Shown: one piece after another, positions 1 through 64,000 of the stretch
Numbering within the stretch: position 1 is the first letter of the stretch
Layout: every line of letters begins with the position of its first letter
Origin: an uncultured Clostridia bacterium
GTDB taxonomy: Bacteria > Bacillota > Clostridia > Christensenellales > CAG-1252
DNA length: 64,000 bases
Assembly: GCA_945482995.1 (NCBI GenBank)
Contig: CALYRM010000003.1
Coordinates: 10,150 to 74,149 of the forward strand
Direction: 5' to 3'
Notes under the pieces: model-generated
The model's input: the letters and a program-made list of their open reading frames with translations, nothing else
Database searches by the model: none
Told to the model about the DNA's origin: nothing
Position numbers and translations under genes: made by a program

Positions 1-132
1 TATATTCGTCGAGTGAAAACTGACGGTTATATATTGAGGTTTGTTCGAAACTTTGTCATCTTCGCAAGCGACAAAGGCTAGACAACAAACCATCAAAATG
101 AATATTAACAATATAGTTATCAACTTTTTCAT
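1..132 (-). CDS. Lipoprotein, N-terminal fragment (gene runs off the left window edge)
   Basis: Minus-strand ATG at 132 opens MKKLITILLIFILMVCCLAFVAC-EDDKVSNKPQYITVSFHSTNI. This is a signal peptide with a lipobox Cys, open to position 1. It is absent from the ORF track because it is truncated. Confidence 0.45.
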   Translation of the reverse strand, partial: MKKLITILLIFILMVCCLAFVACEDDKVSNKPQYITVSFHSTNI

Positions 133-138
133 AATTAA

Positions 139-167
139 ATTATACCACAATTATTGATTACTTTCAA
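139..167 (-). promoter_or_regulatory. Sigma-A type promoter, TTGAAA-17-TGgTATAAT (extended -10), only 6 nt upstream of the ATG at 132
   Basis: Reverse complement of 139-167 reads TTGAAA gtaatcaataattgtgg TATAAT. No Shine-Dalgarno fits between the -10 and the ATG, which implies a leaderless mRNA. Confidence 0.5.
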
Positions 168-204
168 TAAGTTTACTTACTTTTGAAAGAATTTCGATTT
201 TATA

Positions 205-310
205 CCATCGTTTCGAGCGTTAAATCGTAAGTCTGAAAGCGTAGTGTGAGAAGTCTAAGAAACTCATCCACTTGTTGTCATTCTGAAAGCGTTGTTCGAG
301 GAATCTTTAT
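205..310. repeat. Intergenic mosaic repeat cluster (GTCATYCTGA...ATCTCATCC family, degenerate copies)
   Basis: Units such as ttgtcattctgaaagcgttgttcgaggaatct resemble copies elsewhere in the window. Confidence 0.6.
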
Positions 311-381
311 TTTCACCAACCAATACAAATCACGAAGTTCACATTTGAGGTTTGTCAATCGTTATTATGACTAGGTTGTAA

Positions 382-1014
382 TTAGTATTTTATTACAAAC
401 ATGTTTTTTCTATAATCAATTAGTCCATCATCTCTCATCTTAGACAGTTCCTTTGACAAAGCCGAGCGATCCACGCAAAGATAGTCTGCAAGTCCTTGTC
501 TGTCAAGAGGAATAAGAAATTCTCGTTTACCTGACTGCTTGCTTATTTCGTTTAGATATGAGGTTATTTTTCCTCTAATACTCCTTTGCGATAGGTGCTG
601 AATCTTTGTTATTAAGAAGGTGCTTTTATTGGCTAGAATGCTGATAAGGTTGGCAAAGATTTTGTTTTTTTCGGTGTCGCCATCGTCGAGTAACAATAAT
701 CTATCCTTTGAAATGGCAATCAATTTACCTTTGCTCAAAGCTCTCAAATCTGCCGGCGATATTGCATCGGTGAATGCGAAAGCGCCCCCAAAATGCGAAC
801 CTTTGGAAAGAGTGGATATAATATTAACACTACCGTCCGAGTTGATGTTTTCCAAAACGAAAGAACCCTCTATGCATACATAGATATTTTTAACTTTTTC
901 GCCCGAGTGTAAAACTATTGTGTTTTTGTCGCACACAATTTCGGTTGCCGAAAGTTTTTTTAATAAACGCGGAAGCTCGGTTTCGTTTATTCCTTCAAAA
1001 AGTTTACAATTCAT
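382..1014 (-). CDS. Crp/Fnr family transcriptional regulator
   Basis: 210 aa. N-terminal cNMP-binding-like beta-roll (IVLHSGEKVKNIYVCIEGSFVL...GSHFGGAFAF). C-terminal HTH (RQGLADYLCVDRSALSKELSKMRDDGLI). Confidence 0.85.
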   Translation of the reverse strand: MNCKLFEGINETELPRLLKKLSATEIVCDKNTIVLHSGEKVKNIYVCIEGSFVLENINSDGSVNIISTLSKGSHFGGAFAFTDAISPADLRALSKGKLIAISKDRLLLLDDGDTEKNKIFANLISILANKSTFLITKIQHLSQRSIRGKITSYLNEISKQSGKREFLIPLDRQGLADYLCVDRSALSKELSKMRDDGLIDYRKNMFVIKY

Positions 1015-1126
1015 AGCCTTATAATCAATTCCGTTGCAAATGCAACATACTTTTTTATTTTATTATAGTACAATATTTTAGGAAAAGCAAGGGAATAATA
1101 TAAAATGTCGTTCTTAGCGTATAAAT

Positions 1127-1412
1127 TGTTATTCTCAAGCGTTGTTCGAAAAATCTCATCCAAATTAAAATGAAGAATTGAATAATGAAGACGCTAACAC
1201 TAATTGTGTACTTCGCCAATAGTCAGTGCGTGTAAAGAGATGTCTCCACTGATATCTACTTGACGAAAGCGGATGAGATTTCTCGACTGCCTTAGAAATG
1301 ACAAATAAGGATGAGATCCTCACGACTTCACTGCGTTACGCTCAGGATGACAATATGGATGAGATATCTCGATTACCTTAGAAATGACAAATAATGATGG
1401 CTCGAAATGACG
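1127..1412. repeat. Intergenic mosaic repeat cluster (several units, mostly reverse orientation)
   Basis: For example ggatgagatcctcacgacttcactgcgttacgctcaggatgac is the reverse complement of the GTCATCCTGAGCG...GTGAGGATCTCATCC unit. cttagaaatgacaaata occurs twice. Confidence 0.8.
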
Positions 1413-1468
1413 TTAATAGTTGTTTACGCTCTTCTTAAAAATAAAAAACTAAAAAAGGAAGTATATAT

Positions 1469-2431
1469 ATGAAAAAATTATTAGTATTAGTTTTATTATT
1501 TTCGTTAGTTGCAGTCATTTTTGTAGGCTGTAACGAAACTCCGACAACCCCAACCTATACGGTAATGACACCTGACGGTGCGCCGAGTATGGCTATTGCA
1601 AAAATGATGATGGATAATAACCAGTTTGGAAGAAAAGTCAATTACAGTATAATTGGTTCGGAAGCCGTTTCCGCTTCGTTTACGAATGGTGATGCAGATT
1701 TTATTATTGCTCCGTCAAATGTCGGCGTAATGTTTTCAAATAAGCTCGGCACATACAAAATGGTTGCTGTTACAAGTTGGGGCAATTTATTCGTAGTTGG
1801 CTCAAATACCTATAAAGCGTTATCAGAATGTGCAGACGTTAGTGAGTTTATGCAACAATTTGCAGGAAAGGAAATTGCTAGTATTGGTACAAATTTTGTT
1901 CCCGACAAGACCTTTAAGCATATTTTGACAACTGCAAACGTTAATGCGACATTGACAGCTTCTACGGCTCCGCTCATTCAAAGCGACCTTAAAGATGGCA
2001 AAATCGAGTTTGGTATTTTGGGTGAACCGGCAGTTACGGCAACACTAATGAACGCTACAAACGCAAAGAGATTATGTTCGGTTTCCGATATTTGGAAGCA
2101 AGTAGTTGGCACAGAATTTACACAAGCAGGTTTGTTTGTAAAGAAATCGGTTATTGAAAACGATAAGGCAGCGGTTGAATCATTTATTGGTGAATTAAAG
2201 GCATCTATCGAGTTTTTGAACGCTAGCGCCGATAACGCAAAGAGTTTAGGCAATTATATGGAAAGCACCGGCAAATCCACGCTTAAAGGCGCAGTTGTTT
2301 CTAAGTGCTATTTGCAAATGAGCCAAAAATTCGTTATGGCAGCTGATGTTAAAGACGACGTGTTAGCATTCGTTAAGGTTTTGGGCGTAAATGTAGCTGT
2401 AGACGCTGACATTTTCTATACTGCAAAATAA
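1469..2431 (+). CDS. ABC transporter substrate-binding lipoprotein (NMT1/THI5-like, NitT/TauT-type; substrate unknown)
   Basis: 320 aa with signal peptide plus lipobox (IFVGC). First gene of an SBP-permease-ATPase operon with 3-nt and overlapping junctions. Confidence 0.6.
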   Translation: MKKLLVLVLLFSLVAVIFVGCNETPTTPTYTVMTPDGAPSMAIAKMMMDNNQFGRKVNYSIIGSEAVSASFTNGDADFIIAPSNVGVMFSNKLGTYKMVAVTSWGNLFVVGSNTYKALSECADVSEFMQQFAGKEIASIGTNFVPDKTFKHILTTANVNATLTASTAPLIQSDLKDGKIEFGILGEPAVTATLMNATNAKRLCSVSDIWKQVVGTEFTQAGLFVKKSVIENDKAAVESFIGELKASIEFLNASADNAKSLGNYMESTGKSTLKGAVVSKCYLQMSQKFVMAADVKDDVLAFVKVLGVNVAVDADIFYTAK

Positions 2432-2434
2432 TAA

Positions 2435-3205
2435 ATGATAATAAAAGCACTCAAAAATAACAAATATTCGCTTATATCCTTAGCCTCGGTAGTAGTCTTT
2501 TTAGCTGTCTGGGAATTGGTTTCCTTTTTGATTGGCAAGCCATACCTTTTACCGAGATTTACCGAGGTTATGAGCGAATTTTTTGTGTTACTCGGCAAAA
2601 AAGATTTTTACATTGTAACCCTATCAACGTTAGGACGAGTGCTATTGGGTTTCGTTATTTCACTTGTTTTAGGCGTTGGCTTAGGCATTTTAGGTGGTAT
2701 TTCAAAAACGGTAAGAGCGATTTTAGCACCCTTTATTTCTTTTTTGAGAACTACGCCGACTATGGCGCTCACCCTTGTTATAATGGTTTGGTTGCGTAAT
2801 AAGTATACTCCGATTTTGATTGGCTTGATTATGGTATTTCCGATCATTTATCGCACGATCTCGGATAGCATAATAAACGTAGACGGTAAGCTAAAAGAAA
2901 TGACAAAGCTCTATGGAATATCAAATAAAAATGCAGTTAAATTTATGTATATTCCCGAAGTCGTACCCGTACTTTTCGGTTCATTGGTGACAGCGTTCGG
3001 CATGAATATTAAAGCGGTTGTATCGGCGGAAATATTAGCCTACACCGCCGATTCGATAGGACTTAGAATGTTTATTGCGAAGCAAGACTTTTTCGGTGGT
3101 ACGGCGACATTATTCGCTTGGGTTTTGACGGCAATTATTATCTCGGTGGTATTTGAACTGCTTTTAGGATTAATTCAAAAAAGGATTAGTAAAAAATGGA
3201 ATTAA
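2435..3205 (+). CDS. ABC transporter permease (BPD_transp_1 type)
   Basis: 256 aa, about 6 TM helices, EAA-like loop (VVSAEILAYTADSIGLRMFIA). Overlaps the downstream ATPase gene. Confidence 0.8.
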   Translation: MIIKALKNNKYSLISLASVVVFLAVWELVSFLIGKPYLLPRFTEVMSEFFVLLGKKDFYIVTLSTLGRVLLGFVISLVLGVGLGILGGISKTVRAILAPFISFLRTTPTMALTLVIMVWLRNKYTPILIGLIMVFPIIYRTISDSIINVDGKLKEMTKLYGISNKNAVKFMYIPEVVPVLFGSLVTAFGMNIKAVVSAEILAYTADSIGLRMFIAKQDFFGGTATLFAWVLTAIIISVVFELLLGLIQKRISKKWN

Positions 3206-3762
3206 GAGGCTTAACAAAAAAATTTGGAGACAACGTTATTTTCGATAACTGCGATCTTGTGTTTGAGGAAAACAAAATTACTGCGGTTATGGGAAGAAGC
3301 GGTAGGGGAAAAACCACGCTTTTAAATATAATTGCGGGGTTAGACACCGATTATTCGGGCGAAATAATAGGCTCGTCTCCCTGTGCCTACATTTTTCAAG
3401 AGCCTCGACTTTTGAAGGGCGCGACTGTTCTTGAAAATACTCTTATAGGCAGTGGGTTCAAGAATAGAGAAAAGGCTATCAAGCTACTTGAAGAAATGGA
3501 ACTATCCGATTATATCAACGAATACCCCAAGGCACTTTCTGGCGGTATGGCTATGCGCGTCAGTATGGCTCGAGCGTTTGTCAGCGGACGAAGCGTAATA
3601 TTAATGGACGAAGCCTTTAAAAGTCTTGATAAAGACTTGAAGTATCGCTTATACGATATGTTTTTAAGGCTCTGGAATTCGTCAGGCAAGCCAACCACAA
3701 TAATTGTTACCCACGACAAAGAAGAAGCTGAATATTTAGGAGATACGATTATTGAATTATAG
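3196..3762 (+). CDS. ABC transporter ATP-binding protein (short form)
   Basis: Walker A GRSGRGKTT, signature LSGGMAMRV, Walker B VILMDEA. Confidence 0.85.
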   Translation: MELRGLTKKFGDNVIFDNCDLVFEENKITAVMGRSGRGKTTLLNIIAGLDTDYSGEIIGSSPCAYIFQEPRLLKGATVLENTLIGSGFKNREKAIKLLEEMELSDYINEYPKALSGGMAMRVSMARAFVSGRSVILMDEAFKSLDKDLKYRLYDMFLRLWNSSGKPTTIIVTHDKEEAEYLGDTIIEL

Positions 3763-3769
3763 CAAAAAA

Positions 3770-3890
3770 ATCTTTATCTCATTACGAGCATCCAAACGTC
3801 CTTTTGAGCGAAGTGAAACGCAGTCGAGACATCTCTATATAAGCCCAAACTTAATGCGAAGCATACGTATAGTCGTATGCCAATTAGAAC
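3770..3890. repeat. Intergenic mosaic repeat cluster
   Basis: ttgagcgaagtgaaacgcagtcgagacatctct and cttaatgcgaagcatacgtatag modules, both seen elsewhere in the window. Confidence 0.7.
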
Positions 3891-3910
3891 ATTGCATATA
3901 AACCGTTATA

Positions 3911-3956
3911 AAAAATCTGCCGTACTTCAAAAACGAAATACGGCAGATTTTATTAT
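3911..3956. terminator. Bidirectional Rho-independent terminator between convergent genes
   Basis: Perfect 12-bp stem aaatctgccgta/tacggcagattt, flanked by an A-run and a T-run. Confidence 0.8.
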
Positions 3957-4034
3957 TAGCTAAGCGTCAAAAAAAACAATTAGGCAAACATTTTGCCAGC
4001 ACTAATACTTTGGGTCAAATTATAAATAATTCTT

Positions 4035-4070
4035 AAAATTTATTAGTGATAAAGATATGTTCGCCTATAC
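4035..4070 (+). repeat. 36-bp direct repeat, copy 1 (overlaps the 3-prime end of the ZIP gene)
   Basis: aaaatttattagtgataaagatatgttcgcctatac versus the copy at 5082-5117 (34/36 identical). Confidence 0.85.
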
Positions 4071-4940
4071 AAATAATATAACTACGCCTATAAGCACGCC
4101 GACTAGCATTGCGAATGCAGGGGCTTTTGATCGCCACATAAGGATTGATTCGGGAAGCAATTCGCCAAAAACCACGTAAAGCATAGCGCCTGAAGCTAAA
4201 CTTAGCGAGATAGCCATTGCAAGCGGACTGAGTGAACCTAAGAAATATCCGAGCATAGCGCCCAAGACTGTAGGTAAACCACTTAATGCGGTAACGCATG
4301 CGGCTTTAACTTTGCCCATTCCACCGCTAACAAGGGGAACGGATACCGACATACCTTCGGGGATATTATGCAAACCGATTACGATAGCTATTGCCATAGC
4401 TCCGCTTGCGGAGAAGAAATCGTTTCCGACGGTTGCATAAGAAGCGCCGATAACCATACCTTCGGGCAGATTATGTAATGCGATTGCAAAAGCCATAACC
4501 AGTCCTGCTATAAATAACTCGCTTTTCTTAGCTTTACTGTTATTTACTTCATATTCCTTTTTATGCTCTTCATAGTGGTCGCTGTGTATCAATTCCGACA
4601 ATTGATCGGCTGTTTTCGGGTGTTCTTTGTCAATATGTTTGACTTCGGGATTGGTCTTTTTATCGATTAAGAAATTGAGCAAATAGATTATGCCATAGCC
4701 GACAAAAACCATAGCAATAACTAAAAAGATATGACCGACGCTGTCCTCGTTTTGCCTGATGGCGTCAAGCATTAAATCAAGACAAACGATAGATAGCATA
4801 ACACCGCCTGCAAAGCTTAGAAGCAAACTGACAAGCTTTTCGGAATTACGACGAATGAATACACCAACCAATCCGCCAATACCCGTACCGACTACGCCGG
4901 CTATAAACGTTATTAAGATAACAAAACCAAATGTGCTCAT
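4065..4940 (-). CDS. ZIP family metal (zinc/iron) transporter, ZupT-like
   Basis: 291 aa polytopic protein. Paired HNLPEGM and HNIPEGM motifs. His/Glu-rich central loop (HIDKEHPKTADQLSELIHSDHYEEHKKE). Confidence 0.85.
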   Translation of the reverse strand: MSTFGFVILITFIAGVVGTGIGGLVGVFIRRNSEKLVSLLLSFAGGVMLSIVCLDLMLDAIRQNEDSVGHIFLVIAMVFVGYGIIYLLNFLIDKKTNPEVKHIDKEHPKTADQLSELIHSDHYEEHKKEYEVNNSKAKKSELFIAGLVMAFAIALHNLPEGMVIGASYATVGNDFFSASGAMAIAIVIGLHNIPEGMSVSVPLVSGGMGKVKAACVTALSGLPTVLGAMLGYFLGSLSPLAMAISLSLASGAMLYVVFGELLPESILMWRSKAPAFAMLVGVLIGVVILFV

Positions 4941-5081
4941 AACTAATATTATAATGACATTCGCAAAAAAATAACAAATGATTTATATAAGAATTTAAGA
5001 TATTTTATTATTAGGCGGAATTCCGTTTTTCTTTCGTTTTGGAAGGATAACAAAAAATCCTTGTTATATTGGTTAAAAGCA

Positions 5082-5117
5082 AAAATTTATTAGTGATAAA
5101 GATATGTTTGACTATAC
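5082..5117 (+). repeat. 36-bp direct repeat, copy 2 (upstream of the ZIP gene)
   Basis: aaaatttattagtgataaagatatgtttgactatac. Confidence 0.85.
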
Positions 5118-5187
5118 CTATTGGGATTTTGTTAAAGTACCTGCTCACTCACGGTTTGTAGTCATAAAACACAAAAAATAGCGTCTA

Positions 5188-7860
5188 TTAATTATCATCA
5201 CTAGATAAGTTTTCGTTTATTATCTCGAGGAGCGAGGCACAAGAAGGCACTTTTTCCGCATACTTCTCGGCAATCTCTTTTGCTCTTAGAAGGTATTTTA
5301 TCGCCATTTCCTCGCCGTTTTCTTTTAACAGAAGAGCATAATTGAATAAACTCATTGCCAAATTCGGCTCATATGCCTCTGGGGTTTCCACCGCCAGCCG
5401 CTCGTATATCTCAAGCGCTCGCTTATAGTAGAGCTCCGCGTTTTGATAGTCGTTGATATTTTTATAAAACTCACCGAGATTATTAAAATTTATCGCCAAA
5501 TCCGGCACGTATATCGAAGGATTTTCCGATGCAATCCGCTCGTATATCTCAAACGCTCGCTTGTAGTAGAGCTCAGCGTTTTGATAGTCGTTGATATCGT
5601 CATAAAAAACGCCGAGATTATTGCAAGTCATTGCCAAAACCGGCTCATATGCCTCTGGGGTTTCTGCAGCCAGCCGCTCGTATATCTCAAGCGCTCTCTT
5701 TAAGTAGAGCTCTGCATTTTGATAGTCGTTGATGTTTTGATAAAGAGAACCGAGATTATTAAAAGTTATCGCCAAATCCGGCACGTATGCCGCAGTGTTC
5801 TCCGATGCAATCCGTTCGTATATCTCAAACGCTTTCTTGAAGTAGAGCTCCGCGTTTTGATAGTCGTTTAAGTTTTGATAAAAAACACCGAGATTATTGC
5901 AAGTCGTTGCCAAATCCGACTCGTATGCCGCAGGGGTTTCCGCCGCCAGCCGCTCACTTATCTCAAGCGATCTCTTGAAGTAGAGCTCCGCGTTTTGATC
6001 TTCGTTGATATTGAAATAAAAACCACCGAGATTATTGTAAGTCATTGCCAACTCCGGCTCGTATGCTGCAGGGTTTTCCGATGCCAACCGCTCTCTTATT
6101 TCAAGCGCTCTCTTGAAGTAGAGCTCCGCGTTTTGATAGTCGTTGATATTTTTATAAAACAAACCGAGATTATTGCAAGTCGTTGCCAAATCCGACTCGT
6201 ATGCCGCAGGGTTTTCCGCCGCCAGCCGCTCACTTATCTCAAGCGCTCTCTTGAAGTAGAGCTCCGCGTTTTGATGGTCGTTGATATTGTCATAAAAACC
6301 ACCGAGATTATTGTAGATTCCTGCCAATTTCGGCTCGTATGCTGCAGGGTTTTCCGATGCCAGCCGCTCTCTTATTTCAAGCGCTTGCTTATAGTAGAGC
6401 TCGGCATTTTGATAGTCGTTGATATTTTTATAAAACAAACCGAGATTATTGCAAGTCATTGCCAATTCCGACTTATATGCAGCAGGGTTTTCCACCGCAA
6501 GCCGATCAAATATCTCAAACGCTCGCTTGTAGTAGAGCTCGGCATTTTGATAGTCGTTGATATTTTTATAAAAAGCACCGAGATTATTGCAAGTCGTTGC
6601 CTGATAATTATCAGATACTGCCGTAGGATTTTTATCATAGAGCTTTTGCAGTCTTTGGGCAATTTCTATTGCGCGGGGAAAGTTTTTTTGTTTGTATAAA
6701 TAAGAAGCATACTCATACAGCACGTCGATTTCCACGTTAAATTCCTCTGCAGCATCGACTATACTTTCATACCTTCTCTCAATCTCTTCAAATCTCCCTT
6801 CGTAGGAAAATGCTGTCTGCAACACTTTGATGGCGAATTTATGTATGCGGATATAGTCGATTGTCTCCCTTTTTGCTTCCTCTTCAATCGCTGACATTTG
6901 CCGTTTCTTTTCGGCTATTCTTCTTTTGTAATCGTCATCGATATCCTTCTCGTTGAGTACGGCAAGGCATCCTGCCCTGTCCCCTTGAGATAGTAATTCA
7001 TACGCCCTCTTCTGGCGCTCGGTCATTTCCCCGCATACCTCGTCACGGCTTAAATTTAAGGATAAATCGAATAGGCGTTTGCTCAATTCGTCAATAGTAT
7101 CTTTTAAATGTTGTCGCTTTGCCGCAACGTCGGCATATTCCTTATAAAAATCACCGTCTGCGTTGTCCTTGGCATATCGAGGAAGCATTTCATAGTAACG
7201 CTTCTCCACCTCGACAAGTTCCGCCTGTAACACTTTCAACTCCTCACTGTTTGCAAACTCGGAAATGTCATTTAAGGTTAATACCTTTTTACCATTTACC
7301 TTAAGATTAAACACGGGTTTTTCTCCCTCACCGCCGTAAACGGTTTCGGTTTCCTGTTTAATGTTGAAGTCCTTCATCTCCTGCTCGGTTAAATTTTCAA
7401 GAATGCGGAGTTTTAAGGTGTCAACGTGCTCAAACGAGCCGTAGTATTGCTTATATTCACCGTCCAACTTGTCCTTTAGCTCTATTATGGAAATATCTTC
7501 CGCAATATCGGAAGTCAACTTTTTAAAGTAGACATAGACCTTGGGCCGTTTGTTTTCACTGCCTTTAAACTTCTCATACGCCGTTTCTAGCTCCTCGACA
7601 GTGAATCTCCCCGCCTTGGTGTAGAAGATAAAAAAGCACATATCGCTACCACGAACGAGATTGTTGAATACGTCCTGCTTGCGCTCTTTTGTCATAGCGG
7701 TGTCTTCGTCCTCGCAAAGCAGTGGTTGCAGTTTAATATCGTAAGTATCTTCGAAGTCATCGCTAATTCTTCGCATGAATAGCTCTAAATCCTTTCTTTC
7801 ACCTTCGAACTCCGTAATAGATGATCCGATAAATATTTTTATTTTCTTTTTGCAATACAT
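5188..7860 (-). CDS. DUF4062 (TIR-like) N-terminal domain / coiled-coil / TPR-repeat protein
   Basis: 890 aa. The N terminus KIFIGSSITEFEGERKDL...SDMCFFIFYTKAGRFTVEELETAY resembles DUF4062. The middle region is helical and charged. The C-terminal part has nine 46-aa kinesin-light-chain-like TPR units (NNLGxFYxNINDYQNAELYYKRALEIxERLAxENPAAYExxLA). Confidence 0.7.
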   Translation of the reverse strand: MYCKKKIKIFIGSSITEFEGERKDLELFMRRISDDFEDTYDIKLQPLLCEDEDTAMTKERKQDVFNNLVRGSDMCFFIFYTKAGRFTVEELETAYEKFKGSENKRPKVYVYFKKLTSDIAEDISIIELKDKLDGEYKQYYGSFEHVDTLKLRILENLTEQEMKDFNIKQETETVYGGEGEKPVFNLKVNGKKVLTLNDISEFANSEELKVLQAELVEVEKRYYEMLPRYAKDNADGDFYKEYADVAAKRQHLKDTIDELSKRLFDLSLNLSRDEVCGEMTERQKRAYELLSQGDRAGCLAVLNEKDIDDDYKRRIAEKKRQMSAIEEEAKRETIDYIRIHKFAIKVLQTAFSYEGRFEEIERRYESIVDAAEEFNVEIDVLYEYASYLYKQKNFPRAIEIAQRLQKLYDKNPTAVSDNYQATTCNNLGAFYKNINDYQNAELYYKRAFEIFDRLAVENPAAYKSELAMTCNNLGLFYKNINDYQNAELYYKQALEIRERLASENPAAYEPKLAGIYNNLGGFYDNINDHQNAELYFKRALEISERLAAENPAAYESDLATTCNNLGLFYKNINDYQNAELYFKRALEIRERLASENPAAYEPELAMTYNNLGGFYFNINEDQNAELYFKRSLEISERLAAETPAAYESDLATTCNNLGVFYQNLNDYQNAELYFKKAFEIYERIASENTAAYVPDLAITFNNLGSLYQNINDYQNAELYLKRALEIYERLAAETPEAYEPVLAMTCNNLGVFYDDINDYQNAELYYKRAFEIYERIASENPSIYVPDLAINFNNLGEFYKNINDYQNAELYYKRALEIYERLAVETPEAYEPNLAMSLFNYALLLKENGEEMAIKYLLRAKEIAEKYAEKVPSCASLLEIINENLSSDDN
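5347..6588 (-). repeat. Nine tandem 138-bp coding repeats (TPR units) inside the 890-aa gene
   Basis: The NNLG codons recur at 138-nt spacing (for example first Asn codon at 6588 and 6450). Long near-identical DNA stretches between units create spurious antisense ORFs. Confidence 0.9.
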
Positions 7861-8020
7861 ATTTCACCTTTATGATTTGTTTATTTGCTCTATTGTAACA
7901 CAACCACGCCATTATTTCAATGGATGATTTCATTTTTTAGTAACACTATGATAAAGCCTTGCTAAGCATAGCAGAATTCATTGTAGAACAGCGAACGCCG
8001 CTATCCTAACCCTGCACTGT

Positions 8021-8058
8021 ATACTAAAATAAAGGCGTTTCCGCCTTTATTTTAGTAT
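8021..8058 (-). terminator. Rho-independent terminator of the GH5 gene (17-bp perfect hairpin)
   Basis: atactaaaataaaggcg-tttc-cgcctttattttagtat. The stem includes the TAA stop at 8047-8049. Confidence 0.75.
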
Positions 8059-9288
8059 GTCAAGCAAAGTGTTGAACTCGTTTGATACTGTAGCATTTTC
8101 GGATTTCGAATTTCTGAAACACTCGGCTATCTCGTCAAAGGTTGCGTGCGAAATATTAACTCTATCCATTTTTAAGTTTCTCATTCCCCATCCGCCTCTA
8201 TCGTTTGTTTTATACGCCCAACTTGTCCAACTAAACGACTTATCTTCAAACGTATTTATAACTAATTCTAAATTGTTCATTCCTAAGCAAAATTCGCCAA
8301 TCAAAATCGGTTTATCTTTAAGCTGTATTGACCCCATATAGGTGAAAATATGAGACGTAAGGTACCATGTGTTGTCTTCTTCAAAGTTATACATGTGCAT
8401 TTGATATAAAACGTTTTCCCAACCGAAGCGGCTAATGTCGGGGAAATCGGTAAACTCCCAACAAGACTCTATTATGATAATGTGTTTGTTGTCAACTTGC
8501 CTTATAGCTTGGTATAGCTCGTTGTGAAATACGTGTTGAGGTTCAATAGTTTTGTTTGTGTTTCCCTTAGGTTCGTTCAGTAGGTCATAGCCCAAGACAT
8601 AGTTGTTGTCCTTATATCTTTTTGCTATTTCACACCAAAGTTTAACAGTTTTTCTTTGGCAGTCTTCGTCCTCGAACAAAATGCACTGTGTATCGTCACC
8701 CGAATGGTGTTCCTTGTTTTGTGAGCCGTATGCGCCGTGCAAATCCAAAATGCAATAAATTTGATATTTTTGACACCACTCCAAGCACAAATCAATCCAT
8801 TTTATTCCGTCAGTGAGGTTTCCATCGTCGTCGGCAACATTGAAATATCCAAAAGGAAGTCTTATGCAATTAAAGCCCGAATCCTTGATAAATTTGACGT
8901 CTTGCTCGGAAAACCAATTGGAATAGTATATATCAAGTAGCTCGTCAATTTGACTCTTAGTGAAGTTATTTTCGTTATCGTCAAAGGCTTTCATCATCTT
9001 TTTAAAGGTGAGTTTTTCGCCGTCGACGTCGTCGTTTTGTCCGTCGATATTGATAATCCCCATCCAACCCTCGGGAACAAGCCAATTGCCGATATTTGTA
9101 CCTCTAAGCATCAAAACCTCGTCGTTTTCGTCATAGAGATATTTGCCGTTTGTGTAAACGCATTTTTTAGGCATATAGTATTCTTGGTTGTCGTCGGTGT
9201 TGGGTGTATCTTGAACGCAACCCGAGAACGAAAGAACTGCAATAATTATAATTATAGAAAGTGTTAAAAGGACAAAAAACTTTTTCAT
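8047..9288 (-). CDS. Glycoside hydrolase family 5 (cellulase/glucanase-like) lipoprotein
   Basis: 413 aa with lipobox LSFSGC. Acid/base motif GYDLLNEP and nucleophile motif ILIGEF. RLPF and HxY-type GH5 landmarks are present. Confidence 0.85.
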   Translation of the reverse strand: MKKFFVLLTLSIIIIIAVLSFSGCVQDTPNTDDNQEYYMPKKCVYTNGKYLYDENDEVLMLRGTNIGNWLVPEGWMGIINIDGQNDDVDGEKLTFKKMMKAFDDNENNFTKSQIDELLDIYYSNWFSEQDVKFIKDSGFNCIRLPFGYFNVADDDGNLTDGIKWIDLCLEWCQKYQIYCILDLHGAYGSQNKEHHSGDDTQCILFEDEDCQRKTVKLWCEIAKRYKDNNYVLGYDLLNEPKGNTNKTIEPQHVFHNELYQAIRQVDNKHIIIIESCWEFTDFPDISRFGWENVLYQMHMYNFEEDNTWYLTSHIFTYMGSIQLKDKPILIGEFCLGMNNLELVINTFEDKSFSWTSWAYKTNDRGGWGMRNLKMDRVNISHATFDEIAECFRNSKSENATVSNEFNTLLDILK

Positions 9289-9537
9289 ATTCTACTCCGC
9301 CTAGGCGGATGTTCCGCGTTTCCCTAACGTTTTGGGCATATAAAAACAAAAAGTCCTTGTTTTATAGGTGAAAAGCAATAACTTATTGTAGAATACAAAA
9401 AATTTTGTTGTTGCTTTATGAAAACTCTACTCACAAAACCGAGAATGTTGGAAAATTTCGCCTACATATAGAATATTGTAGCATTTTTATATGCAAAAAG
9501 TCAATAGCGATATTATGCTCTAAAATTCATTAAAAAA

Positions 9538-9564
9538 GTACTGTAGTTAATATAACCACAGTAC
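9538..9564 (-). terminator. Possible terminator downstream of the Flg_new lipoprotein gene
   Basis: 7-bp stem gtactgt/acagtac followed on the minus strand by a T-run (A-run 9532-9537 on plus). Confidence 0.4.
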
Positions 9565-9666
9565 CATAAATCAAAAATTCAAAACCTCGCTATTAAAGCA
9601 AATTTCATCCCGAATGGCTTTCATCTGTTCTTCGGAATAGAGTTCAGTGTAGGATAGCGAACGCTA

Positions 9667-10767
9667 TTATACGTTCTTTTCCCATTTAGCGTATAGAGTT
9701 AAGTCGCCTGTAATTTGAACGAAATCGTTGAATTGAACTTCGCCAACACCGGTTATGAAGTTTCTATACCAGCCCTTAAAGGTGTAGCCTTCTAAAACAG
9801 GAGTAGGCATAGCAGGATAGTCGTCCAAGAAGTAGTGTCCGTAGTTTACTTCAAATACGTATTTACCTTGAACTTCATAAGTTTCAAATCCCGGAATTGT
9901 GCCGTTTACAGGATCGAACGTTACGGTAGCCTTGTTATTTTGTTCGCTGTTTAGTCTTGCAACCTCTTTCCAATAACTGCCGCCCTCATCGTCAACTTTG
10001 GTGTAAATAACCTGTCTTCTTGTGTCGAAATAGAAGTCGCCGACAATACCTTCGCTATCGTTAGGAAGCGTGGTTCCGCTTAGCCAAGTTGGGAAGCGGT
10101 CAAGATAGATAACCTGTGAAGAAGAGCCGTTTTTATTGGCAATTGTGATAATGAATTGATCACCAACAACCTCGCAGGAGATATCCTTGTAGTAATTGAA
10201 ATAGTATACAAACGGTTCGCTATCGTCCGAAAGGGTAATTACAACGCCCTCGCCGATTTCGTCAGTGAAAGGCTCCCACTTTTTGATACCCAAGCCGTCA
10301 ACGCCGTCTTTTCCTTTCAAAATAGAAACGTCAATCATTTGCGGATCGGAAATATTGCCGTCGGAGTCAATAGTATAGAAATAGAAATAAGGTGCGCCTC
10401 CAAGATCGGTAGCAGGCTCGATTTTATAGAATGAAATGCCTTGTTCTCCGTCTTTACCGTAGGGAACTTGAACCTTGGCGGTAGAGCCGTTGGTATAAAT
10501 CAAGGTAACCAATGTTACTTTGTTCTCGTCATCATAATCATACTTAACTTCGGCAATACCGTTACCCTCCGGCAACTCGAATCTATCGACGTTTTCAGAA
10601 CCGACATAGTGGATAACCATAAACGCCTTGCCGTCCTTATCGACAATACGTTCGATTTTTTCAATAGAAATTTTTTCTTCCTCTTCGTCCCAAGCAAACG
10701 AACAGCCTGCCAAAAGAACGGAAAGCAAAAGGATTAAAGTAATAACTAAAATCAAAGATTTTTTCAT
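9667..10767 (-). CDS. Surface lipoprotein with C-terminal Listeria-Bacteroides repeat (Flg_new) domain
   Basis: 366 aa with lipobox LLAGC. The C terminus VTFDPVNGT...LEGYTFKGWY...DLTLYAKW is a typical Flg_new repeat. Confidence 0.7.
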   Translation of the reverse strand: MKKSLILVITLILLLSVLLAGCSFAWDEEEEKISIEKIERIVDKDGKAFMVIHYVGSENVDRFELPEGNGIAEVKYDYDDENKVTLVTLIYTNGSTAKVQVPYGKDGEQGISFYKIEPATDLGGAPYFYFYTIDSDGNISDPQMIDVSILKGKDGVDGLGIKKWEPFTDEIGEGVVITLSDDSEPFVYYFNYYKDISCEVVGDQFIITIANKNGSSSQVIYLDRFPTWLSGTTLPNDSEGIVGDFYFDTRRQVIYTKVDDEGGSYWKEVARLNSEQNNKATVTFDPVNGTIPGFETYEVQGKYVFEVNYGHYFLDDYPAMPTPVLEGYTFKGWYRNFITGVGEVQFNDFVQITGDLTLYAKWEKNV

Positions 10768-10769
10768 AT

Positions 10770-13268
10770 CTAATCTCCTAAATAAGATGTTGCATTTTGT
10801 TGCATTTCTTCCATGGATGGCGACATTCCGAATAGCGAATGTTCCTTTTGGAAAACGAACTTAAATGGTTGATAACCTGTTACAAGGGTTACAGTTTTTA
10901 CTAATGTATTGTGGTCGACTTGAAGTTTGCCGAGAATGCTTCCCAATCCACCGCCGCCACCGCCGAATGAGGCAGGTTTAAGAGCAGGTAATTTGAGATA
11001 TTCGTCGAGCAAATCGACTTTGGTTGCTTGAATAGCGTCGGTAGGTGTCGCGCCGTTTAGGGCAGTCATACACTTTTGATCGAGTCCTACCGTGGTAACT
11101 ACCGAATAGTTGGCGCCACCGCCATAAAAAGCGATAGGAATATTTACATAAGCCTTGCTTTCAACAACTTTCTCGATATGGACGTTTTGCAAAATACGTT
11201 TAATCGGGAAAATATTATCTATCGAATAGCCGTCTCTTCCCAAAATCTCTTTAACAAGCGCAGAAATGCTTTCGCTAATTAATCCCGAAACGTCGAATTG
11301 ATCCCAAGTCTTGTAATCGTAGAACTTAGTTTTTCCGCTCAAATTGACCTTGACGGGGTAGGACGTACCCGAGATTCTTCTCGGAGCAAAGTCTACGCCT
11401 ACAAGCATGGAGTTGAGCAATTGGAAGAACGGAGCAATGTTGTCGGGGGTGTCGGGAGATAATAGGAACGGACCGTTAAATAAGCTTTCCAATGCAATAG
11501 CGCTTATACCCGAGCGGTAAAAGGCGCAGTCAATAACCTCGGTACTACCCTTAAAATCGCCTTGTACGCTTTCATCGGTCAATGCGTTTTGAAGAGCAAT
11601 AATCGCCTTTTTAAGCTCGTCCTTTGATGCGTACAAACCATCGTCGGTGCCGGCTGTGCCGTTAAGGTAATCTTTTAGCAATCTGTTACCGTCGCCATTT
11701 GCAGCCAAGTAATCTTTAAGCGTAATATTAATTGGAGCAATAGCCGAATATAGCGATTGAGTGATAAGTTCATTTACTTGCGAATACTCGTTTGCACCCG
11801 TCAAGAAAAGAAAGTTTCTTGCGTTTGTCAAACGACAGTTTCTTATGGTAAGGTTATTATTAGAATAGCTTCTCACAACCTGTCTACCGTTGGAAATACG
11901 CATATTGCGAAGCTCGACATTATCGCCGTCAACTTCGACAACGGTACCAACCGTATTAAGGAAGGATAACGATTCCACGTCGTCGCAGTTTTTCACAACT
12001 ACGTCGTTAATCAAAATATCGTCGCCGTCAACGTACATGCCGATATTATCTTGACCATATGCTGATATAAGGTTGAGATTAGTCATATCCGAGCCTTGCG
12101 AACCTCTCGGGGTACCAACCGTATAGAATGGAAGCGGACCTAGGAATAAGTCACTTGGATCGGTTGTCGGCACGCCGTTCAAGGTGCTTGACGGGAATGC
12201 TAGGTTGTGAAAGTTAATCATATAGCCGTTACCGTACATATCGGCTTTGACTCTAAGTCCAATCACGACTTCGGGTTTAAGCTGTTTGTCGGGAGTGGCT
12301 ATTTCGTTCCACTGTTTTAGGAATACGTCATTATACTTTGTTTTAACTCTTTGTACAAAAGATTTAGCGTCCACATTGCCTTTATCGTCGACCAAACCGA
12401 ACACTTTTTCGTTGTTTTGATATTGACTTTGCTTTGCCACGAACGAACATTGTAGTACGGCGATTTCACCCTTTTCCGACCAGTTTGTACAATATAGCAA
12501 GTCCTCGAAGTTATATACGTTTATACCGTTTTCAACGACAGTAAACGAGTAGTTGCCAAGCGATATATCTTCAGCGTCAAGGGTTGTCGAGAGATTTATA
12601 TCGACTTTGCCTGTGCCCTTAATATCAACTGCACCCGACATAACCGCCTTGCTGGACGAAACATCTACGTTTTCGGCGTCGAGAGAAAGCGTTGCGTTCC
12701 CCTTTGTTTCAATTGAAATAGTATCCAGCATTGATGACGGAATTGCAGTAACTTGAACGTTAAACGAAGCGTTTATCTTTTCGGAGTTTTGCAAGTCGTA
12801 TTGTCCGAAGTAATTGGTTTGATCGACCTTGCCAAAGCTTGACTGGCTGTTCACGGGTTGAACGTAAACAACGCCGTTCGTATATAGAATAGCGGTAAAG
12901 CTTCTTGAAACGTTGCCTTTTGCGTTTGAGCAAGTCAACACAACTTCGCCTTGCTTTAACGTTTTTAGATAGAACATACCGCTTTCTTCGACAATTTCAG
13001 CATTAGGTTCCCCGTCGCCCGTCTTATTTTGAACCTTCCAAACGAGGTTATTCCCTTCGCTAACCTTGTGATTACGGTTGTTTACGCCGGTTGCGTTGAG
13101 AACGTATTTTCCGTCGGTAACCTTAAAGGCTTCTATATCGTCATACGACCATTCTATATGTGAAACGTCAACGTCGATATAGTTATACGAAACGTTGACC
13201 GACACAATGGTTAGTGCCGAAATAAGGAAAGGAATCATGAGCAAAACAATAAGATTTTTCTTTTTCAT
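10770..13268 (-). CDS. Large membrane-anchored extracellular protein, Ig-like plus probable parallel beta-helix
   Basis: 832 aa with an N-terminal TM anchor and a Big_2-like segment (VLTCSNAKGNVSRSFTAILY). Degenerate beta-helix-like rungs (VVVKNCDDV, VELRNMRISNGRQVV, LTIRNCRLTNARNFLFL). Gly run GGGGGLGS. Start overlaps the upstream gene stop by 1 nt. Confidence 0.6.
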   Translation of the reverse strand: MKKKNLIVLLMIPFLISALTIVSVNVSYNYIDVDVSHIEWSYDDIEAFKVTDGKYVLNATGVNNRNHKVSEGNNLVWKVQNKTGDGEPNAEIVEESGMFYLKTLKQGEVVLTCSNAKGNVSRSFTAILYTNGVVYVQPVNSQSSFGKVDQTNYFGQYDLQNSEKINASFNVQVTAIPSSMLDTISIETKGNATLSLDAENVDVSSSKAVMSGAVDIKGTGKVDINLSTTLDAEDISLGNYSFTVVENGINVYNFEDLLYCTNWSEKGEIAVLQCSFVAKQSQYQNNEKVFGLVDDKGNVDAKSFVQRVKTKYNDVFLKQWNEIATPDKQLKPEVVIGLRVKADMYGNGYMINFHNLAFPSSTLNGVPTTDPSDLFLGPLPFYTVGTPRGSQGSDMTNLNLISAYGQDNIGMYVDGDDILINDVVVKNCDDVESLSFLNTVGTVVEVDGDNVELRNMRISNGRQVVRSYSNNNLTIRNCRLTNARNFLFLTGANEYSQVNELITQSLYSAIAPINITLKDYLAANGDGNRLLKDYLNGTAGTDDGLYASKDELKKAIIALQNALTDESVQGDFKGSTEVIDCAFYRSGISAIALESLFNGPFLLSPDTPDNIAPFFQLLNSMLVGVDFAPRRISGTSYPVKVNLSGKTKFYDYKTWDQFDVSGLISESISALVKEILGRDGYSIDNIFPIKRILQNVHIEKVVESKAYVNIPIAFYGGGANYSVVTTVGLDQKCMTALNGATPTDAIQATKVDLLDEYLKLPALKPASFGGGGGGLGSILGKLQVDHNTLVKTVTLVTGYQPFKFVFQKEHSLFGMSPSMEEMQQNATSYLGD

Positions 13269-14860
13269 TAGTTATTTGCCTCCAATTCCATAAAATGCTT
13301 GTATGATGATTTAAGTATAAGCACGACAGGCAATATCCCCAAGACAAGACAAACGCCCAAGCCTGCCAAAAATGCCAAATAACCGCTTACACCCTTATAC
13401 GAGATAAGCACTGCGGTAAGAGCGAAAACTAAGGGGAAAAGATATGCGAAAAGGCTTGAAGCAAAGGACGTTTTCTTTTTATTATGACGGATATGCAACT
13501 CTTCATTCAGTGAAATCAAAGAGAACACCGCCAAGAAAATTGCCGTCAACAAAAACGTCAAGAAGCCGTAACCCCAGGACATTGTTTTAGTAGACATCAA
13601 CACTAATAGGCTCACGAAAAGCGAAACCATTGAAAACGAATACGGAATGGCAACCTTGATAGCAAGCTGAATTTGATAAGGGACGGGTATAGTCTTAATT
13701 ATTTTTATAGTTTTATCTTCCATTGTAATATAGCCGTTTGCGCCTTGATTGATTACAACGGAGAAGAACATAATCACGAGCACGTCGACAAAGGTAATAA
13801 GCCCGGGGACGAGTGCCGTGTAGTACATAATGCTGCCTGCGCTCAAAACTGCGTTTATAGACTTAACTACAAGCTGTAATAAAAGGGGTTGAACCAACAA
13901 TAAGCCTGTAAAAGAATAAATATAATCCGAGTTTTTAGCAATCAACGAAAATTCTTTTTTGATAAGGGCAGGTACAACGCCCACAAGTCTAGTTTTGTGC
14001 GATTTAGTAATTCTTGTATCCGAAGTTGATATGTTTCTAACCATATGGAAAGAATATATAGTGATAGACAATCCGATAATGAAAACGCCCAGCGATAGCA
14101 AGCTAAACGGTAAAATCGCAGACATTGACTTATATACGAACATATCAACTAAGAAGTTGACGGGTACTGCGTAGCGCTGGAAAGTCAAAAACTTAGCGAT
14201 AGACTGATCGGAAAACAGGCTTATCATTTCGTTTTGCGCAACCAAATTGATAAAGATATCAAGTGCGTACGAGTAGAGAATGGATAGTCCGACAATGATT
14301 ACGATTGAAACCGAGAATTGTAGAATAAAATGACGTTTTAAGAAGGAAGTAAAAAGCCATAGCGGGTAAACGAAAATAAGCGCAATTCCGCCGACAAAGA
14401 AAAAGCTAACTATAGGATAGAAGAAAGCACCGAAAAAGAACAATGCGGTTTTACCTATATCTATACCGTAAGCAACCAATAGCGGAAATTGGAAAATTAA
14501 CGAGGTTATGCTGTGGCTAATCATCAAAAATACCATTTTAGAAAGTATTATTTGTCCGTTAGTAACAGGGTGTGTGGAAAGCTGTTCAATATCTTTAGCG
14601 TCAAAAAAGAGTTTTTTAGCTTGGAACAAGTCCGCAACAATAAGAAGTAGAGTTGTGACAAATAGGAAAAGCGTTAAAAAAGCGGTAGACGCACGCGGAA
14701 TATTGTTGATTTTATCGAGAATAGTGCCAAAAAGGTAGATTTCGAGCGTTACAAAAAGACCTAAAAAGACGACGGAAAAGAGAACCGACAGAATGGTAGA
14801 AACCACGCTGCGGTTTTGCTTAAACATCAATCTAAAATCTTTAAGTAACAAATTAAGCAT
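13268..14860 (-). CDS. Polytopic membrane protein, putative ABC exporter permease
   Basis: 530 aa with more than 10 hydrophobic helices. Lies 2 nt downstream of an ABC ATPase gene. Confidence 0.6.
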   Translation of the reverse strand: MLNLLLKDFRLMFKQNRSVVSTILSVLFSVVFLGLFVTLEIYLFGTILDKINNIPRASTAFLTLFLFVTTLLLIVADLFQAKKLFFDAKDIEQLSTHPVTNGQIILSKMVFLMISHSITSLIFQFPLLVAYGIDIGKTALFFFGAFFYPIVSFFFVGGIALIFVYPLWLFTSFLKRHFILQFSVSIVIIVGLSILYSYALDIFINLVAQNEMISLFSDQSIAKFLTFQRYAVPVNFLVDMFVYKSMSAILPFSLLSLGVFIIGLSITIYSFHMVRNISTSDTRITKSHKTRLVGVVPALIKKEFSLIAKNSDYIYSFTGLLLVQPLLLQLVVKSINAVLSAGSIMYYTALVPGLITFVDVLVIMFFSVVINQGANGYITMEDKTIKIIKTIPVPYQIQLAIKVAIPYSFSMVSLFVSLLVLMSTKTMSWGYGFLTFLLTAIFLAVFSLISLNEELHIRHNKKKTSFASSLFAYLFPLVFALTAVLISYKGVSGYLAFLAGLGVCLVLGILPVVLILKSSYKHFMELEANN

Positions 14861-14862
14861 TA

Positions 14863-15684
14863 TTATTCTCCGTAAATACTTACAAAAATCTTAGGCAACT
14901 GCAATCTTCTATTTGGTTCCTTGTTCAAGTCGTATAAGGCGACAACCGTTCCGTTGTTGATAATGGCTACTCTGTCGCAAAGACGGCTGACAAGCTCGAT
15001 ATTGTGCGAGGTTACAAAGACAGCTTTGCCGTGATCGGCGTACTCTCTCATCATCTTTTTCAATGCTTCGACAGCCATAATATCCAAACCAACGGTAGGC
15101 TCGTCAAGAATCCAAACGTTGGGATTGTGCATAAGGCTTGCGATAAGACAAAGCTTTTGTTTCATACCATGCGAATAGTTAGAAATACGATTATGCAATT
15201 CTCTTTCGTCAAGTGATAATCTACCGGCAAGGTATTTTGTGTTTCTCAAAAAATCGCCCTCGGACATATGGTAAATGCTTGCGATAAATTCAAGATAATC
15301 TATTCCACGCATAACGTCATAGCATGCAGGTTCGCTCGCTACATAACCAAAGGTTTTTTTTGCGCCAATTGGATCCAATACAATATCGTGACCTTCAACC
15401 GTAATCGAACCCGAATTGAATTTTTTAGAGCCTATAACGCAGTCAATGGTTGTGGATTTACCGATACCGTTGCGACCGATAAAACCAAAGAGTTCACCCT
15501 CATACACTTCGAGATTAAGTCCTTTAAGCACTTGCTTTTCGCCGTAGGACTTGTGTAAATCGGTGATTTTGATAGCTACTCTGCGACCGTTTTCCGCAGT
15601 TGGAACTTCTACGACGTTTCCTTGCGGTATGTTTTTGGTTTCTTTTTGTGTTTTATCGATTTTTTTAGTATCGGTTTTTTTCAT
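14863..15684 (-). CDS. ABC transporter ATP-binding protein (ABC-2 type)
   Basis: Walker A GRNGIGKST, signature YSHGMKQKL, Walker B VWILDEPTVGLD. Has a ~45-aa Lys-rich N-terminal extension. Confidence 0.85.
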   Translation of the reverse strand: MKKTDTKKIDKTQKETKNIPQGNVVEVPTAENGRRVAIKITDLHKSYGEKQVLKGLNLEVYEGELFGFIGRNGIGKSTTIDCVIGSKKFNSGSITVEGHDIVLDPIGAKKTFGYVASEPACYDVMRGIDYLEFIASIYHMSEGDFLRNTKYLAGRLSLDERELHNRISNYSHGMKQKLCLIASLMHNPNVWILDEPTVGLDIMAVEALKKMMREYADHGKAVFVTSHNIELVSRLCDRVAIINNGTVVALYDLNKEPNRRLQLPKIFVSIYGE

Positions 15685-15699
15685 TTTTTCTCCTAAATA

Positions 15700-16030
15700 T
15701 TGTCATCCCAAGCCATCCATATTGTCATTCTGTGCCATATATGTCATTCTGTGCCATATATGTCATTCTGTGCCATATAAAATGTCATCCTGAGCGAAGC
15801 GTAGCGTAGTCGTGAGGATCTCATCCACTTTGTCATCCTCAAGCGTTGCGTAGCGTAGTCGTGAGGATCTCATCCGCATCGTCATTCTGAGTCATCCATA
15901 TTGTCATCCTGAGCGGAGTGCAACGAAGTCGAAGAATCTCATCCTTGTTCCGTCATGTCGACCGAAGTGGAGACATCTCTATCAATGCACTGCCTCTTTG
16001 CGAAGCATACGTACAGCCTTTATCCCAACT
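15700..16030. repeat. Intergenic mosaic repeat array (at least 8 units), including a 3 x 19-bp tandem at 15723-15779
   Basis: tgtcattctgtgccatata x3, then gtcatcctgagcgaagcgtagcgtagtcgtgaggatctcatcc, a second similar unit, gtcatcctgagcggagtgcaacgaagtcgaagaatctcatcc, cgtcatgtcgaccgaagtggagacatctct, and ctctttgcgaagcatacgtacag. Confidence 0.9.
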
Positions 16031-16147
16031 GAACGTTTTGCAAAAATAAATACAATCACTGCACCATACCAATCACTCCGCCCATAATTAGTAAAGCGAG
16101 TCCATTATTCATTGCTTCGTTATAATAATGCTCGAAGTGACGATTGG

Positions 16148-17443
16148 TTATTCAATAATAGCGTTTTTCTTTCTATTAATAAACCAAATGTGAGAAATGT
16201 TTTCTCTTTGGAAACACTTGTATTTGGAATGACATTCCGGACAATAAAACTTGTCTTCGTTTTCCTCAACAGTTGCTTTGCAGACGGGGCAGAAAATAGT
16301 ATACATATCGTGTGAAACGTCAACTAGCGTAAGTTTGCTGTCAAGCCATTTTGCGATAAGTTGTCTTTCTGATAGCGTCGAAACAAGTTCTTTGTTAGTC
16401 GTTAGGCTTTCACCGTCCGTCAAACTCCAAAGAGTTAAAACGTCAAAATCTTCGGCGGCTCTGTATTCTAATGGAATTTCATCAATATCGTCTCTATTGA
16501 TAGATGAAGAAATCATTAAAATATGCTTTGCAATCATTTCCGTTTTGCTTAAATTCACTTCAAGCGCAAAAGCACAAACGCCTGCTATTTGTGTAAGCGT
16601 AACATCAAAGTTGACGGATTTTAAAATCCACTTTTTATTAGTTGTTGCGTCGCCATCCACAACGAGCGTGAAACCACGGCTAACGAATTCTTTAAGGATA
16701 ATCGTCAAGTAATACGAACTTAACTCCTCTTTAACATCTTCGATATTGTTGTATAACAAGTTTTTAGTATAAAAGGTGTAGCATTGCTTATATAGATTAT
16801 CGTGAATTAAAATATTCGTCTTTTCTATATGTCTGCTAATAGGGGACGTTTTGGAAATAGTGCGATAGAAGCGAGTGTTCTTGATAAAGTTGATTTTTTT
16901 CAATAGCATTTTCGCCTTTTTCATAGTCTTGATAAGCGTCTTGTCAGCGTCAACCAAGCTATTGTTTGCGATAATCGGCAACATTGCCAAATATAAATCT
17001 ACGTACTGTTTAAGTTCACCCTCTAAGATATTGATAAGTAGGCAGATAAACTTGTTTTCGTAAATGGCTAACTCGTCTACATTTTGGTGATAATACACCT
17101 TTTCTGGCACCATTTCAAGTCCTCTGCTTTTCCAAAAACCGGGTTCCTTTAGCGAACGGGTAAAGTCCTCGTTAGAAAGTTGTTTGACAAGCTCGATTCG
17201 AGAAACGATTTCTTCACGACGACTTGCGATATGCGGATGCTCTACTATTGACAATATGACGTTGATAACTTTCTGAATATCGCACAAAAAACTAAAATCA
17301 TGCTCTCTGCACTTTGCTTGTAGACTAATATCGGGCATATCCTCGATATGCTCAAAGAAGTCTACGGCAGTAGAATGTTGTTTGCCGTAAGAGTGAATTT
17401 GCTTTACATGGTCAATCAGAAAGTTTTGTTCAATCGTTCTCAT
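16148..17443 (-). CDS. Partner of the McrB-like ATPase (McrC-position protein), C-terminal zinc ribbon, function unknown
   Basis: 431 aa. TAATG overlap with the upstream ATPase gene. IYENKFICLLINILEGE segment is reminiscent of McrC/DUF2357 N-domains. The C terminus has CPVC-x14-CPEC. I could not find a convincing PD-(D/E)xK motif by eye. Confidence 0.5.
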   Translation of the reverse strand: MRTIEQNFLIDHVKQIHSYGKQHSTAVDFFEHIEDMPDISLQAKCREHDFSFLCDIQKVINVILSIVEHPHIASRREEIVSRIELVKQLSNEDFTRSLKEPGFWKSRGLEMVPEKVYYHQNVDELAIYENKFICLLINILEGELKQYVDLYLAMLPIIANNSLVDADKTLIKTMKKAKMLLKKINFIKNTRFYRTISKTSPISRHIEKTNILIHDNLYKQCYTFYTKNLLYNNIEDVKEELSSYYLTIILKEFVSRGFTLVVDGDATTNKKWILKSVNFDVTLTQIAGVCAFALEVNLSKTEMIAKHILMISSSINRDDIDEIPLEYRAAEDFDVLTLWSLTDGESLTTNKELVSTLSERQLIAKWLDSKLTLVDVSHDMYTIFCPVCKATVEENEDKFYCPECHSKYKCFQRENISHIWFINRKKNAIIE

Positions 17444-19266
17444 TAGAGTGCCTTAATAAGCTTGTTAATAATCTTTTTGCTGTGAGCCATAACGTCCTTG
17501 CCGTATGTCTTATCCAATAAAGCCAAAGTATCTTTAAGAGCGGGCTTGACATAATCTTCAAATCTACCCTCGAGCTTAGCGAAAAGCTTACGGCAGAGCA
17601 TCAAGTCAAGCGCGGTTTCCTTAGTTCCGCCACAAGCGACGAATACAGGAACTATATTTTTGATTTGGTTCAAGATACGGTTACCGACAGTGAGTGAGAA
17701 TGTTTCATAAACATAATCCAAAATGGAAGATAGCTTATTCATATCCTCGCTGTTCATACAGTTGTCGGTGTTCTTTAATGCTTCACTGTACAAAGCGCGC
17801 AAACCGCTACCGGACAAGTTGATGGGGCTAACGTCCTCTTCAACCTCGAACGGCTCGTTGTATTCGTCGAAGTCAATTGTGATGGCACGGTCATAAACCT
17901 TATCAGTAATTGTAAATGTGGAATCGTCCTTGTTTGCCGTTCCAACGAAATAGCTATTTTCGGGGATATTGATATATCCGTCAACAAGTTTCAAAGGTGG
18001 CAAGAAGTCGTTAGGCAAACTTACAATCTTTATTCTCCACTCGGGAACAGGGTATTCCAAGACTGACAATAGGTCAGCGAAGTAATACTCGACTCTCGAA
18101 ATGTTCATTTCATCGAGAACGTAAATGTTGATTTCGTCGCTGTTGTAGTTGGCTTCATAGAGAGATGCCAAGAACTCTGTTTCGGAATAAACCTTTGAAA
18201 ATTCGTTGAAGAATCCCAAGATATTTGATTTATCACGCCAAGTTGCTTGTACGGGCATGAACAAAACCTTACCGTTTACAAAGTGCGCGAAGTAACGAGG
18301 TAGTGAGCTCTTACCTGTACCCGACAAGCCCTCTAAGATTTCGAAGTGTGAAGCTGCAAAACCGCTGACGAAGAATCTAATTGTATCGATATCATAATAC
18401 AAATGTTCTTTCTTGCTTAGGTATTGTCTGAATTGTAAACATAATTGATCGAGTGAAATATCGTCGCTAACTAATGGTTTAGCGTCAAAGGCTTCAAATT
18501 TAACGTCTATTTTGCTAAGCTCGGGAAATACCTTTTCTCTCTCTTCTAAACCGGTTGAGCGAGCAATAACTTCTCCTGTGCCGTCACTGAGAGCACCGCC
18601 GACGCCTGCAACTCCGCCTTGAATGTTAGCGTTGTTGTTTTGAGTGTTACTGTTTACGTTAGCGTTTTCGTCACTGCCGAAACTTGAAGCAACGTCCATA
18701 TCTCTTATATCGTCGTCATCAAATACAGGCTCGTCCTCTTTGTTGAAAAACTTAAAAGGTTTGCCGACTTTTACGAAGTTTACAACCAACATTACAACCG
18801 AGCCAATTGCTGCAAAACCGATTACGTATACCAATAAAGCAATACCCAAGGTTTGTCCGACAAATGTTAAAACTCTTACAATGTTTTCACCGTTCAATGG
18901 CTTTTGGATGACGATGCCCAAACCCCATGATAGAAGAATACAGCCAAGAGCAATAGCGACATAAATCCCAATCATTTTGAGTGAGAAGGGCTTTTTGCCT
19001 GCAATTGAAGCACTACGCCTTGCATATGTGAATGCTAATGCGAAAATAAAGAAATAAATTGCAACAAGCATTAAGCAAATATAACCGCCAATCTTAGCTT
19101 CGATGGGTTGCATATTTAGCCCATTTGCGAGCATATTGATTATATTTTTCTCGGGGAAAATTGTGTGGGCAGCGTCAACACAGCACCCCACATACATTGC
19201 AACAAATGAAAAGATTGCAATTAGAGCCAAAAAAATCAAATTCTTTCTTGTAAATACCGTAAACAT
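17443..19266 (-). CDS. McrB-family AAA+ GTPase with an N-terminal four-helix transmembrane domain
   Basis: 607 aa. Residues ~1-170 form four hydrophobic helices, followed by an Asp/Asn-rich linker. Walker A GLSGTGKS. Walker B plus McrB signature YVLDEMNISRVEYYFADLLSVLE. VGTANKDDS (NKxD-like). Strong RBS aaggag. Confidence 0.75.
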   Translation of the reverse strand: MFTVFTRKNLIFLALIAIFSFVAMYVGCCVDAAHTIFPEKNIINMLANGLNMQPIEAKIGGYICLMLVAIYFFIFALAFTYARRSASIAGKKPFSLKMIGIYVAIALGCILLSWGLGIVIQKPLNGENIVRVLTFVGQTLGIALLVYVIGFAAIGSVVMLVVNFVKVGKPFKFFNKEDEPVFDDDDIRDMDVASSFGSDENANVNSNTQNNNANIQGGVAGVGGALSDGTGEVIARSTGLEEREKVFPELSKIDVKFEAFDAKPLVSDDISLDQLCLQFRQYLSKKEHLYYDIDTIRFFVSGFAASHFEILEGLSGTGKSSLPRYFAHFVNGKVLFMPVQATWRDKSNILGFFNEFSKVYSETEFLASLYEANYNSDEINIYVLDEMNISRVEYYFADLLSVLEYPVPEWRIKIVSLPNDFLPPLKLVDGYINIPENSYFVGTANKDDSTFTITDKVYDRAITIDFDEYNEPFEVEEDVSPINLSGSGLRALYSEALKNTDNCMNSEDMNKLSSILDYVYETFSLTVGNRILNQIKNIVPVFVACGGTKETALDLMLCRKLFAKLEGRFEDYVKPALKDTLALLDKTYGKDVMAHSKKIINKLIKAL

Positions 19267-19295
19267 TATATTTTCTCCTTATTCAAGAGTTTTTT

Positions 19296-19324
19296 GTTAT
19301 ATTAATTGTCATTTTGACTGGCAA
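19296..19324 (-). promoter_or_regulatory. Sigma-A type promoter TTGCCA-17-TATAAC for the McrB-like operon
   Basis: Reverse complement reads TTGCCA gtcaaaatgacaattaa TATAAC, about 30 nt upstream of the ATG at 19266. Confidence 0.55.
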
Positions 19325-19371
19325 TTTTGAGCCATACCGATGTCACTCTTCGACTACGCCTAAGGATGACA

Positions 19372-20322
19372 TTATATGTTTTCGTCCGTGTTATCCTTTT
19401 TATTTTCTTCGCTTTTCAAGTTCTTGCTAACGTCAACAGAATCTATATGCTGTTTATCAGCATTGTTATAGAGTGCCGTCAATTCGTCGTCGGAGAAGGA
19501 TAATATATTATTTTCGTCTAGGGAAAGCATAGTTAATAGCTTTTCCAAACGGGATTGTCTAAGTTGATATGTTTTATTAAGTGTTATATCCAATATTATC
19601 ATACAAGCAATTAGGGCAATTATAGTAACTATTCCTAGTGGGGATTGTACGAATAATATTATTGCGCCGATAAAGGGAATGTATTTTCCCGTGTATTTAC
19701 CTACTACGTCCTCGGGCGTGGCCTTGTATGAGTCTTCCATATTATTTGAGTCGCCTCGCGTTACAAAACGTGTATACGTTTCGGTTTTTTCGATACGAAT
19801 AATACGGTGAATGATATTGCTACCTTGTGGGTTTTTATATACGATTACATCGTATTGTTTGAGTGTTGTGGGATCTACGTCTTCGATAACAATAAGTGCG
19901 TAGGTGGGGAATTGATTGTTTAGGTTGTTTTCTATTAAATAATCATTGCTCGGATGTTTTTCGCTCATAGAGCCTGATGCAACGACAATTACGCTTTTAT
20001 TGCCAAGTTTCAACCAGCCACATTTGTCAGCTATTGCTAATCCTAAGCATGCCGCGACAACGATAATACCGATTGTAGAAAATATTCTTTTTACAATTTT
20101 TAAGGTTTTTGTTTTCTTCTTTGCTTCGGGTTTGCTTTCCTCTTTAAAGCTTTTTAAAAGCTCCAAATCGTATTCACCATCATCTATATTGTTTTTTGCA
20201 CCCTTCCGATAACGATAAAAAAGGAAGGCGAACAATATAATCAAACCCGCCATAATTACAGAAAGTATCATGATTCCCAAAAGCTGTCGTTTGCTTAGGG
20301 CTAAAAGCAAAGAATTAATCAA
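19372..20322 (-). CDS. Signal peptidase I, archaeal/ER type (SipW-like, S26B), with extra N- and C-terminal segments
   Basis: 316 aa. Catalytic Ser box VVASGSMS, His box NIIHRIIRI, and TRGDSNNMEDS box, in the same order as B. subtilis SipW. C-terminal TM as in SipW, plus a second N-terminal TM and a ~75-aa acidic tail. Confidence 0.8.
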   Translation of the reverse strand: MINSLLLALSKRQLLGIMILSVIMAGLIILFAFLFYRYRKGAKNNIDDGEYDLELLKSFKEESKPEAKKKTKTLKIVKRIFSTIGIIVVAACLGLAIADKCGWLKLGNKSVIVVASGSMSEKHPSNDYLIENNLNNQFPTYALIVIEDVDPTTLKQYDVIVYKNPQGSNIIHRIIRIEKTETYTRFVTRGDSNNMEDSYKATPEDVVGKYTGKYIPFIGAIILFVQSPLGIVTIIALIACMIILDITLNKTYQLRQSRLEKLLTMLSLDENNILSFSDDELTALYNNADKQHIDSVDVSKNLKSEENKKDNTDENI

Positions 20323-20496
20323 AACCCAATCCTACCTTTATTATATATCGTCATCAATGTTCCGTCACTAGACAATAGAATTATCATTCAGACTATAAGA
20401 ATTCCATCCTTGGGATAGTCGAAGGATATCCTCTATATATAAATATATAATCCATATATATAACGTGTTGTGCCATAACAGGGTGTATTGAACGTT

Positions 20497-20522
20497 GGAT
20501 TAAGTGCGAAAGCACTTAATCC
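20497..20522. other. Perfect 11-bp hairpin with GAAA loop and no U-tract, between the 350-aa gene and the peptidase gene
   Basis: ggattaagtgc-gaaa-gcacttaatcc. Smaller hairpins nearby (cgtct-gaa-agacg, atccac-gtaa-gtggat). Confidence 0.6.
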
Positions 20523-20618
20523 TCGGTCCATAACTCGTCTGAAAGACGAATTTTATTGTGTTAGCGTCATCCACGTAAGTGGATTTCAGCTCTCCTTTGG
20601 AGCAGTTTTCTTTCTCTA

Positions 20619-21671
20619 CTACTTAGGTTGTGCTGTGATTACGATAGTATACTTTGGAACTGTAATACTAGCCTCAGCTTTTTCAAGAGCATCGTTTAAG
20701 TTATCGATTTTTTCTGCCTTAGTGTTACCTGCAATGTTTGATAAGGTTTCTAAAGTGCTAAGCTTAATATCACTAGCCTTAACACTACCGCTTGTAACCA
20801 AAGGAGTGCTGGATTCGCCGAATGTATAGCCATCCAAAACGGCACCTGAATTAACGAAGTTTACAAGACGGAGCAATAATTCGGCTTCGGGTAATGTTAA
20901 ACCAGTCACTTCGTAAGACTCTGCACTGTATACAGTGGTATCACGAGAGTCCAATGTTCTGCCTGGGTTGCCAAATCCGAAAGCTTGTCCCCAACCAAAT
21001 CTAACTTCGCCATCGAATACATATGTACTGCCACTGAGTTTGTAGGTGAAGCCCTTATCTGTTATGCCTGTGGAGTCAAGAGTTGTTTCTGTCCCAATAG
21101 TAATCTTTGCTGGCGCAGTTTTGTTTTCTGTGTCGATAACGTAAGTATTTTCCGTGCCTGCTTGCTTCTTGATTGTAGGTAATGGGTTGCCGTCCATATC
21201 TACTGCATAAGACGGAAGTGTGATATAAGCTCTTTCAGAATCGTATGTCCAGTTTTCACTGTTCTTGAAGAAACCTGCAGCATTGATAACTGATTCCGGT
21301 AGTTTAACAGCGAATGTCAATTCACCAACTTTGTCGCCGTTTGAAACGTTTCCGCTAAAAGTGAAGGAAAGGTTTTCGGTGCGATTGTCTACAGTAGCTG
21401 TATGCATGATGTAACCTGTGTTGTCATTCTCTTGAGGAGCGAATACGATATCGTCAACTTTGAGTGAAGATTCTCCGACAAGGTTATCTAAATTGATTTT
21501 GATATCCGCATTGCTTACGGTAACAACGTCAACGTTGCCTTGTTCTTGAACGGTTGAACCGCTTGAAATCATCCAGGCAGCAAAACCTGTTGCAACGAGA
21601 GCGATACAAACGAATATCACTACACCAAACGTAATGGCTTTTCTGCTGAAATTTGAACGTGTTGTTTTCAT
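20619..21671 (-). CDS. Secreted beta-rich protein with SipW-cognate-like signal (GFA-AW junction), putative fibre/accessory subunit
   Basis: 350 aa. N terminus ...FVCIALVATGFAAWMISSGS. Shares C-terminal motifs with the 241-aa neighbour (FGWGQAFGFGNP versus FAWGEKGNP; KYTIVI versus KYQIHL). Confidence 0.6.
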   Translation of the reverse strand: MKTTRSNFSRKAITFGVVIFVCIALVATGFAAWMISSGSTVQEQGNVDVVTVSNADIKINLDNLVGESSLKVDDIVFAPQENDNTGYIMHTATVDNRTENLSFTFSGNVSNGDKVGELTFAVKLPESVINAAGFFKNSENWTYDSERAYITLPSYAVDMDGNPLPTIKKQAGTENTYVIDTENKTAPAKITIGTETTLDSTGITDKGFTYKLSGSTYVFDGEVRFGWGQAFGFGNPGRTLDSRDTTVYSAESYEVTGLTLPEAELLLRLVNFVNSGAVLDGYTFGESSTPLVTSGSVKASDIKLSTLETLSNIAGNTKAEKIDNLNDALEKAEASITVPKYTIVITAQPK

Positions 21672-21720
21672 AGTTTGTTCTCCTTGAGTCTATTATATTT
21701 GTTCAGAGCGTTAATTGTTC

Positions 21721-22446
21721 CTAAGCACCGGTAGATGGAGCAACAGTCTCTAAGTGGATTTGATATTTACCGTCGTTTAATTTACGAACAGCGGAAAGCA
21801 TTGCGCTTGCAGCGGTTGCATTATCTTTTGAATAAGGAAGTCCGTTAAAATATGTGTACGGATTGCCCTTTTCACCCCAAGCAAACGTTATTGTAATCTC
21901 TGCAGTGTAGGTATTGCTTGCAGCAGCTGTAAAATTTTCAGCTGTCAACTCAACGAATAGGTTGTCTGCGCCCCATGCTTCTGCTTCTGCTAGATTTTTA
22001 GTTGTCCCGCCAACTTTCAAAGTTGGGTTTGCTAAATATTTAGCTGTAACAGCACTATTGAAAGCACCTGCTTCAACACCCTTGTATGAAACAGCAACCT
22101 TAAGTTTGTTTCCATTTAGCATTTGTTCTGCTGTAGTTCCGCTAACTGTTGGAGTTAAGGTAACTGTGATTTTTGCTGTCAAGGCATCGGGGGGAACGTC
22201 GGTTGCGGACAACCAACCATAGTTTGTTCCTGCGGGAGCAGCAGCTTTACCGAAAGTGATATTACCACTTGCAGCAGCGGTTGCTGTGTATGTGTAATCT
22301 TTAACTTCGTCTGCTACGAAGCTGCCACCATCAACAGTTTCGTTTACGGGGTTGACGATTAACCAAGCTGCGAAACCAATACCAACTACTGAAGCCAATA
22401 CTAGAATGGCGATGATTGGGATTAAAATTTTCTTAGTTTTTGTCAT
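21721..22446 (-). CDS. Secreted Ala/Thr/Gly-rich protein with SipW-cognate-like signal, putative major fibre subunit
   Basis: 241 aa counted from the ATG at 22446, which has a perfect RBS (aaggagataaaaaaaATG). The ORF-track start at 22512 lacks an RBS. N terminus MTKTKKILIPIIAILVLASVVGIGFAAWLIVNP. Confidence 0.6.
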   Translation of the reverse strand: MTKTKKILIPIIAILVLASVVGIGFAAWLIVNPVNETVDGGSFVADEVKDYTYTATAAASGNITFGKAAAPAGTNYGWLSATDVPPDALTAKITVTLTPTVSGTTAEQMLNGNKLKVAVSYKGVEAGAFNSAVTAKYLANPTLKVGGTTKNLAEAEAWGADNLFVELTAENFTAAASNTYTAEITITFAWGEKGNPYTYFNGLPYSKDNATAASAMLSAVRKLNDGKYQIHLETVAPSTGA

Positions 22447-22560
22447 TTTTTTTATCTCCTTTAAAATTTTGTTTTTGATTTTTTGTTTTTGACGATTTAT
22501 ATCTACACTCATAAGCCTAAAGGCTTACGAAGTGATTAACGAAATATGGCTACAATTTAT

Positions 22561-22644
22561 ACATAATAAAAGGGCGCAAAATCCATGGAATAGCAAATAG
22601 GGCATACAAAAATGCCCATAGCAGGTTTTGGATGTGCGCTCTTT
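22561..22644 (-). terminator. Compound stem-loop with U-tract (terminator/attenuator) between the membrane-protein gene and the 241-aa gene
   Basis: Outer stem 22568-22584 / 22630-44 (aaaagggcgcaaaatcc / ggatgtgcgctcttt). Inner hairpin gggcat-acaaaa-atgccc. On the minus strand it is followed by TTTTATTAT. Confidence 0.45.
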
Positions 22645-22650
22645 GTAAAA

Positions 22651-23148
22651 CTAGATTCTTAATTGACCTAAGGTTAGGTATGTAAAGGAATATGCGGTCG
22701 TAGTTTTGTTATTAAATGTCGGTTGTGTTTCGTGTTTGCAAACACCGGAAATGAAGAAATACAAGAATAAGAAAACTAAAACATGTGATGTAACTACGAA
22801 CATCGCACAAGTAATTGCAGAACCCAAAATCGCATATACGCCCAATAACTGCAAGGAGTACATAACCGAGTGAGTTCCGAAAATAATTTGTAGCATAGAA
22901 ACAATGGTAGAAATAGTTTCATTGCTAAGCACTGAATACAAGAAAGCTCTAAGCGCGGAGAAATTGGTAACAGCAAGAACAACGAGCAAAAGAACTGCCA
23001 AGAATGCGCCTAAGAACGGGCGAACCTTATTAGCAATAATCTTTCTGAATTCTTTGTTTGTTCCTGTGGCTTTTACCGAACGTACAATATATTTTGTCGC
23101 AATATACGTTAGTACGAAGGCAAATATACCTACCAAGTATTTGAGCAT
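22651..23148 (-). CDS. Small polytopic membrane protein, unknown function (first gene of the minus-strand fibre operon)
   Basis: 165 aa with 4-5 hydrophobic helices. No recognisable motif. Confidence 0.5.
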   Translation of the reverse strand: MLKYLVGIFAFVLTYIATKYIVRSVKATGTNKEFRKIIANKVRPFLGAFLAVLLLVVLAVTNFSALRAFLYSVLSNETISTIVSMLQIIFGTHSVMYSLQLLGVYAILGSAITCAMFVVTSHVLVFLFLYFFISGVCKHETQPTFNNKTTTAYSFTYLTLGQLRI

Positions 23149-23465
23149 AGTTTCTCCTTAAATTGCTATTATAAGCTATTGTCATATTAACACATAAAAT
23201 GTCAAAATGCAAGCAATATTCTTAATTTTTTTTATTTCCACTATTTCCCAAATCAAATTTGTTGCAAAAATGTGTCCTCGTTTAAATATTTTATGCTAAA
23301 ATTCAAGCAAAGTTTTAAAGTTATCGTTATATTATATGCGTGCTTTAAATTTAATATTTTAATTAAAATTTAATTTTAAACTTTTGAAAAGCAATAAAAA
23401 TTATTAAAATCTTTTAGTAAAGTACTTAAAATTTGTAAAAAACAACTATTTTTTTAGTATTTTAC

Positions 23466-23494
23466 TTGACAATTTTTATAAGAAATTATATCAT
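23466..23494 (+). promoter_or_regulatory. Sigma-A type promoter TTGACA-17-TATCAT
   Basis: Read directly from the very AT-rich divergent region 23149-23555, about 60 nt upstream of the 233-aa gene (RBS acaggagaaaaaATG). Confidence 0.6.
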
Positions 23495-23555
23495 ATTATT
23501 AATATGGGCGAGTCTACGCTTATGAAGATTTAGACGGGCTAAAACAGGAGAAAAA

Positions 23556-24257
23556 ATGGATAGAAAACTTAACGGAAAGCTGAAAAATTTATATCGAAAA
23601 ATGATTTTCGGTAAGGTGCTAATTGTACTATATATTGTACTTCCAATGCTGTTGGTTGCTACGGGCTTTTCTGCTTGGGTGATTAATACTCCTTCGTTCT
23701 CGGCTGACTTTTACGGCACAACCACTTCGAGTGCGCTTATAGATACTAGTGCATTATTAGAGGTTAAGAAGTTTGAACCCATTGAAGAATTATATTATAC
23801 AGGTCCGGTATCCGGGAATAATCTTCAAAAGCAACTTAATATAGATACGATAATAAATATAAATCCTAATAAAGTAGCGACCATAGCCCGTGAAAGCTCA
23901 AATACAATGTATTTGAAACTTACCTTAATGCTTAAGTCAAACAAGAATAATTCAGATATCTTCACACGTTTTAGCTCTAGTTTTAGCGTTACTAATACTG
24001 TCAATGGTGTAAACATCGAAGAAGTTCCTGCAACGCTAGAAAAGCCTGCAAGTACAAGTTCAACTTACAGTGTAATATACAAACTAATCTTTACTAACGG
24101 AACAAGCTTACCTGATGATTTTAGTTTGACAATTAGTCCGTCGTTTGTTCTATCACCTGAGGGTTACGCAGCGTTTTACGACTATTGTGTCAAAGGCGAC
24201 ATAGCCGAGGATCCATTCGTGCTTGACTTGCGTCTCTCCGAAAGTGCGAATATATAG
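23556..24257 (+). CDS. Secreted protein with SipW-cognate-like signal (GFS-AW junction)
   Basis: 233 aa. N terminus ...VLPMLLVATGFSAWVINTPSF. Ser/Thr/Asn-rich, beta-type composition. Confidence 0.55.
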   Translation: MDRKLNGKLKNLYRKMIFGKVLIVLYIVLPMLLVATGFSAWVINTPSFSADFYGTTTSSALIDTSALLEVKKFEPIEELYYTGPVSGNNLQKQLNIDTIININPNKVATIARESSNTMYLKLTLMLKSNKNNSDIFTRFSSSFSVTNTVNGVNIEEVPATLEKPASTSSTYSVIYKLIFTNGTSLPDDFSLTISPSFVLSPEGYAAFYDYCVKGDIAEDPFVLDLRLSESANI

Positions 24258-24277
24258 GTTGACCAACATCGTACCAA

Positions 24278-24810
24278 TTGTCATCCTGAGCGGAGCGTAG
24301 CGTAGTCGTGAGGATCTCATCCTTGTTAATCGTCGTGTCGAGCGCAGTTGAAGTTAATCGTCATCCTGAGCGGAGTGTAACGGAGTCGTGAGGATCTAAT
24401 TGACAGCACCGCTGTCATCCTGGAAGAGTTGTTCGAGGGACCTCACTACAAGCACCGACTCTTTGCGAAGCATACGGATAGACATTCATGCCATATTGTC
24501 ATTCTGAGCGCAGTCGAAGAATCTCATCCGCATTGACATCCTTGCCCCGATAGACGCCATCTCTACATAAAAGGTCATCCTCAAGCGGAGTGTAACGGAG
24601 TCATGAGGATATAATCCTTGTTCCGTCATGTCGACCGTAGTGGAGACATCTCTAAAACGGGGTAATGAACATTCTTGAGAACAGAACTCAAGCGTTCCAT
24701 ATAAATCACGCAGTCCACAACGAATTGCAATCGTTAGGTCGCAATTCAATTCACGGAGTGCTGCTTCACGAGAATTCATGAAACCAACGGTTTCAATTCA
24801 TTCTGAAAAT
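24278..24810 (+). repeat. Intergenic mosaic repeat array ending in a ~190-nt composite element (24614-24810)
   Basis: Units ttgtcatcctgagcggagcgtagcgtagtcgtgaggatctcatcc, cgtcgtgtcgagcgcagttgaag, cgtcatcctgagcggagtgtaacggagtcgtgaggatct, ctctttgcgaagcatacggatag, ttgtcattctgagcgcagtcgaagaatctcatcc, and others. The composite element is about 95 percent identical to 48797-48987. Confidence 0.9.
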
Positions 24811-24843
24811 CAATAAATATTGATTATATGTAAGAGAAAAAGT

Positions 24844-27800
24844 ATGTATAGAGTAGATAATAAAAATAAAAAAGAATATCGTAGAGTGACTACAAAAGCG
24901 AAGTATTTTGTAGTTCTTTCGCTATTCCTTTTGTTACTACTCGTAGTAGTGGGTTCTTCTGCTTGGAATCTCCATTTGAGAGTAATCGGATTTGTCGGTG
25001 ACAATCCCGAAATTACCAACCCCGTAACCATTGTAAGCGGAACCAACGCCAACAACCTATTGCTCAAATATGTTGACTACAGCGAATTTACCGAAACAAT
25101 AGAGTATAACGGAAAAATCTATTATACATGTACATACAACGGCAACACTCATACACCGAAAATTAAAAATATAGAAGATGACGCTCGTGATTTTGATTTG
25201 ACAAAATTCAAATACGAATACACTTGCCTTTATTTGCCTAATAATACGACAAAAGGCGAATGGGTCGCCGTTAATTCTCAAACTACTATAACCGCACCAA
25301 AAGAGAGTGGTTGGTATAAAGTAGTTATTACATACTCAGATTTAGAATCGGATTTCAATTATTCTTCATATATCGGATCAGCTACACTCTACTTTGCAAT
25401 TCAACCAAAAGAAATAGAGGTTAGCGTTTCACGTTCCGAAAGCGTTTACGGTGACGCAACCAGAATTAACGAAATCGAACAGACCGTAGCTTCGGGTGTA
25501 TTGTGTGGTGCTGATACCGTTGATTCACTTAATTCTACTTTTAGCTTGCAAAGTAGGGATAATTCCCTTTCGCAAGCAAGCGAAGAAACAAACCTTTATG
25601 CAGGTGAATATAACATTGTTGGTACCGATAATTCTAGAAATTACGCTATAACCTTTAAACCAAAAATCGTAGAAGATGGTACTTACGCTTTATATACAAT
25701 CACCAAGCGACCTATTACGGTTCAGATACTTGATCAAATAAGCGTTTATGGTGATTTACCTTTTGACTTTGCTAATTTAGATAACTTGAATAATAATAAA
25801 GTTGCCAAGATTAGCGTTAATACCTTGGCTTATTCTGACAAAGTTAGCGACGTAATAAGTGTTTCATGCGGATTAACTCTATTGGAAAATGAAAAAACAA
25901 TTACCTCTAATGTAGGTGAATATCCTATTGTTGGTATTAATATCAACGACAACTACGAGGTTACGTTTGCAAATGGTTCTTGGACTGATTCTGCAGAATG
26001 TGGTACTTATACAATAACAAAAGCACCTCTTAACATGACGGCAACATCATTTAAACTCACATATGGTGCTGAAATGCCCACTTATTCCGTTACATATGAA
26101 GGCTTTAAAAATGGCGAAACCAAGAATGTTATTGTCGGCAATCCGTCATTTACATGCACTTATGTGCCAAATAAGCAAAACGGTTCGGTAAGGACGTATA
26201 GCATTACACCGAGCTTGGACGAACAAACTAACTATGAAATTAATCCGATAGACGGTACTTTAACCGTTAGCAAAAAAGCGCTAACGATTACTCTTGACAG
26301 TAAATCAACCCATTATGGCGAAAAGGCTCCTGCATTTACTTGTACGCCAACAGGCTTTGTTTATAGCGAAAGTTTTACAACATATAAGTCTGATTTCAGC
26401 TTAGAGAATTATGTAACCGATGATTATACAGTCGGCGACTCTATTGGCGAATATAATATAGCTTGGTCAATATTGGAGAGTGAACTCGAATACATTTTAA
26501 CAAATTATGACTGCACTCTTGTAGCAAATAAATTGACTGTAAATGCTCGTCCTATATCAGTAACAATAGATGATAAGTCGAGCGTGTACGGTGCTAATCC
26601 CGTTTCTCTTACTGCAACCGTAGCCGTTACTCAAGGCTATACATTGACGGGAAATCCGATTTATGGTACAGATAATCCATATACGTTATCAACTTCCGTT
26701 ACCAATACTATCGGTTTTGGTACATATCCTATTGTAGGTACAAGAGAGAATAGCAATTACGATATTACCTTTGTCGGCACATTCGAAAAAAACAAAGGAA
26801 CTTATACCGTAACTAAAAAAGCAATTTCAATAGTATGGTCTAATACTTCGTTTACCTATGACGGCAGCTCTCACAAACCAGTGGCAACAGCAGGGGGGTT
26901 AGTGAATGGCGATGATTGCACGATAAACGTTTCGGGTGAAAAAACAAATGCAGGAAGCTATATCGCAACTGCAGAAAATGTATCAAATTCAAATTACATC
27001 TTGCCGACTACAAATTTGACCGCAAGCTTTACAATTGCTCCAAAGGACGTAACGATTACTTGGACGAATATTTTGTTTACTTATGATGGAAAATATCATA
27101 AACCTACTGCAACGGCAGGGGGCTTAGTAGACGGCGATGATTGCACGATAAACGTTTCGGGTGAAAAAACAAATGCAGGAAGCTATATCGCAACTGCAGA
27201 AAATGTATCAAATTCAAATTACATCTTGCCGACTACAAATTTGACCGCAAGCTTTACAATTGCTCCAAAGGACGTAACGATTACTTGGACGAATATTTTG
27301 TTTACTTATGATGGAAAATATCATAAACCTACTGCAACGGCAGGGGGCTTAGTAGACGGCGATGATTGCACGATAAACGTTTCGGGTGAACAAATAAACG
27401 CAAATACCGATTCAAACCCAACGTATACCGCTACCGCTTCTATTGTCAAGGGCGAAGTAATCGACAATAACTACAAAATTATAGAAAGAGGGACTCAAAA
27501 TTTCACGATTGAAAAGGCACCTTTGACAATTACAGCCGAAGACAAAACAACTTTGGTTGGTGTCGAACCTCCCGAATTTACCGTAAAGTATGATGGCTTT
27601 GTGAATGGCGAAACGCAATCGGTATTAGGTGGAGAATTGACGTTTGCTGCGATTGATTCTTCTATTACTGCTACCGCCGGCGAATATGTTGACGTTATTG
27701 TTCCAATGGGACTTACCTCTGATAACTATGATATATCATTTGTAAGCGGTAAACTTACAGTAGTTAATGGATTCGAAAAACCTACGATCGGTAACAACAG

Positions 27801-30800
27801 CTTTGTTTACAACGGAACAACCATAGAATATTTACCTGATGGATTTGATCCAATTAAAATGGCTATTTCGGGCAATTCCGCAACCGACGCAAACACATAT
27901 ACCGCTACGGTAACCCCTCTTAACGGTGCTGTTTGGGCTGATTACACTTCCACCGCTCTGACTTTTGAGTGGACTATCACTCAAGCTACTACGGTAATTA
28001 GCGGAAATCTTTCTATAGATAATTGGACTTATGGCGGTACGGCAAGTACCCCATCGGGCTTAAGCACAAACTTTGGCGACATTCAATATCAATATTCTTC
28101 GGAGCAAAACGGTACTTACTCGACTACACAGCCCTCTAATGCGGGTAACTATTATGTTAAAGGCGTCGTCGTCGGAAATGATAATTATACTTCCGCCGAG
28201 ACAGCGCCTGTAGCTTTCACGATTGAAAAGGCAATAATTGATAAGCCAACCGAAGGCAATAGTACGTTTAATTACGATGGTACCGAAAAAACTTATACTC
28301 CCGAAGGCTTTAATCCAAATACTATGGTTATAACCAATGTAAATCAAACAAATTCAGGTAATTATAGATCGGTAGTAACTCCACAAGATAATTATAAATG
28401 GGCGGATGATGCGGAAGTTGCCTTTATTTGGCATATTACTAAAAAAGAAATTGATATAACCAACAAAACAATCGAGATAGTTTATTCTACAGATAAACGT
28501 ACATGGCAAAGTATTGAAGAATATATTCGAGCACAATTAGTAGTTTCCGATAAATGCGGAAGTGACGATGTATATGTTAATACAGGTAATTTGACAAACG
28601 GAATAATAACTTATACATATAATGGAAGTACTTATAGTGGAAAGGTTGAACAAAGCTATGGCTCAGATATGGGGCTTAATGACAGCTATTTAAAAAATCA
28701 ATTTGTAGGTAGCACATATATTGGTACATCACTGTCTTTGGGTGGTGTCGCTAAAAATAATTATTCGATTAAGGGCGATAGATATTACTTTAAGTATAAA
28801 ACAGCAAGTGTAGGTGGTACATATTATACAATAGAAGACGCAATTCACGACGGAACTACTAATACTATAACCTTCCCCGGTGATGCTTCTACTGCAACAT
28901 CATACGTTTTGACATGCTTCAGCAATATAGAATTGCCTAATGAAGAAACTCTTTCGTCAAATTCGACGCTAAACGCATTCTTCGCAAATTATAAGTCAAA
29001 ATCGCATGAAATTTCGGGAAGGACTTTGTTAGTTCCGTATGAAAATTCGGAAAATGTAATCAAAGGTGAAAAAAATCCATCAAATGTATCAAATGTAAAG
29101 CTCAACGTATATTCTGCTCTTATTATACCATCGGGAATCAGTATTACGTTTAAGAACAGTGCAAGTCTTAAAGTTGGTTCACATATTACCGCTCCGGAAA
29201 ACGGTTTTGCTACGCAAAACCCAACGCCAAACAATCAGTCCGGTATTAGAGAACACGGAGTTATTGTAAATGATGGCAAGCTAACTTTTGAAAGTGGTAC
29301 TTCGATATATTCTTATGGATATATAAAATCAAGTTCGATTACTAGCCAAGGCAGTATTATAGCTCAAAGCGGAGTTCAAGTAAGAGAATATATGTATATC
29401 CACTCATGGCCGGGCGGAACCGCTGCAAGTGCAATATATTCAAAAGTTTTTCCTACGAATGCTTGGTCTTTGCATAATATCTCGTGCACTATTCAGATAA
29501 ATGCAGGCGCTCAGTATTATGCATATGCCGCCGTAACAGCTTCAATTATTGGATATACTAAAGCGGAAGCTTTGGTTATAGGAAAACAAGGCGATACAAA
29601 TTGTATTTTTATCCCCGATTATGATAAAGCAAATTACAATCAAAATAGTTACATAATCAAATCGACAAAGCCTGCTGCAAGTTGGAGTAGTACTTCGGCT
29701 GAATATAAGCAATTGTATAATATAGTCGGCGCTAATTATTTAAGTGGTCAAAAAGATATAATTGAAATTTACGGTGATTATACAGATAGAACTTTATTGG
29801 TGGACGTTGGCGCTAAGTTAAAAACATCAACGGAAATATCTGCACCTCTTGGATATATGGATGTGACTATCGATAATGGCTCAACCTTGAATTTGATCAA
29901 TTCCGATTATCTTTTCCTTCCCGGAACCAAGTTATTTGTTGAGAAAGGTGCAAACTTAATTATCAACAATGAAGTTGACGTTGTATTCCTTGATTATAAT
30001 ACGCTAAAGTCACATGGTGGTAATGGCTTTAAGTTCGATACTTTCTGCAAAGATAAGGTAGATGCTTATGCCGTAATAAATGGCAATATAGAAATCTATG
30101 GACGTATTGGTGGAAAAATAACATCGACGGAAGAAGGGGCAAGTATGGTTTTCCATACAATACAAGTGGGTGCTAATTACAATCTAATGAAGTCCAGTGA
30201 TGAACCCCGTTATATTGTTGGAGAAAAATATAGGGCTACAGCTAATGTTCTTGGTGTAGATAACACAATTCTTACTTCAGGAAGATATTGTACAGCCACA
30301 ATAGACAATGCAATAACTTGGATGGCTACAACTGGTACAATTGTTTTTGATCAAAACTATGGTGATAATAGCGTGATTAAATCAATGGAAAATATAGATA
30401 TGCCATATACGCTAAATGTTGCTGATTATCCTTCAAATCCTACAAGAGCTTTATATAGCCTTGATGTAGATGGAAATGGTAATACGCAGTGGTATTTAGA
30501 CAAAGAGTGTTCTCAACCTATTGCACCCGAAACTATTTTATACGCAGGCACCACGCTTTATGCAAAGTGGATACCAATAAGCTATAAGGTCAACTATCAA
30601 TATGTTTATGGAACAAATGTTACTGAGGCTGACGTTGGGTTGGATAATCCTATAGATGATTTATATATTACTGCTGAAAGTGGTATTATTATTAATAGTC
30701 TATTAAACATCGATGATATAGATAAGACGGTTGAAGGCTATTCCTTAACAGGTTGGTATGTAGACAGTGATTGTCGAACTAATGTTGATAATGCTTTTGA

Positions 30801-32553
30801 ATTGTTATCGGCATCTTCTTCGTTGACTGAAAGTACCATAACCGTTTATGGTAAATGGGATGTATATGTACCGTCATTTAAGGTTGAGTATTCAACAGGC
30901 GTAGGTGTAGCTCCCGCCGCTATGGATTACAGTACGGATATTGTCTTAATCGAATCTCAAGAAGGTTGGCAACCTTCTAAAAACGGCTCTTCTTTTGATA
31001 GGGATACAGCTGTAGATTATTATTTTGACGGTTGGTATATAGACGAAAACTGTACTACGAGTTTTACCAGTTTTTCGGGTGTAAATATGAATGAAACACA
31101 GCACCTCTACGCAAAATGGACTAAAAAGAACATACTTAATATTTGCATATCCGATGGTAGTGTTTATGATACGAGACGCTACAAGCCGGGAACCACATTC
31201 ACCATTCCTGCGCTTCCACCTGTAATAGTGCCTAAAGAAGGACAATACATTTATTGGACATTGAATGGCGCTACTGATAGTTCACAAGGAGAGTTGGTAG
31301 CAGATTCTCAATGTACACTTGTTGATAGTACCAAAGTTGTATTACACATTTTGGATAGATATGAAATAACGACAAGCTTAACTAATTCTAGTGTAATCAT
31401 ATATTACTCCGGTCACTATAGCATTAACGGAAGTGATGTCGAATATAGCGAAACCTATAGCATAACTTCAAAGACAAACCAAGATCCTTGCTTCTACGCA
31501 TATAGCGACGGACAAATAACAAATATTGATGTAACATGGAAACAGACGGACTCTCGAACTTTAACTGTTAATGGTGCAAACTATGATGATAACTCAAATG
31601 CCACTATAAAAATATCAGCCAAAACTACAATAGTTGCATCATCTTCAGGTGTTTGTTTAGCAGAAGGTACGCTGATTACACTTGCCGATGGTACACAAAA
31701 GAAAGTGGAGGATTTGAATTATGACGACGTTTTACTTGCATTCAACCACGTAACAGGACAATATGAGGCAAGTCCGCTATTGGTTAATTTGCATGCTCAA
31801 GAATCAAGCCGTTTGTGCAGAATTATTTATCTTGATTTCTCAGATGGAACAAGAATCGGTATAATTGGAGAACATTCATTCTTTGATATAGACGAAAATA
31901 AATATGTATATATTGATGAAGATACAGTTAAGAATCATATTGGGCATAGATTTGTCAAGGTTAAACAAATTGACGGAAGGTTTGTATCCGAAGAAGTTGT
32001 TCTTAATGAATACAATATAGTTGAAAAGACTATGAGAGTGTTTTCACCAGTAAGTGGTCAAATTAATGTTGTTACTGAGGGCTTGCTAAGCTTTACCGAA
32101 GTTCTTACAGCAGAAGGACCTACTCACGGTGTAATCAACATTTTCGAGTTTGGTGAAAACTTGAAGTATGATGAAGTTAAGATGCAGGAAGACATCGATA
32201 AGTATGGTCTGTATACATACGATGACTATAAAGCATACTTGACATATGAAGAGTTTATATCATTCCCGTGGGCATATTTCAAAGTTTCAGTAGGAAAAGG
32301 ACGTCTAACATGGGATGATATTCTTTGGAACATTCAATATATCCATAACGATAGAATGGAACAAATGGGAATGACTCAAGAAAATCAAACAACAAGTGGT
32401 GAAGTCGTTAATTCGGAACAAAACAACACACCTCAGAATAGCGACACTACAAATGAAAACCCATTTGAAACCGTTGCACTTCCACCGCCGACAACTTCCA
32501 CCTCGTCAGGTAGTGGCGGTGATAGCGACAACTCAAACGACGGCGAATCGTAA
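24844..32553 (+). CDS. Giant surface adhesin-like protein: SipW-cognate-like signal, multiple MBG domains, beta-helix-like core, Listeria-Bacteroides repeats, C-terminal Hint (intein-like) domain
   Basis: About 2569 aa from the ATG at 24844 (the ORF track starts at TTG 24820). N terminus ...LLLLLVVVGSSAWNLHL. Repeated xYGxxxP...AGEYxI...NYxIxxxxGxLTIxK modules (MBG-like). GWY...LYAKW modules. CLAEGTLITLADG...GEHSFF...IHN Hint block at residues 2279-2510 (track numbering). Confidence 0.85.
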   Translation: MYRVDNKNKKEYRRVTTKAKYFVVLSLFLLLLLVVVGSSAWNLHLRVIGFVGDNPEITNPVTIVSGTNANNLLLKYVDYSEFTETIEYNGKIYYTCTYNGNTHTPKIKNIEDDARDFDLTKFKYEYTCLYLPNNTTKGEWVAVNSQTTITAPKESGWYKVVITYSDLESDFNYSSYIGSATLYFAIQPKEIEVSVSRSESVYGDATRINEIEQTVASGVLCGADTVDSLNSTFSLQSRDNSLSQASEETNLYAGEYNIVGTDNSRNYAITFKPKIVEDGTYALYTITKRPITVQILDQISVYGDLPFDFANLDNLNNNKVAKISVNTLAYSDKVSDVISVSCGLTLLENEKTITSNVGEYPIVGININDNYEVTFANGSWTDSAECGTYTITKAPLNMTATSFKLTYGAEMPTYSVTYEGFKNGETKNVIVGNPSFTCTYVPNKQNGSVRTYSITPSLDEQTNYEINPIDGTLTVSKKALTITLDSKSTHYGEKAPAFTCTPTGFVYSESFTTYKSDFSLENYVTDDYTVGDSIGEYNIAWSILESELEYILTNYDCTLVANKLTVNARPISVTIDDKSSVYGANPVSLTATVAVTQGYTLTGNPIYGTDNPYTLSTSVTNTIGFGTYPIVGTRENSNYDITFVGTFEKNKGTYTVTKKAISIVWSNTSFTYDGSSHKPVATAGGLVNGDDCTINVSGEKTNAGSYIATAENVSNSNYILPTTNLTASFTIAPKDVTITWTNILFTYDGKYHKPTATAGGLVDGDDCTINVSGEKTNAGSYIATAENVSNSNYILPTTNLTASFTIAPKDVTITWTNILFTYDGKYHKPTATAGGLVDGDDCTINVSGEQINANTDSNPTYTATASIVKGEVIDNNYKIIERGTQNFTIEKAPLTITAEDKTTLVGVEPPEFTVKYDGFVNGETQSVLGGELTFAAIDSSITATAGEYVDVIVPMGLTSDNYDISFVSGKLTVVNGFEKPTIGNNSFVYNGTTIEYLPDGFDPIKMAISGNSATDANTYTATVTPLNGAVWADYTSTALTFEWTITQATTVISGNLSIDNWTYGGTASTPSGLSTNFGDIQYQYSSEQNGTYSTTQPSNAGNYYVKGVVVGNDNYTSAETAPVAFTIEKAIIDKPTEGNSTFNYDGTEKTYTPEGFNPNTMVITNVNQTNSGNYRSVVTPQDNYKWADDAEVAFIWHITKKEIDITNKTIEIVYSTDKRTWQSIEEYIRAQLVVSDKCGSDDVYVNTGNLTNGIITYTYNGSTYSGKVEQSYGSDMGLNDSYLKNQFVGSTYIGTSLSLGGVAKNNYSIKGDRYYFKYKTASVGGTYYTIEDAIHDGTTNTITFPGDASTATSYVLTCFSNIELPNEETLSSNSTLNAFFANYKSKSHEISGRTLLVPYENSENVIKGEKNPSNVSNVKLNVYSALIIPSGISITFKNSASLKVGSHITAPENGFATQNPTPNNQSGIREHGVIVNDGKLTFESGTSIYSYGYIKSSSITSQGSIIAQSGVQVREYMYIHSWPGGTAASAIYSKVFPTNAWSLHNISCTIQINAGAQYYAYAAVTASIIGYTKAEALVIGKQGDTNCIFIPDYDKANYNQNSYIIKSTKPAASWSSTSAEYKQLYNIVGANYLSGQKDIIEIYGDYTDRTLLVDVGAKLKTSTEISAPLGYMDVTIDNGSTLNLINSDYLFLPGTKLFVEKGANLIINNEVDVVFLDYNTLKSHGGNGFKFDTFCKDKVDAYAVINGNIEIYGRIGGKITSTEEGASMVFHTIQVGANYNLMKSSDEPRYIVGEKYRATANVLGVDNTILTSGRYCTATIDNAITWMATTGTIVFDQNYGDNSVIKSMENIDMPYTLNVADYPSNPTRALYSLDVDGNGNTQWYLDKECSQPIAPETILYAGTTLYAKWIPISYKVNYQYVYGTNVTEADVGLDNPIDDLYITAESGIIINSLLNIDDIDKTVEGYSLTGWYVDSDCRTNVDNAFELLSASSSLTESTITVYGKWDVYVPSFKVEYSTGVGVAPAAMDYSTDIVLIESQEGWQPSKNGSSFDRDTAVDYYFDGWYIDENCTTSFTSFSGVNMNETQHLYAKWTKKNILNICISDGSVYDTRRYKPGTTFTIPALPPVIVPKEGQYIYWTLNGATDSSQGELVADSQCTLVDSTKVVLHILDRYEITTSLTNSSVIIYYSGHYSINGSDVEYSETYSITSKTNQDPCFYAYSDGQITNIDVTWKQTDSRTLTVNGANYDDNSNATIKISAKTTIVASSSGVCLAEGTLITLADGTQKKVEDLNYDDVLLAFNHVTGQYEASPLLVNLHAQESSRLCRIIYLDFSDGTRIGIIGEHSFFDIDENKYVYIDEDTVKNHIGHRFVKVKQIDGRFVSEEVVLNEYNIVEKTMRVFSPVSGQINVVTEGLLSFTEVLTAEGPTHGVINIFEFGENLKYDEVKMQEDIDKYGLYTYDDYKAYLTYEEFISFPWAYFKVSVGKGRLTWDDILWNIQYIHNDRMEQMGMTQENQTTSGEVVNSEQNNTPQNSDTTNENPFETVALPPPTTSTSSGSGGDSDNSNDGES
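26911..27390 (+). repeat. Perfect 225-bp (75-aa) tandem duplication inside the giant gene
   Basis: 26941-27165 is identical to 27166-27390. The 30 nt before the first copy also match the unit end, so 26911-27165 equals 27136-27390. Confidence 0.95.
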
Positions 32554-32586
32554 AACAAAACAAAAAATATACTTTTCAACCAAAAA

Positions 32587-32622
32587 AAAGAAAGGCTATC
32601 AATAGGTGGCTTTTCTTTTTTT
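32587..32622 (+). terminator. Rho-independent terminator after the giant gene
   Basis: Stem aaagaaaggc/gcttttcttt (one G-T pair) followed by a T-run. Confidence 0.7.
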
Positions 32623-32755
32623 GAAAAGAGGATTTTCGACTACGCTCGGAATGATGGTGAAACTAAAGCTTTAGCGAAAATTTTTCATTAGGTTGTTATA
32701 GTTTTTAAGTCTTTTTTAAGTTAAAATAATTATCATAGTAACTAATTAAACTTGA

Positions 32756-32784
32756 TTGACATATATTTTTTGTGTGTTTATAAT
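32756..32784 (+). promoter_or_regulatory. Consensus sigma-A promoter TTGACA-17-TATAAT
   Basis: ttgaca tatattttttgtgtgtt tataat, about 40 nt upstream of the ABC exporter ATG (RBS aaggtgaagaaATG). Confidence 0.75.
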
Positions 32785-32826
32785 CTATTTATAGATATTT
32801 TAAGAAGAATTTTTTAAGGTGAAGAA

Positions 32827-34614
32827 ATGAGTAAGAAATTGAAAAAGGAAAAGAAACAATCAATTCCTTTGATTAAAACGCTTGCACAAAGTATCAAAGA
32901 ATACAAAAAGGCATCGATTTTGGCACCTATATTTGTTATTTTGGAAGTTGTTTTGGAGGTATTGATTCCTTATATCACTACTTATTTGGTTGATTTCGGT
33001 ATCAAAAAGGGCGATATGAACGCTATACTTAAATATGGCGGTTTTTTGGTTTTGTCGGCAGTTGTCGCTCTTGTATGCGGAGCTATGTCGGGCAGGTTTG
33101 CGGCAATAGCTTCCGCCGGATTTGCTTCCAATTTAAGAAGGGATATGTATTATAACATTCAAAGATTTTCATTTGCGAATATCGACAAGTTCTCTACGGC
33201 AAGTTTGATAAACCGTATTACAAAGGACGTTGTAGAAATGCAAAATACATACGCAATGCTTATAAGAATTGCATTCCGTGCGCCGATTATGCTTGTATTC
33301 GCCATGGCAATGTCTTTTACTATCAACAATTTCGTACCGCTTATATTCCTTGCTGTTATACCTGTTTTGGGTGTTGTCGTATTTGTACTTATGCGTACGG
33401 TTAAGCCGTTGTTTGAAAGTATGTTCAAGCGCTTTGACGACCTAAACGTTGTGGTGGAAGAAAACCTTTTGGGTATGCGTGTTGTTAAGTCTTATGTAAG
33501 AGAAGAGCACGAAATTAAGAAATTCAACAAAATTTCCGAAGCAATCTACAAAATAGGTAGCAAGGCAATGAAGATTATGTCGTTTACGAACCCCATAATG
33601 ACGCTATGTATTTATGCGGTAATGCTTTTCATTTGCGGATATTCGGCTAACTTGATTGTAAGTTCCTCGGGCGTTGAAATGACGGTAGGCGATCTTACCG
33701 GCTTGTTGACCTACGTAATGCAGATAATGATGAACCTACTTATGACCTCAATGGTTATTGTAATGGTTTCTATTTCTCGTCCTGCGGCAGAGAGAATTGC
33801 CGAAGTTTTGGTTGAAAAGCCAACTATTGAAAATCCCGAAAACCCGATTAACGAGGTTGCGGACGGTAGTATCGACTTTAATAACGTTAACTTCCGTTAT
33901 TCTGAAAAAGCAGAGCGTTTTGCACTAGAAGGAATTAACTTATCCATTAAATCGGGCGAAACTGTGGGTATATTAGGGTCAACCGGTAGCTCAAAAACTA
34001 CGTTGGTACAGCTTATACCTCGTTTGTACGACACAACCGAGGGCGAAGTATTAGTCGGCGGTGTGAACGTCAAGGATTATGACCTAACTGTTTTGAGAGA
34101 TAACGTTGCAATGGTACTTCAAAAGAACACCTTGTTTAGCGGTACGATTGCCGAAAACTTGAGATGGGGTAATGAAAACGCAACGGATGAGGAAATTCAA
34201 GAGGCTTGCCGACTTGCGCAAGCGGATTCATTTATTGAGGGCTTCCCCGATAAATACCAAACTCACATCGAACAGGGTGGTACCAATGTTTCGGGCGGAC
34301 AAAAGCAAAGATTGTGTATTGCAAGGGCTTTATTGAAAAAACCTAAGATATTGATTTTGGACGACTCCACTTCGGCAGTTGACACCAAGACCGACGCATT
34401 AATAAGAGATTCTTTCAAGAAGATAATTCCCGGCACTACAAAAATTATCATTGCACAAAGAGTTTCGAGCATTGAGGACGCAGATAAGATTGTTATTTTG
34501 GATGACGGACAAATAAGCGCGGTAGGCACGCACGAAGAATTGTTAAAGACAAGCGAGATTTACCAAGAGGTATATTATTCGCAAGTCAAAGGGGGCGAAG
34601 ATGAGCAAGAATAG
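32827..34614 (+). CDS. ABC exporter permease/ATPase, heterodimer subunit with degenerate Walker B (LILDD)
   Basis: 595 aa with 6 TM plus an NBD. Walker A GSTGSSKTT, signature VSGGQKQRL, Walker B ILILDDSTSAVD (Asp in place of the catalytic Glu). Confidence 0.9.
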   Translation: MSKKLKKEKKQSIPLIKTLAQSIKEYKKASILAPIFVILEVVLEVLIPYITTYLVDFGIKKGDMNAILKYGGFLVLSAVVALVCGAMSGRFAAIASAGFASNLRRDMYYNIQRFSFANIDKFSTASLINRITKDVVEMQNTYAMLIRIAFRAPIMLVFAMAMSFTINNFVPLIFLAVIPVLGVVVFVLMRTVKPLFESMFKRFDDLNVVVEENLLGMRVVKSYVREEHEIKKFNKISEAIYKIGSKAMKIMSFTNPIMTLCIYAVMLFICGYSANLIVSSSGVEMTVGDLTGLLTYVMQIMMNLLMTSMVIVMVSISRPAAERIAEVLVEKPTIENPENPINEVADGSIDFNNVNFRYSEKAERFALEGINLSIKSGETVGILGSTGSSKTTLVQLIPRLYDTTEGEVLVGGVNVKDYDLTVLRDNVAMVLQKNTLFSGTIAENLRWGNENATDEEIQEACRLAQADSFIEGFPDKYQTHIEQGGTNVSGGQKQRLCIARALLKKPKILILDDSTSAVDTKTDALIRDSFKKIIPGTTKIIIAQRVSSIEDADKIVILDDGQISAVGTHEELLKTSEIYQEVYYSQVKGGEDEQE

Positions 34615-36520
34615 TAACCCTGCAATGAAAAAAGGAAAATCGGAAATTCAAGCCGGAACATTGAAGAGAATTTTGTCATATATCTTTGAGGATAAAGCAA
34701 AAATCGCTTTGGTTTTTTTCTGCATTGTTTTTGCATCAATAAGCGGTGTAGTCGCTTCATATTTTATCCAATTTATTGTCAATGAATGTGAAACGCTAAT
34801 TGCAGAAGGTATAACCGCCTTTGATAGTTTTTGGAAATACCTAATTATAATGGCGTTATGCTATTTATTCGGTGTTGTTTGCAATTTTATCTTTAACCTT
34901 ATTATGCGACAGTTATCTCAAAAGGTTATGGCTAGCATAAGAGAAGATATGTTCGCAAAAATGCAAAAGCTTCCGATTAAGTTTTTCGATACGCACAACA
35001 AGGGCGACTTAATGAGCCGCTTTACCAACGATACCGAAACCCTAAGAGAACTTGTTTCGGACAGCTTACCAACGATATTGACTACTTCGCTAACGGTAAT
35101 CGCGTCCTTTGTTGCAATGCTTTTAACGAGTATTTACTTAACCTTAATCGTATTATGTGTGCTTGCCGTAATGCTTGTAGTAATCAAGGTTGTAGGCGGT
35201 AGAACAGGTAAATATTATGTCGAGCAACAAAAGGCTGTCGGTAAAGTCAACGGCTTTATCGAAGAAATGATAAACGGTCAAAAGGTTATCAAGGTATTCA
35301 ATCACGAAGAGAATGCAAAGAGGGATTTTGATAAGGTAAACGAAGTATATCGTCAAAGCTCAACTAAAGCTAATATATTTGCAAATATCTTTATGCCTAT
35401 TATGGGCAATATGGGACACCTACAATATGTTTTGATCGCTGTTTTCGGCGGATTGATGGCTATTAACAGTGTTCAAACCCCAAGCTTAAAGGGTATGATA
35501 CCTTTGACTTTGGGTTCAATTATAGCGTTCTTGAATTTGAGCAAGAGCTTCACGAACCCATTAAGTCAAATGTCACAACAAATCAACCAAGTTATGATGG
35601 GTTTAGCCGGCGCAGACAGAGTATTCAGAATGATGGACGAACTACCCGAGGTAAACGAGGGCTATGTATATTTGGTAAGCGCAGAATATAACGAGAACGG
35701 CGAGCTTGTCGAAGCCAATCACCGTACAGGGACTTGGGCTTGGAAACATTATCACAAAGACGACGGCACAACTACCTTGAAGCTTTTAGAGGGCGACATT
35801 ACCTTGAACGAAGTCGATTTTGCATACGATCCCGAAAAACCGGTTTTGCACGACGTTACCTTGTATGCGAAACCGGGTCAAAGAATTGCGTTTGTCGGCG
35901 CTACGGGCGCAGGCAAAACCACAATTACCAATTTGTTGAATAGATTCTACGATATTGCTGATGGTAAAATTCGTTATGACGGAATAAATATCAACAAAAT
36001 CCGTAAAGAGGACTTGCGTAGATCGTTGGGTATAGTTCTGCAAGATACCAACCTTTTCACGGGAACGATTATGGAAAATATCCGTTATGGTAGACTTGAT
36101 GCAACCGATGAAGAGGTTATCGCTGCGGCAAAAATGTCGCACGCTGACGACTTTATCAAGAGATTACCCGAAGGGTATAACACTATGTTGACTTCAAACG
36201 GCGCAAACCTTTCGCAAGGTCAAAGACAGCTTTTATCAATAGCAAGAGCCGCTGTTGCCGATGCTCCCGTTATGATTCTTGACGAGGCGACTTCAAGCAT
36301 TGATACTCGTTCGGAATTGCTTGTTCAAAGAGGTATGGATAACCTTATGAAGGGAAGAACGGTATTTGTAATAGCGCATAGATTGTCTACCGTCAAGGGT
36401 AGCGACGTAATAATGGTGCTTGATCACGGCAGAATAATCGAGCGTGGCACGCACGAACAACTGATTGCCGAAAAGGGCGTTTATTATAGGCTCTATACCG
36501 GTGCATTTGAGTTAGAATAA
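34601..36520 (+). CDS. ABC exporter permease/ATPase, heterodimer subunit with canonical Walker B and deviant signature (LSQGQ)
   Basis: 639 aa. Walker A GATGAGKTT, signature LSQGQRQLL, Walker B MILDEATSSID. 14-nt overlap with the upstream subunit gene. Confidence 0.9.
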   Translation: MSKNSNPAMKKGKSEIQAGTLKRILSYIFEDKAKIALVFFCIVFASISGVVASYFIQFIVNECETLIAEGITAFDSFWKYLIIMALCYLFGVVCNFIFNLIMRQLSQKVMASIREDMFAKMQKLPIKFFDTHNKGDLMSRFTNDTETLRELVSDSLPTILTTSLTVIASFVAMLLTSIYLTLIVLCVLAVMLVVIKVVGGRTGKYYVEQQKAVGKVNGFIEEMINGQKVIKVFNHEENAKRDFDKVNEVYRQSSTKANIFANIFMPIMGNMGHLQYVLIAVFGGLMAINSVQTPSLKGMIPLTLGSIIAFLNLSKSFTNPLSQMSQQINQVMMGLAGADRVFRMMDELPEVNEGYVYLVSAEYNENGELVEANHRTGTWAWKHYHKDDGTTTLKLLEGDITLNEVDFAYDPEKPVLHDVTLYAKPGQRIAFVGATGAGKTTITNLLNRFYDIADGKIRYDGININKIRKEDLRRSLGIVLQDTNLFTGTIMENIRYGRLDATDEEVIAAAKMSHADDFIKRLPEGYNTMLTSNGANLSQGQRQLLSIARAAVADAPVMILDEATSSIDTRSELLVQRGMDNLMKGRTVFVIAHRLSTVKGSDVIMVLDHGRIIERGTHEQLIAEKGVYYRLYTGAFELE

Positions 36521-36528
36521 AGAAAAAA

Positions 36529-36563
36529 AGTTCTACTGTGTTGCTACAATAGAACTTTTTTTT
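36529..36563 (+). terminator. Rho-independent terminator after the ABC exporter operon
   Basis: Stem agttctactgt/acaatagaact (one mismatch) plus T8. Confidence 0.8.
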
Positions 36564-36589
36564 AGTGAATTGCACCTGTTTGATACATA

Positions 36590-36734
36590 AATTGAGCGAA
36601 GGCTTGTGAATTCTCTTCTCTTGCGCACTCCGTGAATTGCGCTAACGTGCGATGTGGATGAAATGATTTGTATGGCGTAGTGGTTATCCATACATGTCAT
36701 TCTAAGTGAAGTGTAACGAAGTCTAAGAATCTCA
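36590..36734 (-). repeat. Mosaic repeat cluster, including a partial reverse copy of the composite element
   Basis: gtgaattctcttctcttgcgcactccgtgaattgcg is the reverse complement of the ...caattcacggagtgcg...agaattcac segment. Also gtcattctaagtgaagtgtaacgaagtctaagaatctca. Confidence 0.8.
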
Positions 36735-36916
36735 AACCAAAACCATATTTTTTTACATTTGAATGCTAAGTCTATATTCTAAAAAGCAAATTAAGTATAC
36801 CGTATTTAGGTTTTTTGATTAAACTCAGAATGAAAACTGAGCGGTCAATTCACTCTCCACGTTGGTTTGAATGACGAACTTAAACATTACACAAATAAAA
36901 AAGTGTCACACACGTT

Positions 36917-37114
36917 TTATTTGTGTTTGTAGTAAAGCATACAGTGGCAATAGCCCTCAAAGTTTTTGTCTTTTATTTGTTCACGGAACTCTTTGCACAT
37001 ACACTTTGTATCTTCGTTTTTTTGCAATCTGCAAGGGCAGTATCCGCCGTTTTGCTTCATTTTGTTTTGTAATGATTCAACAAGCTCTTTATTTGTATTA
37101 AGAGATATTTTCAT
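36917..37114 (-). CDS. Small Cys-rich protein resembling the ferredoxin-thioredoxin reductase catalytic subunit
   Basis: 65 aa. CPC-x10-CMC-x16-CHC arrangement (GGYCPCRLQKNEDTKCMCKEF...GYCHCMLY). Confidence 0.6.
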   Translation of the reverse strand: MKISLNTNKELVESLQNKMKQNGGYCPCRLQKNEDTKCMCKEFREQIKDKNFEGYCHCMLYYKHK

Positions 37115-37339
37115 ATTGTCCCCTCCCTATAAAAGCCAATGGGTTAGCTTCTTAGTTATATTATTTGTTGTCACAAATAGTTATATTTTAGCAAGAAAGC
37201 AAAAGCTATATTTTGCTTTATGCAAAATCGATATTAAATTTGCCATATACCAAAACTCATTGCGAAAGCGATTTCATCCCGAAAGAATTTCATCTGCCAA
37301 ATATGGCAGATTTCATAGTCGAGAAAGGGAGTTTTCCAA

Positions 37340-38095
37340 CTATTTAGGTAGGCAGTTGTTAATCTTTTGAGTAAACGAATTTAGTATTCCAGCCCATTCT
37401 TCAAAAGTAAATGGGCTTTGAACGTATACACCGGTTGTTTCTTCCGGCTTTTTGAAATATTGAGTGTCTATTGCACCGAATTTATAATTTGAGAATGAGG
37501 CGTCATAGAATGTGCCGTCCGAATAGGTGATTTTAATTCTTCTAAGATAGGTCGAGTCAAACCAAACTTTATAATTAACGCCTTCATAGTTTATGTCGTA
37601 CTTATAAAGAGTAGTGCCGTCCGCCGATTCTTCTTTTATCGCCTTTGTAATTAGCGTTACATATGAAGCAGTCAAAATGTTTTCGGTAACGGTGTAAAGT
37701 AGGTTATCTTCTGAATTGTAGGGCTTTTCTTCGACGTAGTATGTACCCGAGCCAAGCGGTACCGAACCTAGGGGCGTATCAAGATTTTCGTATACCTCTA
37801 AAATATTATATAGCTTACTCTCTATAAATATTTGACGGTATGTAGGGTATGTTTTGCCGTCAAGATGATAATTATAAGCGTAATCGTTATTATTTTTGTA
37901 GCAAGAAGCCAATATTTTATCGCCTGATTCTGTTGTTAATTCAAGGTCGAAAGAAAAGCTTGTCGCTTCTTTTACAAGCTTTGGAAAGGTTGTTTCCGCG
38001 CCTTTCAATTTTCTTGTAAGGTCGCAAGCGGTTGTTGTTAAAATAACTGCAATCACTAATATTATACATATCGAAAATAAAATTGTTTTTTTCAT
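37340..38095 (-). CDS. Lipoprotein, unknown function
   Basis: 251 aa with signal peptide plus lipobox (LTTTAC). Lies 14 nt downstream of icd. Confidence 0.6.
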   Translation of the reverse strand: MKKTILFSICIILVIAVILTTTACDLTRKLKGAETTFPKLVKEATSFSFDLELTTESGDKILASCYKNNNDYAYNYHLDGKTYPTYRQIFIESKLYNILEVYENLDTPLGSVPLGSGTYYVEEKPYNSEDNLLYTVTENILTASYVTLITKAIKEESADGTTLYKYDINYEGVNYKVWFDSTYLRRIKITYSDGTFYDASFSNYKFGAIDTQYFKKPEETTGVYVQSPFTFEEWAGILNSFTQKINNCLPK

Positions 38096-38109
38096 AATTC
38101 CCCTTTTCC

Positions 38110-39315
38110 TTATGCGAGCTGTGTAATTAGCTCTTTTTGAATTTCGTCAATAAACTCGCTTGTGTTGACAGCGTTCTTATCGTCGCCCGAGGATAATAGA
38201 AACAAATCTTTCGTCATAATACCTTTATCGAGTACGGCTATACAGCTTTTTTCGAGCTTATCTGCGAAAGCCGCCAATGCTTCTATTCCGTCTAATTCGC
38301 CACGCTTTTTCAGCGCACCAGTCCAAGCGAAAATGGTTGCGATGGGGTTAGTAGAGGTTTCTTCGCCTCTTAAATACCTGTAGTAGTGTCTTGTAACCGT
38401 GCCGTGAGCGGCTTCATATTCAAAGCAACCCTTAGGGCTAACCAAAACACTTGTCATCATTGCAAGCGAACCGAAAGCAGTTGATAGCATATCGCTAAAC
38501 ACGTCGCCGTCATAGTTCTTGCAAGCCCAAATAAATCCGCCCTTAGAACGCATTACCCTTGCAATAGCGTCATCTACCAATGTGTAGAAATATGTAATTC
38601 CTTTACGTTCAAATTCGTCTTTATATTTAGCAAACCTTTCCTCGAAAATTCTCTTAAAATTGCCGTCATAGGTTTTGCTGATTGTGTCTTTTGAGGAAAA
38701 CCACAAATCTTGACTAGTTTCCAATGCGTAATTAAAACAAGCGTCAGCAAAGCTTTCTATCGACTTGTCGGTATTGTGCATAGCTTGTAAAATTCCGCTG
38801 CCTTCGAAATCAAATACCTTTTGTTTGATTTCGCCGTTTTCGCCCTCAAATACCAAATATGCGCTACCTGCACCCTCGGTTTTAATTTCAACCGACTTGT
38901 ACACGTCACCGTAAGCGTGTCTTGCTATTGTAATTGGGTTTTCCCAAGTCGCAACGCATGGCTTAATCCTTTTGCACAAAATAGGGGTGCGGAAAACTGT
39001 ACCGTCTAGTATGGCTCTTATAGTTGCGTTTGGGCTCTTATAAAGTTTTTTAAGTTTATATTCGTCCATTCTTTGCAGGTTTGGCGTGATTGTTGCGCAT
39101 TTGACTGCAACACCGTATTTCAAAGTTGCTTCCGCACTTTGCACAGTAACCAAATCATCTGTTTTATCACGGTTTACAAGCCCTAAGTCGTAGTATTCGG
39201 TTTTTAGGTCGATGAAAGGCAGTATTAGTTTGTCCTTTATCATCCCCCATAAAACTCTTGTCATTTCGTCACCGTCCATTTCTACAATGGGAGTTGTCAT
39301 TTTAATTTTTTCCAT
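38110..39315 (-). CDS. icd: NADP-dependent isocitrate dehydrogenase (eukaryote-like ~400-aa type)
   Basis: PIVEMDGDEMTRVLW...KCATITPN...YKSPNATIR...GTVFR motifs and 401-aa length. Confidence 0.9.
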   Translation of the reverse strand: MEKIKMTTPIVEMDGDEMTRVLWGMIKDKLILPFIDLKTEYYDLGLVNRDKTDDLVTVQSAEATLKYGVAVKCATITPNLQRMDEYKLKKLYKSPNATIRAILDGTVFRTPILCKRIKPCVATWENPITIARHAYGDVYKSVEIKTEGAGSAYLVFEGENGEIKQKVFDFEGSGILQAMHNTDKSIESFADACFNYALETSQDLWFSSKDTISKTYDGNFKRIFEERFAKYKDEFERKGITYFYTLVDDAIARVMRSKGGFIWACKNYDGDVFSDMLSTAFGSLAMMTSVLVSPKGCFEYEAAHGTVTRHYYRYLRGEETSTNPIATIFAWTGALKKRGELDGIEALAAFADKLEKSCIAVLDKGIMTKDLFLLSSGDDKNAVNTSEFIDEIQKELITQLA

Positions 39316-39327
39316 ATTTATACCTTT

Positions 39328-41535
39328 TTAAGCGGAAGTTCCGCGTTGAGATTTATAGTAATTCATCAAACAGCCTTGTTTTAGTATTTCCTTTTCTTCT
39401 GCAGTAAGGTTTCCTAAATCAACGTTTAAAATGCCGATTTTGTCTCCTTTTAGAGTTTTGATTACACCTTTGCATTCGTCAATAAGTTTTAAAACGTCGT
39501 CAATATAGAGATAGTCGCCAACTGCAAGAGTAAAGTCGTCCTTTGTGGTAAGTGGTAGCATCCCCCAATTAATGCAGTTACTGCGATAACGTTTGGTTGC
39601 GAACTCTCTACAAATATTCGCTGAAGCGCCCAAAACTCTTTGACAACTTGCGGCTTGTTCTCTTGCCGAGCCGTCGCCGGGCTTGACTGCATAAATCGAC
39701 GAACCGATATTGGCTTTTTCAAAACTTGTACCAAAAAGTTTTAATACATAGGCTAATTTTTCATCCTTTGCTTCTATTTCTTTTGTAAGAACTTTGCAAC
39801 GCCCCACATATTCGGGAACTCGTCTTGATAGGGTGAATTCGGCAAGTTTCATAGGATTTGAACGATAGCTACTTGTTTCACCCGACGGAATCAATTCATC
39901 TGTTGTGGTAACCTCGTCTTTAATAACTGCTGTAAGTTTTAATAGAAGACTTTGTTTTGCTTTTGGTATTGTCGGCCAATCGGTGATATTCGGGCCGTAA
40001 ACCAAGCGTTGATTCGGATTCGGTTTACCAAAACCATTGTATATTCTATTTTTGTAAATTTCAGGATTAAAAGAATAGCAAACAGAACTAACCGAATAAT
40101 CCACGTCATCGGCAGGCGTCAGTATTCCGCCATTTAAAGCGGTTGCTGCAATCGATCTTGCGTCCATCAACGCAACCGCCGAAATTTGACCGTCCGAAGG
40201 CTTGCTACCCTCTCTATTGGGAAAATTCCTTGTGGTGTGTCTTATACTCAATCCGTTGTTTGTAGGCACGTCACCTGCGCCGAAACAAGGACCGCAGAAA
40301 GCGGGCTTGAATATTGCACCTGTATTTAAAAGTTCAAGCGCTATTCCGTTAGCCCAAAGTTCAGCTTGAATAGGGGTGCTTGCAGGATAAATATTCAAGG
40401 TAAAGCAATCGTTACCAATGCTCTTGCCTCTTAGAATGTCAGAAGCGGTGCAAATATTTTCGAAAGTTCCACCTGCGCAACCTGCGATTATACCTTGATC
40501 GACGCGTAGGTGCTTGCCGTCAAGCTTGCTTGTAAGTTTCAAAGATGCTTTTGGGAATTGCTTGTTTGCCTTATTGTCGATATCTTCCAAAATATCCCTT
40601 GCGTTCTCGATAAATTCTCTTATGGTATAAGCGTTTGAAGGATGGAATGGAAGCGCTATCATAGGCTCGATTTCGGACAAATCAACCTCTATTACTCTGT
40701 CGTAATAAGCGATTCTATCGGGCTCTAATAGCGAATAATCGTTTTCTCTCTTGTGAATCTTATAGTATTCCTTAACCTTGTCGTCGGTTTTCCAAATACT
40801 CGAAAGACAAGTTGTTTCAGTCGTCATTACGTCGATTCCGTTTCTAAAATCTACCGAAAGAGAATTGACGCCATCGCCGACAAATTCAAGAACACGGTTT
40901 TTGACAAATCCACTTGCAAATACCGATTTAATAATTGCGATAGCTACGTCGTGAGGTCCTACGCTCTTTTTGACTTTTCCTTTCAAATACACGCAGACGA
41001 CTTCGGGTGGAAGTATATCGTAGGTGTTGCTAAGTAGCTGTTTGGCAAGTTCGGGACCGCCTTCGCCGATAGCCATTGTGCCCAATGCACCATAGCGTGT
41101 GTGAGAGTCAGAGCCTAATATCATATTTCCGCACTTCGTTAGCGTTTCTCTTGCGTATTGGTGTATAACCGCTTGCATAGGGGGTACGAATATCCCGCCG
41201 TAGCGTTTCGCCGCCGACAAACCAAAGGCGTGGTCGTCCTCGTTGATTGTACCGCCCACCGCGCAAAGAGAATTGTGGCAATTAGTCAAAGCAAAAGGTA
41301 ATGGAAACTCTTTTAATCCGCTTGCCCTTGCGGTTTGAATTATTCCGACATAGGTTATATCATGACTAACCAATGCGTCAAATTTGATTTTTAATAATGA
41401 TGAGTTACCAACGCTATGCTTCGATAAAATTTTATGAGCGATAGTACCTTTTTTACCGTCTTCCTTTGAAATAGGCGCACTTTGTGAAAGTACGCCGTCT
41501 ATTAAAAATGAACCTTTTTCGTTGAGTTTTATCAT
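39328..41535 (-). CDS. Aconitate hydratase (aconitase family Fe-S hydro-lyase)
   Basis: 735 aa. GSDSHT motif, Cys ligand region FCGPCFG, swivel-domain motif GDGSAREQAA. Confidence 0.8.
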   Translation of the reverse strand: MIKLNEKGSFLIDGVLSQSAPISKEDGKKGTIAHKILSKHSVGNSSLLKIKFDALVSHDITYVGIIQTARASGLKEFPLPFALTNCHNSLCAVGGTINEDDHAFGLSAAKRYGGIFVPPMQAVIHQYARETLTKCGNMILGSDSHTRYGALGTMAIGEGGPELAKQLLSNTYDILPPEVVCVYLKGKVKKSVGPHDVAIAIIKSVFASGFVKNRVLEFVGDGVNSLSVDFRNGIDVMTTETTCLSSIWKTDDKVKEYYKIHKRENDYSLLEPDRIAYYDRVIEVDLSEIEPMIALPFHPSNAYTIREFIENARDILEDIDNKANKQFPKASLKLTSKLDGKHLRVDQGIIAGCAGGTFENICTASDILRGKSIGNDCFTLNIYPASTPIQAELWANGIALELLNTGAIFKPAFCGPCFGAGDVPTNNGLSIRHTTRNFPNREGSKPSDGQISAVALMDARSIAATALNGGILTPADDVDYSVSSVCYSFNPEIYKNRIYNGFGKPNPNQRLVYGPNITDWPTIPKAKQSLLLKLTAVIKDEVTTTDELIPSGETSSYRSNPMKLAEFTLSRRVPEYVGRCKVLTKEIEAKDEKLAYVLKLFGTSFEKANIGSSIYAVKPGDGSAREQAASCQRVLGASANICREFATKRYRSNCINWGMLPLTTKDDFTLAVGDYLYIDDVLKLIDECKGVIKTLKGDKIGILNVDLGNLTAEEKEILKQGCLMNYYKSQRGTSA

Positions 41536-41576
41536 TTCTTTATAGTCTATTGTCTTTTTTGTTGAGTTGATAATCC

Positions 41577-42374
41577 TTATTTAAATATTTTGTTTGCTAA
41601 AATTGTGAGTATTAGCAGATCTCCCGAGCCTCCTGTTGAAAGCGATGTTCTTGCAAAATATGAACACATTGCGTCAACGTTTTCTTCGGTATAGTTGTTT
41701 AGTACATAATCTGCAATCTTCTTTGCGTCGTTTACTAATGAACACTGCCTCGAATACATGCAAGTATCGTCAATAGTGGCAATCAGTTTCAAAAGTACTT
41801 TGCGATTGGCGTCTGATTTGCTTTCGCCTTTGGATAACAAATCTCTGTACATCGGTAGGGTTACCGCAAATACCGTTTCATATCCGCTTTGGGCTTCTTG
41901 TAACGCTCCACCTACGTCAAAGCTTTCTCTTACAATTGCACCCTTGGTATCTCTTTCGGGCGTAATGAACTTGGCAAGTTTGGCAATTTCTTCCGAGAGC
42001 GTTCTTTCGGTGATTTCCATTCCGTTTGATTGAAGTCTGAAATAACAGGCGGCAAATAATGCAGTCGCAAAAAATGTACCTTTTAGCACATTTACGCCTT
42101 CAGTTGCTTCTAGCAATTCTTTTTCGGCACTTGCGCCTGTTTTTTTAATGACTTGAATGGCCTTTTCGGGAGCAAGCTCAGCGGTTGCACTTCCTGCGTA
42201 GGCTAGGGTAAGTATATGTAGGTTTATAACAGTCAAGCCTCTTAGCATAAGTGGATAATCAACATCGATATGTGGATTGACTCCGTTCGGACAAACTAAC
42301 CCTGGCTTTTTCTCGGTGGCAAGTTGTTCCATTATGCTCTGCTTGACTTTTTCTGCAAATTCTATTATTTCCAT
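41577..42374 (-). CDS. Triphosphoribosyl-dephospho-CoA synthase family protein (CitG/MdcB-like)
   Basis: 265 aa. KKPGLVCPNGVNPHIDVDY, TEGVNVLKGTFFA, GALQEAQSGY, DDTCMYSR and STGGSGDLL are colinear with CitG landmarks. Confidence 0.65.
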   Translation of the reverse strand: MEIIEFAEKVKQSIMEQLATEKKPGLVCPNGVNPHIDVDYPLMLRGLTVINLHILTLAYAGSATAELAPEKAIQVIKKTGASAEKELLEATEGVNVLKGTFFATALFAACYFRLQSNGMEITERTLSEEIAKLAKFITPERDTKGAIVRESFDVGGALQEAQSGYETVFAVTLPMYRDLLSKGESKSDANRKVLLKLIATIDDTCMYSRQCSLVNDAKKIADYVLNNYTEENVDAMCSYFARTSLSTGGSGDLLILTILANKIFK

Positions 42375-42398
42375 TTTGTTATTGTTTATAGTATATTA

Positions 42399-43652
42399 TT
42401 AAATCGTGTTAATTGTACCGATAAATAGGGGAACGTTGTATTCTTTGTCAAGTATCATATAAACAAAAGGCTTGTCTAAATATATTTCCTTGATTTTTGG
42501 TTCGATACTAGGCGGAGCAGACGTTACTTCCATTCCGATTGAGGTTACTGCCGCAGCTTTAACACCATCTCGGCTTAATTCAAAGTGCGTTTTGTGATTT
42601 ACATAAGAAACAAAAACATTATCTTCTGTGTCCCAAGCTCTTGAAAAATCGGCATCAATTTCCGAAAATGCGTCGACCATACCTAAATCCATAAGGTTTT
42701 GTTTTAAATTTACGGAATAATCAAAATCAAAGTACGGAACAAAGGTTTTAACAATGTCATAGCTTGTATTTTCATTATTTAATAGTGTATATAGCTCGTC
42801 TTTATCAAATACATCAAGATATTCGCCTAATTCTACTTTTGGTTTTATTCCTAAGAAACAAAATCTATTATTCTTGAAATAATACTTAAAGGCTTCTGCG
42901 TTGTTACTTTCGAAAAATGATGCTTGCTTTTTGTATCCACCTTCAACAAATCGTATAGATCCATCTTTATATGTGAACATATGCTCTCCGTCATTTAATG
43001 CTCTTGTCCAATTATCCTCGAATACTAAGGCGTTGATTATTTGCATAATGGTGTATGGGGAATAGCTTTCGACGACTTTATCAATCATACCTCTTGTCTT
43101 TTCCTTTACCCAAGCATTTGTTTGTTTAACAGTATCATTGTTGAAAAGAGCTTTGATTATTTCAGCGTCATAGTACGCTGCGGCATTATCAATAAAATCT
43201 TGCTTTGGAGTAAAGGACTCCTTAAACCAAACCGAGTTAGCAATTTGTACGGTTTGTGCGTTGGTCTCGTCGTCCTGATAAAGCGAATATAGGTATGCAG
43301 AATATTCGTTGATTTCCGTAGGCGTTAAGTGCATAACGTCTGCAATTTGGTTTAATGTTTCGTTGGCTGCGCCGTTTGAGAGTATCGCGAACGCAATGTA
43401 AACCGATAACGGCGAAATACATGTGTTTTGGGTGTTGTCTAACGTTTCGAATAGGTCAATGGAAAAATCGTTGATTGCGTCCATATATTTCGATGTAGAC
43501 AAAACTTCGCTGTATGGACGTGACAAATTGATTTCCATAGGTGCAGGCTTGACCGTCTGGTTGTTTTCCGCTGAGTCTTGACAGCCTGCTAATGAACCAA
43601 GCAGTACTACGCCAATAATTGCTATTATCAATATCTTGTAGATTTTTTTCAC
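42399..43652 (-). CDS. Serpin-family protease inhibitor lipoprotein
   Basis: 417 aa from the GTG at 43652 (RBS ggaggctaatGTG; the track ATG at 43688 has no RBS). Lipobox LAGC. SPLSVYIAFAILSNGAANETL serpin N-motif. Hinge-like GVKAAAVTS before the C-terminal PFVYMI. Confidence 0.8.
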   Translation of the reverse strand: MKKIYKILIIAIIGVVLLGSLAGCQDSAENNQTVKPAPMEINLSRPYSEVLSTSKYMDAINDFSIDLFETLDNTQNTCISPLSVYIAFAILSNGAANETLNQIADVMHLTPTEINEYSAYLYSLYQDDETNAQTVQIANSVWFKESFTPKQDFIDNAAAYYDAEIIKALFNNDTVKQTNAWVKEKTRGMIDKVVESYSPYTIMQIINALVFEDNWTRALNDGEHMFTYKDGSIRFVEGGYKKQASFFESNNAEAFKYYFKNNRFCFLGIKPKVELGEYLDVFDKDELYTLLNNENTSYDIVKTFVPYFDFDYSVNLKQNLMDLGMVDAFSEIDADFSRAWDTEDNVFVSYVNHKTHFELSRDGVKAAAVTSIGMEVTSAPPSIEPKIKEIYLDKPFVYMILDKEYNVPLFIGTINTI

Positions 43653-43770
43653 ATTAGCCTCCAAATACAATAAAAGTGCAAAGCGCAATTTCGGATTCTG
43701 TGATTATTTGGTGTACTTCTTTTTTTAATGTCCGTTTTTTTTGAACATTTATTGAATAATCTCATTTGCT

Positions 43771-43924
43771 GTTGTCATCACGACCGCAGCGGCGTCCTGA
43801 GTATCTAATCCCTGTTTATCGTCATGTCGAGCGAAGTTGAGACGTCTCTTTTATCGTCATGTCGAGCGAAGTCGAGACATCTCTATTGGCGTCATGTCGA
43901 GCGAAGTCGAGACATCTATTTGCT
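43771..43924 (+). repeat. Mosaic repeat array, including 3 x 35-bp tandem units (43820-43924)
   Basis: cgtcatgtcgagcgaagt(t/c)gagac(g/a)tct starts at 43820, 43855 and 43890. Confidence 0.9.
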
Positions 43925-44092
43925 CATTAATCAAATGACGTGCACTTAATCTTAGACGCTGCATTTAATAATACCACTACAAGATTATACTATAAATAAG
44001 CATACTATGTCAATCACATTAATAATAACTAATGATTCGCATTCAATTCTTGTCGACAAAATGCGACAAAAGTTTGGTTCATAATTCTTTAC

Positions 44093-44121
44093 TTGACATA
44101 TTGCCGATAATGTGTTAATGT
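44093..44121 (+). promoter_or_regulatory. Possible sigma-A promoter TTGACA-17-TAATGT
   Basis: Read directly. About 100-nt leader before the ATG at 44219 (RBS aggagag). Confidence 0.45.
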
Positions 44122-44218
44122 AGATAATGGAATTTTATTATCCTGTAAAGGGTGTCCCCCTTACCTTTAAAATGGCGGTAAAACACCCTAAAACTGAAAA
44201 ATTAGGAGAGTATGATTT

Positions 44219-46807
44219 ATGTTACGATTAGAGAACATTGTCAAAGATTTTGGCACTAAAGAGCAAGTAACTCACGTTCTTAAAGGAATATCGATTCAAT
44301 TCCGTAAATCGGAGTTCGTATCTATCCTTGGACACTCAGGTTGCGGCAAAACTACATTATTGAATTTAATCGGAGGTTTGGACTCTTGCACCGATGGTAC
44401 TGTTTTCCTTGACGGCAAAAGCACAAAGTCCTACACCGATTCCGATTGGAACCTATATAGAAATAAAAAGATTGGCTTCGTATTTCAAAGCTACAATTTG
44501 ATTCATCATCTTTCGATTGAAAAGAACGTCGAATTGCCTTTGCAATTATCCGAAGTACCAAAGGCGGAGCGAAAAAGACGTGCCTTAGAGGCTCTCGAAA
44601 AGGTTGGTTTGAGAGATCAGGCTAGAAAACACCCCAACCAATTGTCGGGCGGTCAAATGCAGAGAGTAGCAATTGCGAGAGCTTTGGTAAACAATCCGTC
44701 AATTATTATGGCAGACGAACCTACCGGCGCATTGGATAGTGAATCGGGCGTTCAAGTAATGGATATTTTGAAAGAGGTTGCTAAGGATAAGCTTGTCGTA
44801 ATGGTTACGCATAACGATGCTCTTGCCGAGGAATACAGCACTCGTATTATTAGAATGAACGACGGATTTATAGTCGATGATACCAATCCGTATTCGTTAG
44901 AGGATTGCTTGAATGACGAGGTAGTTGCCGAAAATGAAAAAAGAGCCGCAACCGAAAAGCTTATTTCGGAAAATGCTAAAACCGAAAAGGATCGTAAGAG
45001 ATTTGTTAGAAAACTCAAGCAACAAGAATACGAAAAGAGAATGAAAACCTCTATGAGCTTGGGTACTGCAATTTCTATGAGTTTGACAAATCTTAGAAGC
45101 AAGCTCGGTAGAACGCTTTTGACGTCGATTGCCGGCAGTATCGGTATCATAGGTATAATGTTGGTTTTATCATTGTCGACCGGTGTAAAAGCTTATATTT
45201 CGGGCATTGAACAAGACGCACTTAGTCAATATCCCGTAACTGTAAATAATACCAATATGGATCTAATGGGTGCATTGAATATATTATCAAGTGCAAATAC
45301 CGAGGTGCGTCCCGACTATCCCGACAAAGATGAAATCTACATACAAACCATTATGGGTAACGTATTTAAAGATGATACCTTCTTCAAGAATAACGATTTG
45401 GGCTCATTGAAAGAATATATTGAAGATAACTTCGACGGCAGTTTGGGTTATGTCAAGTACAACTACGGCGTTTCAATGGAAATTTATCGTCAATGCAATG
45501 GCGAGGATAAGGATTACGACTGTCTGTATCCTTTCGTTGACAGTATAAAGAATGTTCTTCCCGACGGCGCAAAAGATTACTTGGATACCCTTGAACAATA
45601 CAGTGCAGCTATGAACGCTTGGGATGAGCTTATCGACAATAAAGAATTGCTTGAAAGTCAATATGAGCTTATAGGCGATTCAAGGTGGCCGACAGCGTAT
45701 GACGAAATAATATTGGTAGCCGACCAAAAAAATCAATTTCCCGACTACGTTTTATTCTTATTAGGTTTAGTACCTCCGTCAAAGGTTGGCGATTTTTTGA
45801 ATTTAGGCGGTCTTGTCGGCGGTGATACAAGTGAGTTATTTGATAAGGTTTATACCATTGAAGAATTGCTTGACGTTCGCTATAAAGTAATGACGGGTAA
45901 CGACTATTATCAAAAAGACGATAAAGGTAAATGGGTGGAAGTAGCCGATAGCGAAAGAGTTAAAAAGGACTTTGTAAACGCTAATGGTGTTACTCTAAAA
46001 GTTGTTGGAGTGGTTCGTCCAAGAGAAGGTACAACAGTCACTTGTATTAATGGTTGTGCTGCTTATTCACCTAAGCTAGTTGAATACCTATCAGAAAGAG
46101 CAAAGACAAAGGAAGGCTCACTTGGTGAGGCATATTATAAAAATCCGGGTTACGACCCGAGAAATGGTCAACAAATAACTACTGATAGCGAAAAATTGAG
46201 TTTCACTCGTATGCTCGGCGTATGTACCTTTGAAGAGCCTACCGCAATCAATATTTACGCAAGCTCGTTTGAAAACAAAAATAAGATAGTTGAATTTCTT
46301 GACGGATATAACGAGTATCAAGAGCAACAGAGTAATCCTAAAACCGTTAAATATTCGGATAACCTATCAATGATTATGGGCTATGTCGACACGCTTACCG
46401 AAACGGTAACAAGGGTACTTGTAGGTTTCGCTTCGATTTCGCTTATTGTGTCGAGTATAATGATTTCAATTATCATATATACATCGGTATTGGAACGTCG
46501 TAAGGAAATAGGTATTTTGCGTAGCGTGGGTGCTAGAAAACTCGACATATCAAATGTATTTATCAGCGAGTCGGCTTTGCTTGGGTTTACATCGGGGCTG
46601 CTCGGTATATTCATTACTTGGTTATGTACGTTGTTGGTAAACTTTGTGTTAAAGCTTCTGCTTGGAATTTCCGACCTTGCAATAATCAATTGGTGGAGTC
46701 CGTTGCTAATGCTGTTAATTAGTATATTACTATCATTCCTTGCAGGTTTCGTTCCTGCGAGAATAGCCGCAAACAAGGACCCTGTGGAGTGTTTGAGAAC
46801 AGAATAA
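44219..46807 (+). CDS. MacB-like fused ABC ATPase / FtsX-family permease
   Basis: 862 aa. Walker A GHSGCGKTT, LSGGQMQRVAIARAL, IMADEPTGALD. Then a TM, a large extracytoplasmic domain and a C-terminal FtsX-type helix bundle. Confidence 0.85.
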   Translation: MLRLENIVKDFGTKEQVTHVLKGISIQFRKSEFVSILGHSGCGKTTLLNLIGGLDSCTDGTVFLDGKSTKSYTDSDWNLYRNKKIGFVFQSYNLIHHLSIEKNVELPLQLSEVPKAERKRRALEALEKVGLRDQARKHPNQLSGGQMQRVAIARALVNNPSIIMADEPTGALDSESGVQVMDILKEVAKDKLVVMVTHNDALAEEYSTRIIRMNDGFIVDDTNPYSLEDCLNDEVVAENEKRAATEKLISENAKTEKDRKRFVRKLKQQEYEKRMKTSMSLGTAISMSLTNLRSKLGRTLLTSIAGSIGIIGIMLVLSLSTGVKAYISGIEQDALSQYPVTVNNTNMDLMGALNILSSANTEVRPDYPDKDEIYIQTIMGNVFKDDTFFKNNDLGSLKEYIEDNFDGSLGYVKYNYGVSMEIYRQCNGEDKDYDCLYPFVDSIKNVLPDGAKDYLDTLEQYSAAMNAWDELIDNKELLESQYELIGDSRWPTAYDEIILVADQKNQFPDYVLFLLGLVPPSKVGDFLNLGGLVGGDTSELFDKVYTIEELLDVRYKVMTGNDYYQKDDKGKWVEVADSERVKKDFVNANGVTLKVVGVVRPREGTTVTCINGCAAYSPKLVEYLSERAKTKEGSLGEAYYKNPGYDPRNGQQITTDSEKLSFTRMLGVCTFEEPTAINIYASSFENKNKIVEFLDGYNEYQEQQSNPKTVKYSDNLSMIMGYVDTLTETVTRVLVGFASISLIVSSIMISIIIYTSVLERRKEIGILRSVGARKLDISNVFISESALLGFTSGLLGIFITWLCTLLVNFVLKLLLGISDLAIINWWSPLLMLLISILLSFLAGFVPARIAANKDPVECLRTE

Positions 46808-46845
46808 AAGAAATTGCCAACTTGGGTTGGCAATTTCTTTTAATG
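46807..46845. terminator. Bidirectional terminator between the MacB-like gene and spo0A
   Basis: Perfect 15-bp stem aaagaaattgccaac/gttggcaatttcttt. Confidence 0.85.
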
Positions 46846-46856
46846 GGCAATGCCAA

Positions 46857-46975
46857 ATGTCATTCAAAATGAAGTGAAACGAAGATTAAGGTGAATTGAC
46901 CGCTACGCTATTATCCCGAGCATTGTCTTTGGATTTATCCGCTATTCACGAAGTTCACAATTGCAAGTTGCACAT
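46857..46975. repeat. Mosaic repeat cluster
   Basis: atgtcattcaaaatgaagtgaaacgaagattaagg, ...ctattatcccgagcattgtc..., and a cacgaagttcacaattgcaagttgcacatt module. Confidence 0.65.
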
Positions 46976-47007
46976 TACTCGTTCATTAAAGTGAAAATCA
47001 CTTTAGA

Positions 47008-47757
47008 TTAAGCGCTTTCCACAATCATTTTATCTGCAACTAATGCAATAAACTCCCCGTTTGTGGGCTTATCGTTGCTTGTATATACCTTGATTCCGAA
47101 CAGATGGTTTATATTTTCAATTTTTCCTTTATTCCAAGCCACCTCGATAGCGTGGCGAATCGCACGCTCGACCTTGCTTGCCGTAGTGTCAAACTTTTCG
47201 GCGACCTCGGGATATAATCTTTTGGTGATACTGTTTATTATTTCGGGATTTTCGATTGACATTTTGATTGCTTCTCTTAAAAATTGGTAGCCCTTGATAT
47301 GAGCAGGAATCCCAACTGAGATAAATATATTTGCAAGTCTTTCATCTAACGACTTGTTTACTTTTGTTTTTGGTGGCGTGTATGGGGTTTTCTCGGCAAA
47401 CAAATCCATTATTCTATTTTTAAGTGCATTAACATTTATCGGTTTTGTCATATAATACTTTGCACCGGCTCTCAATGCTCCTGTAATAAATTCGTCGCCA
47501 ATTGGGAGTGAGGTTGCAATTACGTTTACATTCAAATTCTTTTCGGCAAGACTTCTTAAAACTTCCATTCCGTCCACGTTGGGCATAACTAAATCAAGTA
47601 CCATAATGTCAAACTTACGGCGTTCACATTCGGAAATGGCTGTAATTCCGTCATAACAAGCGGTTACGTCAAAAAAGCCGTATCTTAATAACTCGGTCTT
47701 GATTTCGTTACAATAGTTTACATTGTCATCGACGATTAATACATTTAACTTATTCAT
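47008..47757 (-). CDS. spo0A: Sporulation master regulator Spo0A
   Basis: Receiver domain (DIMVLDLVMPNVDG) plus the diagnostic Spo0A C-domain (GIPAHIKGYQFLREAI...TASKVERAIRHAIEVAW). Confidence 0.95.
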   Translation of the reverse strand: MNKLNVLIVDDNVNYCNEIKTELLRYGFFDVTACYDGITAISECERRKFDIMVLDLVMPNVDGMEVLRSLAEKNLNVNVIATSLPIGDEFITGALRAGAKYYMTKPINVNALKNRIMDLFAEKTPYTPPKTKVNKSLDERLANIFISVGIPAHIKGYQFLREAIKMSIENPEIINSITKRLYPEVAEKFDTTASKVERAIRHAIEVAWNKGKIENINHLFGIKVYTSNDKPTNGEFIALVADKMIVESA

Positions 47758-47980
47758 GGTAAATCTCCTTTTTGTTAGTTCGCTCTAATTATAGCAAATC
47801 ATCGCCGATTATGACTTTTTGAGGGTTTACGAATAAAGTCTGGGAAAGTCTTTTTTTGACAAAATCGCGCGAAAAAACTCGAATAAAATCGAATTTCAAA
47901 TATTTAGAATACCAAATAAAGAGATATAAGCGGTGTTTCACCGATTTTTAGTCAACATTAATCGAAAAATATAGTAATTC

Positions 47981-48006
47981 ATAAAAATACCGCCGTTAAA
48001 GGCGGA
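47981..48006 (-). terminator. Terminator downstream of the 154-aa gene
   Basis: ccgcc-gttaaa-ggcgg with a T-run on the minus strand. Confidence 0.5.
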
Positions 48007-48017
48007 AACATTCTTAT

Positions 48018-48058
48018 TGTCATTCTTCGACTTCGTTGCACTACGCTTGAGAATGACA
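48018..48058 (-). repeat. Single mosaic repeat unit with perfect 9-bp terminal inverted repeat
   Basis: tgtcattct-tcgacttcgttgcactacgcttg-agaatgaca. Confidence 0.8.
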
Positions 48059-48096
48059 TTATGGTTTATGTATTGAATTTAACAACATTTTAGATT

Positions 48097-48561
48097 TTAA
48101 AATGCTGTTAAAGTTAATAGTATGCTGTGTAGTGTTAGAATATCGTCAAAGCATAGTCGTTCGGTAAGATAGGGAATTCCTTTTTTATATTCTAAACTCG
48201 AGGCTAATCCATCTGCGCTTTTTAAAAGCAAGCCTCTAACTATAGATGAATAGTCTCCCTTAATACATTCTCCCATTCTTGGCAGTTGATCTATTTTGAG
48301 TATTGTCGTTATGTTATTAACAATTTTTGAGGATATGTGTAAACATAAAAGCATAAGCTCTTTTTTTGAGCATATTCCAAGAAGTCCTTTTACAGTTTCG
48401 TCTATTGAGGTGTATATCGTGTATAATTTTACAAGAGGCTTTATTGCATATTCATGGGTAGTTTCGCCTGTAAAAGGAGCGGATTGCAAAGTATAAGGTT
48501 TAATTTCGCTATACTCTTTTGCCATTTGTTCAAAAATTTTTTCTTCGTCCATAAAATACAA
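48097..48561 (-). CDS. Hypothetical protein
   Basis: 154-aa ORF with no recognisable motif and no clear RBS. Start uncertain (ATG 48561 or 48552). Confidence 0.4.
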   Translation of the reverse strand: MYFMDEEKIFEQMAKEYSEIKPYTLQSAPFTGETTHEYAIKPLVKLYTIYTSIDETVKGLLGICSKKELMLLCLHISSKIVNNITTILKIDQLPRMGECIKGDYSSIVRGLLLKSADGLASSLEYKKGIPYLTERLCFDDILTLHSILLTLTAF

Positions 48562-48680
48562 TATGAAAAAATAAAGAAAAATATAACATTATTTCTTATT
48601 TGAGGTGCATTTTTTTATTATTTATCCTATTATATATTTGCATGGCGGGATACGCTTTGTATAATGTGCAAAATTGGGTT

Positions 48681-48990
48681 ATGTCATTCCGAGCGAAGTG
48701 GAAAAATCTAATCCTTATTTGTCATTCTGAGCAAAGTCGAAGAATCTCATCCGCATTGTCATCCTGAGCGAAGCGTAGCGAAGTCGTGAGGATCTAATCC
48801 TTGTTCCGTCATGTCGACCGTAGTGGAGACATCTCTAAAACGGGGTAATGAACATTCTTGAGAACTGAACTCAAGCGTTCCATATAAATCACGCAGTCCA
48901 CAACGAATTGCAACCGTTAGGTGCAATTCAATTCATGGAGTGCGTCACGAGAATTCACGACGGCAAAGCTGTCAAATCATTCCGAGACTT
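48681..48990 (+). repeat. Mosaic repeat array ending in the ~190-nt composite element (48797-48987)
   Basis: atgtcattccgagcgaagtggaaaaatctaatcc, gtcattctgagcaaagtcgaagaatctcatcc and gtcatcctgagcgaagcgtagcgaagtcgtgaggatctaatcc, then the composite element. Confidence 0.9.
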
Positions 48991-49035
48991 GGGATGACAA
49001 TTACTATTTAGAAAAAAATTAGAGGGGGTATAGCA

Positions 49036-50250
49036 ATGAATAAAAAATTATGTATACTATCTTTTATCGTTGCAGTTTTGCTATTAGCTACAACGTTGTC
49101 GGCTTGTTCTGCCTATAACGGCGCTAATAATTCAGAAGAGGGCAAGGGAATCAAGGTAACTCTCGATTATGGCGACAAGAATATAAACAAAACATTGAAG
49201 CTATCGTCTAACGATGGTTTGGACGACTATACGAACGTAATAGTTGACGATAAAGCAGTTATAGGTTGGGTTGACGAAAACGGAAATGATGTTGAAGTTT
49301 CAAATTTGAGTGATAACGCAACTATTTATCCAAAATGGGGCGTTTGCGTGAGATTTTTCAATGAAAATTACGAGGAAATTGCCAAAAGAGTTGGAGTGCA
49401 GGGCGCAAGTTATCCGATTCCTGCATATCAAGCAAAGAAAGGCTATAAATTTGAAAGTTGGCTTGAAATGGGTACTAACGAACCGCTTACTTTAGCGGTA
49501 TTTCCCGAAAAGAACAAGGACTTTTTCGCTTCGTATACTTATCAAGTCTACACAATCGATTACGATTTACAGGGTGGTGTTGCTTCCGCAGAACTTCAAA
49601 CAGAATATACAGTGCAAAGTTCGTTTGAATTGCCTACTGTTAAAAAACAAGGTTTGCTTTTCTGTGGTTGGTTTGACGAATATAATCAAAAGATAACCGA
49701 GATAAAAAGCGATACTACCGGCAATATGTACTTGACTGCGAAATTTACCGACACAACTTTTAGTACTATTGTTAGAGAAGGAAGCTCAACTGTTACCGAT
49801 AGTGGCATTGAAAATCAACAAGTTGATTTTGTAGACATTTCAAACTTCATTGATTTAGATACTTGTAAAAAATACGGTTATACAAAGTTGCAAATTACCG
49901 TTTCCATGGACGTGAAAGAGGAATTTGACGGTTATCAACATTGTTTCTTGTATTCGGATTCATATGTGGGAGTAGATAAGTCCAATTCTTCGCTAAAAGG
50001 TTTATTCTATAAATATATGCTTGGTGAACAAGAACAGGTTTCAGATCCATACTTTTTGGCAGGATATAGATTCGAGCATGGCGCAGGTGAAAATAATGGT
50101 AATTGGGCACGCTACAATATAACGTTTACAGTCGACTTGTCAGATCTCATTTCAAGCAAAAAATTATTTATTCGTTATAGCGCAAGCGGAATTTGGGAAG
50201 ATACCTGGATAAATAGAAACATTGCAGTTTCGGTAAATGCTATAAGATAA
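49036..50250 (+). CDS. Surface lipoprotein with Listeria-Bacteroides (Flg_new) repeats
   Basis: 404 aa with lipobox LSAC. GWVDENGN...IYPKW, GYKFESW and LLFCGWFDEYN...MYLTAKF modules. Confidence 0.7.
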   Translation: MNKKLCILSFIVAVLLLATTLSACSAYNGANNSEEGKGIKVTLDYGDKNINKTLKLSSNDGLDDYTNVIVDDKAVIGWVDENGNDVEVSNLSDNATIYPKWGVCVRFFNENYEEIAKRVGVQGASYPIPAYQAKKGYKFESWLEMGTNEPLTLAVFPEKNKDFFASYTYQVYTIDYDLQGGVASAELQTEYTVQSSFELPTVKKQGLLFCGWFDEYNQKITEIKSDTTGNMYLTAKFTDTTFSTIVREGSSTVTDSGIENQQVDFVDISNFIDLDTCKKYGYTKLQITVSMDVKEEFDGYQHCFLYSDSYVGVDKSNSSLKGLFYKYMLGEQEQVSDPYFLAGYRFEHGAGENNGNWARYNITFTVDLSDLISSKKLFIRYSASGIWEDTWINRNIAVSVNAIR

Positions 50251-50410
50251 ATGTCATTCCGAGCGTACTCGAGGAATATCATCAATATTGTCATTCTGAG
50301 CCTGTTGAAGAATATCATCAATATTGTCATTCCGACCAACGTGGAGAAATCTCCCTATAAGCACTGACTTAATGCGAAGCATGCGAACATCCTGAATTGC
50401 AATTATCCAA
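50251..50410 (+). repeat. Mosaic repeat cluster
   Basis: atgtcattccgagcgtactcgaggaatatcatc, ttgtcattctgagcctgttgaagaatatcatc, ttgtcattccgaccaacgtggagaaatctcc, cttaatgcgaagcatgcgaac. Confidence 0.85.
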
Positions 50411-50543
50411 TTTATGTTTTCTATCGTGATTAAAAATCCTAAAACAAGGCAACAATGACTTTTGGGAGACAAATAGAAATAGGAGCTCCGCAAAAGTCGA
50501 GACCGTCTCTCTATAGCGACGCTTTTGCGAAAAGAAAACAAAG

Positions 50544-50999
50544 ATGAAACTTACTCAAAAAGAAACACAACTAGTAACCGAACTTAAAACTCAAGAGCAA
50601 CTTTGCGTACAAAAATACAATTTTTACGCAGCACAAGCTAATGACCCTGCACTCAAAGATCTTTTCCAAACGATTTCTGAGCATGAACAAAAACACTCTG
50701 ATATGTTGGATAGCCTCCTTCAAGGCACCATTCCCGATGTCAAGATGAAAGGACCTATGGCAGAGGGCTATTCACCAAAGGAATCACGCGGAATAACTGC
50801 CGAAGGCAAGGCTTTTGACAAATTCCTTTGCACCGATATTATTGCAACCGAAAAGTATGTTGCAACCGCTTATAATGACGATCTTTTCTATTTTGCGTCG
50901 ACAGACGTTAGAAATGTTTTAAACGCCATTATGACCGACGAACAAAACCATGCCGAAATGATTTGGAAGTACAAAGTTGCCAATAAAATGGTGGCTTAA
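50544..50999 (+). CDS. CotF-family (Coat F domain) spore coat protein
   Basis: 151 aa. Two helical E-x-x-H type segments (ISEHEQKHSDML, TDEQNHAEMI), typical of the ferritin-like Coat F domain. Confidence 0.7.
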   Translation: MKLTQKETQLVTELKTQEQLCVQKYNFYAAQANDPALKDLFQTISEHEQKHSDMLDSLLQGTIPDVKMKGPMAEGYSPKESRGITAEGKAFDKFLCTDIIATEKYVATAYNDDLFYFASTDVRNVLNAIMTDEQNHAEMIWKYKVANKMVA

Positions 51000-51025
51000 A
51001 TTAAAGCAAAACATTTTAATAATAC

Positions 51026-51057
51026 AAAAAAGGAGTAACTTAAGCTACTCCTTTTTT
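51026..51057 (+). terminator. Rho-independent terminator after the CotF-like gene
   Basis: aaaaaaggagtaacttaagctactcctttttt. Confidence 0.75.
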
Positions 51058-51079
51058 GTATTTGTTATCTTGCTCCATA

Positions 51080-51240
51080 ATGTCATCTTGAATCATATAA
51101 ATCGCCATTCTCAAGCGAAATCGAAGAATCTAATCCTTGTTTCGTCATTTCGAGCGAAGTCGAGAAATCTCCATACTAGCACAGACTCTTTGCGAAGCAT
51201 ACGGACAGTCATTCTGAGCAATGTCGAAGAATCTAATCCG
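51080..51240 (+). repeat. Mosaic repeat cluster
   Basis: cgccattctcaagcgaaatcgaagaatctaatcc, cgtcatttcgagcgaagtcgagaaatctcc, ctctttgcgaagcatacggacag, gtcattctgagcaatgtcgaagaatctaatcc. Confidence 0.85.
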
Positions 51241-51315
51241 CTCTTTGATAGCGAGCTATCAAAGAATGAAATCTGCCCTGTGATTGTATGGTGTCATTTT
51301 TGTCATTATCTTTGG

Positions 51316-51762
51316 CTACTTAATAACAAAGCTTAAAAGAAAAGCAATCAACAAAATTATAGTTGTAACGGCGGCAAGTACCGTTGCTATGATTGCCAAA
51401 ATTTTGGCAGGTTTTGTTTTAGAAGTTGGTATTGACGCAATTCCCAAGCCTAAAGCCACTACAGACAAGACAAGAGCAACTAAAGAAAGGATTAATTGAA
51501 CTATTAGTCCAAATGCACCGCCTAAGGCTTCTGCTGCATCTCCGGAGGCTAAATCTTTTTTAATTCCGATACTCATAGCCAAGGTTATAGAGGATACTAT
51601 TAGTCCAGCCACACCTAAAATAAGCGACGATATACCTAAACCCTTTCCCACTCTATTCTTTTTGAGATTTACGGTAGCGTTTGTTTGTTCAACAACTGCG
51701 TTGTCGTTTTCGCTTGTTTCCATTAAATTTTTGTTTTCTTCTTTCATAATATAAAACCCCAT
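51316..51762 (-). CDS. Small membrane protein, unknown function
   Basis: 148 aa with three hydrophobic helices after an acidic N-terminal tail. Alternative start ATG 51747. Confidence 0.5.
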   Translation of the reverse strand: MGFYIMKEENKNLMETSENDNAVVEQTNATVNLKKNRVGKGLGISSLILGVAGLIVSSITLAMSIGIKKDLASGDAAEALGGAFGLIVQLILSLVALVLSVVALGLGIASIPTSKTKPAKILAIIATVLAAVTTIILLIAFLLSFVIK

Positions 51763-51789
51763 AATCTTATTTGGACTATCGTTTCGGCA

Positions 51790-52060
51790 TTATCCTTATT
51801 TGTCATGCCTGACCCGCATTTGTCATTCCGACCGAGAATAATTATTCCGAACTATGAAATGTCATTCTGAGCAACGTCGAAGAATCTCATCCTTATTCCG
51901 TCATGTCTTGATAGTCGAGATAACTAATCTCAGCACCTATTCGTTTAGAAACACACTAACATCTTGAACGTCAATTGCACATTGCACATTGCACAGTGGC
52001 TTATGCGAGGTGTTAAAACGGATTATATCACTTGACTAAGCTCGGGATGGCGTAGGCCAA
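51790..52060. repeat. Mosaic repeat cluster
   Basis: ttgtcattccgaccgagaata, atgtcattctgagcaacgtcgaagaatctcatcc, cgtcatgtcttgatagtcgagataact, and an attgcacattgcacattgcaca module. Confidence 0.8.
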
Positions 52061-52195
52061 TCAAAAGGCGCTACAAATTCATTATATCACTTTTACTTTT
52101 AACAGTCAATATGCAACTATTTTTGGGTAAAATCCCTTGATTCTTTAAGCATTTTTACTTTTTTTTCAATAAGAATGTAAAAATCTTTTCAAAGG

Positions 52196-52224
52196 TTGCA
52201 AAATGACTGACAATGCTTTATAAT
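52196..52224 (+). promoter_or_regulatory. Near-consensus sigma-A promoter TTGCAA-17-TATAAT for the ECF operon
   Basis: ttgcaa aatgactgacaatgctt tataat. Confidence 0.7.
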
Positions 52225-52258
52225 TGAATATAATAAATCAACAAAAACGGAGTGCAAT

Positions 52259-53122
52259 TTGGTCGCAATTTCTTTTAAAAATGTTTCATTTACATACGAT
52301 TCCGATGAAGATAATGTCGTATTGGCATTGTCAAACATCTCTTTCGACATACACGAGGGAGAGTTTGTTACGCTCTGCGGTGGCAATGGTTCGGGTAAAA
52401 GTACCCTTTCCAAGCTAACTAATGGTTTGTTGTTGCCGGATAGCGGATCGGTAGAGATTTTCGGAATTAAAACCACGCCCGACGAAGGGGATAAAAAGAA
52501 TAAAAGAATTTACGATATTCGCTCGACAGTAGGTTTGATTTTTCAAAATCCCGATAATCAAATGGTTGCAAGTATCATTGAGGACGATATCGCTTTTGGC
52601 CCCGAAAATTTGGGCGTACCACGTGACGAAATAGAGCAAAGAGTCACTTGGGCGTTGAAAACGGTGGGAATGGAAGAATACCGAAAGCATACCCCGACAA
52701 AACTCAGTGGCGGACAAAAACAGCGTATTGCCATAGCCGGAGTACTGGCAATGAAACCAAAGGTGTTAATTTTGGACGAATCAACCGCAATGCTTGATCC
52801 CGAGGGTAGAGAAGAAGTGCTTGAAACGGTAAAAAGGCTAAACGAAGAAGAGGGCATTACCATTTTGCACATTACTCACAATATGGATGACTGTGTATAT
52901 GGAGATAGGATCCTTGTATTGAAACAAGGAAAACTTGCATTTGACGGTACGCCTCAAGAATTATTTTTAAATGCAGATTTAGTTAGGACGTGCGATTTGG
53001 AACTACCACCCATTCAAAACGCAGTGTATTTATTAAATCAAAACGGTATAAAAATCGACGATTATATTCAAGACGAAAAGGAACTTGCTCGTAAACTATG
53101 GCAATTGAAACAAAAAATCTAA
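52259..53122 (+). CDS. ecfA1: Energy-coupling factor transporter ATPase EcfA1
   Basis: TTG start after ggag. GGNGSGKST, LSGGQKQRIAIAGVLA, LILDESTAMLD. Followed by ecfA2-ecfT. Confidence 0.9.
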   Translation: MVAISFKNVSFTYDSDEDNVVLALSNISFDIHEGEFVTLCGGNGSGKSTLSKLTNGLLLPDSGSVEIFGIKTTPDEGDKKNKRIYDIRSTVGLIFQNPDNQMVASIIEDDIAFGPENLGVPRDEIEQRVTWALKTVGMEEYRKHTPTKLSGGQKQRIAIAGVLAMKPKVLILDESTAMLDPEGREEVLETVKRLNEEEGITILHITHNMDDCVYGDRILVLKQGKLAFDGTPQELFLNADLVRTCDLELPPIQNAVYLLNQNGIKIDDYIQDEKELARKLWQLKQKI

Positions 53123-53967
53123 GTTACACGTATTCGGTAGGTTCACCCTATCAAAAGACGGCATTAAAGGACGTTACTCTGCATATACACGAGGGCGACT
53201 TTTGTTGTATCTTAGGTCATACCGGTTCAGGAAAAAGCACTTTATTACAACATTTTAACGGACTTATAAAACGCACGAGCGGTGAGTTAAGAGTGCTTGA
53301 CTTCGACTTGAATCGTCGCAAGCCCGACTACAAATCTCTTCGCTTCAGTGTTGGTATGGTTTTTCAATATCCCGAATATCAGCTTTTTGACGATACGGTA
53401 AGCAAGGACGTTTCTTTTGGCCCTAAGAATATGAAACTTGACGAAGAAGAAATCAAGAAGAGAGTACGTGAAGCGCTAACCTTAGTCGGTTTAGATCCTG
53501 ATGAAATCGGCGAAAAATCTCCTTTCGAGATAAGTGGTGGTCAAAAGCGTAGAGCCGCTATTGCAGGTGTAATTGCCATTCGCCCGAAAATTCTCGTGCT
53601 TGACGAGCCTACTGCGGGGCTTGACCCAAAAGGTAAAAAAGAGATTATGAGCCTTGTCAAGAGCCTAAAAGAGAAATTATCGCCAACCGTCGTTATGGTT
53701 ACGCACGATATGGATTTGGTTGCTGAGTACGCTACCAAAGTAATCGTCTTAAAGGACGGCGAAGTTGCTTTTGATGGTACTCCTGCCGAACTTTTTAACA
53801 ACAACGAAATAGTAAATGACTGTTCGCTTCGTTTGCCCTCGGGCGTGGCTCTTGCTAACGAACTAAGGGAAGTTGGCTTTGATATCGACCATAATTCCAT
53901 TACGATTGAACAGGTTGTCGATAACCTCATAAAAGAAATTAAGCCAAAGGAGAACGACAATGCTTAA
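53098..53967 (+). CDS. ecfA2: Energy-coupling factor transporter ATPase EcfA2
   Basis: GHTGSGKST, ISGGQKRRAAIAGVIA, LVLDEPTAGLD. Confidence 0.9.
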   Translation: MAIETKNLSYTYSVGSPYQKTALKDVTLHIHEGDFCCILGHTGSGKSTLLQHFNGLIKRTSGELRVLDFDLNRRKPDYKSLRFSVGMVFQYPEYQLFDDTVSKDVSFGPKNMKLDEEEIKKRVREALTLVGLDPDEIGEKSPFEISGGQKRRAAIAGVIAIRPKILVLDEPTAGLDPKGKKEIMSLVKSLKEKLSPTVVMVTHDMDLVAEYATKVIVLKDGEVAFDGTPAELFNNNEIVNDCSLRLPSGVALANELREVGFDIDHNSITIEQVVDNLIKEIKPKENDNA

Positions 53968-54838
53968 AGATATTTCCTTTGGTCAATATTATCCAACAGG
54001 TTCTATTCTTCATAGGTTAGATCCTCGAGTTAAACTCTTGATTATGCTTGCATACGTCATACTCATTTTCTTTGTCAAGAGTTATATCGGATATATTTTA
54101 TTTGCGCTAATGGTCATTAGTACTGCGCTAATTGCAAGGATTCCATTAAAATCACTTTTCCGCTCGGTTAAGGCTGTGATTTTCTTGGTGTTGTTTATTA
54201 CCATAATTAACGTTTTTTTCTACAAGGGCGAGGGCGAAGCTCTTTGGTCTTGGTGGAAATTGGCGGTATATGTTGACGGCTTGGTTTTCGCTTCAAAAAT
54301 GGCGCTTAGATTAATTTTACTTGTTTTGGGCCCTGCACTTTTGACCTATACCACAACGCCCATGGAACTTACAAACGCTATCGAAAGCCTACTATCTCCT
54401 TTGAAATTGATTAAATTTCCGGTGCATGATTTGGCTGTTATTATGAGCATTGCAATGAGAATGATACCCACGCTTATGGACGAAACCGATCGTATTACCT
54501 TGGCTCAAAAGGCAAGGGGCGCAGATCTCGACACAGGTAATATTTTCAAGAGAATAAAAGCCATGGTTCCCATTCTTGTTCCGCTATTTGTATGCGCTTT
54601 TAGACGGGCGGACGAATTGGCTCTTGCTTTGGAATCGCGTTGCTATGACGCTACTCCAAATCGTACCACGTATAGAGTTTTGAAATTAAAGGGAAGAGAT
54701 TTTCTTTTCTTAATAATGTTTTTGGTATTTATGGCGGCAGTGATTTTGGATGTCGCACTCCCCATATACTATCCATGCGACGCTACTTGGATAGAGGGCT
54801 TTTATGATAACGCCTTTTTCTCGTTATTCGGACTGTAA
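53960..54838 (+). CDS. ecfT: Energy-coupling factor transporter transmembrane component EcfT
   Basis: 292 aa, CbiQ-type helices, conserved AQKARGAD motif. Confidence 0.9.
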   Translation: MLKDISFGQYYPTGSILHRLDPRVKLLIMLAYVILIFFVKSYIGYILFALMVISTALIARIPLKSLFRSVKAVIFLVLFITIINVFFYKGEGEALWSWWKLAVYVDGLVFASKMALRLILLVLGPALLTYTTTPMELTNAIESLLSPLKLIKFPVHDLAVIMSIAMRMIPTLMDETDRITLAQKARGADLDTGNIFKRIKAMVPILVPLFVCAFRRADELALALESRCYDATPNRTTYRVLKLKGRDFLFLIMFLVFMAAVILDVALPIYYPCDATWIEGFYDNAFFSLFGL

Positions 54839-54840
54839 CT

Positions 54841-55572
54841 ATGAGATTGTTGTTGACTATTCAATATAAAGGAACTAATTTTTGCGGTTGGCAAATACAG
54901 CCGAATTGTCGCACGGTACAGCAAACGCTATCAGATGCAATTTTTGAGGTAACGGGCGAAAACGTAACTTTGCACGCTTCGGGTAGAACGGACGCAGGCG
55001 TTCACGCTTTGGGACAGAGAGTGCATTTTGATTCTAATACCAAAATTCCGCCCGAAAAATTGCCTTTTGCTTTGAATACTAATCTCCCGGATGATTTAAA
55101 GGTAATTGCTTGCGAACAAGTTTCGTATGACTTTGACGCTCGCTTTAACGTAAAAAGAAAAACTTACGTATATAAGTTTTATTCTTCACCGCACGAAAAT
55201 CCTATGCTATTTGACGGATATGCGCATTTGCCAATAGTCCCCGACTATCAAAAAATGAGAGCAGCTGCCGACGTTATCGAGGGTGAACACGATTTCAAAT
55301 GCTGTCAAGCGACCGGCGGACACGTAAAAACTACTGTGCGGACGGTGTACTCGATAGATATAAAAAAGGACGGCGAAATTTACGAGATAGCCGTAACAGG
55401 CAACGGATTTTTGTATAACATGGTTAGAATCATTGCCGGTACCATTTATTATGCGGGAATTGGCCGTATTAGTGAAGATGATATAAAATCTGCGTTCCTT
55501 ACAAATGATAGAACGAAAATGGGGATTACTCTTGAAGCAAAAGGATTGTACCTCGTAAAAGTGATGTATTAA
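54841..55572 (+). CDS. truA: tRNA pseudouridine(38-40) synthase TruA
   Basis: YKGTNFCGWQIQ, catalytic GRTDAGVHA, FLYNMVR motif. Conserved ecf-truA synteny. Confidence 0.9.
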   Translation: MRLLLTIQYKGTNFCGWQIQPNCRTVQQTLSDAIFEVTGENVTLHASGRTDAGVHALGQRVHFDSNTKIPPEKLPFALNTNLPDDLKVIACEQVSYDFDARFNVKRKTYVYKFYSSPHENPMLFDGYAHLPIVPDYQKMRAAADVIEGEHDFKCCQATGGHVKTTVRTVYSIDIKKDGEIYEIAVTGNGFLYNMVRIIAGTIYYAGIGRISEDDIKSAFLTNDRTKMGITLEAKGLYLVKVMY

Positions 55573-55601
55573 AAAGGGTTTGTTAATACATCACTTTTTT
55601 A
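55561..55601 (+). terminator. Rho-independent terminator overlapping the truA stop
   Basis: gtgatgtattaa / ttaatacatcac 12-bp stem plus T6. Confidence 0.8.
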
Positions 55602-55621
55602 TGAGCAATATGCAACTATAA

Positions 55622-55740
55622 AATGTCATTCTGAGCTTGTCGAAGACTCTAATTCGCTTTCGTCGTGTCGAGCGAAGCATACGAATCATTTTTAATGTCA
55701 ATTGAAAAATTGCGCATTGCACATTGGTTTAAGTGCGTTG
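55622..55740 (+). repeat. Mosaic repeat cluster
   Basis: atgtcattctgagcttgtcgaagactctaat, cgtcgtgtcgagcgaagcatacgaat, and an attgcgcattgcacatt module. Confidence 0.75.
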
Positions 55741-55750
55741 AACTTAAGCC

Positions 55751-55778
55751 TTGACAAACGCGCCTATAATGTTATAAA
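55751..55778 (+). promoter_or_regulatory. Possible promoter TTGACA-16-TATAAA, ending 9 nt before the ATG at 55788 (no SD)
   Basis: ttgaca aacgcgcctataatgt tataaa atattatag ATG. Confidence 0.45.
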
Positions 55779-55787
55779 ATATTATAG

Positions 55788-56609
55788 ATGAAAAAGAAAC
55801 TTGTTATTCTATTATTAATAATTGTTGTTATCCTTGCCATTAGTTTATCTGGCTGTAATGCTAAGGTTAAAATCGGCGTGCCTTACGATGAATACGTTTA
55901 TGATGACGAAACCGCCGACTTTTTGCCGACGGGCAATTCTATCTCTTTTACCAATGATTTTTTGGGTTACGAGATGACTTTCAATTCAGGCGTTTCGGTT
56001 ATGGGCAAAACGAAACCTTCAGTTAGCGGATATACCCTTGAATTGTCTGACGATGTGTTGACGTTTCTTTCGGGTTTGGACGACTTAATTGAAAAGGACT
56101 ACGAGGCTTATCAAGAAATAGTCAAGCAAATTAAGGACGGAATTACCGTTAATCAACAGGTATATTTGTCGGACGGTATAATTTTTTCTCACTCTTCGAT
56201 AGCAATGCTCAAAGCTGTTGACGGCGAGGGAAGTTATCAAGATATTGACGGAGTCTACGACTATCGACCTGATTCAAACACCAAATTTAGATTGAAAAAT
56301 GGTTTTGTTTACAAAATTACCATAAAAACCGAGGACGGCAAAACCACAGAAACTCAAGAAGAAAAACCGTCGCTTAGGTATGTCATTCAAGATAGAGTCG
56401 TTAAAATGATAAGAATTGACGAGAACGGCAAGGATTTATATCTCGAGGGAAAACTACAAACGACCTCTTATATATATTCGACAATCACATATCCTAAGGA
56501 CTTTTCCGAAGCCTTTAAGGACGGAGATAAGGCAAGCTACGAAAAAGCCAAACAATTGGACGGCTTGACTATCGCAGCACTTACAAACTCGTTTTACAAA
56601 GCAAAATAA
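55788..56609 (+). CDS. Lipoprotein, unknown function
   Basis: 273 aa with lipobox LSGC. Confidence 0.6.
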   Translation: MKKKLVILLLIIVVILAISLSGCNAKVKIGVPYDEYVYDDETADFLPTGNSISFTNDFLGYEMTFNSGVSVMGKTKPSVSGYTLELSDDVLTFLSGLDDLIEKDYEAYQEIVKQIKDGITVNQQVYLSDGIIFSHSSIAMLKAVDGEGSYQDIDGVYDYRPDSNTKFRLKNGFVYKITIKTEDGKTTETQEEKPSLRYVIQDRVVKMIRIDENGKDLYLEGKLQTTSYIYSTITYPKDFSEAFKDGDKASYEKAKQLDGLTIAALTNSFYKAK

Positions 56610-56610
56610 G

Positions 56611-57120
56611 GTGATAACTATGATTAATTTAATGATTGCAATGAATGTCTTTCAGCAGAGCTTTATTTCCTGCTTCGCTATTATGACGATAGTGGGTTTT
56701 TGCCTTATCTACGTAGATAAAAAGAGATGGAAAGAGCATTGCGCAAGATCTGCAGAAATGATGGCGAAGAAAAAGCCACAAGTGGTGGAACTTGACTCTG
56801 CCTTGTCTGAAGAGGAAGCTGTAGTCGATGATAACGATAAAAAGAAGAAGTCAAAAAAAATAAAAAAGGATAAGACGCCGATAAGCGGCGATTTCGAGTA
56901 TAACGGCAGAATAAAAGATAGAGTGTTAATTACCTTAGCCGTATTCTTTTGTGGTTTGGGCGAACTTTTAGGAATGATAATTTTCCGCCATAAATGGTAT
57001 AAATTTCAATACAAAATCGCTATACCGTTACTTGCTTTGCTTAACATTGGAACAGTAATTGTGTTAGTAATCGCTTGCCGTGGCATAAGTGGTGAGATAA
57101 CAAGCAAATTCTTTGGGTAG
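56611..57120 (+). CDS. DUF1294-like membrane protein
   Basis: 169 aa with a GTG start. C-terminal LGELLGMIIFRHKWYKFQYK motif, typical of DUF1294. Lys-rich middle linker. Confidence 0.55.
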   Translation: MITMINLMIAMNVFQQSFISCFAIMTIVGFCLIYVDKKRWKEHCARSAEMMAKKKPQVVELDSALSEEEAVVDDNDKKKKSKKIKKDKTPISGDFEYNGRIKDRVLITLAVFFCGLGELLGMIIFRHKWYKFQYKIAIPLLALLNIGTVIVLVIACRGISGEITSKFFG

Positions 57121-57126
57121 TTTGGT

Positions 57127-58146
57127 ATGGGAGAAAGAAGCTATTTGTATTCGGGCTTGGGAACTGATAAAAAAAAGCCCTTAAGATTTTTAAAGAAAAT
57201 TCAAGAGCAGAACGACAAAGCGTCCAATTTCAAGGTTGGAAGAGGACTTGTTTATCGTAGTTTTTGCATTAATGGAGTACGAATAGAATCTATCGAAAAG
57301 AAGAACACATCCGATAAGGCGATTTTGTTTTTGCACGGCGGTGCATTTTTGCGTGGCTCGGATGATTTTGCAAGAAAGGTTATGGCTCGTTTTTGCAATA
57401 AAACAAATGCGAAAGTGTTTATGCCCGACTATTCCATTATGCCGATAGCCTTTCCAAAGGCAATTGAAGAGGTCGACGTTGTATGGGATTATTTGACAAG
57501 CATTTATCGTCCCGATAATATTCTTTTGTTAGGCGTAGGCTCAGGCGCAAATATTGCGCTCGGGTTGTCGTCAAGATTGGCATTAACCAAAATGCTTTTG
57601 CCGTGCGCTATGGTACTTATCGCTCCTTGGATTGATATGACCGTTTCGGGCGATAGTTACTACGATAAATTTTATTTAGATAAAGCCTTGGGCAATTACG
57701 TTGTCGATTTACCTGATTTACCTGATGCTATCAAAATGAACTTTGTATATGACTACCTAAACGGAGTTGATAGAAAGGATCCTAGAGTATCGCCACTGTT
57801 TGGCAACCTGTACGGCTTGCCGAAAACGCTTATCATTGTAGGTGATTATTCTATAATTCAAAGCGATGCAGAAAGCCTATACAAAAAACTTTGCGAATGT
57901 GGTGTTGACGTTCAGTATATAGTAAGGGATAAGCAAATAGGCGAATACGTTTTGTTTTATAAAACCAACCGCGTGGCTTATAAGGATATGAATACTGTTA
58001 TTGCATTTATCAATTCTATTTTAAATCCACCTAAAGCGGAAGAGAAATCGGAAGAGCCTCAACAAGTAGAAGAAACTCAACAAACGGAAAAAGTCGAAAC
58101 TATAAGTGACGAGGAAATCGGCGCCGATTCGGCTGAAACTCTATAA
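57127..58146 (+). CDS. Alpha/beta hydrolase (hormone-sensitive-lipase-like esterase family)
   Basis: LFLHGGAF oxyanion motif. The nucleophile elbow is divergent (LLGVGSGAN). Glu/Gln-rich C-terminal tail. Confidence 0.7.
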   Translation: MGERSYLYSGLGTDKKKPLRFLKKIQEQNDKASNFKVGRGLVYRSFCINGVRIESIEKKNTSDKAILFLHGGAFLRGSDDFARKVMARFCNKTNAKVFMPDYSIMPIAFPKAIEEVDVVWDYLTSIYRPDNILLLGVGSGANIALGLSSRLALTKMLLPCAMVLIAPWIDMTVSGDSYYDKFYLDKALGNYVVDLPDLPDAIKMNFVYDYLNGVDRKDPRVSPLFGNLYGLPKTLIIVGDYSIIQSDAESLYKKLCECGVDVQYIVRDKQIGEYVLFYKTNRVAYKDMNTVIAFINSILNPPKAEEKSEEPQQVEETQQTEKVETISDEEIGADSAETL

Positions 58147-58168
58147 AAAAGTGCAACGCACTTTTTTT
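58145..58168 (+). terminator. Rho-independent terminator
   Basis: aaaaaagtgc-aac-gcactttttt. Confidence 0.75.
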
Positions 58169-58213
58169 AATGTTCGCTTTGCTAATGTTGGATTTCGTGA
58201 TTGTATGGGGTAT

Positions 58214-58500
58214 ATGTCATTCTTAAACGTAGTCGAAGGTGAATTGACAGCTCTGCTGTCATCCCGAGCGTAGTCGAGGGACCTCATCCCTATTCGTCAT
58301 GTCGACCGCAGTGGAGACATCTCTAAAACGTGGTACAGAACAGTTTTGAAAACGAATATTAAGCGTTCCATAAAAGAATCTCATTCATAACGAATTGCAG
58401 CCGTTAGGTTCAATTCAATTTACGGAGTGCGTAAGTGAAGAGAATTCACGAAACCGAAGGTTTTAAATCACGACGGCAAAGCCGTCAATTCATTCTGAAA
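58214..58500 (+). repeat. Mosaic repeat array, including a diverged copy of the composite element (58286-58500)
   Basis: atgtcattcttaaacgtagtcgaagg, ctgtcatcccgagcgtagtcgagggacctcatcc, then cgtcatgtcgaccgcagtggagacatctctaaaacg...gaattgcagccgttaggttcaattc...gacggcaaagccgtc. Confidence 0.85.
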
Positions 58501-58637
58501 TGCAGACTTCAACATGGAGAAATCTACAATTAATAACTTTACAACTGAATAATTATAGTATATAATTAAATATAGCGGTATCGAAGATTAAAACCGCTTT
58601 GTTATAAAAATAATTTTGTTAAAGGAGAATGTAACAA

Positions 58638-59900
58638 ATGGAAAAATTAACAATAAAGGATATTGACGTTAAGGGTAAAAAATGTTTGGTTAGATGTGAT
58701 TTTAACGTTCCTGTAAAATCGGGCAAAATCACTGACGAAACAAGAATTATGGGTGCTTTGCCTACCATCAAATACTTAATGGAACAAGGCGCAAAGGTTA
58801 TTCTTTGCTCACATTTGGGCAGACCTTTCAATATCTTTAATGCAACTATAGACCGCAAAAAGATTAAACCTGCGGACGCTGAAAAGACTGACGATCAACT
58901 TCGTCAAGAAACAATGGAGAAATGTTCTTTGGAAATTGTTGCAAACAGACTAAACGAGCTTTTGGATAACAAGGTTACTTTTGTAAACGATGTTGTAGGC
59001 GAAGAAGCTGAAAAGGCTGTAAACGCTTGTAAAGAGGGTGAATGTGTATTGCTTCAAAACCTTCGTTTCTACAAGGAAGAAACAAAGAACGATCAAGCAT
59101 TTGCGGAAAAACTTGCTCGTTTCGGTGACGTATATGTAAGCGACGCTTTCGGTACAGTTCATAGAGCTCACGCATCAACCGCAGGTGTTGTTCAATACGG
59201 TTATATCAAGACTGCTGTAGCAGGCTTCTTGATTGAAAAAGAGCTTAACGTTATGGGAAAAGCAATCGAAGAACCTCGTCGTCCTTTCGTAGCTATCTTG
59301 GGTGGTGCAAAGGTTTCTGATAAGATTGGCGTTATTTCCAACTTGATTGAAAAGGTTGATACACTCATTATCGGTGGAGGTATGGCATATACCTTCTTCA
59401 AGGCAAAGGGTTGGAACGTTGGTAATTCATTGTGCGAACTTGACAAGGTTGACCTTGCAAACGATTTGATGGAAAAGGCTAAGGCTAAGGGTGTAAACCT
59501 CTTACTTCCTATCGATACAGTATGTGCAGATAAATTTGATAACGATGCAAATAGAATGGTAAGCGCAGGCGGAGTTCCGGACAATTGGGAAGGCGTTGAT
59601 ATCGGACCTGAAACAGTTAAGCTATTCACGAACGCTTTGAAAGGTGCTCAAACAATCGTTTGGAATGGACCTATGGGCGTATTTGAAATGCCAAACTTCG
59701 CAGTAGGTACCAAAGCAATCGCTGCAGCACTTGCAGAATCTGATGCAATCACCATTATCGGCGGTGGCGACTCTGCAGCAGCAGTTACACAGCTTGGTTT
59801 TGCTTCCAAGATGACTCACATTTCCACAGGTGGCGGCGCAAGCTTAGAGCTTTTGGAAGGAAAAGTTTTACCGGGTATCGAATGTTTAAACAACAAATAG
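58638..59900 (+). CDS. pgk: Phosphoglycerate kinase
   Basis: [30 protein letters not shown] motifs. 420 aa with an extra segment after SHLGRP. Confidence 0.95.
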
Positions 59901-59943
59901 TTTTACGAAAATAATAATTTGCATAAGCAAAAAGGAGAATATA

Positions 59944-60690
59944 ATGAGAAAACCTATTATCGCAGGAAACTGGAAAATGAATAACAATATCGCTCAAACA
60001 AAGCAATTAATCGCTGATTTAAAGCCATTGGTAGCTGACGCAAAATGCGACGTAGTAGTATGCGCTCCTTACACTTCACTTGCAGCAGCAGTTGAAGCAA
60101 CTAAGGGTAGCAACATCAAAGTTGGCGCAGAAAACGTGCACTGGGCAGAAAAAGGCGCATATACAGGTGAAATTACCGCTGATATGCTTTTGGAATTGGG
60201 TGTTGAATATGTAATCATCGGACACAGCGAGCGTAGACAATATTTCGGCGAAACAGACGAAACGGTTAATCTTCGTGTTAAAACCGCTTTGGCAAAGGGC
60301 TTAAAGGTCATCCTTTGCGTAGGCGAATTGTTGAACGAAAGAGAAGCTGGAATCACCCCCGAAGTTGTTCGTCGTCAAACCAAAATCGCTTTGACGGGCG
60401 TTACACATGAGGACTTAGATAACATCGTTATCGCTTACGAGCCGGTTTGGGCTATCGGTACAGGTAAAACTGCAACCGCTCAAGATGCAAACGATACTAT
60501 CAAGATTATTCGTGATTGTCTCAAAGAGATGTATTGCGAAAAGTGCGGCGAAAAGGTACGTATCCAATATGGTGGAAGTATGAAACCTGCAAACGCAGCT
60601 GAATTAATGGCTATGCCTGAAATCGACGGCGGCTTAATCGGTGGCGCTTCACTAAAAGCAGAAGATTTCTCTAAAATCGTTAATTACTAA
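59944..60690 (+). CDS. tpiA: Triose-phosphate isomerase
   Basis: IAGNWKMN, GHSERR, AYEPVWAIGTG. Confidence 0.95.
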   Translation: MRKPIIAGNWKMNNNIAQTKQLIADLKPLVADAKCDVVVCAPYTSLAAAVEATKGSNIKVGAENVHWAEKGAYTGEITADMLLELGVEYVIIGHSERRQYFGETDETVNLRVKTALAKGLKVILCVGELLNEREAGITPEVVRRQTKIALTGVTHEDLDNIVIAYEPVWAIGTGKTATAQDANDTIKIIRDCLKEMYCEKCGEKVRIQYGGSMKPANAAELMAMPEIDGGLIGGASLKAEDFSKIVNY

Positions 60691-60709
60691 TTTTAATATA
60701 TAAAAACCA

Positions 60710-60750
60710 TTGTCGTCTTGCCTAATATAGGTAAGGACGACAATTTTATT
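60710..60750 (+). terminator. Hairpin plus U-tract between tpiA and gpmI (terminator/attenuator)
   Basis: ttgtcgtcttgcc...ggtaaggacgacaa (8-bp perfect core), then ttttatt. Confidence 0.55.
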
Positions 60751-60757
60751 GAAAACT

Positions 60758-62305
60758 ATGGAAAAAAGATTATATTCAATTATTATTATGGACGGCTTTG
60801 GAATTAACAATGATTCCAAGGGCAACGCTATTAAAGCGAGCGGTACACCTTGCATTAATAAACTTCTTGAAGAGTTCCCTAATACGCAAATCGGTGCAAG
60901 TGGCGAAAATGTTGGTTTGCCCGACGGTCAAATGGGTAACTCCGAAGTTGGACACTTAAATATCGGTGCAGGTCGTATCGTATATCAAGAATTAACAAGA
61001 ATTACAAAAGCTATCAAAGATGGCGATTTTTATGAAAATCCCGCATTGGTTAAGGCTTGCAAACACGCCAAAGAAAACGGCAAGGCTCTTCACATTATGG
61101 GCTTACTCTCAGATGGTGGCGTACATAGTCATATTACACACCTATATGCACTCTTAGAACTTGCAAAAAGACAGGGCTTAAAGGACGTTTTCGTTCACTG
61201 CTTTATGGACGGAAGAGACGTTTCTCCTACGAGCGGACTTGGCTTTATCCGTGATTTAGAAACAAAAATGGCTGAAATCGGAGTGGGTAAAATCGCCGAT
61301 GTAACAGGTAGATTTTATTCTATGGATAGAGACTTTGCATGGGATAGAGTTAATAAAGCATATGATATGATGGTAAACGGCAAGGGCTTGAAGTTTACTG
61401 ACGCCGAAACGCTTATGAATTCAAGCTACGCTAACGGAGTAACCGACGAATTCGTTTTGCCAAGCGTAATTGTTGATGGTGACGGCAATCCTATCGGCAC
61501 GATTAAAAAGGGCGACAGTATGATTTTCTTCAACTTCCGCCCGGACCGTGCAAGAGAAATTACTCGTAGCTTTATTTATGAGGACTTTGATTCCTTCCCT
61601 CGTGAGGGTGGCTGGGTTAACCCATATTATGTTGGCTTTACTCAATATGACGAGACCTTTACAGGTTGGGATATAGCTTTCCGTCCGCAAACTCTTGTAA
61701 ACACATTTGGTGAATACGTTTCAAAACTTGGCTTGAAACAATTAAGAATTGCCGAAACGCAAAAGTACGCTCACGTAACATTCTTCTTTAATGGTGGCGT
61801 TGAAATGGTTAATCCGGGCGAGGATAGAGTTTTGATTCCGTCGCCTAGAATTGCAACCTTTGATATGAAACCCGAAATGAGCGCATATGAAATCACAGAA
61901 AAGGCAATAGAACTGATTAACTCGGGAAAATACGACCTTATGATTTTGAATTACGCAAACTGCGATATGGTTGGTCATACAGGTATCATGGACGCTGCGG
62001 TTAAGGCAGTCGATACCGTTGACGAGTGCGTAGGTAAATTAGCAAAGGCTATTTTGGACGTAGGCGGTATGGCTTTAATTACAGCCGATCACGGCAATGC
62101 GGACGTAATGATTACAGCCGACGGCAAACCTTTTACCGCTCATACAACAAACCCGGTTCCGCTTATTCTACTTGACAACAAACACAAGGATGCCAAACTT
62201 AAAGATGGCGGTAAATTAGCGGATTTAGTTCCAACGTTGTTTGACATTATGGAAATCGAACAACCAAAAGAAATGACAGGTAAATCGTTGTTAGTAAGAA
62301 AATAA
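60758..62305 (+). CDS. gpmI: 2,3-bisphosphoglycerate-independent phosphoglycerate mutase
   Basis: IIMDGFG, NSEVGHLNIGAGR, DGGVHSH, ADHGNA motifs. Start taken as ATG 60758 because the in-frame TTG 60749 of the ORF track lies in the hairpin U-tract. Confidence 0.9.
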   Translation: MEKRLYSIIIMDGFGINNDSKGNAIKASGTPCINKLLEEFPNTQIGASGENVGLPDGQMGNSEVGHLNIGAGRIVYQELTRITKAIKDGDFYENPALVKACKHAKENGKALHIMGLLSDGGVHSHITHLYALLELAKRQGLKDVFVHCFMDGRDVSPTSGLGFIRDLETKMAEIGVGKIADVTGRFYSMDRDFAWDRVNKAYDMMVNGKGLKFTDAETLMNSSYANGVTDEFVLPSVIVDGDGNPIGTIKKGDSMIFFNFRPDRAREITRSFIYEDFDSFPREGGWVNPYYVGFTQYDETFTGWDIAFRPQTLVNTFGEYVSKLGLKQLRIAETQKYAHVTFFFNGGVEMVNPGEDRVLIPSPRIATFDMKPEMSAYEITEKAIELINSGKYDLMILNYANCDMVGHTGIMDAAVKAVDTVDECVGKLAKAILDVGGMALITADHGNADVMITADGKPFTAHTTNPVPLILLDNKHKDAKLKDGGKLADLVPTLFDIMEIEQPKEMTGKSLLVRK

Positions 62306-62321
62306 TATAGGAGAACAATAA

Positions 62322-63785
62322 ATGAGAAAAGCAGGAATTTTAATGCCCTTAGCCTCTCTTCCTTCACCATACGGAATTGGTACAATGGGCGAAGAAGCAA
62401 AGAAATTTATTGATTTATTGTACGATACCGAGCAATACTATTGGCAAGTTTTACCGCTTAATCCAACCTCATACGGTGATTCTCCATATCAATCACCGTC
62501 CGCATTTGCAGGTAGTCCATATTATATTGACTTGCCTACATTGGCAAAAGAAGGCTTGATTACCGAAATGGAATTGAAAAATGCCGAGCATGATACCGAA
62601 AGAGTTGATTACGGCTATATGTTCATTGAGAGAATTGCCCTTTTGCGTAAAGCCTTTTCAAGATTTGACGTAACAAACAAAGACTACGTTGACTTTAAAA
62701 CCAAAGAGGGCGAGTGGTTAAAGGAATATGCGGTATTTATGGCGCTTAAAGTAAAACACAACTACCAATCGTGGGATACTTGGACTCCAAAATATAAGTT
62801 CCGCAAAAACTATGAAAATATAGTCAATGAAACGGCAAAGGAAAGCGAATTCTGGTGCTTTTTACAATACGAATTTTATACTCAATGGGGAGAAATCAAA
62901 AGATACGCAAATTCTAAGGGTATTGAAATTATCGGTGATATGCCTATATACGTTGCGTTTGATAGCGTTGAGGTTTGGTCTAATCCACAAAACTTCTTGC
63001 TTGACGAAAACCTAAATCCAACCATTGTTGCAGGTTGTCCACCCGACGGTTTTTCTCCTGACGGACAACTTTGGGGCAATCCGATTTACGATTGGGAAAA
63101 GATGAGAGCAAACGGTTACATATGGTGGATTGAACGCGTTAGAAAGGCAATGACCTTGTTTGACGTTGTTAGGATCGACCATTTCCGTGGGTTTGAGGCT
63201 TATTATGGAATACCTTTTGGCGACAAAACCGCTGTAAACGGCAAGTGGTATAAGTGCGTAGGCGCAGAACCATTTGAAGCAATAAATAAAGCGCTCAATC
63301 ACCCGAGAATTATTGCCGAAGACTTAGGTCAAATCGACGACGGAGTAAGAGAGGTTTTGAATAAGACAGGTTATCCCGGAATGAAAGTATTGCAATTTGC
63401 TTTCTTTGACGAAGATAACGAATATTTGCCTCGTATGTACAAAAACGGAAACTGCGTTGTTTATACAGGTACGCACGACTCGTTTACCACAAGACAATGG
63501 GCAGAAGACCTTGAAAACGGTGGCGAGGTTAAGAATAGATTTTTGATAGAGAGCAAAAAGGCAACAAGAGAATCTATCACTGACGCTATGATAAGAATGG
63601 CGCTCAACAGTAAAGCCAATTATGCAATCATTCCTTTGGGAGATTATATGAATCTCGGCAAGGAAGCAAGAATCAATGAGCCTTCGACTTTGGGCGGTAA
63701 CTGGGATTGGAGAGTATCGGCTGACTACGACACACCGAAACTAAGAAAAAAGATTACTCGCTTAACCACAATAAGCGGTAGATAA
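62322..63785 (+). CDS. malQ: 4-alpha-glucanotransferase (amylomaltase, GH77)
   Basis: GILMPLASLPSPYGIGT, SPYQSPSAFAG, RIDHFRGF, GTHD motifs. Confidence 0.9.
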   Translation: MRKAGILMPLASLPSPYGIGTMGEEAKKFIDLLYDTEQYYWQVLPLNPTSYGDSPYQSPSAFAGSPYYIDLPTLAKEGLITEMELKNAEHDTERVDYGYMFIERIALLRKAFSRFDVTNKDYVDFKTKEGEWLKEYAVFMALKVKHNYQSWDTWTPKYKFRKNYENIVNETAKESEFWCFLQYEFYTQWGEIKRYANSKGIEIIGDMPIYVAFDSVEVWSNPQNFLLDENLNPTIVAGCPPDGFSPDGQLWGNPIYDWEKMRANGYIWWIERVRKAMTLFDVVRIDHFRGFEAYYGIPFGDKTAVNGKWYKCVGAEPFEAINKALNHPRIIAEDLGQIDDGVREVLNKTGYPGMKVLQFAFFDEDNEYLPRMYKNGNCVVYTGTHDSFTTRQWAEDLENGGEVKNRFLIESKKATRESITDAMIRMALNSKANYAIIPLGDYMNLGKEARINEPSTLGGNWDWRVSADYDTPKLRKKITRLTTISGR

Positions 63786-63820
63786 AAAAAGGGGTTGCGT
63801 GAAGCAATCCCAATTTTTTT
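63784..63820 (+). terminator. Rho-independent terminator after malQ
   Basis: ggggttgc-gtgaa-gcaatccc, then aattttttt. Confidence 0.8.
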
Positions 63821-63824
63821 AATG

Positions 63825-64000
63825 ATTTGACGGCTTTGCCACCGTGAATTGAAGCCGTTGGCTTCGTGAATTCTTTTCTCTTACGCACTCCGTGAATTGA
63901 ATTGCAACCAACATGCACATTAGGGCAATTCATTGTTAAAGCGACTACAGGCGTTTTAACTTGGATTAGCTCCTTCGACAGTCTCAGGATGACGCTCCCG
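63825..64000 (-). repeat. Reverse-orientation copy of the composite element plus a GTCATCCTGAG unit (runs to the window edge)
   Basis: Reverse complement reads gtcatcctgagactgtcgaaggagctaatcc...gcaattcaattcacggagtgcgtaag...gaattcacgaagccaacggcttc...ggcaaagccgtcaaatcatt. Confidence 0.85.

Follow-up and report, generated by a model that had tools for sequence, protein, structure and literature searches.

McrBC is a textbook GTP-driven restriction motor. In its canonical form (E. coli; T. gammatolerans), an AAA+ GTPase with Walker A and B motifs and an Nx(x)D signature is followed directly downstream by a translationally coupled partner, an arrangement shared by the locus described here. McrC inserts into the McrB ring and activates it (Niu et al., 2020, PMC7680126; Nirwan et al., 2019, PMC6624300). 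In the related CoCoNuT systems (CnuB/CnuC; Bell et al., 2024), the GTPases bear long coiled coils and the partners carry DUF2357 and CPxC zinc ribbons, with the nuclease inactivated or lost in some types. The closest described class to our locus, compared by its published description only, is CoCoPALM, to which one paragraph is given (Bell et al., 2024, PMC11090510). Shared traits are an McrB-like GTPase, whose signature fits the NxD(D/E) wording, a membrane-spanning N-terminal fusion, a paired McrC/DUF2357 homologue, association with a signal-peptidase-family gene and a proposed non-restriction role in surface appendage assembly. The supplementary text files of Bell et al., 2024 do not mention CoCoPALM, and our literature search for CoCoPALM follow-ups, SipW with McrB, GFAAW and PDC-M26 returned only that paragraph. 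Because the class has been named but never described in the literature, the present locus supplies a concrete anatomy and gene list. The Bacillus SipW-TasA/CalY operons resemble it in another respect, in that a SipW-type peptidase adjoins secreted proteins sharing a special signal with a small-aromatic-Ala-Ala-aromatic ending (GGGTWAAF in TasA, as against GFAAW here). To our knowledge, Bacillus SipW-TasA operons contain no NTPase, ABC exporter or McrBC-like genes.

We analyzed a 64,000-nucleotide stretch of DNA from an uncultured Clostridia bacterium (hereafter the window). The original prediction had drawn attention to two open reading frames of 607 and 431 aa, and these are real and largely as first described. 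They meet at CTC TAATG AGA, where stop and start overlap by 1 nt and the partner begins on the GTPase stop codon. The two genes and their parts are as follows.

17443..19266, minus strand: membrane-anchored McrB-like (NxD-type) AAA+ GTPase, 607 aa (open reading frame, orthologue alignment, AlphaFold, Foldseek, hhalign)
19266-18757, minus strand: transmembrane (TM) domain of the GTPase, aa 1-170
18756-18547, minus strand: disordered Asp/Asn/Gly linker of the GTPase, aa 171-240
18546-17446, minus strand: GTPase and C-terminal helical domain, aa 241-607
16148..17443, minus strand: McrC-like partner, 431 aa (open reading frame, family alignment, Pfam, hhalign, AlphaFold/Foldseek)
17326-16679, minus strand: DUF2357 helical domain of the partner, ~aa 40-255
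16678-16319, minus strand: alpha/beta domain of the partner without a nuclease motif, aa 256-375
16303-16175, minus strand: CPxC...CPxC zinc ribbon of the partner, aa 381-423

At least 538 species-level genomes match, from gut Clostridia and Bacilli of largely uncultured lineages (Christensenellales-like Clostridia, RF39-like Bacilli). Our locus survey covers 81 loci, comprising the 80 best of these matching genomes and one metagenome contig.

The larger protein had been read as an McrB-type module, and its family agrees: Walker A (GLSGTGKS, residues 313-320), Walker B (LDEMN, with D385 and E386) and the signature (GTANKDDS, with N445, D447 and D448) follow in order and are at least 97% conserved among 79 orthologues. 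The last of these had been called NKxD-like; the motif is there, but it is actually the McrB Nx(x)D signature, with either K or R at position 446 across the family. In hhalign comparisons, a coiled-coil McrB-like protein from a Nostoc plasmid aligned to the GTPase with a probability of 100% (E 6e-49), GTANKDDS lying over GTANTDES, whereas E. coli McrB aligned with a probability of 80% (E 1.4e-5) over 146 columns, from Walker A through the signature. By these profiles the GTPase is nearest to plasmid-borne coiled-coil "NxD-type" McrB relatives, and E. coli McrB is much more distant; the former, with GTPase domains of the CoCoNuT kind at 35–38% identity, are the closest detectable. N445-K-D447-D448 aligns without gaps both to NTDE of the coiled-coil relative and to NTAD of E. 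coli McrB, and it matches the wording used for CoCoPALM (NxD, usually followed by D or E). Foldseek matched the GTPase model to MCM, E. coli McrB (6ut6_A, E 5.8e-3, TM(target) 0.40) and dynein. Pfam AAA_5 scored 18.8 bits, below its cutoff of 22, and PDB sequence and profile HMM searches with the GTPase and the partner gave chance TM or zinc-ribbon matches only and no McrB or McrC.

Four hydrophobic helices had been proposed at the N terminus. Hydrophobic cores at residues ~11–29, 61–81, 100–120 and 144–163 are present in 20/20 family members, and AlphaFold gives four helices (7–30, 59–88, 96–119 and 126–166) followed by disorder over residues 166–238. The distribution of K and R around these helices is compatible with an N-in/C-in topology, which would place the GTPase domain on the cytoplasmic side. 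More than 100 full-length homologues cover 98–100% of the 607-aa query; the TM domain is therefore not an assembly artefact, a reading ruled out by its conservation in all full-length homologues. Neither the alignment nor the AlphaFold model contains an N-terminal nucleic-acid reader domain; the conserved 4-TM domain and disordered linker stand there instead. Judged from alignment and model, the 607-aa protein retains a complete McrB-like AAA+ GTPase and has a four-helix membrane domain in place of the DNA reader.

The smaller protein had been described as carrying a McrC/DUF2357-like segment (IYENKF) and a terminal ribbon (CPVC...CPEC), and both are present. Pfam DUF2357 (PF09823) matches 22/32 partner family members (best E 5.2e-10), the window's own copy falling below detection. 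In hhalign, the DUF2357/zinc-ribbon partner of the Nostoc protein aligned to residues 51–264 (E 1.3e-10) and to the ribbon region (E 3e-5); E. coli McrC and a nuclease-bearing Lactococcus partner showed no similarity to the 431-aa protein by the same method. The PD-(D/E)xK motif that the original prediction could not find is indeed missing. The family alignment has no conserved D...(D/E)xK and no conserved acidic/Lys motif in residues 256–375, and C-terminal to residue 240 invariance is confined to E359, C385, P386, C388, C401, C404 and W420. No nuclease family in Pfam matched any of the 32 family members. When the alpha/beta domain by itself was compared with four partner proteins in hhalign, the outcome was also negative, with E above 0.19 for those that bear a nuclease, and a Foldseek search of PDB and BFVD with the partner model (pLDDT 83) returned no significant fold match. 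The alpha/beta domain may be a degenerate nuclease fold. On the strength of these family comparisons, the partner has retained the McrC N-terminal domain (DUF2357) together with a CPxC zinc ribbon, and no nuclease can be recognised in it.

The retained ribbon raises an alternative in which the pair is a membrane-tethered nucleic-acid handler that has kept a McrBC/CoCoNuT-like activity on DNA or RNA, bound through the ribbon, and serves DNA or RNA export or uptake, for example of matrix DNA together with fibres. McrB motors act on DNA, which counts in favor of this idea. So does a published proposal on the related CnuC proteins, in which nucleic acid is bound by their CPxC ribbons and by their inactivated nuclease domains (Bell et al., 2024, PMC11090510); the ribbon here is homologous to that of a CnuC-like partner. 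However, the pair has no reader domain and no nuclease, the operon contains no competence or DNA-processing gene, and the alpha/beta domain matches no nucleic-acid-binding fold. We consider this alternative very improbable.

The pair lies within a larger block of genes. Its neighbors in the window are listed below in order of position.

9667..10767, minus strand: lipoprotein (LLAGC), 366 aa, with a C-terminal Flg_new / Listeria-Bacteroides repeat
10770..13268, minus strand: conserved 832-aa protein with an N-terminal anchor
13268..14860, minus strand: polytopic ABC-2-like permease, 530 aa (no Pfam match; an orthologue has a weak ABC2_membrane_4 match)
14863..15684, minus strand: ABC ATPase, 273 aa, DrrA/GldA-like ABC-2 type
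19372..20322, minus strand: SipW/archaeal-type signal peptidase I, 316 aa, with additional N- and C-terminal TM extensions (TIGR02228; conserved S118, H172)
20619..21671, minus strand: 350-aa protein with an invariant N-terminal GFAAW signal motif and a C-terminal FxWG...NP motif
21721..22512, minus strand: second GFAAW-signal protein, 263 aa
23556..24257, plus strand: GFSAW-signal protein, 233 aa, divergently transcribed
24820..32553, plus strand: giant surface protein, 2577 aa, with MBG_2 repeats and a Flg_new domain

The peptidase matches TIGR02228 above its cutoff (E 3.3e-23), and the catalytic S118 and H172, along with D191, show at least 95% conservation across 72 orthologues. It and the ABC ATPase are the only annotated components of the operon. 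Searches of Pfam, NCBIfam and PDB profiles assigned no family to the 350-aa GFAAW protein or the 832-aa protein. PHROGs gave chance-level matches only. The 350-aa protein may be a substrate of SipW or a fibre subunit. The putative substrates here, a distinct family marked by the GFAAW signal, differ from those of the Bacillus operons in having no detectable similarity to TasA or camelysin: no such family was matched in Pfam or NCBIfam, and the PDB profile search with the 350-aa protein found no TasA and no solved structure, which counts against the envelope explanation preferred below. The 2577-aa protein has an N-terminal hydrophobic segment ending in GSSAW. Its C-terminal stretch (CLAEGT...) looks Hint-like by eye.

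Across the survey, gene order is preserved as far as each contig extends, metagenome contigs included: SipW, TM-GTPase, partner, ABC ATPase, ABC-2 permease, ~830-aa protein and Flg_new lipoprotein. The partner is present in 80 of the 81 loci, the ABC ATPase in 74, SipW in 72 (directly 5' of the GTPase, as expected of the CoCoPALM trait), the permease in 71 and the 832-aa protein in 68, always in the same order and on the same strand, and most absences are contig ends. Operon synteny holds in 74/81 loci; five of the seven exceptions are contigs that stop too early to tell, and two are truly without the operon. The genes are tightly packed, with median intergenic gaps of 0–6 nt (3 nt between SipW and the GTPase). 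They also diverge together: across loci, GTPase identity to the window copy rises and falls with the identity of the partner (rho 0.82), the ABC ATPase (0.81), the permease (0.80) and the 832-aa protein (0.79). The GTPase ranks second in conservation within the block, with a mean identity of 50% against 36% for SipW. A hydrophobic N terminus ending in G-x-[AS]-A-W was found in 71 ORFs (61 of them GFAAW), 68 of which lie upstream of the GTPase, while GFAAW-type motifs elsewhere in the same ORFs occur three times in 406,000 residues; divergent loci retain variant GFAAW-like motifs, and a giant MBG/Flg_new adhesin, divergently transcribed, often adjoins the operon. Gene order and co-divergence mark the pair as a constant and closely packed part of a roughly ten-gene surface-protein operon, diverging in step with its other genes. 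The locus is a clear, testable case of a McrBC motor, lacking DNA reader and nuclease, as a core conserved subunit of a surface operon.

Two readings of the pair had been offered at the outset, a membrane-acting module of the abortive-infection type and an AAA+ machine serving the SipW surface system. In the first, an infection-sensing, partner-activated McrB-like ring would permeabilise the membrane via its TM domain, and the linkage to SipW would be incidental. TM effectors are common in abortive-infection systems, and the pair descends from McrBC-type restriction systems. The AAA+ domain matches the PADLOC candidate model PDC-M26A (E 2.7e-33), but none of the PADLOC models matches the partner. 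Among relatives without the TM domain, the closest are carried on plasmids and adjoin IS elements, helicases and toxin-antitoxin genes, a setting that looks defence-like, speaks against an envelope role and fits the published description of CoCoNuT; TM-bearing relatives, however, were not found in 72,556 plasmids, 50,697 phage records or IMG/VR contigs. Pairs of TM-GTPase and zinc-ribbon partner also occur on their own, outside the operon (L080, L081, L083 and L085), and the pair may therefore act by itself, yet the neighbors of these stand-alone pairs are housekeeping rather than defence genes. The survey places TM-McrB homologues in SipW loci (72/81), in a fixed operon and not in a variable, island-like or mobile setting, and their synteny, with its gaps of 0–6 nt, is fixed across two bacterial classes. 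Together with the co-divergence with the transporter genes and the high sequence conservation of the pair, at 40–71% identity, this leaves the abortive-infection reading unsupported, and we regard it as quite improbable. Because the pair is fixed and well conserved in an operon for cell-surface proteins, we favor an envelope role: the pair is probably part of an envelope machine and not of phage defence. The comparative evidence likewise favors the second of the two readings, although the manner in which the machine would serve the SipW system is conjectural.

The explanation we prefer, and hold to be somewhat better than an even bet, is that the two genes form a McrBC-derived module taken over for envelope work, as a motor or switch for the SipW surface system. 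The link of the GTPase to SipW, the exporter and the GFAAW proteins is wholly a matter of synteny. By analogy with McrBC, six GTPase subunits would form a ring, and 24 TM helices would anchor it in the membrane via flexible linkers. Loops of the partner at residues 76–89 and 110–122, the most conserved and of low confidence in AlphaFold, would insert into the ring and lead to GTP hydrolysis. Working alongside the ABC-2 exporter, the GTPase cycle could power or gate one of three steps for the GFAAW-signal surface proteins, namely their export, their processing by SipW or their assembly. The complex would then be a membrane platform for assembly, or a switch, rather than a nuclease. A disordered linker of 60–70 residues is a poor transmitter of force, so a tethered switch fits better than a motor.

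A further alternative is a purely regulatory GTPase switch or sensor and not a motor. Here the TM domain would sense membrane load (for example uncleaved GFAAW precursors or envelope stress), and the GTPase-partner complex would control either gene expression or the ABC exporter. The zinc ribbon would serve to bind nucleic acid or a further protein. The long disordered linker has short conserved motifs at each end (VDKPFxFF...FDDDD and DRExVFPxLSxID), and these, the partner's retention of a zinc ribbon without a catalytic domain, and membership in the operon are in keeping with such a role. Profile searches, on the other hand, detected no DNA-binding or signalling output domain, and the conserved catalytic machinery suits a switch and a motor equally. 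We think a dedicated sensor unlikely; it also overlaps with the envelope module that we prefer, differing only in the use made of the GTP cycle.

Still within the envelope reading, we advance a broader proposal tentatively and with some doubt: that a nuclease-less, membrane McrBC-derived GTPase, an ABC-2 exporter and a SipW-type peptidase make up an undescribed envelope machine of monoderm gut bacteria, which would export and assemble a new family of GFAAW-signal fibres or adhesins. If true, a restriction-enzyme motor would have been re-used as an engine for assembling surface appendages. Working out the operon would define a new surface or secretion apparatus of abundant gut bacteria and show what a McrB ring can do other than act on DNA.

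Several differences set the locus apart from the known systems. Unlike canonical McrBC, the pair has no reader N-domain or PD-(D/E)xK motif, is predicted to be membrane-anchored and sits in an envelope operon rather than a restriction locus. CoCoNuT GTPases have long coiled coils where a TM domain is found here, and they are accompanied by HEPN or other nucleases, helicases or TerY-P modules in mobile or defence-type loci, none of which we see; AlphaFold predicts no coiled coil, and the operon has no nuclease gene. The published account of CoCoPALM has an FtsB-like N-terminal domain, made of TM and coiled-coil helices, and coiled coils that usually occur on each of the two proteins (Bell et al., 2024, PMC11090510), whereas this locus has four TM helices and a disordered low-complexity linker. 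AlphaFold predicts no long coiled coil in the GTPase linker or the partner, the helices reaching at most ~40 residues and lying in bundles, and hhalign against E. coli FtsB gave a probability of 0.1%, a weak test with its single-sequence target. The CoCoPALM paragraph does not mention an ABC-2 exporter, a ~830-aa protein, a Flg_new lipoprotein or GFAAW-signal proteins.

The original prediction had also noted two sequence features flanking the pair in the window.

19324-19296, minus strand: TTGCCA-17-TATAAC promoter-like match 5' of the GTPase gene, a mere consensus resemblance that is not conserved
15700..15913, no strand assigned: dispersed intergenic repeat copies (19-nt and 49-nt units, RRATGACA arrays)

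The letters of the proposed promoter are present, but our scan did not list the site, and with a median SipW-to-GTPase gap of 3 nt elsewhere, a private promoter is not a feature of the family. The bracketing repeat arrays, at 15717–15913, are real as well, and they expand the partner-to-ABC gap in the window to 463 nt. They belong, however, to a dispersed intergenic family and not to the system, so the arrays are not specific to the pair. We therefore do not take either the repeats or the promoter-like match as the mark of a mobile or autonomous unit, since the repeats are genome-wide and the operon gaps elsewhere are ~0–6 nt. Further copies of the repeat family lie at ~24.3, 48.7, 50.3, 51.8 and 58.2 kb.

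The GTPase and its partner are encoded by two ORFs of the window:

19266-17443, minus strand: GTPase, 607 aa
17443-16148, minus strand: partner, 431 aa

These coordinates match the original prediction exactly, as does the TAATG overlap between the two genes: the junction reads CTC-TAATG-AGA, with one base common to stop and start. A four-helix hydrophobic N-terminus had also been proposed for the GTPase. Database searches returned more than 4,700 relatives at E <= 0.001, and all 120 relatives among the matches listed covered 98-100% of the GTPase's length. Aligning 20 sequences brought their N-terminal regions into register to single residues, with conservation of FTRKN, P93, S95, K97 and a juxtamembrane VDKPFxFF, and four hydrophobic cores were present in 20/20 family members. 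AlphaFold placed helices at residues 7-30, 59-88, 96-119 and 126-166. Because relatives are full-length, conservation is in register, all members have the four cores and the modelled helices agree, the membrane domain is real; conservation across homologues rules out an artefact as its source. The distribution of K/R agrees with an N-in/C-in topology. AlphaFold left residues 166-238 disordered, and this long linker has conserved motifs at either end.

Across 79 orthologues, Walker A (GLSGTGKS), Walker B (LDEMN) and GTAN(K/R)DDS were each at least 97% conserved. The motif originally described as NKxD is thus present but is the McrB signature, its K446 alternating with R. The GTPase is an intact, membrane-anchored McrB-like protein with a cytoplasmic catalytic domain.

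Pfam gave AAA_5 as the sole match to the GTPase, below threshold; NCBIfam gave none, and PDB sequence and profile searches found nothing for either protein. In profile comparison, the GTPase family and E. coli McrB aligned with probability 80% and E 1.4e-5 over a stretch beginning at Walker A and ending at the signature motif, and Foldseek with a medium-quality model (pLDDT 70) matched MCM, E. coli McrB (6ut6_A) and dynein. Plasmid tblastn recovered relatives of the AAA+ domain only (residues ~230-605, <=38% identity), annotated as AAA ATPase, EVE-domain or DUF3578 proteins. Among these, the best matches are ~800 aa, with a long coiled coil at the N-terminus and an NxD-E signature, and 3' of each lies a DUF2357 protein of ~700 aa that bears several CPxC ribbons, the same architecture as the published CoCoNuT systems. 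One such plasmid-borne GTPase, from Nostoc, matched the GTPase family with probability 100% and E 6e-49, with GTANKDDSTFTITDKVYDRA falling gap-free on GTANTDESTYEITRKVYDRA. An unannotated human-faecal 'Bacteriophage sp.' contig (MT835511.1, 39899-41206) also encodes a relative of the GTPase domain (30% identity over residues 232-607, E 4e-42), leaving the TM domain unmatched.

The window partner itself matched no Pfam family. However, DUF2357, the McrC N-terminal domain, was matched by 22/32 members of its family (best E 5e-10), and residues 51-264 of the family aligned with the DUF2357 protein of the Nostoc pair at E 1.3e-10, with LAIYENKF on LDLYENRV. The partner's C-terminal CPxC...CPxC ribbon and the first of the ribbons in the Nostoc protein are homologous (E 3e-5). 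The AlphaFold model was good (pLDDT 83, pTM 0.79), and its only weak segments, 76-89 and 110-122, are also the partner's most conserved. They may be loops that become structured only once bound within the GTPase ring, as the analogy with McrC suggests (PMC7680126, PMC6624300). The absence of an evident nuclease motif, noted originally, held up: in the alpha/beta domain (residues 256-375) the family alignment contained no conserved D...(D/E)xK, none of the 32 family members matched a nuclease Pfam family, and Foldseek against PDB and BFVD gave this domain no significant match. The partner is a DUF2357/zinc-ribbon protein with no recognizable nuclease. Some homologues (P0273, 833 aa; P0286, 1095 aa; locus L085) are extended well beyond the usual C-terminus, by acidic repeats rich in Pro, Val and Glu and by an unannotated domain of ~110 aa (...SRISWxxxSF...VKLxIKGKTLVAFFALD...) that is present one to three times; their loci are without the SipW operon.

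Scanning one genome per GTDB species identified at least 538 genomes with a GTPase relative, the 80 best of them being MAGs from gut Clostridia (labelled Christensenellaceae, Oscillospiraceae and Eubacteriales) and Bacilli/'Mollicutes' (RF39-like, Anaeroplasmataceae and Coprobacillus). We compared these 80 loci and one metagenome contig (n=81), and the window's flanking genes recurred around the pair with order and strand unchanged.

Operon order, with loci out of 81 containing each gene
SipW peptidase: 72
GTPase: 81
Partner: 80
ABC ATPase: 74
ABC-2 permease: 71
832-aa protein: 68
Flg_new lipoprotein: 56

Missing genes reflected contig ends in most cases, and L080 and L081 were the only informative loci without the block. 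Median intergenic gaps were 0-6 nt; in the window, the 463-nt gap 3' of the partner is due to insertion of a dispersed intergenic repeat in several copies. Metagenome contigs had the same 11-12-gene architecture, including a giant MBG_2/Flg_new protein transcribed divergently. The GTPase and partner are thus operon members. Within the block, only one protein is more conserved than the GTPase. Correlations of GTPase identity to the window copy with that of other block members were as tight for the ABC ATPase (rho 0.81), permease (0.80) and 832-aa protein (0.79) as for its own partner (0.82). The 832-aa protein (10770-13268, minus strand) and the permease, a 530-aa polytopic membrane protein (13268-14860, minus strand), are conserved in about 70 species; searches found no Pfam, NCBIfam or PDB relatives of either. 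Many invariant Gly/Asn positions in the 832-aa sequence suggest a repetitive beta-rich fold.

Two roles had been proposed for the pair: an abortive-infection McrBC derivative, or an AAA+ machine serving the SipW surface system. The module's ancestry leaves some room for defense, as do a match of the AAA+ domain to PADLOC PDC-M26A and the existence of stand-alone TM-GTPase and zinc-ribbon partner pairs (L080, 9434-12605; L083, 1795-5357; and L081), though the genes around these pairs are housekeeping ones (DnaJ, pseudouridine synthase, TrkAH). However, the fixed operon and the pair's co-divergence with it argue against a defense module, and no TM-bearing relative occurred among 72,556 plasmids, 50,697 phage records and IMG/VR contigs. 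PADLOC did not match the partner, the pair has no effector domain, and the plasmid relatives have clearly different surroundings, made up of IS elements and of toxin-antitoxin and helicase genes. Defense is therefore not supported, whereas comparative genomics, through the fixed operon and co-divergence with the transporter genes, supports a pair that serves the SipW surface system. The stand-alone L083 GTPase has a charged helical linker rather than a Gly/Asn-rich one.

The SipW peptidase scored above the TIGR02228 cutoff and retains its Ser/His residues. Directly upstream of it lie one to four proteins in which a nearly invariant GFAAW-type motif closes the hydrophobic N-terminus. Of 71 such ORFs, 68 were upstream of the GTPase. 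In 406,000 control residues the motif occurred just 3 times. The signal runs from a positively charged leader through ~20 hydrophobic residues to GFAAW (variants GFSAW, GSSAW, AGATW); a divergent high-GC relative has AGATW and AFSAW and retains the same C-terminal FxWG...NP motif. This N-terminus is a new signal class, also present in 45 related loci and carried in the window by four ORFs:

20619-21671: GFAAW-class signal
21721-22512: GFAAW-class signal
23556-24257: GFAAW-class signal
24820-32553, plus strand: 2577-aa surface protein with MBG_2 repeats, a Flg_new domain and the signal motif GSSAW

Carriers are 200-430-aa proteins and giant adhesins, nearly exclusive to the neighborhood of the operon's SipW. 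No known family matched the GFAAW proteins, and no similarity to TasA or solved structures was detected. By analogy with TasA's signal peptide, we infer that they are dedicated SipW substrates. Bacillus SipW is ~190 aa; the window SipW (19372-20322, minus strand; ~316 aa) begins with an additional TM helix and a Lys-rich linker, and continues for ~70 aa past its last TM helix. By eye, a C-terminal stretch of the 2577-aa protein (CLAEGTLITLADGT...) resembles a Hint/intein-like autoprocessing domain, though domain searches gave no confirmation of this, and a low-complexity tail follows it.

We propose that the GTPase would assemble into a ring of six subunits, held to the membrane by 24 TM helices, and that the partner would insert into it, leading to activation. 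Acting with the ABC-2 exporter, the GTP cycle could then drive or gate a step in the life of the GFAAW proteins: their export, their processing by SipW or their assembly. Given the long, disordered linker and the conserved motifs that bound it, the pair is no less likely to be a tethered switch or platform than a motor that generates force.

'CoCoPALM' systems, described in one paragraph with details left to a later publication (Bell et al., eLife 2024, PMC11090510), share membrane fusion and peptidase association with the window system, whose signature is compatible with their NxD(D) type. In contrast, the window GTPase has four TM helices, comparison with the single sequence of E. coli FtsB revealed no similarity, the AlphaFold models of GTPase and partner contain no coiled coils, and that paragraph is silent on the wider operon. 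A literature search did not find the later publication. We therefore file the system as a variant of, or neighbor to, the CoCoPALM class rather than a proven member; that class has been named but not characterized.

The dispersed repeat lies between genes, nearly all copies on the minus strand:

15700-15913
24279-24420
48680-48800
50250-50335
51820-51870
58215-58264

Within the window, a 49-nt unit containing GATCCTCACGACTACGCTACGC occurs in five copies (0 expected), and the repeat's RRATGACA arrays give 44 matches (9 expected). The family may represent either a REP-like element or a group of sites bound by a regulator.

Follow-up and report, generated by a model that had tools for sequence, protein, structure and literature searches.

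A conserved operon with a predicted archaeal/ER-type signal peptidase is apparently a new and so far unannotated system of cell-surface assembly in uncultured gut Clostridia

Described SipW systems and the present locus

In Bacillus subtilis (tapA-sipW-tasA) and B. cereus (sipW-tasA-calY), a signal peptidase of the ER/archaeal type is encoded beside its substrates. Clostridium perfringens sipW-bsaA (TIGR04090) likewise places SipW-dependent matrix/pilus-like proteins beside an archaeal-type peptidase, and a peptidase of this kind also adjoins the SipW-dependent "alternate-type signal peptide" proteins of actinobacteria (TIGR04089). TasA requires SipW, and LepB is hindered by aromatic residues at P2' (PMC10269814). 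The first mature residues of TasA are its donor strand, with F29, I32 and F39 buried (PMC9674648). In this report we analyse a locus with the same neighbourhood of peptidase and putative substrates, found in a 64,000-nucleotide stretch of DNA from an uncultured Clostridia bacterium (hereafter the window). The putative substrates are four proteins with a tryptophan-containing signal junction, referred to below as A, B, C and the giant adhesin.

The likeness to the TasA system extends to the junction itself. Aromatic residues occupy P2 and P2' around A↓A both in TasA (GGGTWA↓AFND) and here (VGFA↓AWLI), a small residue at P3 is common to the two, and hhalign places GFA↓AW in register with the SipW site of TasA (TWA↓AF). 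In both systems, the first mature residues are common to several substrates; in TasA/TapA they are the donor strand. There are also differences. The mature proteins are without homology to those of the TasA system (NF046066, TIGR04088 and Peptidase_M73 negative), one substrate is an adhesin of more than 2,500 aa, and five further genes are invariant, including those for a membrane GTPase and an ABC exporter. The 316-aa peptidase carries an additional N-terminal transmembrane (TM) helix and a C-terminal tail of ~70 aa, and its 70 bits against the Bacillus SipW equivalog model fall short of that model's cut-off of 190.

The first-pass annotation of the window had read the locus as a candidate TasA/TapA-like fibre locus. 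What survives of that reading is the type of peptidase, the junction and their co-conservation, whereas homology or fold likeness to TasA, camelysin or TapA does not. TIGR04088, which detects TasA, does not match the W-junction proteins, and the TasA/camelysin models are equally negative; hhalign against TasA gave 24%, for the signal part only. The four proteins have no match to the NCBIfam SipW-substrate models, including TIGR04089 and TIGR04090, and no isopeptide-type domains were detected in them. The suggestion of a TasA-like fold fared no better: with AlphaFold models of A (pLDDT 88.3) and B (pLDDT 79.8), Foldseek returned nothing from the PDB at E ≤ 1e-3. For B, the cannula protein CanA appeared non-significantly (E 0.26, TM 0.14-0.25), and archaeal filaments of the TasA superfamily (bundling pili AbpA, cannulae CanA) have no sequence similarity to this locus. 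Profile searches, hhalign and Foldseek together revealed no sequence or fold likeness to TasA, camelysin, TapA, BsaA or solved donor-strand pilins. Membership of the TasA family was rejected, there being no TIGR04088, TasA, BsaA or Pfam match and confident models without a PDB match. The locus thus appears to resemble TasA/SipW in logic only.

The signal peptidase and the W junction

Judged by its sequence, the 316-aa ORF (19372..20322, minus strand) is an archaeal/ER-type signal peptidase I, as first proposed. It scores 82.3 bits against TIGR02228 (archaeal-type signal peptidase I; cut-off 51.85), and human SEC11A/C align with it across the His box and the GDxN..D box. The peptidase and the junction are co-conserved across genomes, a point that the first-pass annotation had singled out for checking: the peptidase gene is found in 55 of the 56 related loci with sufficient flank.

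The junction is rare in the window. Among its six-frame ORFs (at least 80 aa), G-x-[AST]-[AST]-W occurs at four sites only, each of them closing a hydrophobic helix at the N terminus: VGIGFA↓AWLIV in A, ATGFA↓AWMIS in B, ATGFS↓AWVIN in C and VVGSS↓AWNLH in the giant adhesin. These strings are identical to those reported initially, and all five ORFs lie where they had been placed. Residue shuffles gave a mean of 0.59 sites, with four or more in 3 of 500; when a hydrophobic 15-mer was demanded before the motif, the shuffle mean fell to 0.01 and the observed number stayed at four. The junction also reaches far beyond this genome. The A/B-type family is unannotated and comprises 869 representative clusters at 50% identity, and over 150 clusters (≤50% identity) P3 is G in 100%, P2 F in 96%, P1 A in 98%, P1' A or S in 94%, P2' W in 100% and P4' I in 94%, with a mean column identity over the whole length of these proteins of 15%. 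Conservation in orthologues, which the initial reading had left to be checked, is such that G and W are invariant in the family; in orthologous giants of all clades, the W at +2 is kept (GLS↓TW, GSA↓DW, AAG↓YW). The median length of the uncharged stretch ahead of the G is 17 residues; with the motif included it comes to ~25, as long as a membrane anchor.

Only small residues are found at P3 and P1, while P1' is variable (A, S, G, N, T, M, D, Y), a pattern typical of cleavage sites. The -3/-1 rule is satisfied by GFA↓AW and likewise by a second candidate site, [S/G/A]-V-G↓F. We infer both the cleavage itself and its position at the W junction, the likeliest cut being G-F-A↓[A/S]-W.

Gene content, synteny and variation

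The four W-junction proteins and the peptidase, initially taken as the whole unit, turn out not to be so: what is conserved is an operon of nine genes on the minus strand (window 9667-22446). Gene-neighbourhood conservation, another of the suggested checks, is strict, the order A-B-peptidase-AAA-partner-ABC-12TM-832aa being the same in 80/80 metagenome loci. All belong to Clostridia that are uncultured and related to one another, with ABC ATPases 65-100% identical, and the per-gene presence counts given here differ in denominator. Three loci (L015-L017) show the overlaps between genes that a single operon would have. The left flank depends on the clade, holding either a two-component system plus Lactamase_B or C plus the adhesin, and the eight-gene core is unbroken.

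A (21721..22446, minus strand), an Ala/Thr-rich secreted protein, lies in a 263-aa ORF (21721-22512, minus strand) and has 241 aa when started at ATG 22446, the start that is preceded by the Shine-Dalgarno AAAGGAGA and is used by homologues. Its ribosome-binding site had been singled out as the best, but a comparable AGGAG is present at B, C, the AAA gene, the ABC gene and orf165. The helix in its model stops at residue 23, ahead of the motif, and residues 24-40, the mature N terminus, are the sole low-confidence stretch. A has no PDB (Foldseek) or Pfam match and is a candidate for the major exposed subunit. B (20619..21671, minus strand; 350 aa) follows A in 62 of 63 loci and, on sequence evidence, is its paralogue, as had been suggested (hhalign 99.8%, E 1.4e-28). 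It has an additional C-terminal helical region, and its model shows a single helix (7-36) running through the motif. In C (23556..24257, plus strand; 233 aa), likeness to A and B is confined to the N-terminal ~48 residues (hhalign with A 96.9%, limited to 48 columns), which shows the junction and the first ~25 mature residues to act as a portable module. A conserved G-S-F..V.D segment follows the junction peptide in A, B and C. C is upstream and divergent in 25/37 loci and is an optional component, as is the giant adhesin, which had been treated as a fixed part of the unit and is present in about two thirds of loci. Between C and A lies a four-TM ORF of 165 aa (orf165; 22651..23148, minus strand), 100% identical in loci L003 and L004 and without a homologue in other clades, hence lineage-specific.

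The giant adhesin (24820..32553, plus strand) has 2,577 aa counted from a TTG, its probable start being ATG 24844. The MBG/Flg_new content initially assigned to it is borne out by seven MBG_2 repeats (1e-47) and one Flg_new repeat. The Hint domain is less secure, since a Hint-like match is present near the C terminus at 17 bits, below the cut-off of 29.7 (Intein_splicing 16.6 bits). The protein has no LPxTG motif and no C-terminal anchor. Both A and the adhesin are hypervariable at the strain level: where strains are 99-100% identical in the genes next door, A is only 90.6% identical, and the adhesin allele is swapped between such strains (30-41% identity).

Downstream of the peptidase gene, the 607-aa protein (17443..19266, minus strand; 38/38 loci) has four N-terminal TM helices followed by a cytoplasmic McrB-like AAA+ GTPase domain, in which Walker A GTGKS, DEMN and NKDD can be read. 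Its 431-aa McrC-like partner (16148..17443, minus strand; 35/35 loci), whose start codon shares one base with the stop codon of the AAA gene, shows C-terminal zinc-ribbon matches and, on inspection of its sequence, no PD-(D/E)xK nuclease motif. The two are reminiscent of McrBC-type pairs (PADLOC candidate PDC-M26), with which the GTPase shares AAA_5, an NKxD-type motif and a PDC-M26A match (2.7e-33), and the partner, through its orthologue in locus L013, DUF2357 (PF09823), the N-terminal domain of McrC. Unlike such pairs, however, the GTPase is membrane-anchored, the partner has a zinc ribbon at its C terminus, and both are fixed within a surface-protein operon rather than a defence island. 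There follow an ABC-2/DrrA-type exporter ATPase (14863..15684, minus strand; ABC_tran; DrrA 2e-50, GldA 5e-46; 33/33 loci), a 530-aa 12-TM permease (13268..14860, minus strand; 32/32 loci; orthologues match Pfam 12TM_1, PF09847) and an N-terminally anchored or secreted surface protein of 832 aa (10770..13268, minus strand; 30/30 loci) with no family match and no W junction. The last gene encodes a 366-aa lipoprotein (9667..10767, minus strand) with an LLAGC lipobox and a Flg_new repeat, and it is also next after the 832-aa homologue in loci L016 and L017. A terminator-like hairpin of 13 pairs and a T run, a consensus match only, comes after it (9537..9565, minus strand).

A surface assembly and its alternatives

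The reading that we favour, and judge somewhat likelier to be right than wrong, is that private substrates are cut by a dedicated peptidase and then joined via their N-terminal peptide into a surface assembly. A, B, C and the giant adhesin would be exported by Sec as the peptidase's own substrate set, the W junction being handled poorly by a housekeeping LepB-type peptidase because of its aromatics at P2 and P2'. After the cut, all four mature N termini would read x-W-hydrophobic-I, and this common peptide (plus G-S-F..V.D in A, B and C) would join the proteins into one assembly, most likely by β-strand complementation, by analogy with TasA/TapA. A would be the abundant, exposed, antigenically variable subunit and B a conserved second one, with C and the adhesin as exchangeable accessories; the McrB-like GTPase, its McrC-like partner, the ABC exporter, the 832-aa protein and the lipoprotein may be functionally coupled to the assembly. 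We infer that the N-terminal peptide mediates assembly and that the product is a fibre, a mechanism that is plausible. In favour of this reading are the conserved junction in register with that of TasA, the fixed synteny with the peptidase, the N-terminal module that C shares with A and B, the low model confidence confined to the mature N terminus of A, the strain-level variability of A and the adhesin, and the lack of an LPxTG motif or C-terminal anchor in the giant. Against it are the missing likeness to TasA and other donor-strand proteins, the second candidate cleavage site, the helix of B that runs through the motif and the anchor-like length of the hydrophobic run. Nor does a TasA-type fibre, which assembles itself and needs no ATPases, explain the invariant GTPase and ABC genes.

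Alternatively, cleaved subunits might be passed to a membrane platform, the operon being a novel machine that actively builds filaments or displays proteins and whose logic would be analogous, without homology, to type IV filament systems. The GTPase/McrC-like plug and/or the ABC exporter would then power polymerisation or extrusion of A/B and mounting of the adhesin. The eight-gene order with overlapping stops and starts, the departure of the GTPase and its partner from a restriction enzyme, and the retention of the block, ~13 kb in the window, in very small genomes (Candidatus Fimimonas, 1.3-1.4 Mb) are in keeping with this. We consider such a machine decidedly unlikely, given that none of its parts has a homologue among known pilus ATPases, platforms or ushers, that the GTPase matches a candidate defence family, and that the ATPases are tied to the substrates by synteny alone. 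It is rather unlikely, too, that the helices are retained. On that view all four W-junction proteins would be surface proteins with a type II membrane anchor, and G-F-A-A-W-x-I would be an interface motif where the TM helix ends on the outside. Other operon products, either the 12-TM permease or the GTPase with its TM domain, would recognise the motif within the membrane, and the peptidase would serve only for regulated release or for another substrate. The length of the uncharged run, the uninterrupted helix in B, a conservation of F, W and I that exceeds the usual needs of a signal peptidase and the constant co-encoding of membrane proteins are all compatible with retention; the peptidase gene two genes downstream, the cleavage-site signature and the helix of A ending before the motif argue for cleavage instead.

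Vertical inheritance within a narrow clade might also hold together unrelated modules, namely the peptidase with its surface proteins, a defence pair resembling McrBC and a drug/peptide ABC exporter. The junction would then reflect the peptidase's taste, and its substrates would be independent secreted or wall-associated proteins without mutual assembly. The close relationship of all the loci, the PADLOC match, the DrrA/lantibiotic-protection type of the ABC ATPase and the fact that Foldseek with the A and B models gave polymerisation no fold evidence would suit such a mosaic, which we regard as highly improbable: the left flank changes between clades and the core never breaks, genes overlap translationally in some lineages, and mature positions +2 to +5 and G-S-F..V.D are conserved across non-homologous proteins, which points to a shared function after cleavage. 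The locus is a real, new version of the theme of SipW plus cognate substrates, and it looks like a cell-surface assembly system of uncultured gut Clostridia that is both new and unannotated.

A conserved nine-gene operon

The conserved unit at this position is a nine-gene operon, read from the minus strand, which encodes the 241-aa Ala/Thr-rich protein A (21721-22446), its 350-aa paralogue B (20619-21671), a 316-aa signal peptidase (19372-20322), a 607-aa McrB-like GTPase that we call AAA (17443-19266), its 431-aa partner (16148-17443), an ABC ATPase, a 530-aa permease with 12 transmembrane (TM) helices, an 832-aa protein and a 366-aa lipoprotein. We examined 11 loci from genomes and assemblies, on which per-gene HMMs were built, and applied these HMMs to 80 metagenome loci, many from the human gut; the query of the metagenome scan was a 12-sequence subset, the fuller alignment (A2) being too diverse. 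The order from A to the 832-aa protein was the same in 80/80 metagenome loci. When counted over loci with enough flank, B was present in 62/63, the peptidase in 55/56, AAA in 38/38, the partner in 35/35, the ABC ATPase in 33/33, the permease in 32/32 and the 832-aa protein in 30/30, and the Flg_new lipoprotein follows the latter in loci reaching that far. Genes overlap stop to start in some lineages, and in the window a strong terminator-like hairpin lies 3' of the lipoprotein gene. Median pairwise identity is 73% for the ABC ATPase, 54% for AAA, 43% for the peptidase and 32% for A.

The first-pass annotation had proposed a TasA/TapA-like fibre locus of five ORFs: the peptidase, A, B, the 233-aa protein C (23556-24257, plus strand) and a 2577-aa giant adhesin (24820-32553, plus strand). 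All five ORFs and the quoted junction strings are borne out by the ORF listing and translation, and so is the co-conservation of the peptidase with A and B across genomes, whereas the five ORFs do not make up the whole unit. Nor is the giant adhesin a fixed part of it. The left flank is clade-dependent, with C and the adhesin in 25/37 loci and a two-component system and a Lactamase_B gene elsewhere, which indicates that the constancy of the core is not simply whole-genome synteny. Between C and A, orf165 (22651-23148, minus strand) encodes a 165-aa four-TM protein behind a good Shine-Dalgarno sequence; in the two closest strains it is fully (100%) conserved, no homologue was detected at that position in other clades, and the 164-aa ORF that locus L014 has there is unrelated.

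Metagenomes of the human and animal gut commonly contain the cassette, which appears to be confined to uncultured Clostridia. No description of it was found in the literature searched; the published "TANB77 pilin" cluster is a Tad-type system unrelated to it. The relatives that carry a name comprise "Clostridia bacterium" MAGs, an Oscillospiraceae MAG and Candidatus Fimimonas. The last, alone among the related lineages in having been described in print, is GTDB CAG-1435 (Christensenellales/CAG-314) and has genomes of 1.3-1.4 Mb (PMC8035907). In NCBI taxonomy it stands under Myxococcaceae, and its description places it in Christensenellales CAG-314, Clostridia (PMC8035907). The window also holds a serpin (42399-43688), a GH5 cellulase (8047-9288) and an 890-aa TPR protein (5188-7860), all on the minus strand and with no apparent relation to the cassette; a tRNA search of the window found none.

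An ER-type signal peptidase and a sharply conserved junction

The 316-aa ORF had been read as an archaeal-type signal peptidase I, and this holds. It passes TIGR02228 (82.3 bits, cut-off 51.85), but reaches only 21 bits with the bacterial-type model TIGR02227 (cut-off 47) and 70.2 bits with the Bacillus SipW equivalog NF046067 (cut-off 190). Ser/His catalytic boxes and a GDxN..D box stand in place of a Ser/Lys dyad: its IIHRII and RGDSNNMED align with IVHRV and KGDNN..D of human SEC11A/C, and SGSMS is read upstream. It also exceeds SipW in length, having an extra TM helix at the N terminus and a tail at the C terminus. On these model scores and box alignments, the peptidase is classed as an ER/archaeal-type enzyme and not as an orthologue of Bacillus SipW.

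The junction that the peptidase is expected to cut is sharply conserved. Among all six-frame ORFs of 80 aa or more in the window there are four instances of the motif G-x-[AST]-[AST]-W, each at the end of the N-terminal helix of A, B, C or the giant adhesin, while residue shuffles gave a mean of 0.59 occurrences, or 0.01 with a hydrophobic 15-mer required in front. Over 150 representatives, P3 is G in 100%, P2 is F in 96%, P1 is A in 98%, P1' is A or S in 94%, P2' is W in 100%, P3' is L, V, W or I, and P4' is I in 94%; the junction is thus conserved far better than the full proteins, which average 15% column identity. Fixed small residues at P3 and P1 with a variable P1' are characteristic of type I signal-peptidase sites, although an alternative site, [S/G/A]-V-G|F, also obeys the -3/-1 rule. 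In hhalign, GFA|AW falls in register with TWA|AF of TasA, a non-significant match (24% probability) over the signal region alone. We rejected the view that this is the organism's general signal-peptidase site, given that the window's six-frame ORFs match only in the four cassette proteins and that the motif is absent from the other exported N termini read, which belong to the lipoprotein and the 832-aa protein. Trp at P2 and aromatic residues at P2' hinder LepB, and SipW is needed for TasA (PMC10269814), which provides a rationale for a dedicated peptidase here. The junction ranks among the sharpest conserved signal-peptidase junctions known to us and makes the specificity of an ER-type bacterial signal peptidase directly testable.

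A subunit family and its exchangeable adhesins

Protein A belongs to a large family. A word-indexed search found only 18 relatives, and with an exhaustive profile search the family came to 869 representative clusters (50% identity), of which 465 have E<=1e-10. A and B are paralogues (hhalign 99.8%, E 1.4e-28) with a common signal, beta-domain and F-x-W-G..NP motif. Two or three tandem copies of A precede B in some lineages (L048, L055, L081, L082); no natural tandem A-A fusions were found, the long family members carrying insertions only. By contrast with B, C is like A (hhalign 96.9% over 48 columns) only in the signal end and some 25 mature residues, [A/S]-W-x-I..P..G-S-F..V.D, and in the giant adhesins of every clade a W is retained at +2, after a small-x-small site (GSS|AW, GLS|TW, GSA|DW, AAG|YW). 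Judged from these alignments, the junction and first mature residues behave as a portable module on unrelated passenger domains.

No kinship of the family with TasA was detected. Neither TIGR04088, the 34-position SipW-cognate signal model (four N termini, E<=10), nor TIGR04089 and TIGR04090, the models for alternate-type signal proteins and BsaA (full proteins or N termini), gave a match; TasA models, including NF046066 and Peptidase_M73 (TasA/camelysin), did not match A, B or C. A TasA sequence used as control, validated at 514 bits, matched TIGR04088 (38 bits, cut-off 19) and NF046066. Pfam and NCBIfam gave no match for A, B or C, Pfam gave scattered noise only on 130 family members, and the family profile matched no PDB sequence. 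The AlphaFold model of A, made on a 130-sequence alignment, shows a beta-sandwich and, at the C terminus, a long helix (pLDDT 88.3, pTM 0.79); its only weak stretch is residues 21-40, the junction and mature N terminus (pLDDT 58-59); in that of B (pLDDT 79.8), a TM helix runs through the junction motif. Foldseek of both models against PDB returned nothing at E<=1e-3 and no TasA chain in the top 50, contrary to the TasA-like jellyroll anticipated in the first-pass annotation, and A found nothing significant in BFVD. Weak PDB hits of B to PapE, FimA and CanA carry no weight at E 0.08-0.4 and TM <=0.3. Membership in TasA/camelysin, BsaA or TIGR04088/TIGR04089 is therefore not supported by HMM or, for TasA, by hhalign and Foldseek, and a confidently modelled fold is left without a significant structural match in the PDB and BFVD libraries searched. 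Type IV pilins were rejected as well: their class III signal (G|F-x-x-x-E) precedes the hydrophobic helix, whereas the present motif closes the helix at its C-terminal side and has no Glu at +5, and the operon lacks a prepilin peptidase and a PilB-type ATPase. Sortase-assembled pilins were rejected because A, B, C and the adhesin all lack a C-terminal LPxTG.

The giant adhesin carries seven MBG_2 repeats and a Flg_new repeat, with no LPxTG or C-terminal anchor. Two consecutive near-identical MBG repeats of ~75 aa (...TASFTIAPKDVTITWTNILFTYDGKYHKPTATAGGLVDGDDCTINVSGE...; residues ~700-850, window ~26900-27400, plus strand) suggest a recent internal duplication. The Hint domain previously noted does have a match, but a sub-threshold one: the module at residues ~2272-2460 (window ~31630-32200, plus strand), which begins C-L-A-E-G-T, scores 17 bits for Hint and 16.6 bits for Intein_splicing. 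Close to the C-terminal end of an adhesin devoid of a wall anchor, it could be a bacterial domain for autoprocessing of the intein-like kind. Relative to locus L003 of the same species, the B, peptidase, AAA, partner, ABC, permease, 832-aa and orf165 proteins are 99-100% identical, C is 97% identical, and A (L003 9935-10735) only 90.6%. The L003 adhesin (1144-7587) is a different allele, of 2147 versus 2577 aa and 30-41% identity, in which the N-terminal junction is unchanged. Exposed major subunits and tip adhesins would be expected to vary in this way if they were under diversifying selection or allele exchange.

Possible assembly mechanisms and their implications

The most likely mechanism, which we favour with moderate confidence, is that cleavage at GFA|[A/S]W would expose an x-W-hydrophobic-I N terminus that links A, B, C and the adhesin in a single assembly at the surface through strand complementation. 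Arguing for it are the analogy with TasA/TapA (PMC9674648), the portability of the module and the conservation beyond the cleavage site, the disordered N terminus in the model of A, and an adhesin with no other anchor. It is weakened by the lack of fold similarity to known donor-strand subunits, by ATPases that it does not explain, and by a helix that might be a permanent anchor. In donor-strand-exchange fibres, co-encoded subunits share a conserved N-terminal extension that is unstructured in the monomer; here the predicted N terminus of A is of low pLDDT and the module is common to A, B and C, but the motif of B is modelled as helix. The latter would suit an anchor motif on an uncleaved helix, an alternative that we regard as unlikely and that has the type I site signature to contend with.

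The additional genes bear on two further alternatives. AAA combines four TM helices with a cytoplasmic AAA_5 domain in which the motifs GTGKS, DEMN and NKDD are read, and in PADLOC the protein matches the candidate family PDC-M26A (2.7e-33). The partner, whose gene overlaps that of AAA by one base, has a zinc ribbon at its C-terminal end and an orthologue with DUF2357, the N-terminal domain of McrC; no PD-(D/E)xK motif was seen in the partner by eye. McrBC restriction systems pair an AAA_5 GTPase with a PD-(D/E)xK McrC; here the GTPase motifs, the PDC-M26A match and DUF2357 on an orthologue of the partner are present, and no nuclease motif is visible by eye. The four TM helices of AAA are N-terminal, and the pair is fixed in an operon for surface proteins and not in a defence island. 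The ABC ATPase belongs with exporters of the DrrA/GldA/lantibiotic-protection type, and permease orthologues carry 12TM_1. Only synteny ties these genes to the substrates, and that synteny is absolute; an energised assembly machine of a new kind seems to us quite improbable, and a mosaic of unrelated modules very improbable.

A broader proposal, which we put forward tentatively and hold to be doubtful, is that the operon is an unrecognised Gram-positive surface-organelle machinery. Subunits without a detectable structural relative would receive x-W-hydrophobic N termini from the ER-type peptidase, and the membrane McrB-like GTPase, its nuclease-less McrC-like partner and the ABC exporter would drive or control assembly, through polymerisation and the mounting of exchangeable giant adhesins. 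Systems of a SipW-type peptidase plus cognate substrates are already known, but here the subunit family and fold, the junction motif and the peptidase architecture differ, a giant exchangeable adhesin is among the substrates, and the coupling to an ABC exporter and a membrane McrB-like GTPase pair is invariable.

The cassette defines an unannotated protein family of ~870 clusters and an McrB/McrC-like pair in a context unlike defence. AAA+ GTPases of the McrB type are known from DNA restriction, and if the organelle proposal is true, this family has been recruited to envelope assembly. If cleavage and strand complementation build a fibre, SipW-type fibre assembly would reach a second subunit fold with no relation to the first. 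Both the major surface protein, which varies between strains, and the giant adhesin, which can be swapped, are likely to help determine attachment, recognition by the immune system and adsorption of phages.

Follow-up and report, generated by a model that had tools for sequence, protein, structure and literature searches.

A Hint domain fused to an undescribed helical domain closes giant surface proteins of gut Firmicutes and may act as a Hedgehog-like autoprocessing module

Which kind of Hint domain closes the giant surface protein encoded in the window (the whole 64,000-nucleotide stretch of clostridial DNA analysed here), and what could it do there? Known Hint domains act as inteins, BILs, toxin-releasing peptidases or as the autoprocessing domain of Hedgehog. 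The first-pass annotation took residues 2279-2510 for a single intein- or BIL-like Hint of 232 aa ending in YIHN, with Asn2510 cyclising to release a tail of 67 aa. Its numbering started at the TTG of the open reading frame 24820..32553 (forward strand) and equals the ATG numbering plus 8; public assemblies call the gene from the ATG at 24844, giving a product of 2569 aa, and the stop codon lies at 32551. Ig-like repeats are abundant in the ~2,270 aa that precede the Hint and its C-terminal extension. Pfam detected 8 MBG_2 and Flg_new repeats in the giant protein, a Hint only below threshold, and no further anchor domain.

24844..32553, forward strand: gene of the giant surface protein, 2569 aa counted from the ATG (open reading frame list and translation)
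24904..24966, forward strand: N-terminal hydrophobic leader or transmembrane segment KYFVVLSLFLLLLLVVVGSSAW, which ends G-S-S-A-W
31633..31653, forward strand: Ser/Gly-rich linker VASSSGV, ending at the predicted scissile bond between Val2270 and Cys2271 (ATG numbering)
31654..32094, forward strand: Hint module of 147 aa, with Cys1 at 31654-31656, the block-B His at 31873-31875 and G-H-x-F at 31942-31953
32095..32136, forward strand: variable connector TEVLTAEGPTHGVI (hmmalign insertion and alignment with close relatives)
32137..32349, forward strand: conserved acidic helical domain (CTD), NIFEFGENLKYDEVKMQEDIDKYGLYTYDDYKAYLTYEEFISFPWAYFKVSVGKGRLTWDDILWNIQYIHN (AF2 helices and family conservation)
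32350..32550, forward strand: low-complexity acidic Ser/Thr/Asn/Gly tail of 67 aa (direct translation)

Sequence and modelling together confirm that the predicted domain is a genuine member of the Hint fold superfamily. The Hint-fold prediction on which the first-pass annotation had staked its claim was obtained, with an AF2 model (pLDDT 94, pTM 0.90) that has beta strands over model residues 8 to ~164 and a poorly modelled linker (residues 1-4, pLDDT <50). Foldseek matched this model to more than 50 intein, Hedgehog HhC and BIL structures (prob 1.00, TMt ~0.8, E 2e-8 to 1e-5), among them BIL2, Cth BIL (2lwy) and the HhC structures 6tyy and 1at0 (TMt 0.8). Likewise, the family profile matched Tetrahymena BIL2 across the whole Hint (E 9e-8). 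Hint PF01079 is the best-matching Pfam model for the family and is matched by 31 of the 54 members on which the Pfam figures are based. The Pfam search proposed earlier did return Hint models for the window protein, but below their curated thresholds (18.4-18.6 bits vs 29.7 for PF01079; 16 bits vs 35.8 for PF14890 Intein_splicing); the family is recognisable by profile or structure only.

Two features read from the letters before were borne out by direct translation, namely the Cys that opens block A at 31654-31656, in SSSGV followed by CLAEGTLITLADGTQKKVEDL (C2279 from the TTG, C2271 from the ATG), and the block-B-like GIIGEHSFFDI with its His at 31873-31875. Both go beyond chance, since the Cys is found in 188 of the 192 members of the family alignment, from which all residue counts are taken (the remaining four have gaps), and the block-B His in all 192. 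G-H-x-F is also conserved by column, the Thr of the block-B TxxH is replaced by Ile or Val, and the block-F His is kept in 172/192 members, with a Gln and a 1-residue deletion in the sub-clade of the window protein. Positions -5 to -1 are rich in S, G, D and N across the family, and position -1 is mostly small or polar (S 91, G 35, N 21 of 192), so that the Val of the window protein is atypical, its sub-clade having Val or Leu. Val is beta-branched and usually slows the N-S acyl shift.

The missing block-F His and the Val/Leu at -1 could slow or gate the reaction in this sub-clade. This would suit a Hint that is not constitutively cleaved and has a structural or binding task at the adhesin tip, the module terminating a ~2,270-aa protein rich in Ig-like repeats; such a domain might be a ligand-binding head, or it might store a latent thioester "warhead" and adhere covalently only once it meets a host or target nucleophile. 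We consider this improbable, as Cys1 and the block-B His are invariant family-wide, the window sub-clade included, which implies selection on catalysis, and known non-catalytic Hint relatives such as AXH have lost the catalytic residues.

The extent of the domain proposed in the first-pass annotation had to be revised. The fold ends ~85 residues before YIHN, at GLLSF, where the block F/G equivalent "...SGQINVVTEGLLSF" stops at 32094 without a terminal His-Asn and "EGLLSF" (32080-32094) aligns with the intein/BIL2 C-terminal "...GVLAHN". The position of the intein His-Asn is taken by Ser149-Met150-Pro151 in the family and by Ser-Phe-Thr in the window protein, and that of the intein/BIL2 terminal Asn by Pro in 169/192 members. 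His-Asn followed by Asp does occur in the window sequence (direct translation, YIHN ending at 32349), but these are model residues 236-239, within the last alpha-helix of the CTD (227-245, AF2). Moreover, the HN columns are variable or gapped across the family alignment, the closest homologue reads YIQE, and most family members just stop there. Being embedded in a helix and not conserved, YIHN gives no support to an intein terminal motif or to Asn cyclisation, and it is extremely unlikely that a 232-aa domain releases its tail at this site. The earlier statement that canonical splicing is impossible holds, there being neither a terminal Asn nor a splice partner. Class 1 inteins interrupt a conserved host protein, have a C-terminal His-Asn closing the last Hint strand and are followed by a C-extein that starts with Cys, Ser or Thr (+1); here the His-Asn and the +1 residue are absent and the module is terminal. 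BILs of type A, internal Hints of variable regions that cleave at their C-terminus or splice by aminolysis, are set apart by the same lack of His-Asn and by the terminal instead of internal position.

What follows the Hint is predicted, from sequence and modelling, to be a previously undescribed conserved helical domain. After a connector that exceeds the family consensus "PGGIEGLF" by 6 residues, the CTD spans ~75 aa with AF2 helices at model residues 181-191, 205-210, 213-221 and 227-245, and reaches a pLDDT of 86 when modelled alone. A Foldseek search of the PDB with this CTD-only model gave 0 matches, and neither Pfam nor NCBIfam contained a matching family. Ten positions are near-invariant (N159, F161, D177, I178, Y181, G182, L183, K212, G213, T216). 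The net charge of about -9 argues against binding to anionic membranes or teichoic acids. The tail beyond the CTD is real (67 aa with T10 S10 N9 E7 G6 D5 Q5 P5, no Lys and the terminus GSGGDSDNSNDGES); a general role for it is unsupported, with ~90% of members stopping within 10 residues after the CTD. Comparable tails, in which an "LP(P)xxS/T" motif precedes an acidic end, occur in a few members. We rejected the idea that "LPPPTTS" in the tail is a sortase signal, as no transmembrane segment or basic tail follows the motif and most members lack it.

Secreted bacterial toxins often have a HINT domain directly before their C-terminal toxin domain (PMC3482391, PMC3417536), and PT-HINT is weakly matched by 2/54 family members. 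The module might accordingly be read as one whose Hint frees an effector or toxin, consisting of the CTD alone or of CTD and tail, from the C-terminus into target cells. However, the C-terminal region is not polymorphic, with a pairwise identity of 0.52 for the CTD vs 0.50 for the Hint, and the CTD, a 75-aa acidic helical bundle, has no toxin-family match. There is also no conserved downstream immunity-like gene, the next genes in the window being a separately promoted ABC exporter pair, and C-terminal release would need the terminal Asn that is absent here. With a conserved CTD and no conserved downstream gene, we rejected this reading as very improbable.

At least 2,341 protein clusters (50% identity; E<=1e-30) share Hint and CTD as a single conserved module, located within 10 aa of the C-terminus in ~171 of 190 representatives and at 74 of the 80 genome loci used for neighbourhood analysis. 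The carriers are exported proteins of 1,000–5,600 aa from gut Clostridia and Bacilli, annotated as "hypothetical", and their cargo always has an export signal, be it a transmembrane leader, lipobox, SipW-type, pilin-like or classical signal peptide. Judged by sequence, a Hint fused to a CTD closes thousands of unannotated surface proteins of gut Firmicutes, and we found no description of this family in the literature.

The layout of cargo, Cys, Hint and conserved extension matches the Hog domain of Hedgehog, not inteins or polymorphic toxins. The Hog domain is defined as Hint plus SRR/ARR (PMC2362128), and in our family a C-terminal Hint on a signal-bearing protein is likewise followed by a conserved extension of ~60-80 aa. 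Both have a signal peptide, a secreted cargo, a junction of a small residue and Cys, a Hint of ~150 aa, a helical extension of ~70 aa and then the protein end, with neither terminal Asn nor C-extein; PF01079 is the best Pfam model and HhC structures are among the top fold matches. Because a conserved non-Hint extension follows the Hint, as SRR/ARR does in Hog, the Hedgehog analogy is stronger than when it was first raised. The differences are that our family is bacterial (gut Firmicutes) with a giant adhesin-like repeat protein as cargo, that position -1 is Ser/Gly/Asn vs an invariant Gly, that the window protein lacks the Asp of Hedgehog, and that the extension is strongly acidic without detectable sequence or structure similarity to SRR. 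Homology of the CTD to SRR/ARR was not found by hhalign to Drosophila HhC, in which only Hint residues 1-86 were aligned, at a probability of 24%. A sterol is unlikely as the adduct.

The closest solved sequence relative, BIL2 of Tetrahymena BUBL (PDB 6Y75/6TMM), differs by its retained terminal His-Asn, its location between two ubiquitin-like domains, the lack of a CTD and its eukaryotic, cytoplasmic setting. BILs of types A and B resemble our family as Hints of variable secreted bacterial proteins that lack a +1 nucleophile and self-cleave instead of splicing (PMC5874633), but they are internal and flanked on both sides, and A-types retain the C-terminal His-Asn, whereas our family is strictly C-terminal with Pro at the Asn position and an extra conserved domain.

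The neighbourhood of the gene may bear on how the protein is held at the surface. The remark in the first-pass annotation that no anchor is visible overlooks the N-terminal hydrophobic leader or transmembrane segment (24904-24966). This leader is a variant of the motif [GASC]-x-[ST]-x-W-[ILVM]-[ILV], common to three small neighbouring proteins and 44/122 full-length family members.

19372..20322, reverse strand: archaeal-type/SipW-like signal peptidase I gene (TIGR02228 82.3 bits, cut-off 51.85; NF046067 SipW 70 bits)
20619..22512, reverse strand: two small proteins of 350 and 263 aa with a GFAAW[ML]I leader (homologues in loci L024 and L040)
23556..24257, forward strand: 233-aa protein directly upstream of the giant and co-oriented, with the same leader LVATGFSAWVINTP (from sequence)

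The leader of the giant is probably a SipW-type cleavable signal, and if cleaved it would leave the protein again without an anchor; the SipW-like peptidase in the cluster implies leader removal and therefore a need for another mode of attachment. The SipW-dependent signal model TIGR04088 (cut-off 19 bits) did not match the giant or its three small neighbours and was passed by the family members P0098 (26.9 bits) and P0101 (21.5 bits), which have "TFAWFTD" leaders. In L024 and L040 the peptidase gene is found in synteny, downstream of a Hint-CTD giant, and the 233-aa protein is a recurrent partner with the same layout in L010, L013, L028, L030 and L040, and also in L076, L084, L085 and L086. 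Clustering of neighbouring open reading frames across the 80 loci revealed no universal partner gene, the commonest neighbour occurring in 13/80. The arrangement recalls TasA/TapA/SipW of Bacillus, where a SipW-type peptidase gene adjoins several small secreted proteins sharing a special leader, and the leaders of some family members score as SipW-cognate. Unlike that system, the small proteins here have no detectable TasA/camelysin similarity and the window-type leader "GFSAW[IV]I" misses TIGR04088; we know of no Hint in the Bacillus system. Neither the 350-aa small protein nor a 607-aa membrane protein had a match when searched by sequence against the PDB. The downstream ABC exporter pair was rejected as a functional partner, as it is driven by a perfect promoter of its own and lacks synteny at other loci.

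We propose, with a probability of roughly 0.4, that the last ~300 residues act as a C-terminal autoprocessing module of the Hedgehog type (Hog-like), with transfer to an acceptor, and not as an intein. Thioester formation at the N-terminus of the domain followed by cleavage or Hedgehog-like transfer, already suggested in the first-pass annotation, is the most plausible predicted chemistry for a Hint fold with Cys and block-B His in place. The protein would be exported before the Hint folds; Cys2271 (ATG; C2279 from the TTG) would then attack the carbonyl of Val2270, and, with help from the invariant block-B His2344, an N-to-S acyl shift would form the thioester. As the terminal Asn is absent and there is nothing to splice to, an external nucleophile would have to resolve it. 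By analogy with SRR/ARR in Hog proteins, the acidic helical CTD is a candidate "adduct-recognition" region, and we infer that it would pack on the Hint and position this nucleophile. The adhesin's new C-terminus would be passed to the acceptor, most likely a cell-envelope amine or hydroxyl or a small co-encoded leader-bearing partner or fibre protein, and the fragment of Hint, CTD and tail (~33 kDa) would be discarded. Such transfers have precedents in the BIL2 Hint, which passes its N-extein from the thioester to a non-canonical nucleophile, the Lys epsilon-amine, to give an isopeptide (PMC8616854), and in the Hint-SRR of Hedgehog, which transfers to cholesterol (PMC7906309).

Some features of the window protein count against transfer, namely a Leu at the Asp303-equivalent, the lost block-F His and the Val at -1, as do the lack of detectable similarity between CTD and SRR, the strongly acidic CTD and, across the loci, the lack of a universally adjacent transferase, acceptor or other partner gene. 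Dme Hedgehog needs D303 (Cys+45) as the general-base Asp for transfer. At the position placed there by hhalign, Asp/Glu is found in 157/192 family members (82%; weak alignment), and Leu in the window protein and its sub-clade, with a His adjoining in the window protein.

Hydrolysis alone would fit the same sequence data. Water would then resolve the Hint thioester for maturation or regulated shedding, and the CTD would cap the fold, assist export, or tether the adhesin non-covalently until loss of the CTD sets it free. Both proposals draw on identical structural and conservation evidence; no gene for an acceptor or a transferase is universally linked, the Asp303-equivalent is missing from the window protein, and self-cleavage of BIL domains at either end, with no ligation, has been reported (PMC5874633). 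On the other hand, shedding a 230-aa module without chemical gain fits poorly with its conservation in at least 2,341 clusters and with a CTD as conserved as the catalytic Hint, and in Hedgehog, the sole comparable architecture, the extension directs transfer (PMC7906309). An acidic CTD is also an unlikely tether to anionic Gram-positive walls. We see purely hydrolytic autoproteolysis as a serious though somewhat unlikely explanation.

Transfer from the Hint-CTD module would have functional analogues, by thioester use for covalent attachment of surface proteins, in sortase anchoring and thioester-domain adhesins. In the former, the amine of lipid II attacks the acyl-enzyme thioester formed at the mature protein's C-terminal residue; in the latter, an internal Cys-Gln thioester attacks host amines. 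The thioester proposed here would instead arise in cis from the protein's own Hint domain, and the giant protein has no LPXTG, C-terminal transmembrane segment or TED fold and no homology to either system. We tentatively suggest that Hint-CTD might do in bacteria what autoprocessing does in Hedgehog, as a self-contained ligase that needs no sortase and covalently passes the C-terminus of giant surface proteins to a specific acceptor chosen by the adduct-recognition CTD; peptidoglycan/lipid II amines, the small co-encoded SipW-processed fibre subunit and a host or target nucleophile are candidate acceptors.

To our knowledge, eukaryotic Hog proteins are so far the only characterised case of a Hint joined to a conserved terminal extension by which the thioester is steered to a chosen nucleophile. 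What is new is a very large unannotated bacterial family with the Hog layout, carried by the largest surface proteins of abundant gut Firmicutes, together with a gene neighbourhood of a SipW-type peptidase and small proteins sharing the giant's leader. The Hint-CTD pairing may be a way in which surface proteins get cut or covalently attached. Even if only hydrolysis takes place, these "hypothetical" adhesins would be predicted to be processed at a defined Ser/Gly-Cys site. If transfer is true, it would be a new sortase-free route for covalent surface-protein attachment or fibre assembly, would bear on the origin of the Hog architecture with Hint-CTD as a candidate prokaryotic relative, and would give protein engineering a compact, self-contained tag for ligation at the C-terminus. 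If the ligase reading is true, thousands of proteins in gut Clostridia and Bacilli would share a general mechanism of anchoring or assembly.

The giant adhesin of the window belongs to a large bacterial family that lacks annotation and combines an architecture like that of Hedgehog-type C-terminal (Hog) domains with a novel terminal domain. Its gene is an intact open reading frame (24820..32553, plus strand, from the ORF list and translation), and the 2569-aa protein read from ATG 24844 equals the gene call in public assemblies; the first-pass annotation counted residues from an upstream TTG, so its numbers run 8 higher throughout. Each sequence feature listed there was recovered by translation:

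31654, plus strand: Cys1, in the context SSSGV/CLAEGTLITLADGTQKKVEDL
31873, plus strand: block-B His, within GIIGEHSFFDI
ending at 32349, plus strand: YIHN, then Asp
to 32550, plus strand: 67-aa tail rich in Thr/Ser/Asn/Glu/Gly/Asp

Inside the adhesin, a 225-bp tandem repeat of near-identical MBG-type units (26884-27402, 2.3 copies, 97% identical) suggests recent repeat expansion or recombination.

Curated models barely detect the Hint domain (PF01079 reaches 18.4 bits against a Pfam cut-off of 29.7, Intein_splicing 16 bits, and TIGR01445 of NCBIfam is sub-threshold), and therefore profile and structure evidence was required. A homologue search yielded 53 relatives, and the AlphaFold2 model on their alignment (pLDDT 94.2, pTM 0.90) is all-beta from model residue 8 to ~164 and has four helices thereafter, at 181-245. 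A Foldseek search of the PDB returned only Hint structures at probability 1.00 (target TM ~0.8, ~150 columns), among them the Mtu RecA, DnaB and DnaE inteins, Hedgehog HhC (6tyy, 1at0), and the bacterial intein-like (BIL) domains Tetrahymena BIL2 and Clostridium thermocellum BIL. The family profile matched BIL2 (6Y75/6TMM) over the whole Hint at E = 9e-8 and Hedgehog at E = 0.003, while Pfam assigned Hint to 31, Hom_end_hint to 15 and Hint_2 to 10 of 54 members. Cys1 is found in 188 of 192 aligned family domains, the other four having gaps, and the block-B His in 192/192. Predicted fold, Foldseek matches, the BIL2 profile match and Cys1/His conservation thus establish the proposed Hint domain as real.

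Its end lies elsewhere than first drawn. The Hint had been taken to close at YIHN, with a block-G Asn; in the profile alignment, '...FANGVLAH(N)' of BIL2 aligns with '...adGlLS-[ML]-P' of the family, and the window counterpart of this motif, where the fold ends, is 'EGLLSF-T' (32080-32097). The intein terminal-Asn position is Pro in 169 of 192 members, and the chain runs on. YIHN sits ~85 residues past the Hint end, at model residues 236-239 within the final alpha-helix (227-245); its columns are variable or gapped across the 192 aligned domains, the closest homologue (68% identical) has YIQE in its place, and most members stop a few residues from this position. Because YIHN lies in a helix of the C-terminal domain and is unconserved, Asn cyclisation at N2510 (TTG numbering), and with it the role given to this Asn in C-terminal cleavage, is unsupported. 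The 67-aa tail is no feature of the family either, and the weight placed on it has to be withdrawn: in ~171 of 190 representatives, and at 74 of 80 loci from genomes, the protein stops 10 or fewer residues after the module. Acidic tails of similarly low complexity occur in a minority of members, and in some of these 'LP(P)xxS/T' precedes an acidic end, the window equivalent being 'ALPPPTTSTSS...DGES'. A loose pattern of a hydrophobic residue, L/I-P-(P)-x-x-S/T and a 10-20-aa acidic end is shared by the window (32470-32550, 'ALPPPTTSTSSGSGGDSDNSNDGES'), member proteins P0120, P0160 and P0170, and genome loci L050, L054 and L066. A sortase signal in the tail motif was ruled out, as the motif is followed by neither a TM segment nor a basic tail.

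Behind the Hint stands a domain of its own, the acidic C-terminal domain (CTD):

~32137 to 32349, plus strand: CTD, a separate helical domain, sequence NIFEFGENLKYDEVKMQEDIDKYGLYTYDDYKAYLTYEEFISFPWAYFKVSVGKGRLTWDDILWNIQYIHN

The CTD is as conserved as the Hint (mean pairwise identity 0.52 vs 0.50), strongly acidic (mean net charge about -9) and near-invariant at N159, F161, D177, I178, Y181, G182, L183, K212, G213 and T216 (family numbering). Pfam and NCBIfam gave no match for it, and its model, built alone with pLDDT 86, found no match in the PDB with Foldseek. A second cleavage, between Hint and CTD, is conceivable. Column 159 is Asn in 185 of 192 members, corresponds to window Asn 32137-32139 in 'GLFNIFE', and lies eight residues past the intein terminal-Asn position.

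When 1.84 billion cluster representatives were searched exhaustively with the HMM, 10,374 matched at E<=1e-3, and 2,341 passed E<=1e-30. In the 150 best matches the module nearly always forms the last ~230 residues of proteins of 1,000-5,645 aa. A genome scan with two peptide patterns only, covering one genome per species, gave 378 confirmed loci. The best 80 of these 378 fall nearly all in gut or rumen Clostridia (Christensenellaceae, Oscillospiraceae, Ruminococcus) and Bacilli (RF39/'Mollicutes', Acholeplasmatales, Erysipelotrichaceae) and include a cultured carrier, Pumilibacter muris; several MAGs hold two or more paralogues. Where sources name the proteins, they call them 'hypothetical protein', and we found no description of the family in the literature. 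Minimal members (P0048, 255 aa on a 145-kb Clostridia contig, and P0007, P0008 and P0010) consist of Hint-CTD with only ~10-25 residues ahead of the Cys, and may be fragments, mis-called starts or stand-alone modules with peptide cargo.

The family layout is exported cargo, Ser/Gly-rich linker, Cys, Hint, a ~75-aa conserved extension and stop, and in our survey of N-termini the cargo always bore an export signal. A hydrophobic leader ending in [GASC]-x-[ST]-x-W-[ILVM]-[ILV] occurs in 44 of 122 full-length members, and lipoboxes, pilin-like N-methyl leaders and classical signal peptides are also found; several routes of export thus occur together with the C-terminal module. The 'TFAWFTD' leaders of some members pass the TIGR04088 SipW-dependent signal model. 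Members noted for 'TFAWFTD'-type leaders are P0098, P0101, P0129, P0131 and P0154, and lipobox or type IV pilin-like N-methyl leaders occur in P0040, P0087 and P0193.

The same order of parts is seen in the Hog domain, which is a Hint plus SRR/ARR (PMC2362128) and whose extension in Hedgehog recruits cholesterol for attack on the thioester (PMC7906309). No homology between CTD and SRR was detected; the likeness is therefore one of architecture, and the family is called Hog-like here, not Hog. At the position of the transfer-specific Asp303 of Hedgehog (Cys+45, placed by a low-probability hhalign alignment with HhC), 157 of 192 members have Asp or Glu, but the window protein has Leu. Inteins and A-type BILs have an internal position and retain His-Asn (PMC5874633), whereas the Hint-CTD module is terminal and has none. 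Pre-toxin HINT domains are followed by a polymorphic toxin domain and an adjacent immunity gene (PMC3482391), while the C-terminal part of the Hint-CTD family is conserved. This conserved part, together with the lack of any conserved downstream gene (the most frequent neighbour occurs in 13 of 80 loci), makes a polymorphic-toxin reading very unlikely.

With Cys1 and the block-B His invariant, the terminal Asn and a C-extein both lacking, and the protein outside the cytoplasm, only one chemistry is left. An N-to-S acyl shift at Val2270/Cys2271 (ATG numbering) would yield a thioester, to be resolved by an external nucleophile; with a probability of roughly 0.4, the CTD would select this nucleophile, and the adhesin C-terminus would be transferred and not merely hydrolysed. 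In BIL2, the closest solved relative, the N-extein is transferred to a Lys amine (PMC8616854), which sets a precedent for a non-canonical acceptor. Plain hydrolysis of the thioester, the main rival, seems to us somewhat less likely than transfer. The original idea, in which a thioester forms and then leads to cleavage or to a transfer like that of Hedgehog, stands as the most plausible chemistry. The window protein has Val at position -1 vs Ser/Gly/Asn in the family, and Gln for the block-F His with a one-residue deletion, a change common to its two closest relatives and therefore no pseudogene lesion; together with the missing Asp303 equivalent, these may slow or gate the reaction.

Genes in the neighbourhood, several of which bear on the proposed anchoring of the adhesin, include:

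14863-15684, minus strand: ABC ATPase
16148-17443, minus strand: 431-aa Zn-ribbon protein
17443-19266, minus strand: 607-aa membrane protein, weak AAA_5 match
19372-20322, minus strand: archaeal-type/SipW-like signal peptidase I (TIGR02228 82 bits vs cut-off 52; SipW model 70 bits)
20619-21671, minus strand: 350-aa small protein, leader 'GFAAWMI', of the giant's type
21721-22512, minus strand: 263-aa small protein, leader 'GFAAWLI', likewise
23556-24257, plus strand: 233-aa small protein, leader 'GFSAWVI', likewise
42399-43688, minus strand: bacterial serpin gene (PF00079, E 2e-63)
47008-47757, minus strand: Spo0A

The DNA (~39% GC) comes from a Clostridia-type bacterium that encodes Spo0A, a gene that assigns the contig to a sporulating lineage of Firmicutes. 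Downstream of the adhesin gene, where no intrinsic terminator was detected, a heterodimeric ABC exporter pair (32827-36520) has its own promoter at 32756-32784, a perfect sigma-70 consensus (-35 TTGACA, 17 nt, -10 TATAAT) 43 nt upstream. The minus-strand genes at 9667-15684 (the ABC ATPase, a 530-aa permease-like protein, an 832-aa secreted protein and a 366-aa lipoprotein with a Flg_new repeat) have homologues adjoining Hint-CTD giants in 7-13 of 80 other loci, which makes a second but looser association.

In loci L024 and L040, the block of 263-aa, 350-aa, SipW, 607-aa and 431-aa proteins recurs in synteny, directly behind a Hint-CTD giant. The leader that the three small proteins of the window have in common with the giant takes the form 'G-F-[SA]-A-W-[LIVM]-[IV]'. 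A 190-260-aa protein with the giant's leader ('VVVGSSAWNL' in the adhesin) lies directly upstream and co-oriented in the window and in L010, L013, L028, L030, L040, L076, L084, L085 and L086; these proteins are only 25-40% identical to each other, lack a family assignment, and are candidate partners or acceptors. The SipW/small-protein cluster resembles a fibre or export system of the TasA/SipW kind, but TasA homology was not detected in the small proteins of the window cluster. In Bacillus, SipW removes the leader of TasA and TapA; such removal, if it occurs here, would leave the giant without its only visible anchor. According to Pfam, the window protein has no LPXTG, SLH, LysM or cell-wall-binding domain. 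With the leader lost in this way and no anchor domain, Hint-mediated attachment of the C-terminus to the wall or to a small partner or fibre would be an attractive hypothesis. The value of the family lies in its size, in the parallel with Hedgehog, and in a putative sortase-independent ligation mechanism that can be tested directly.
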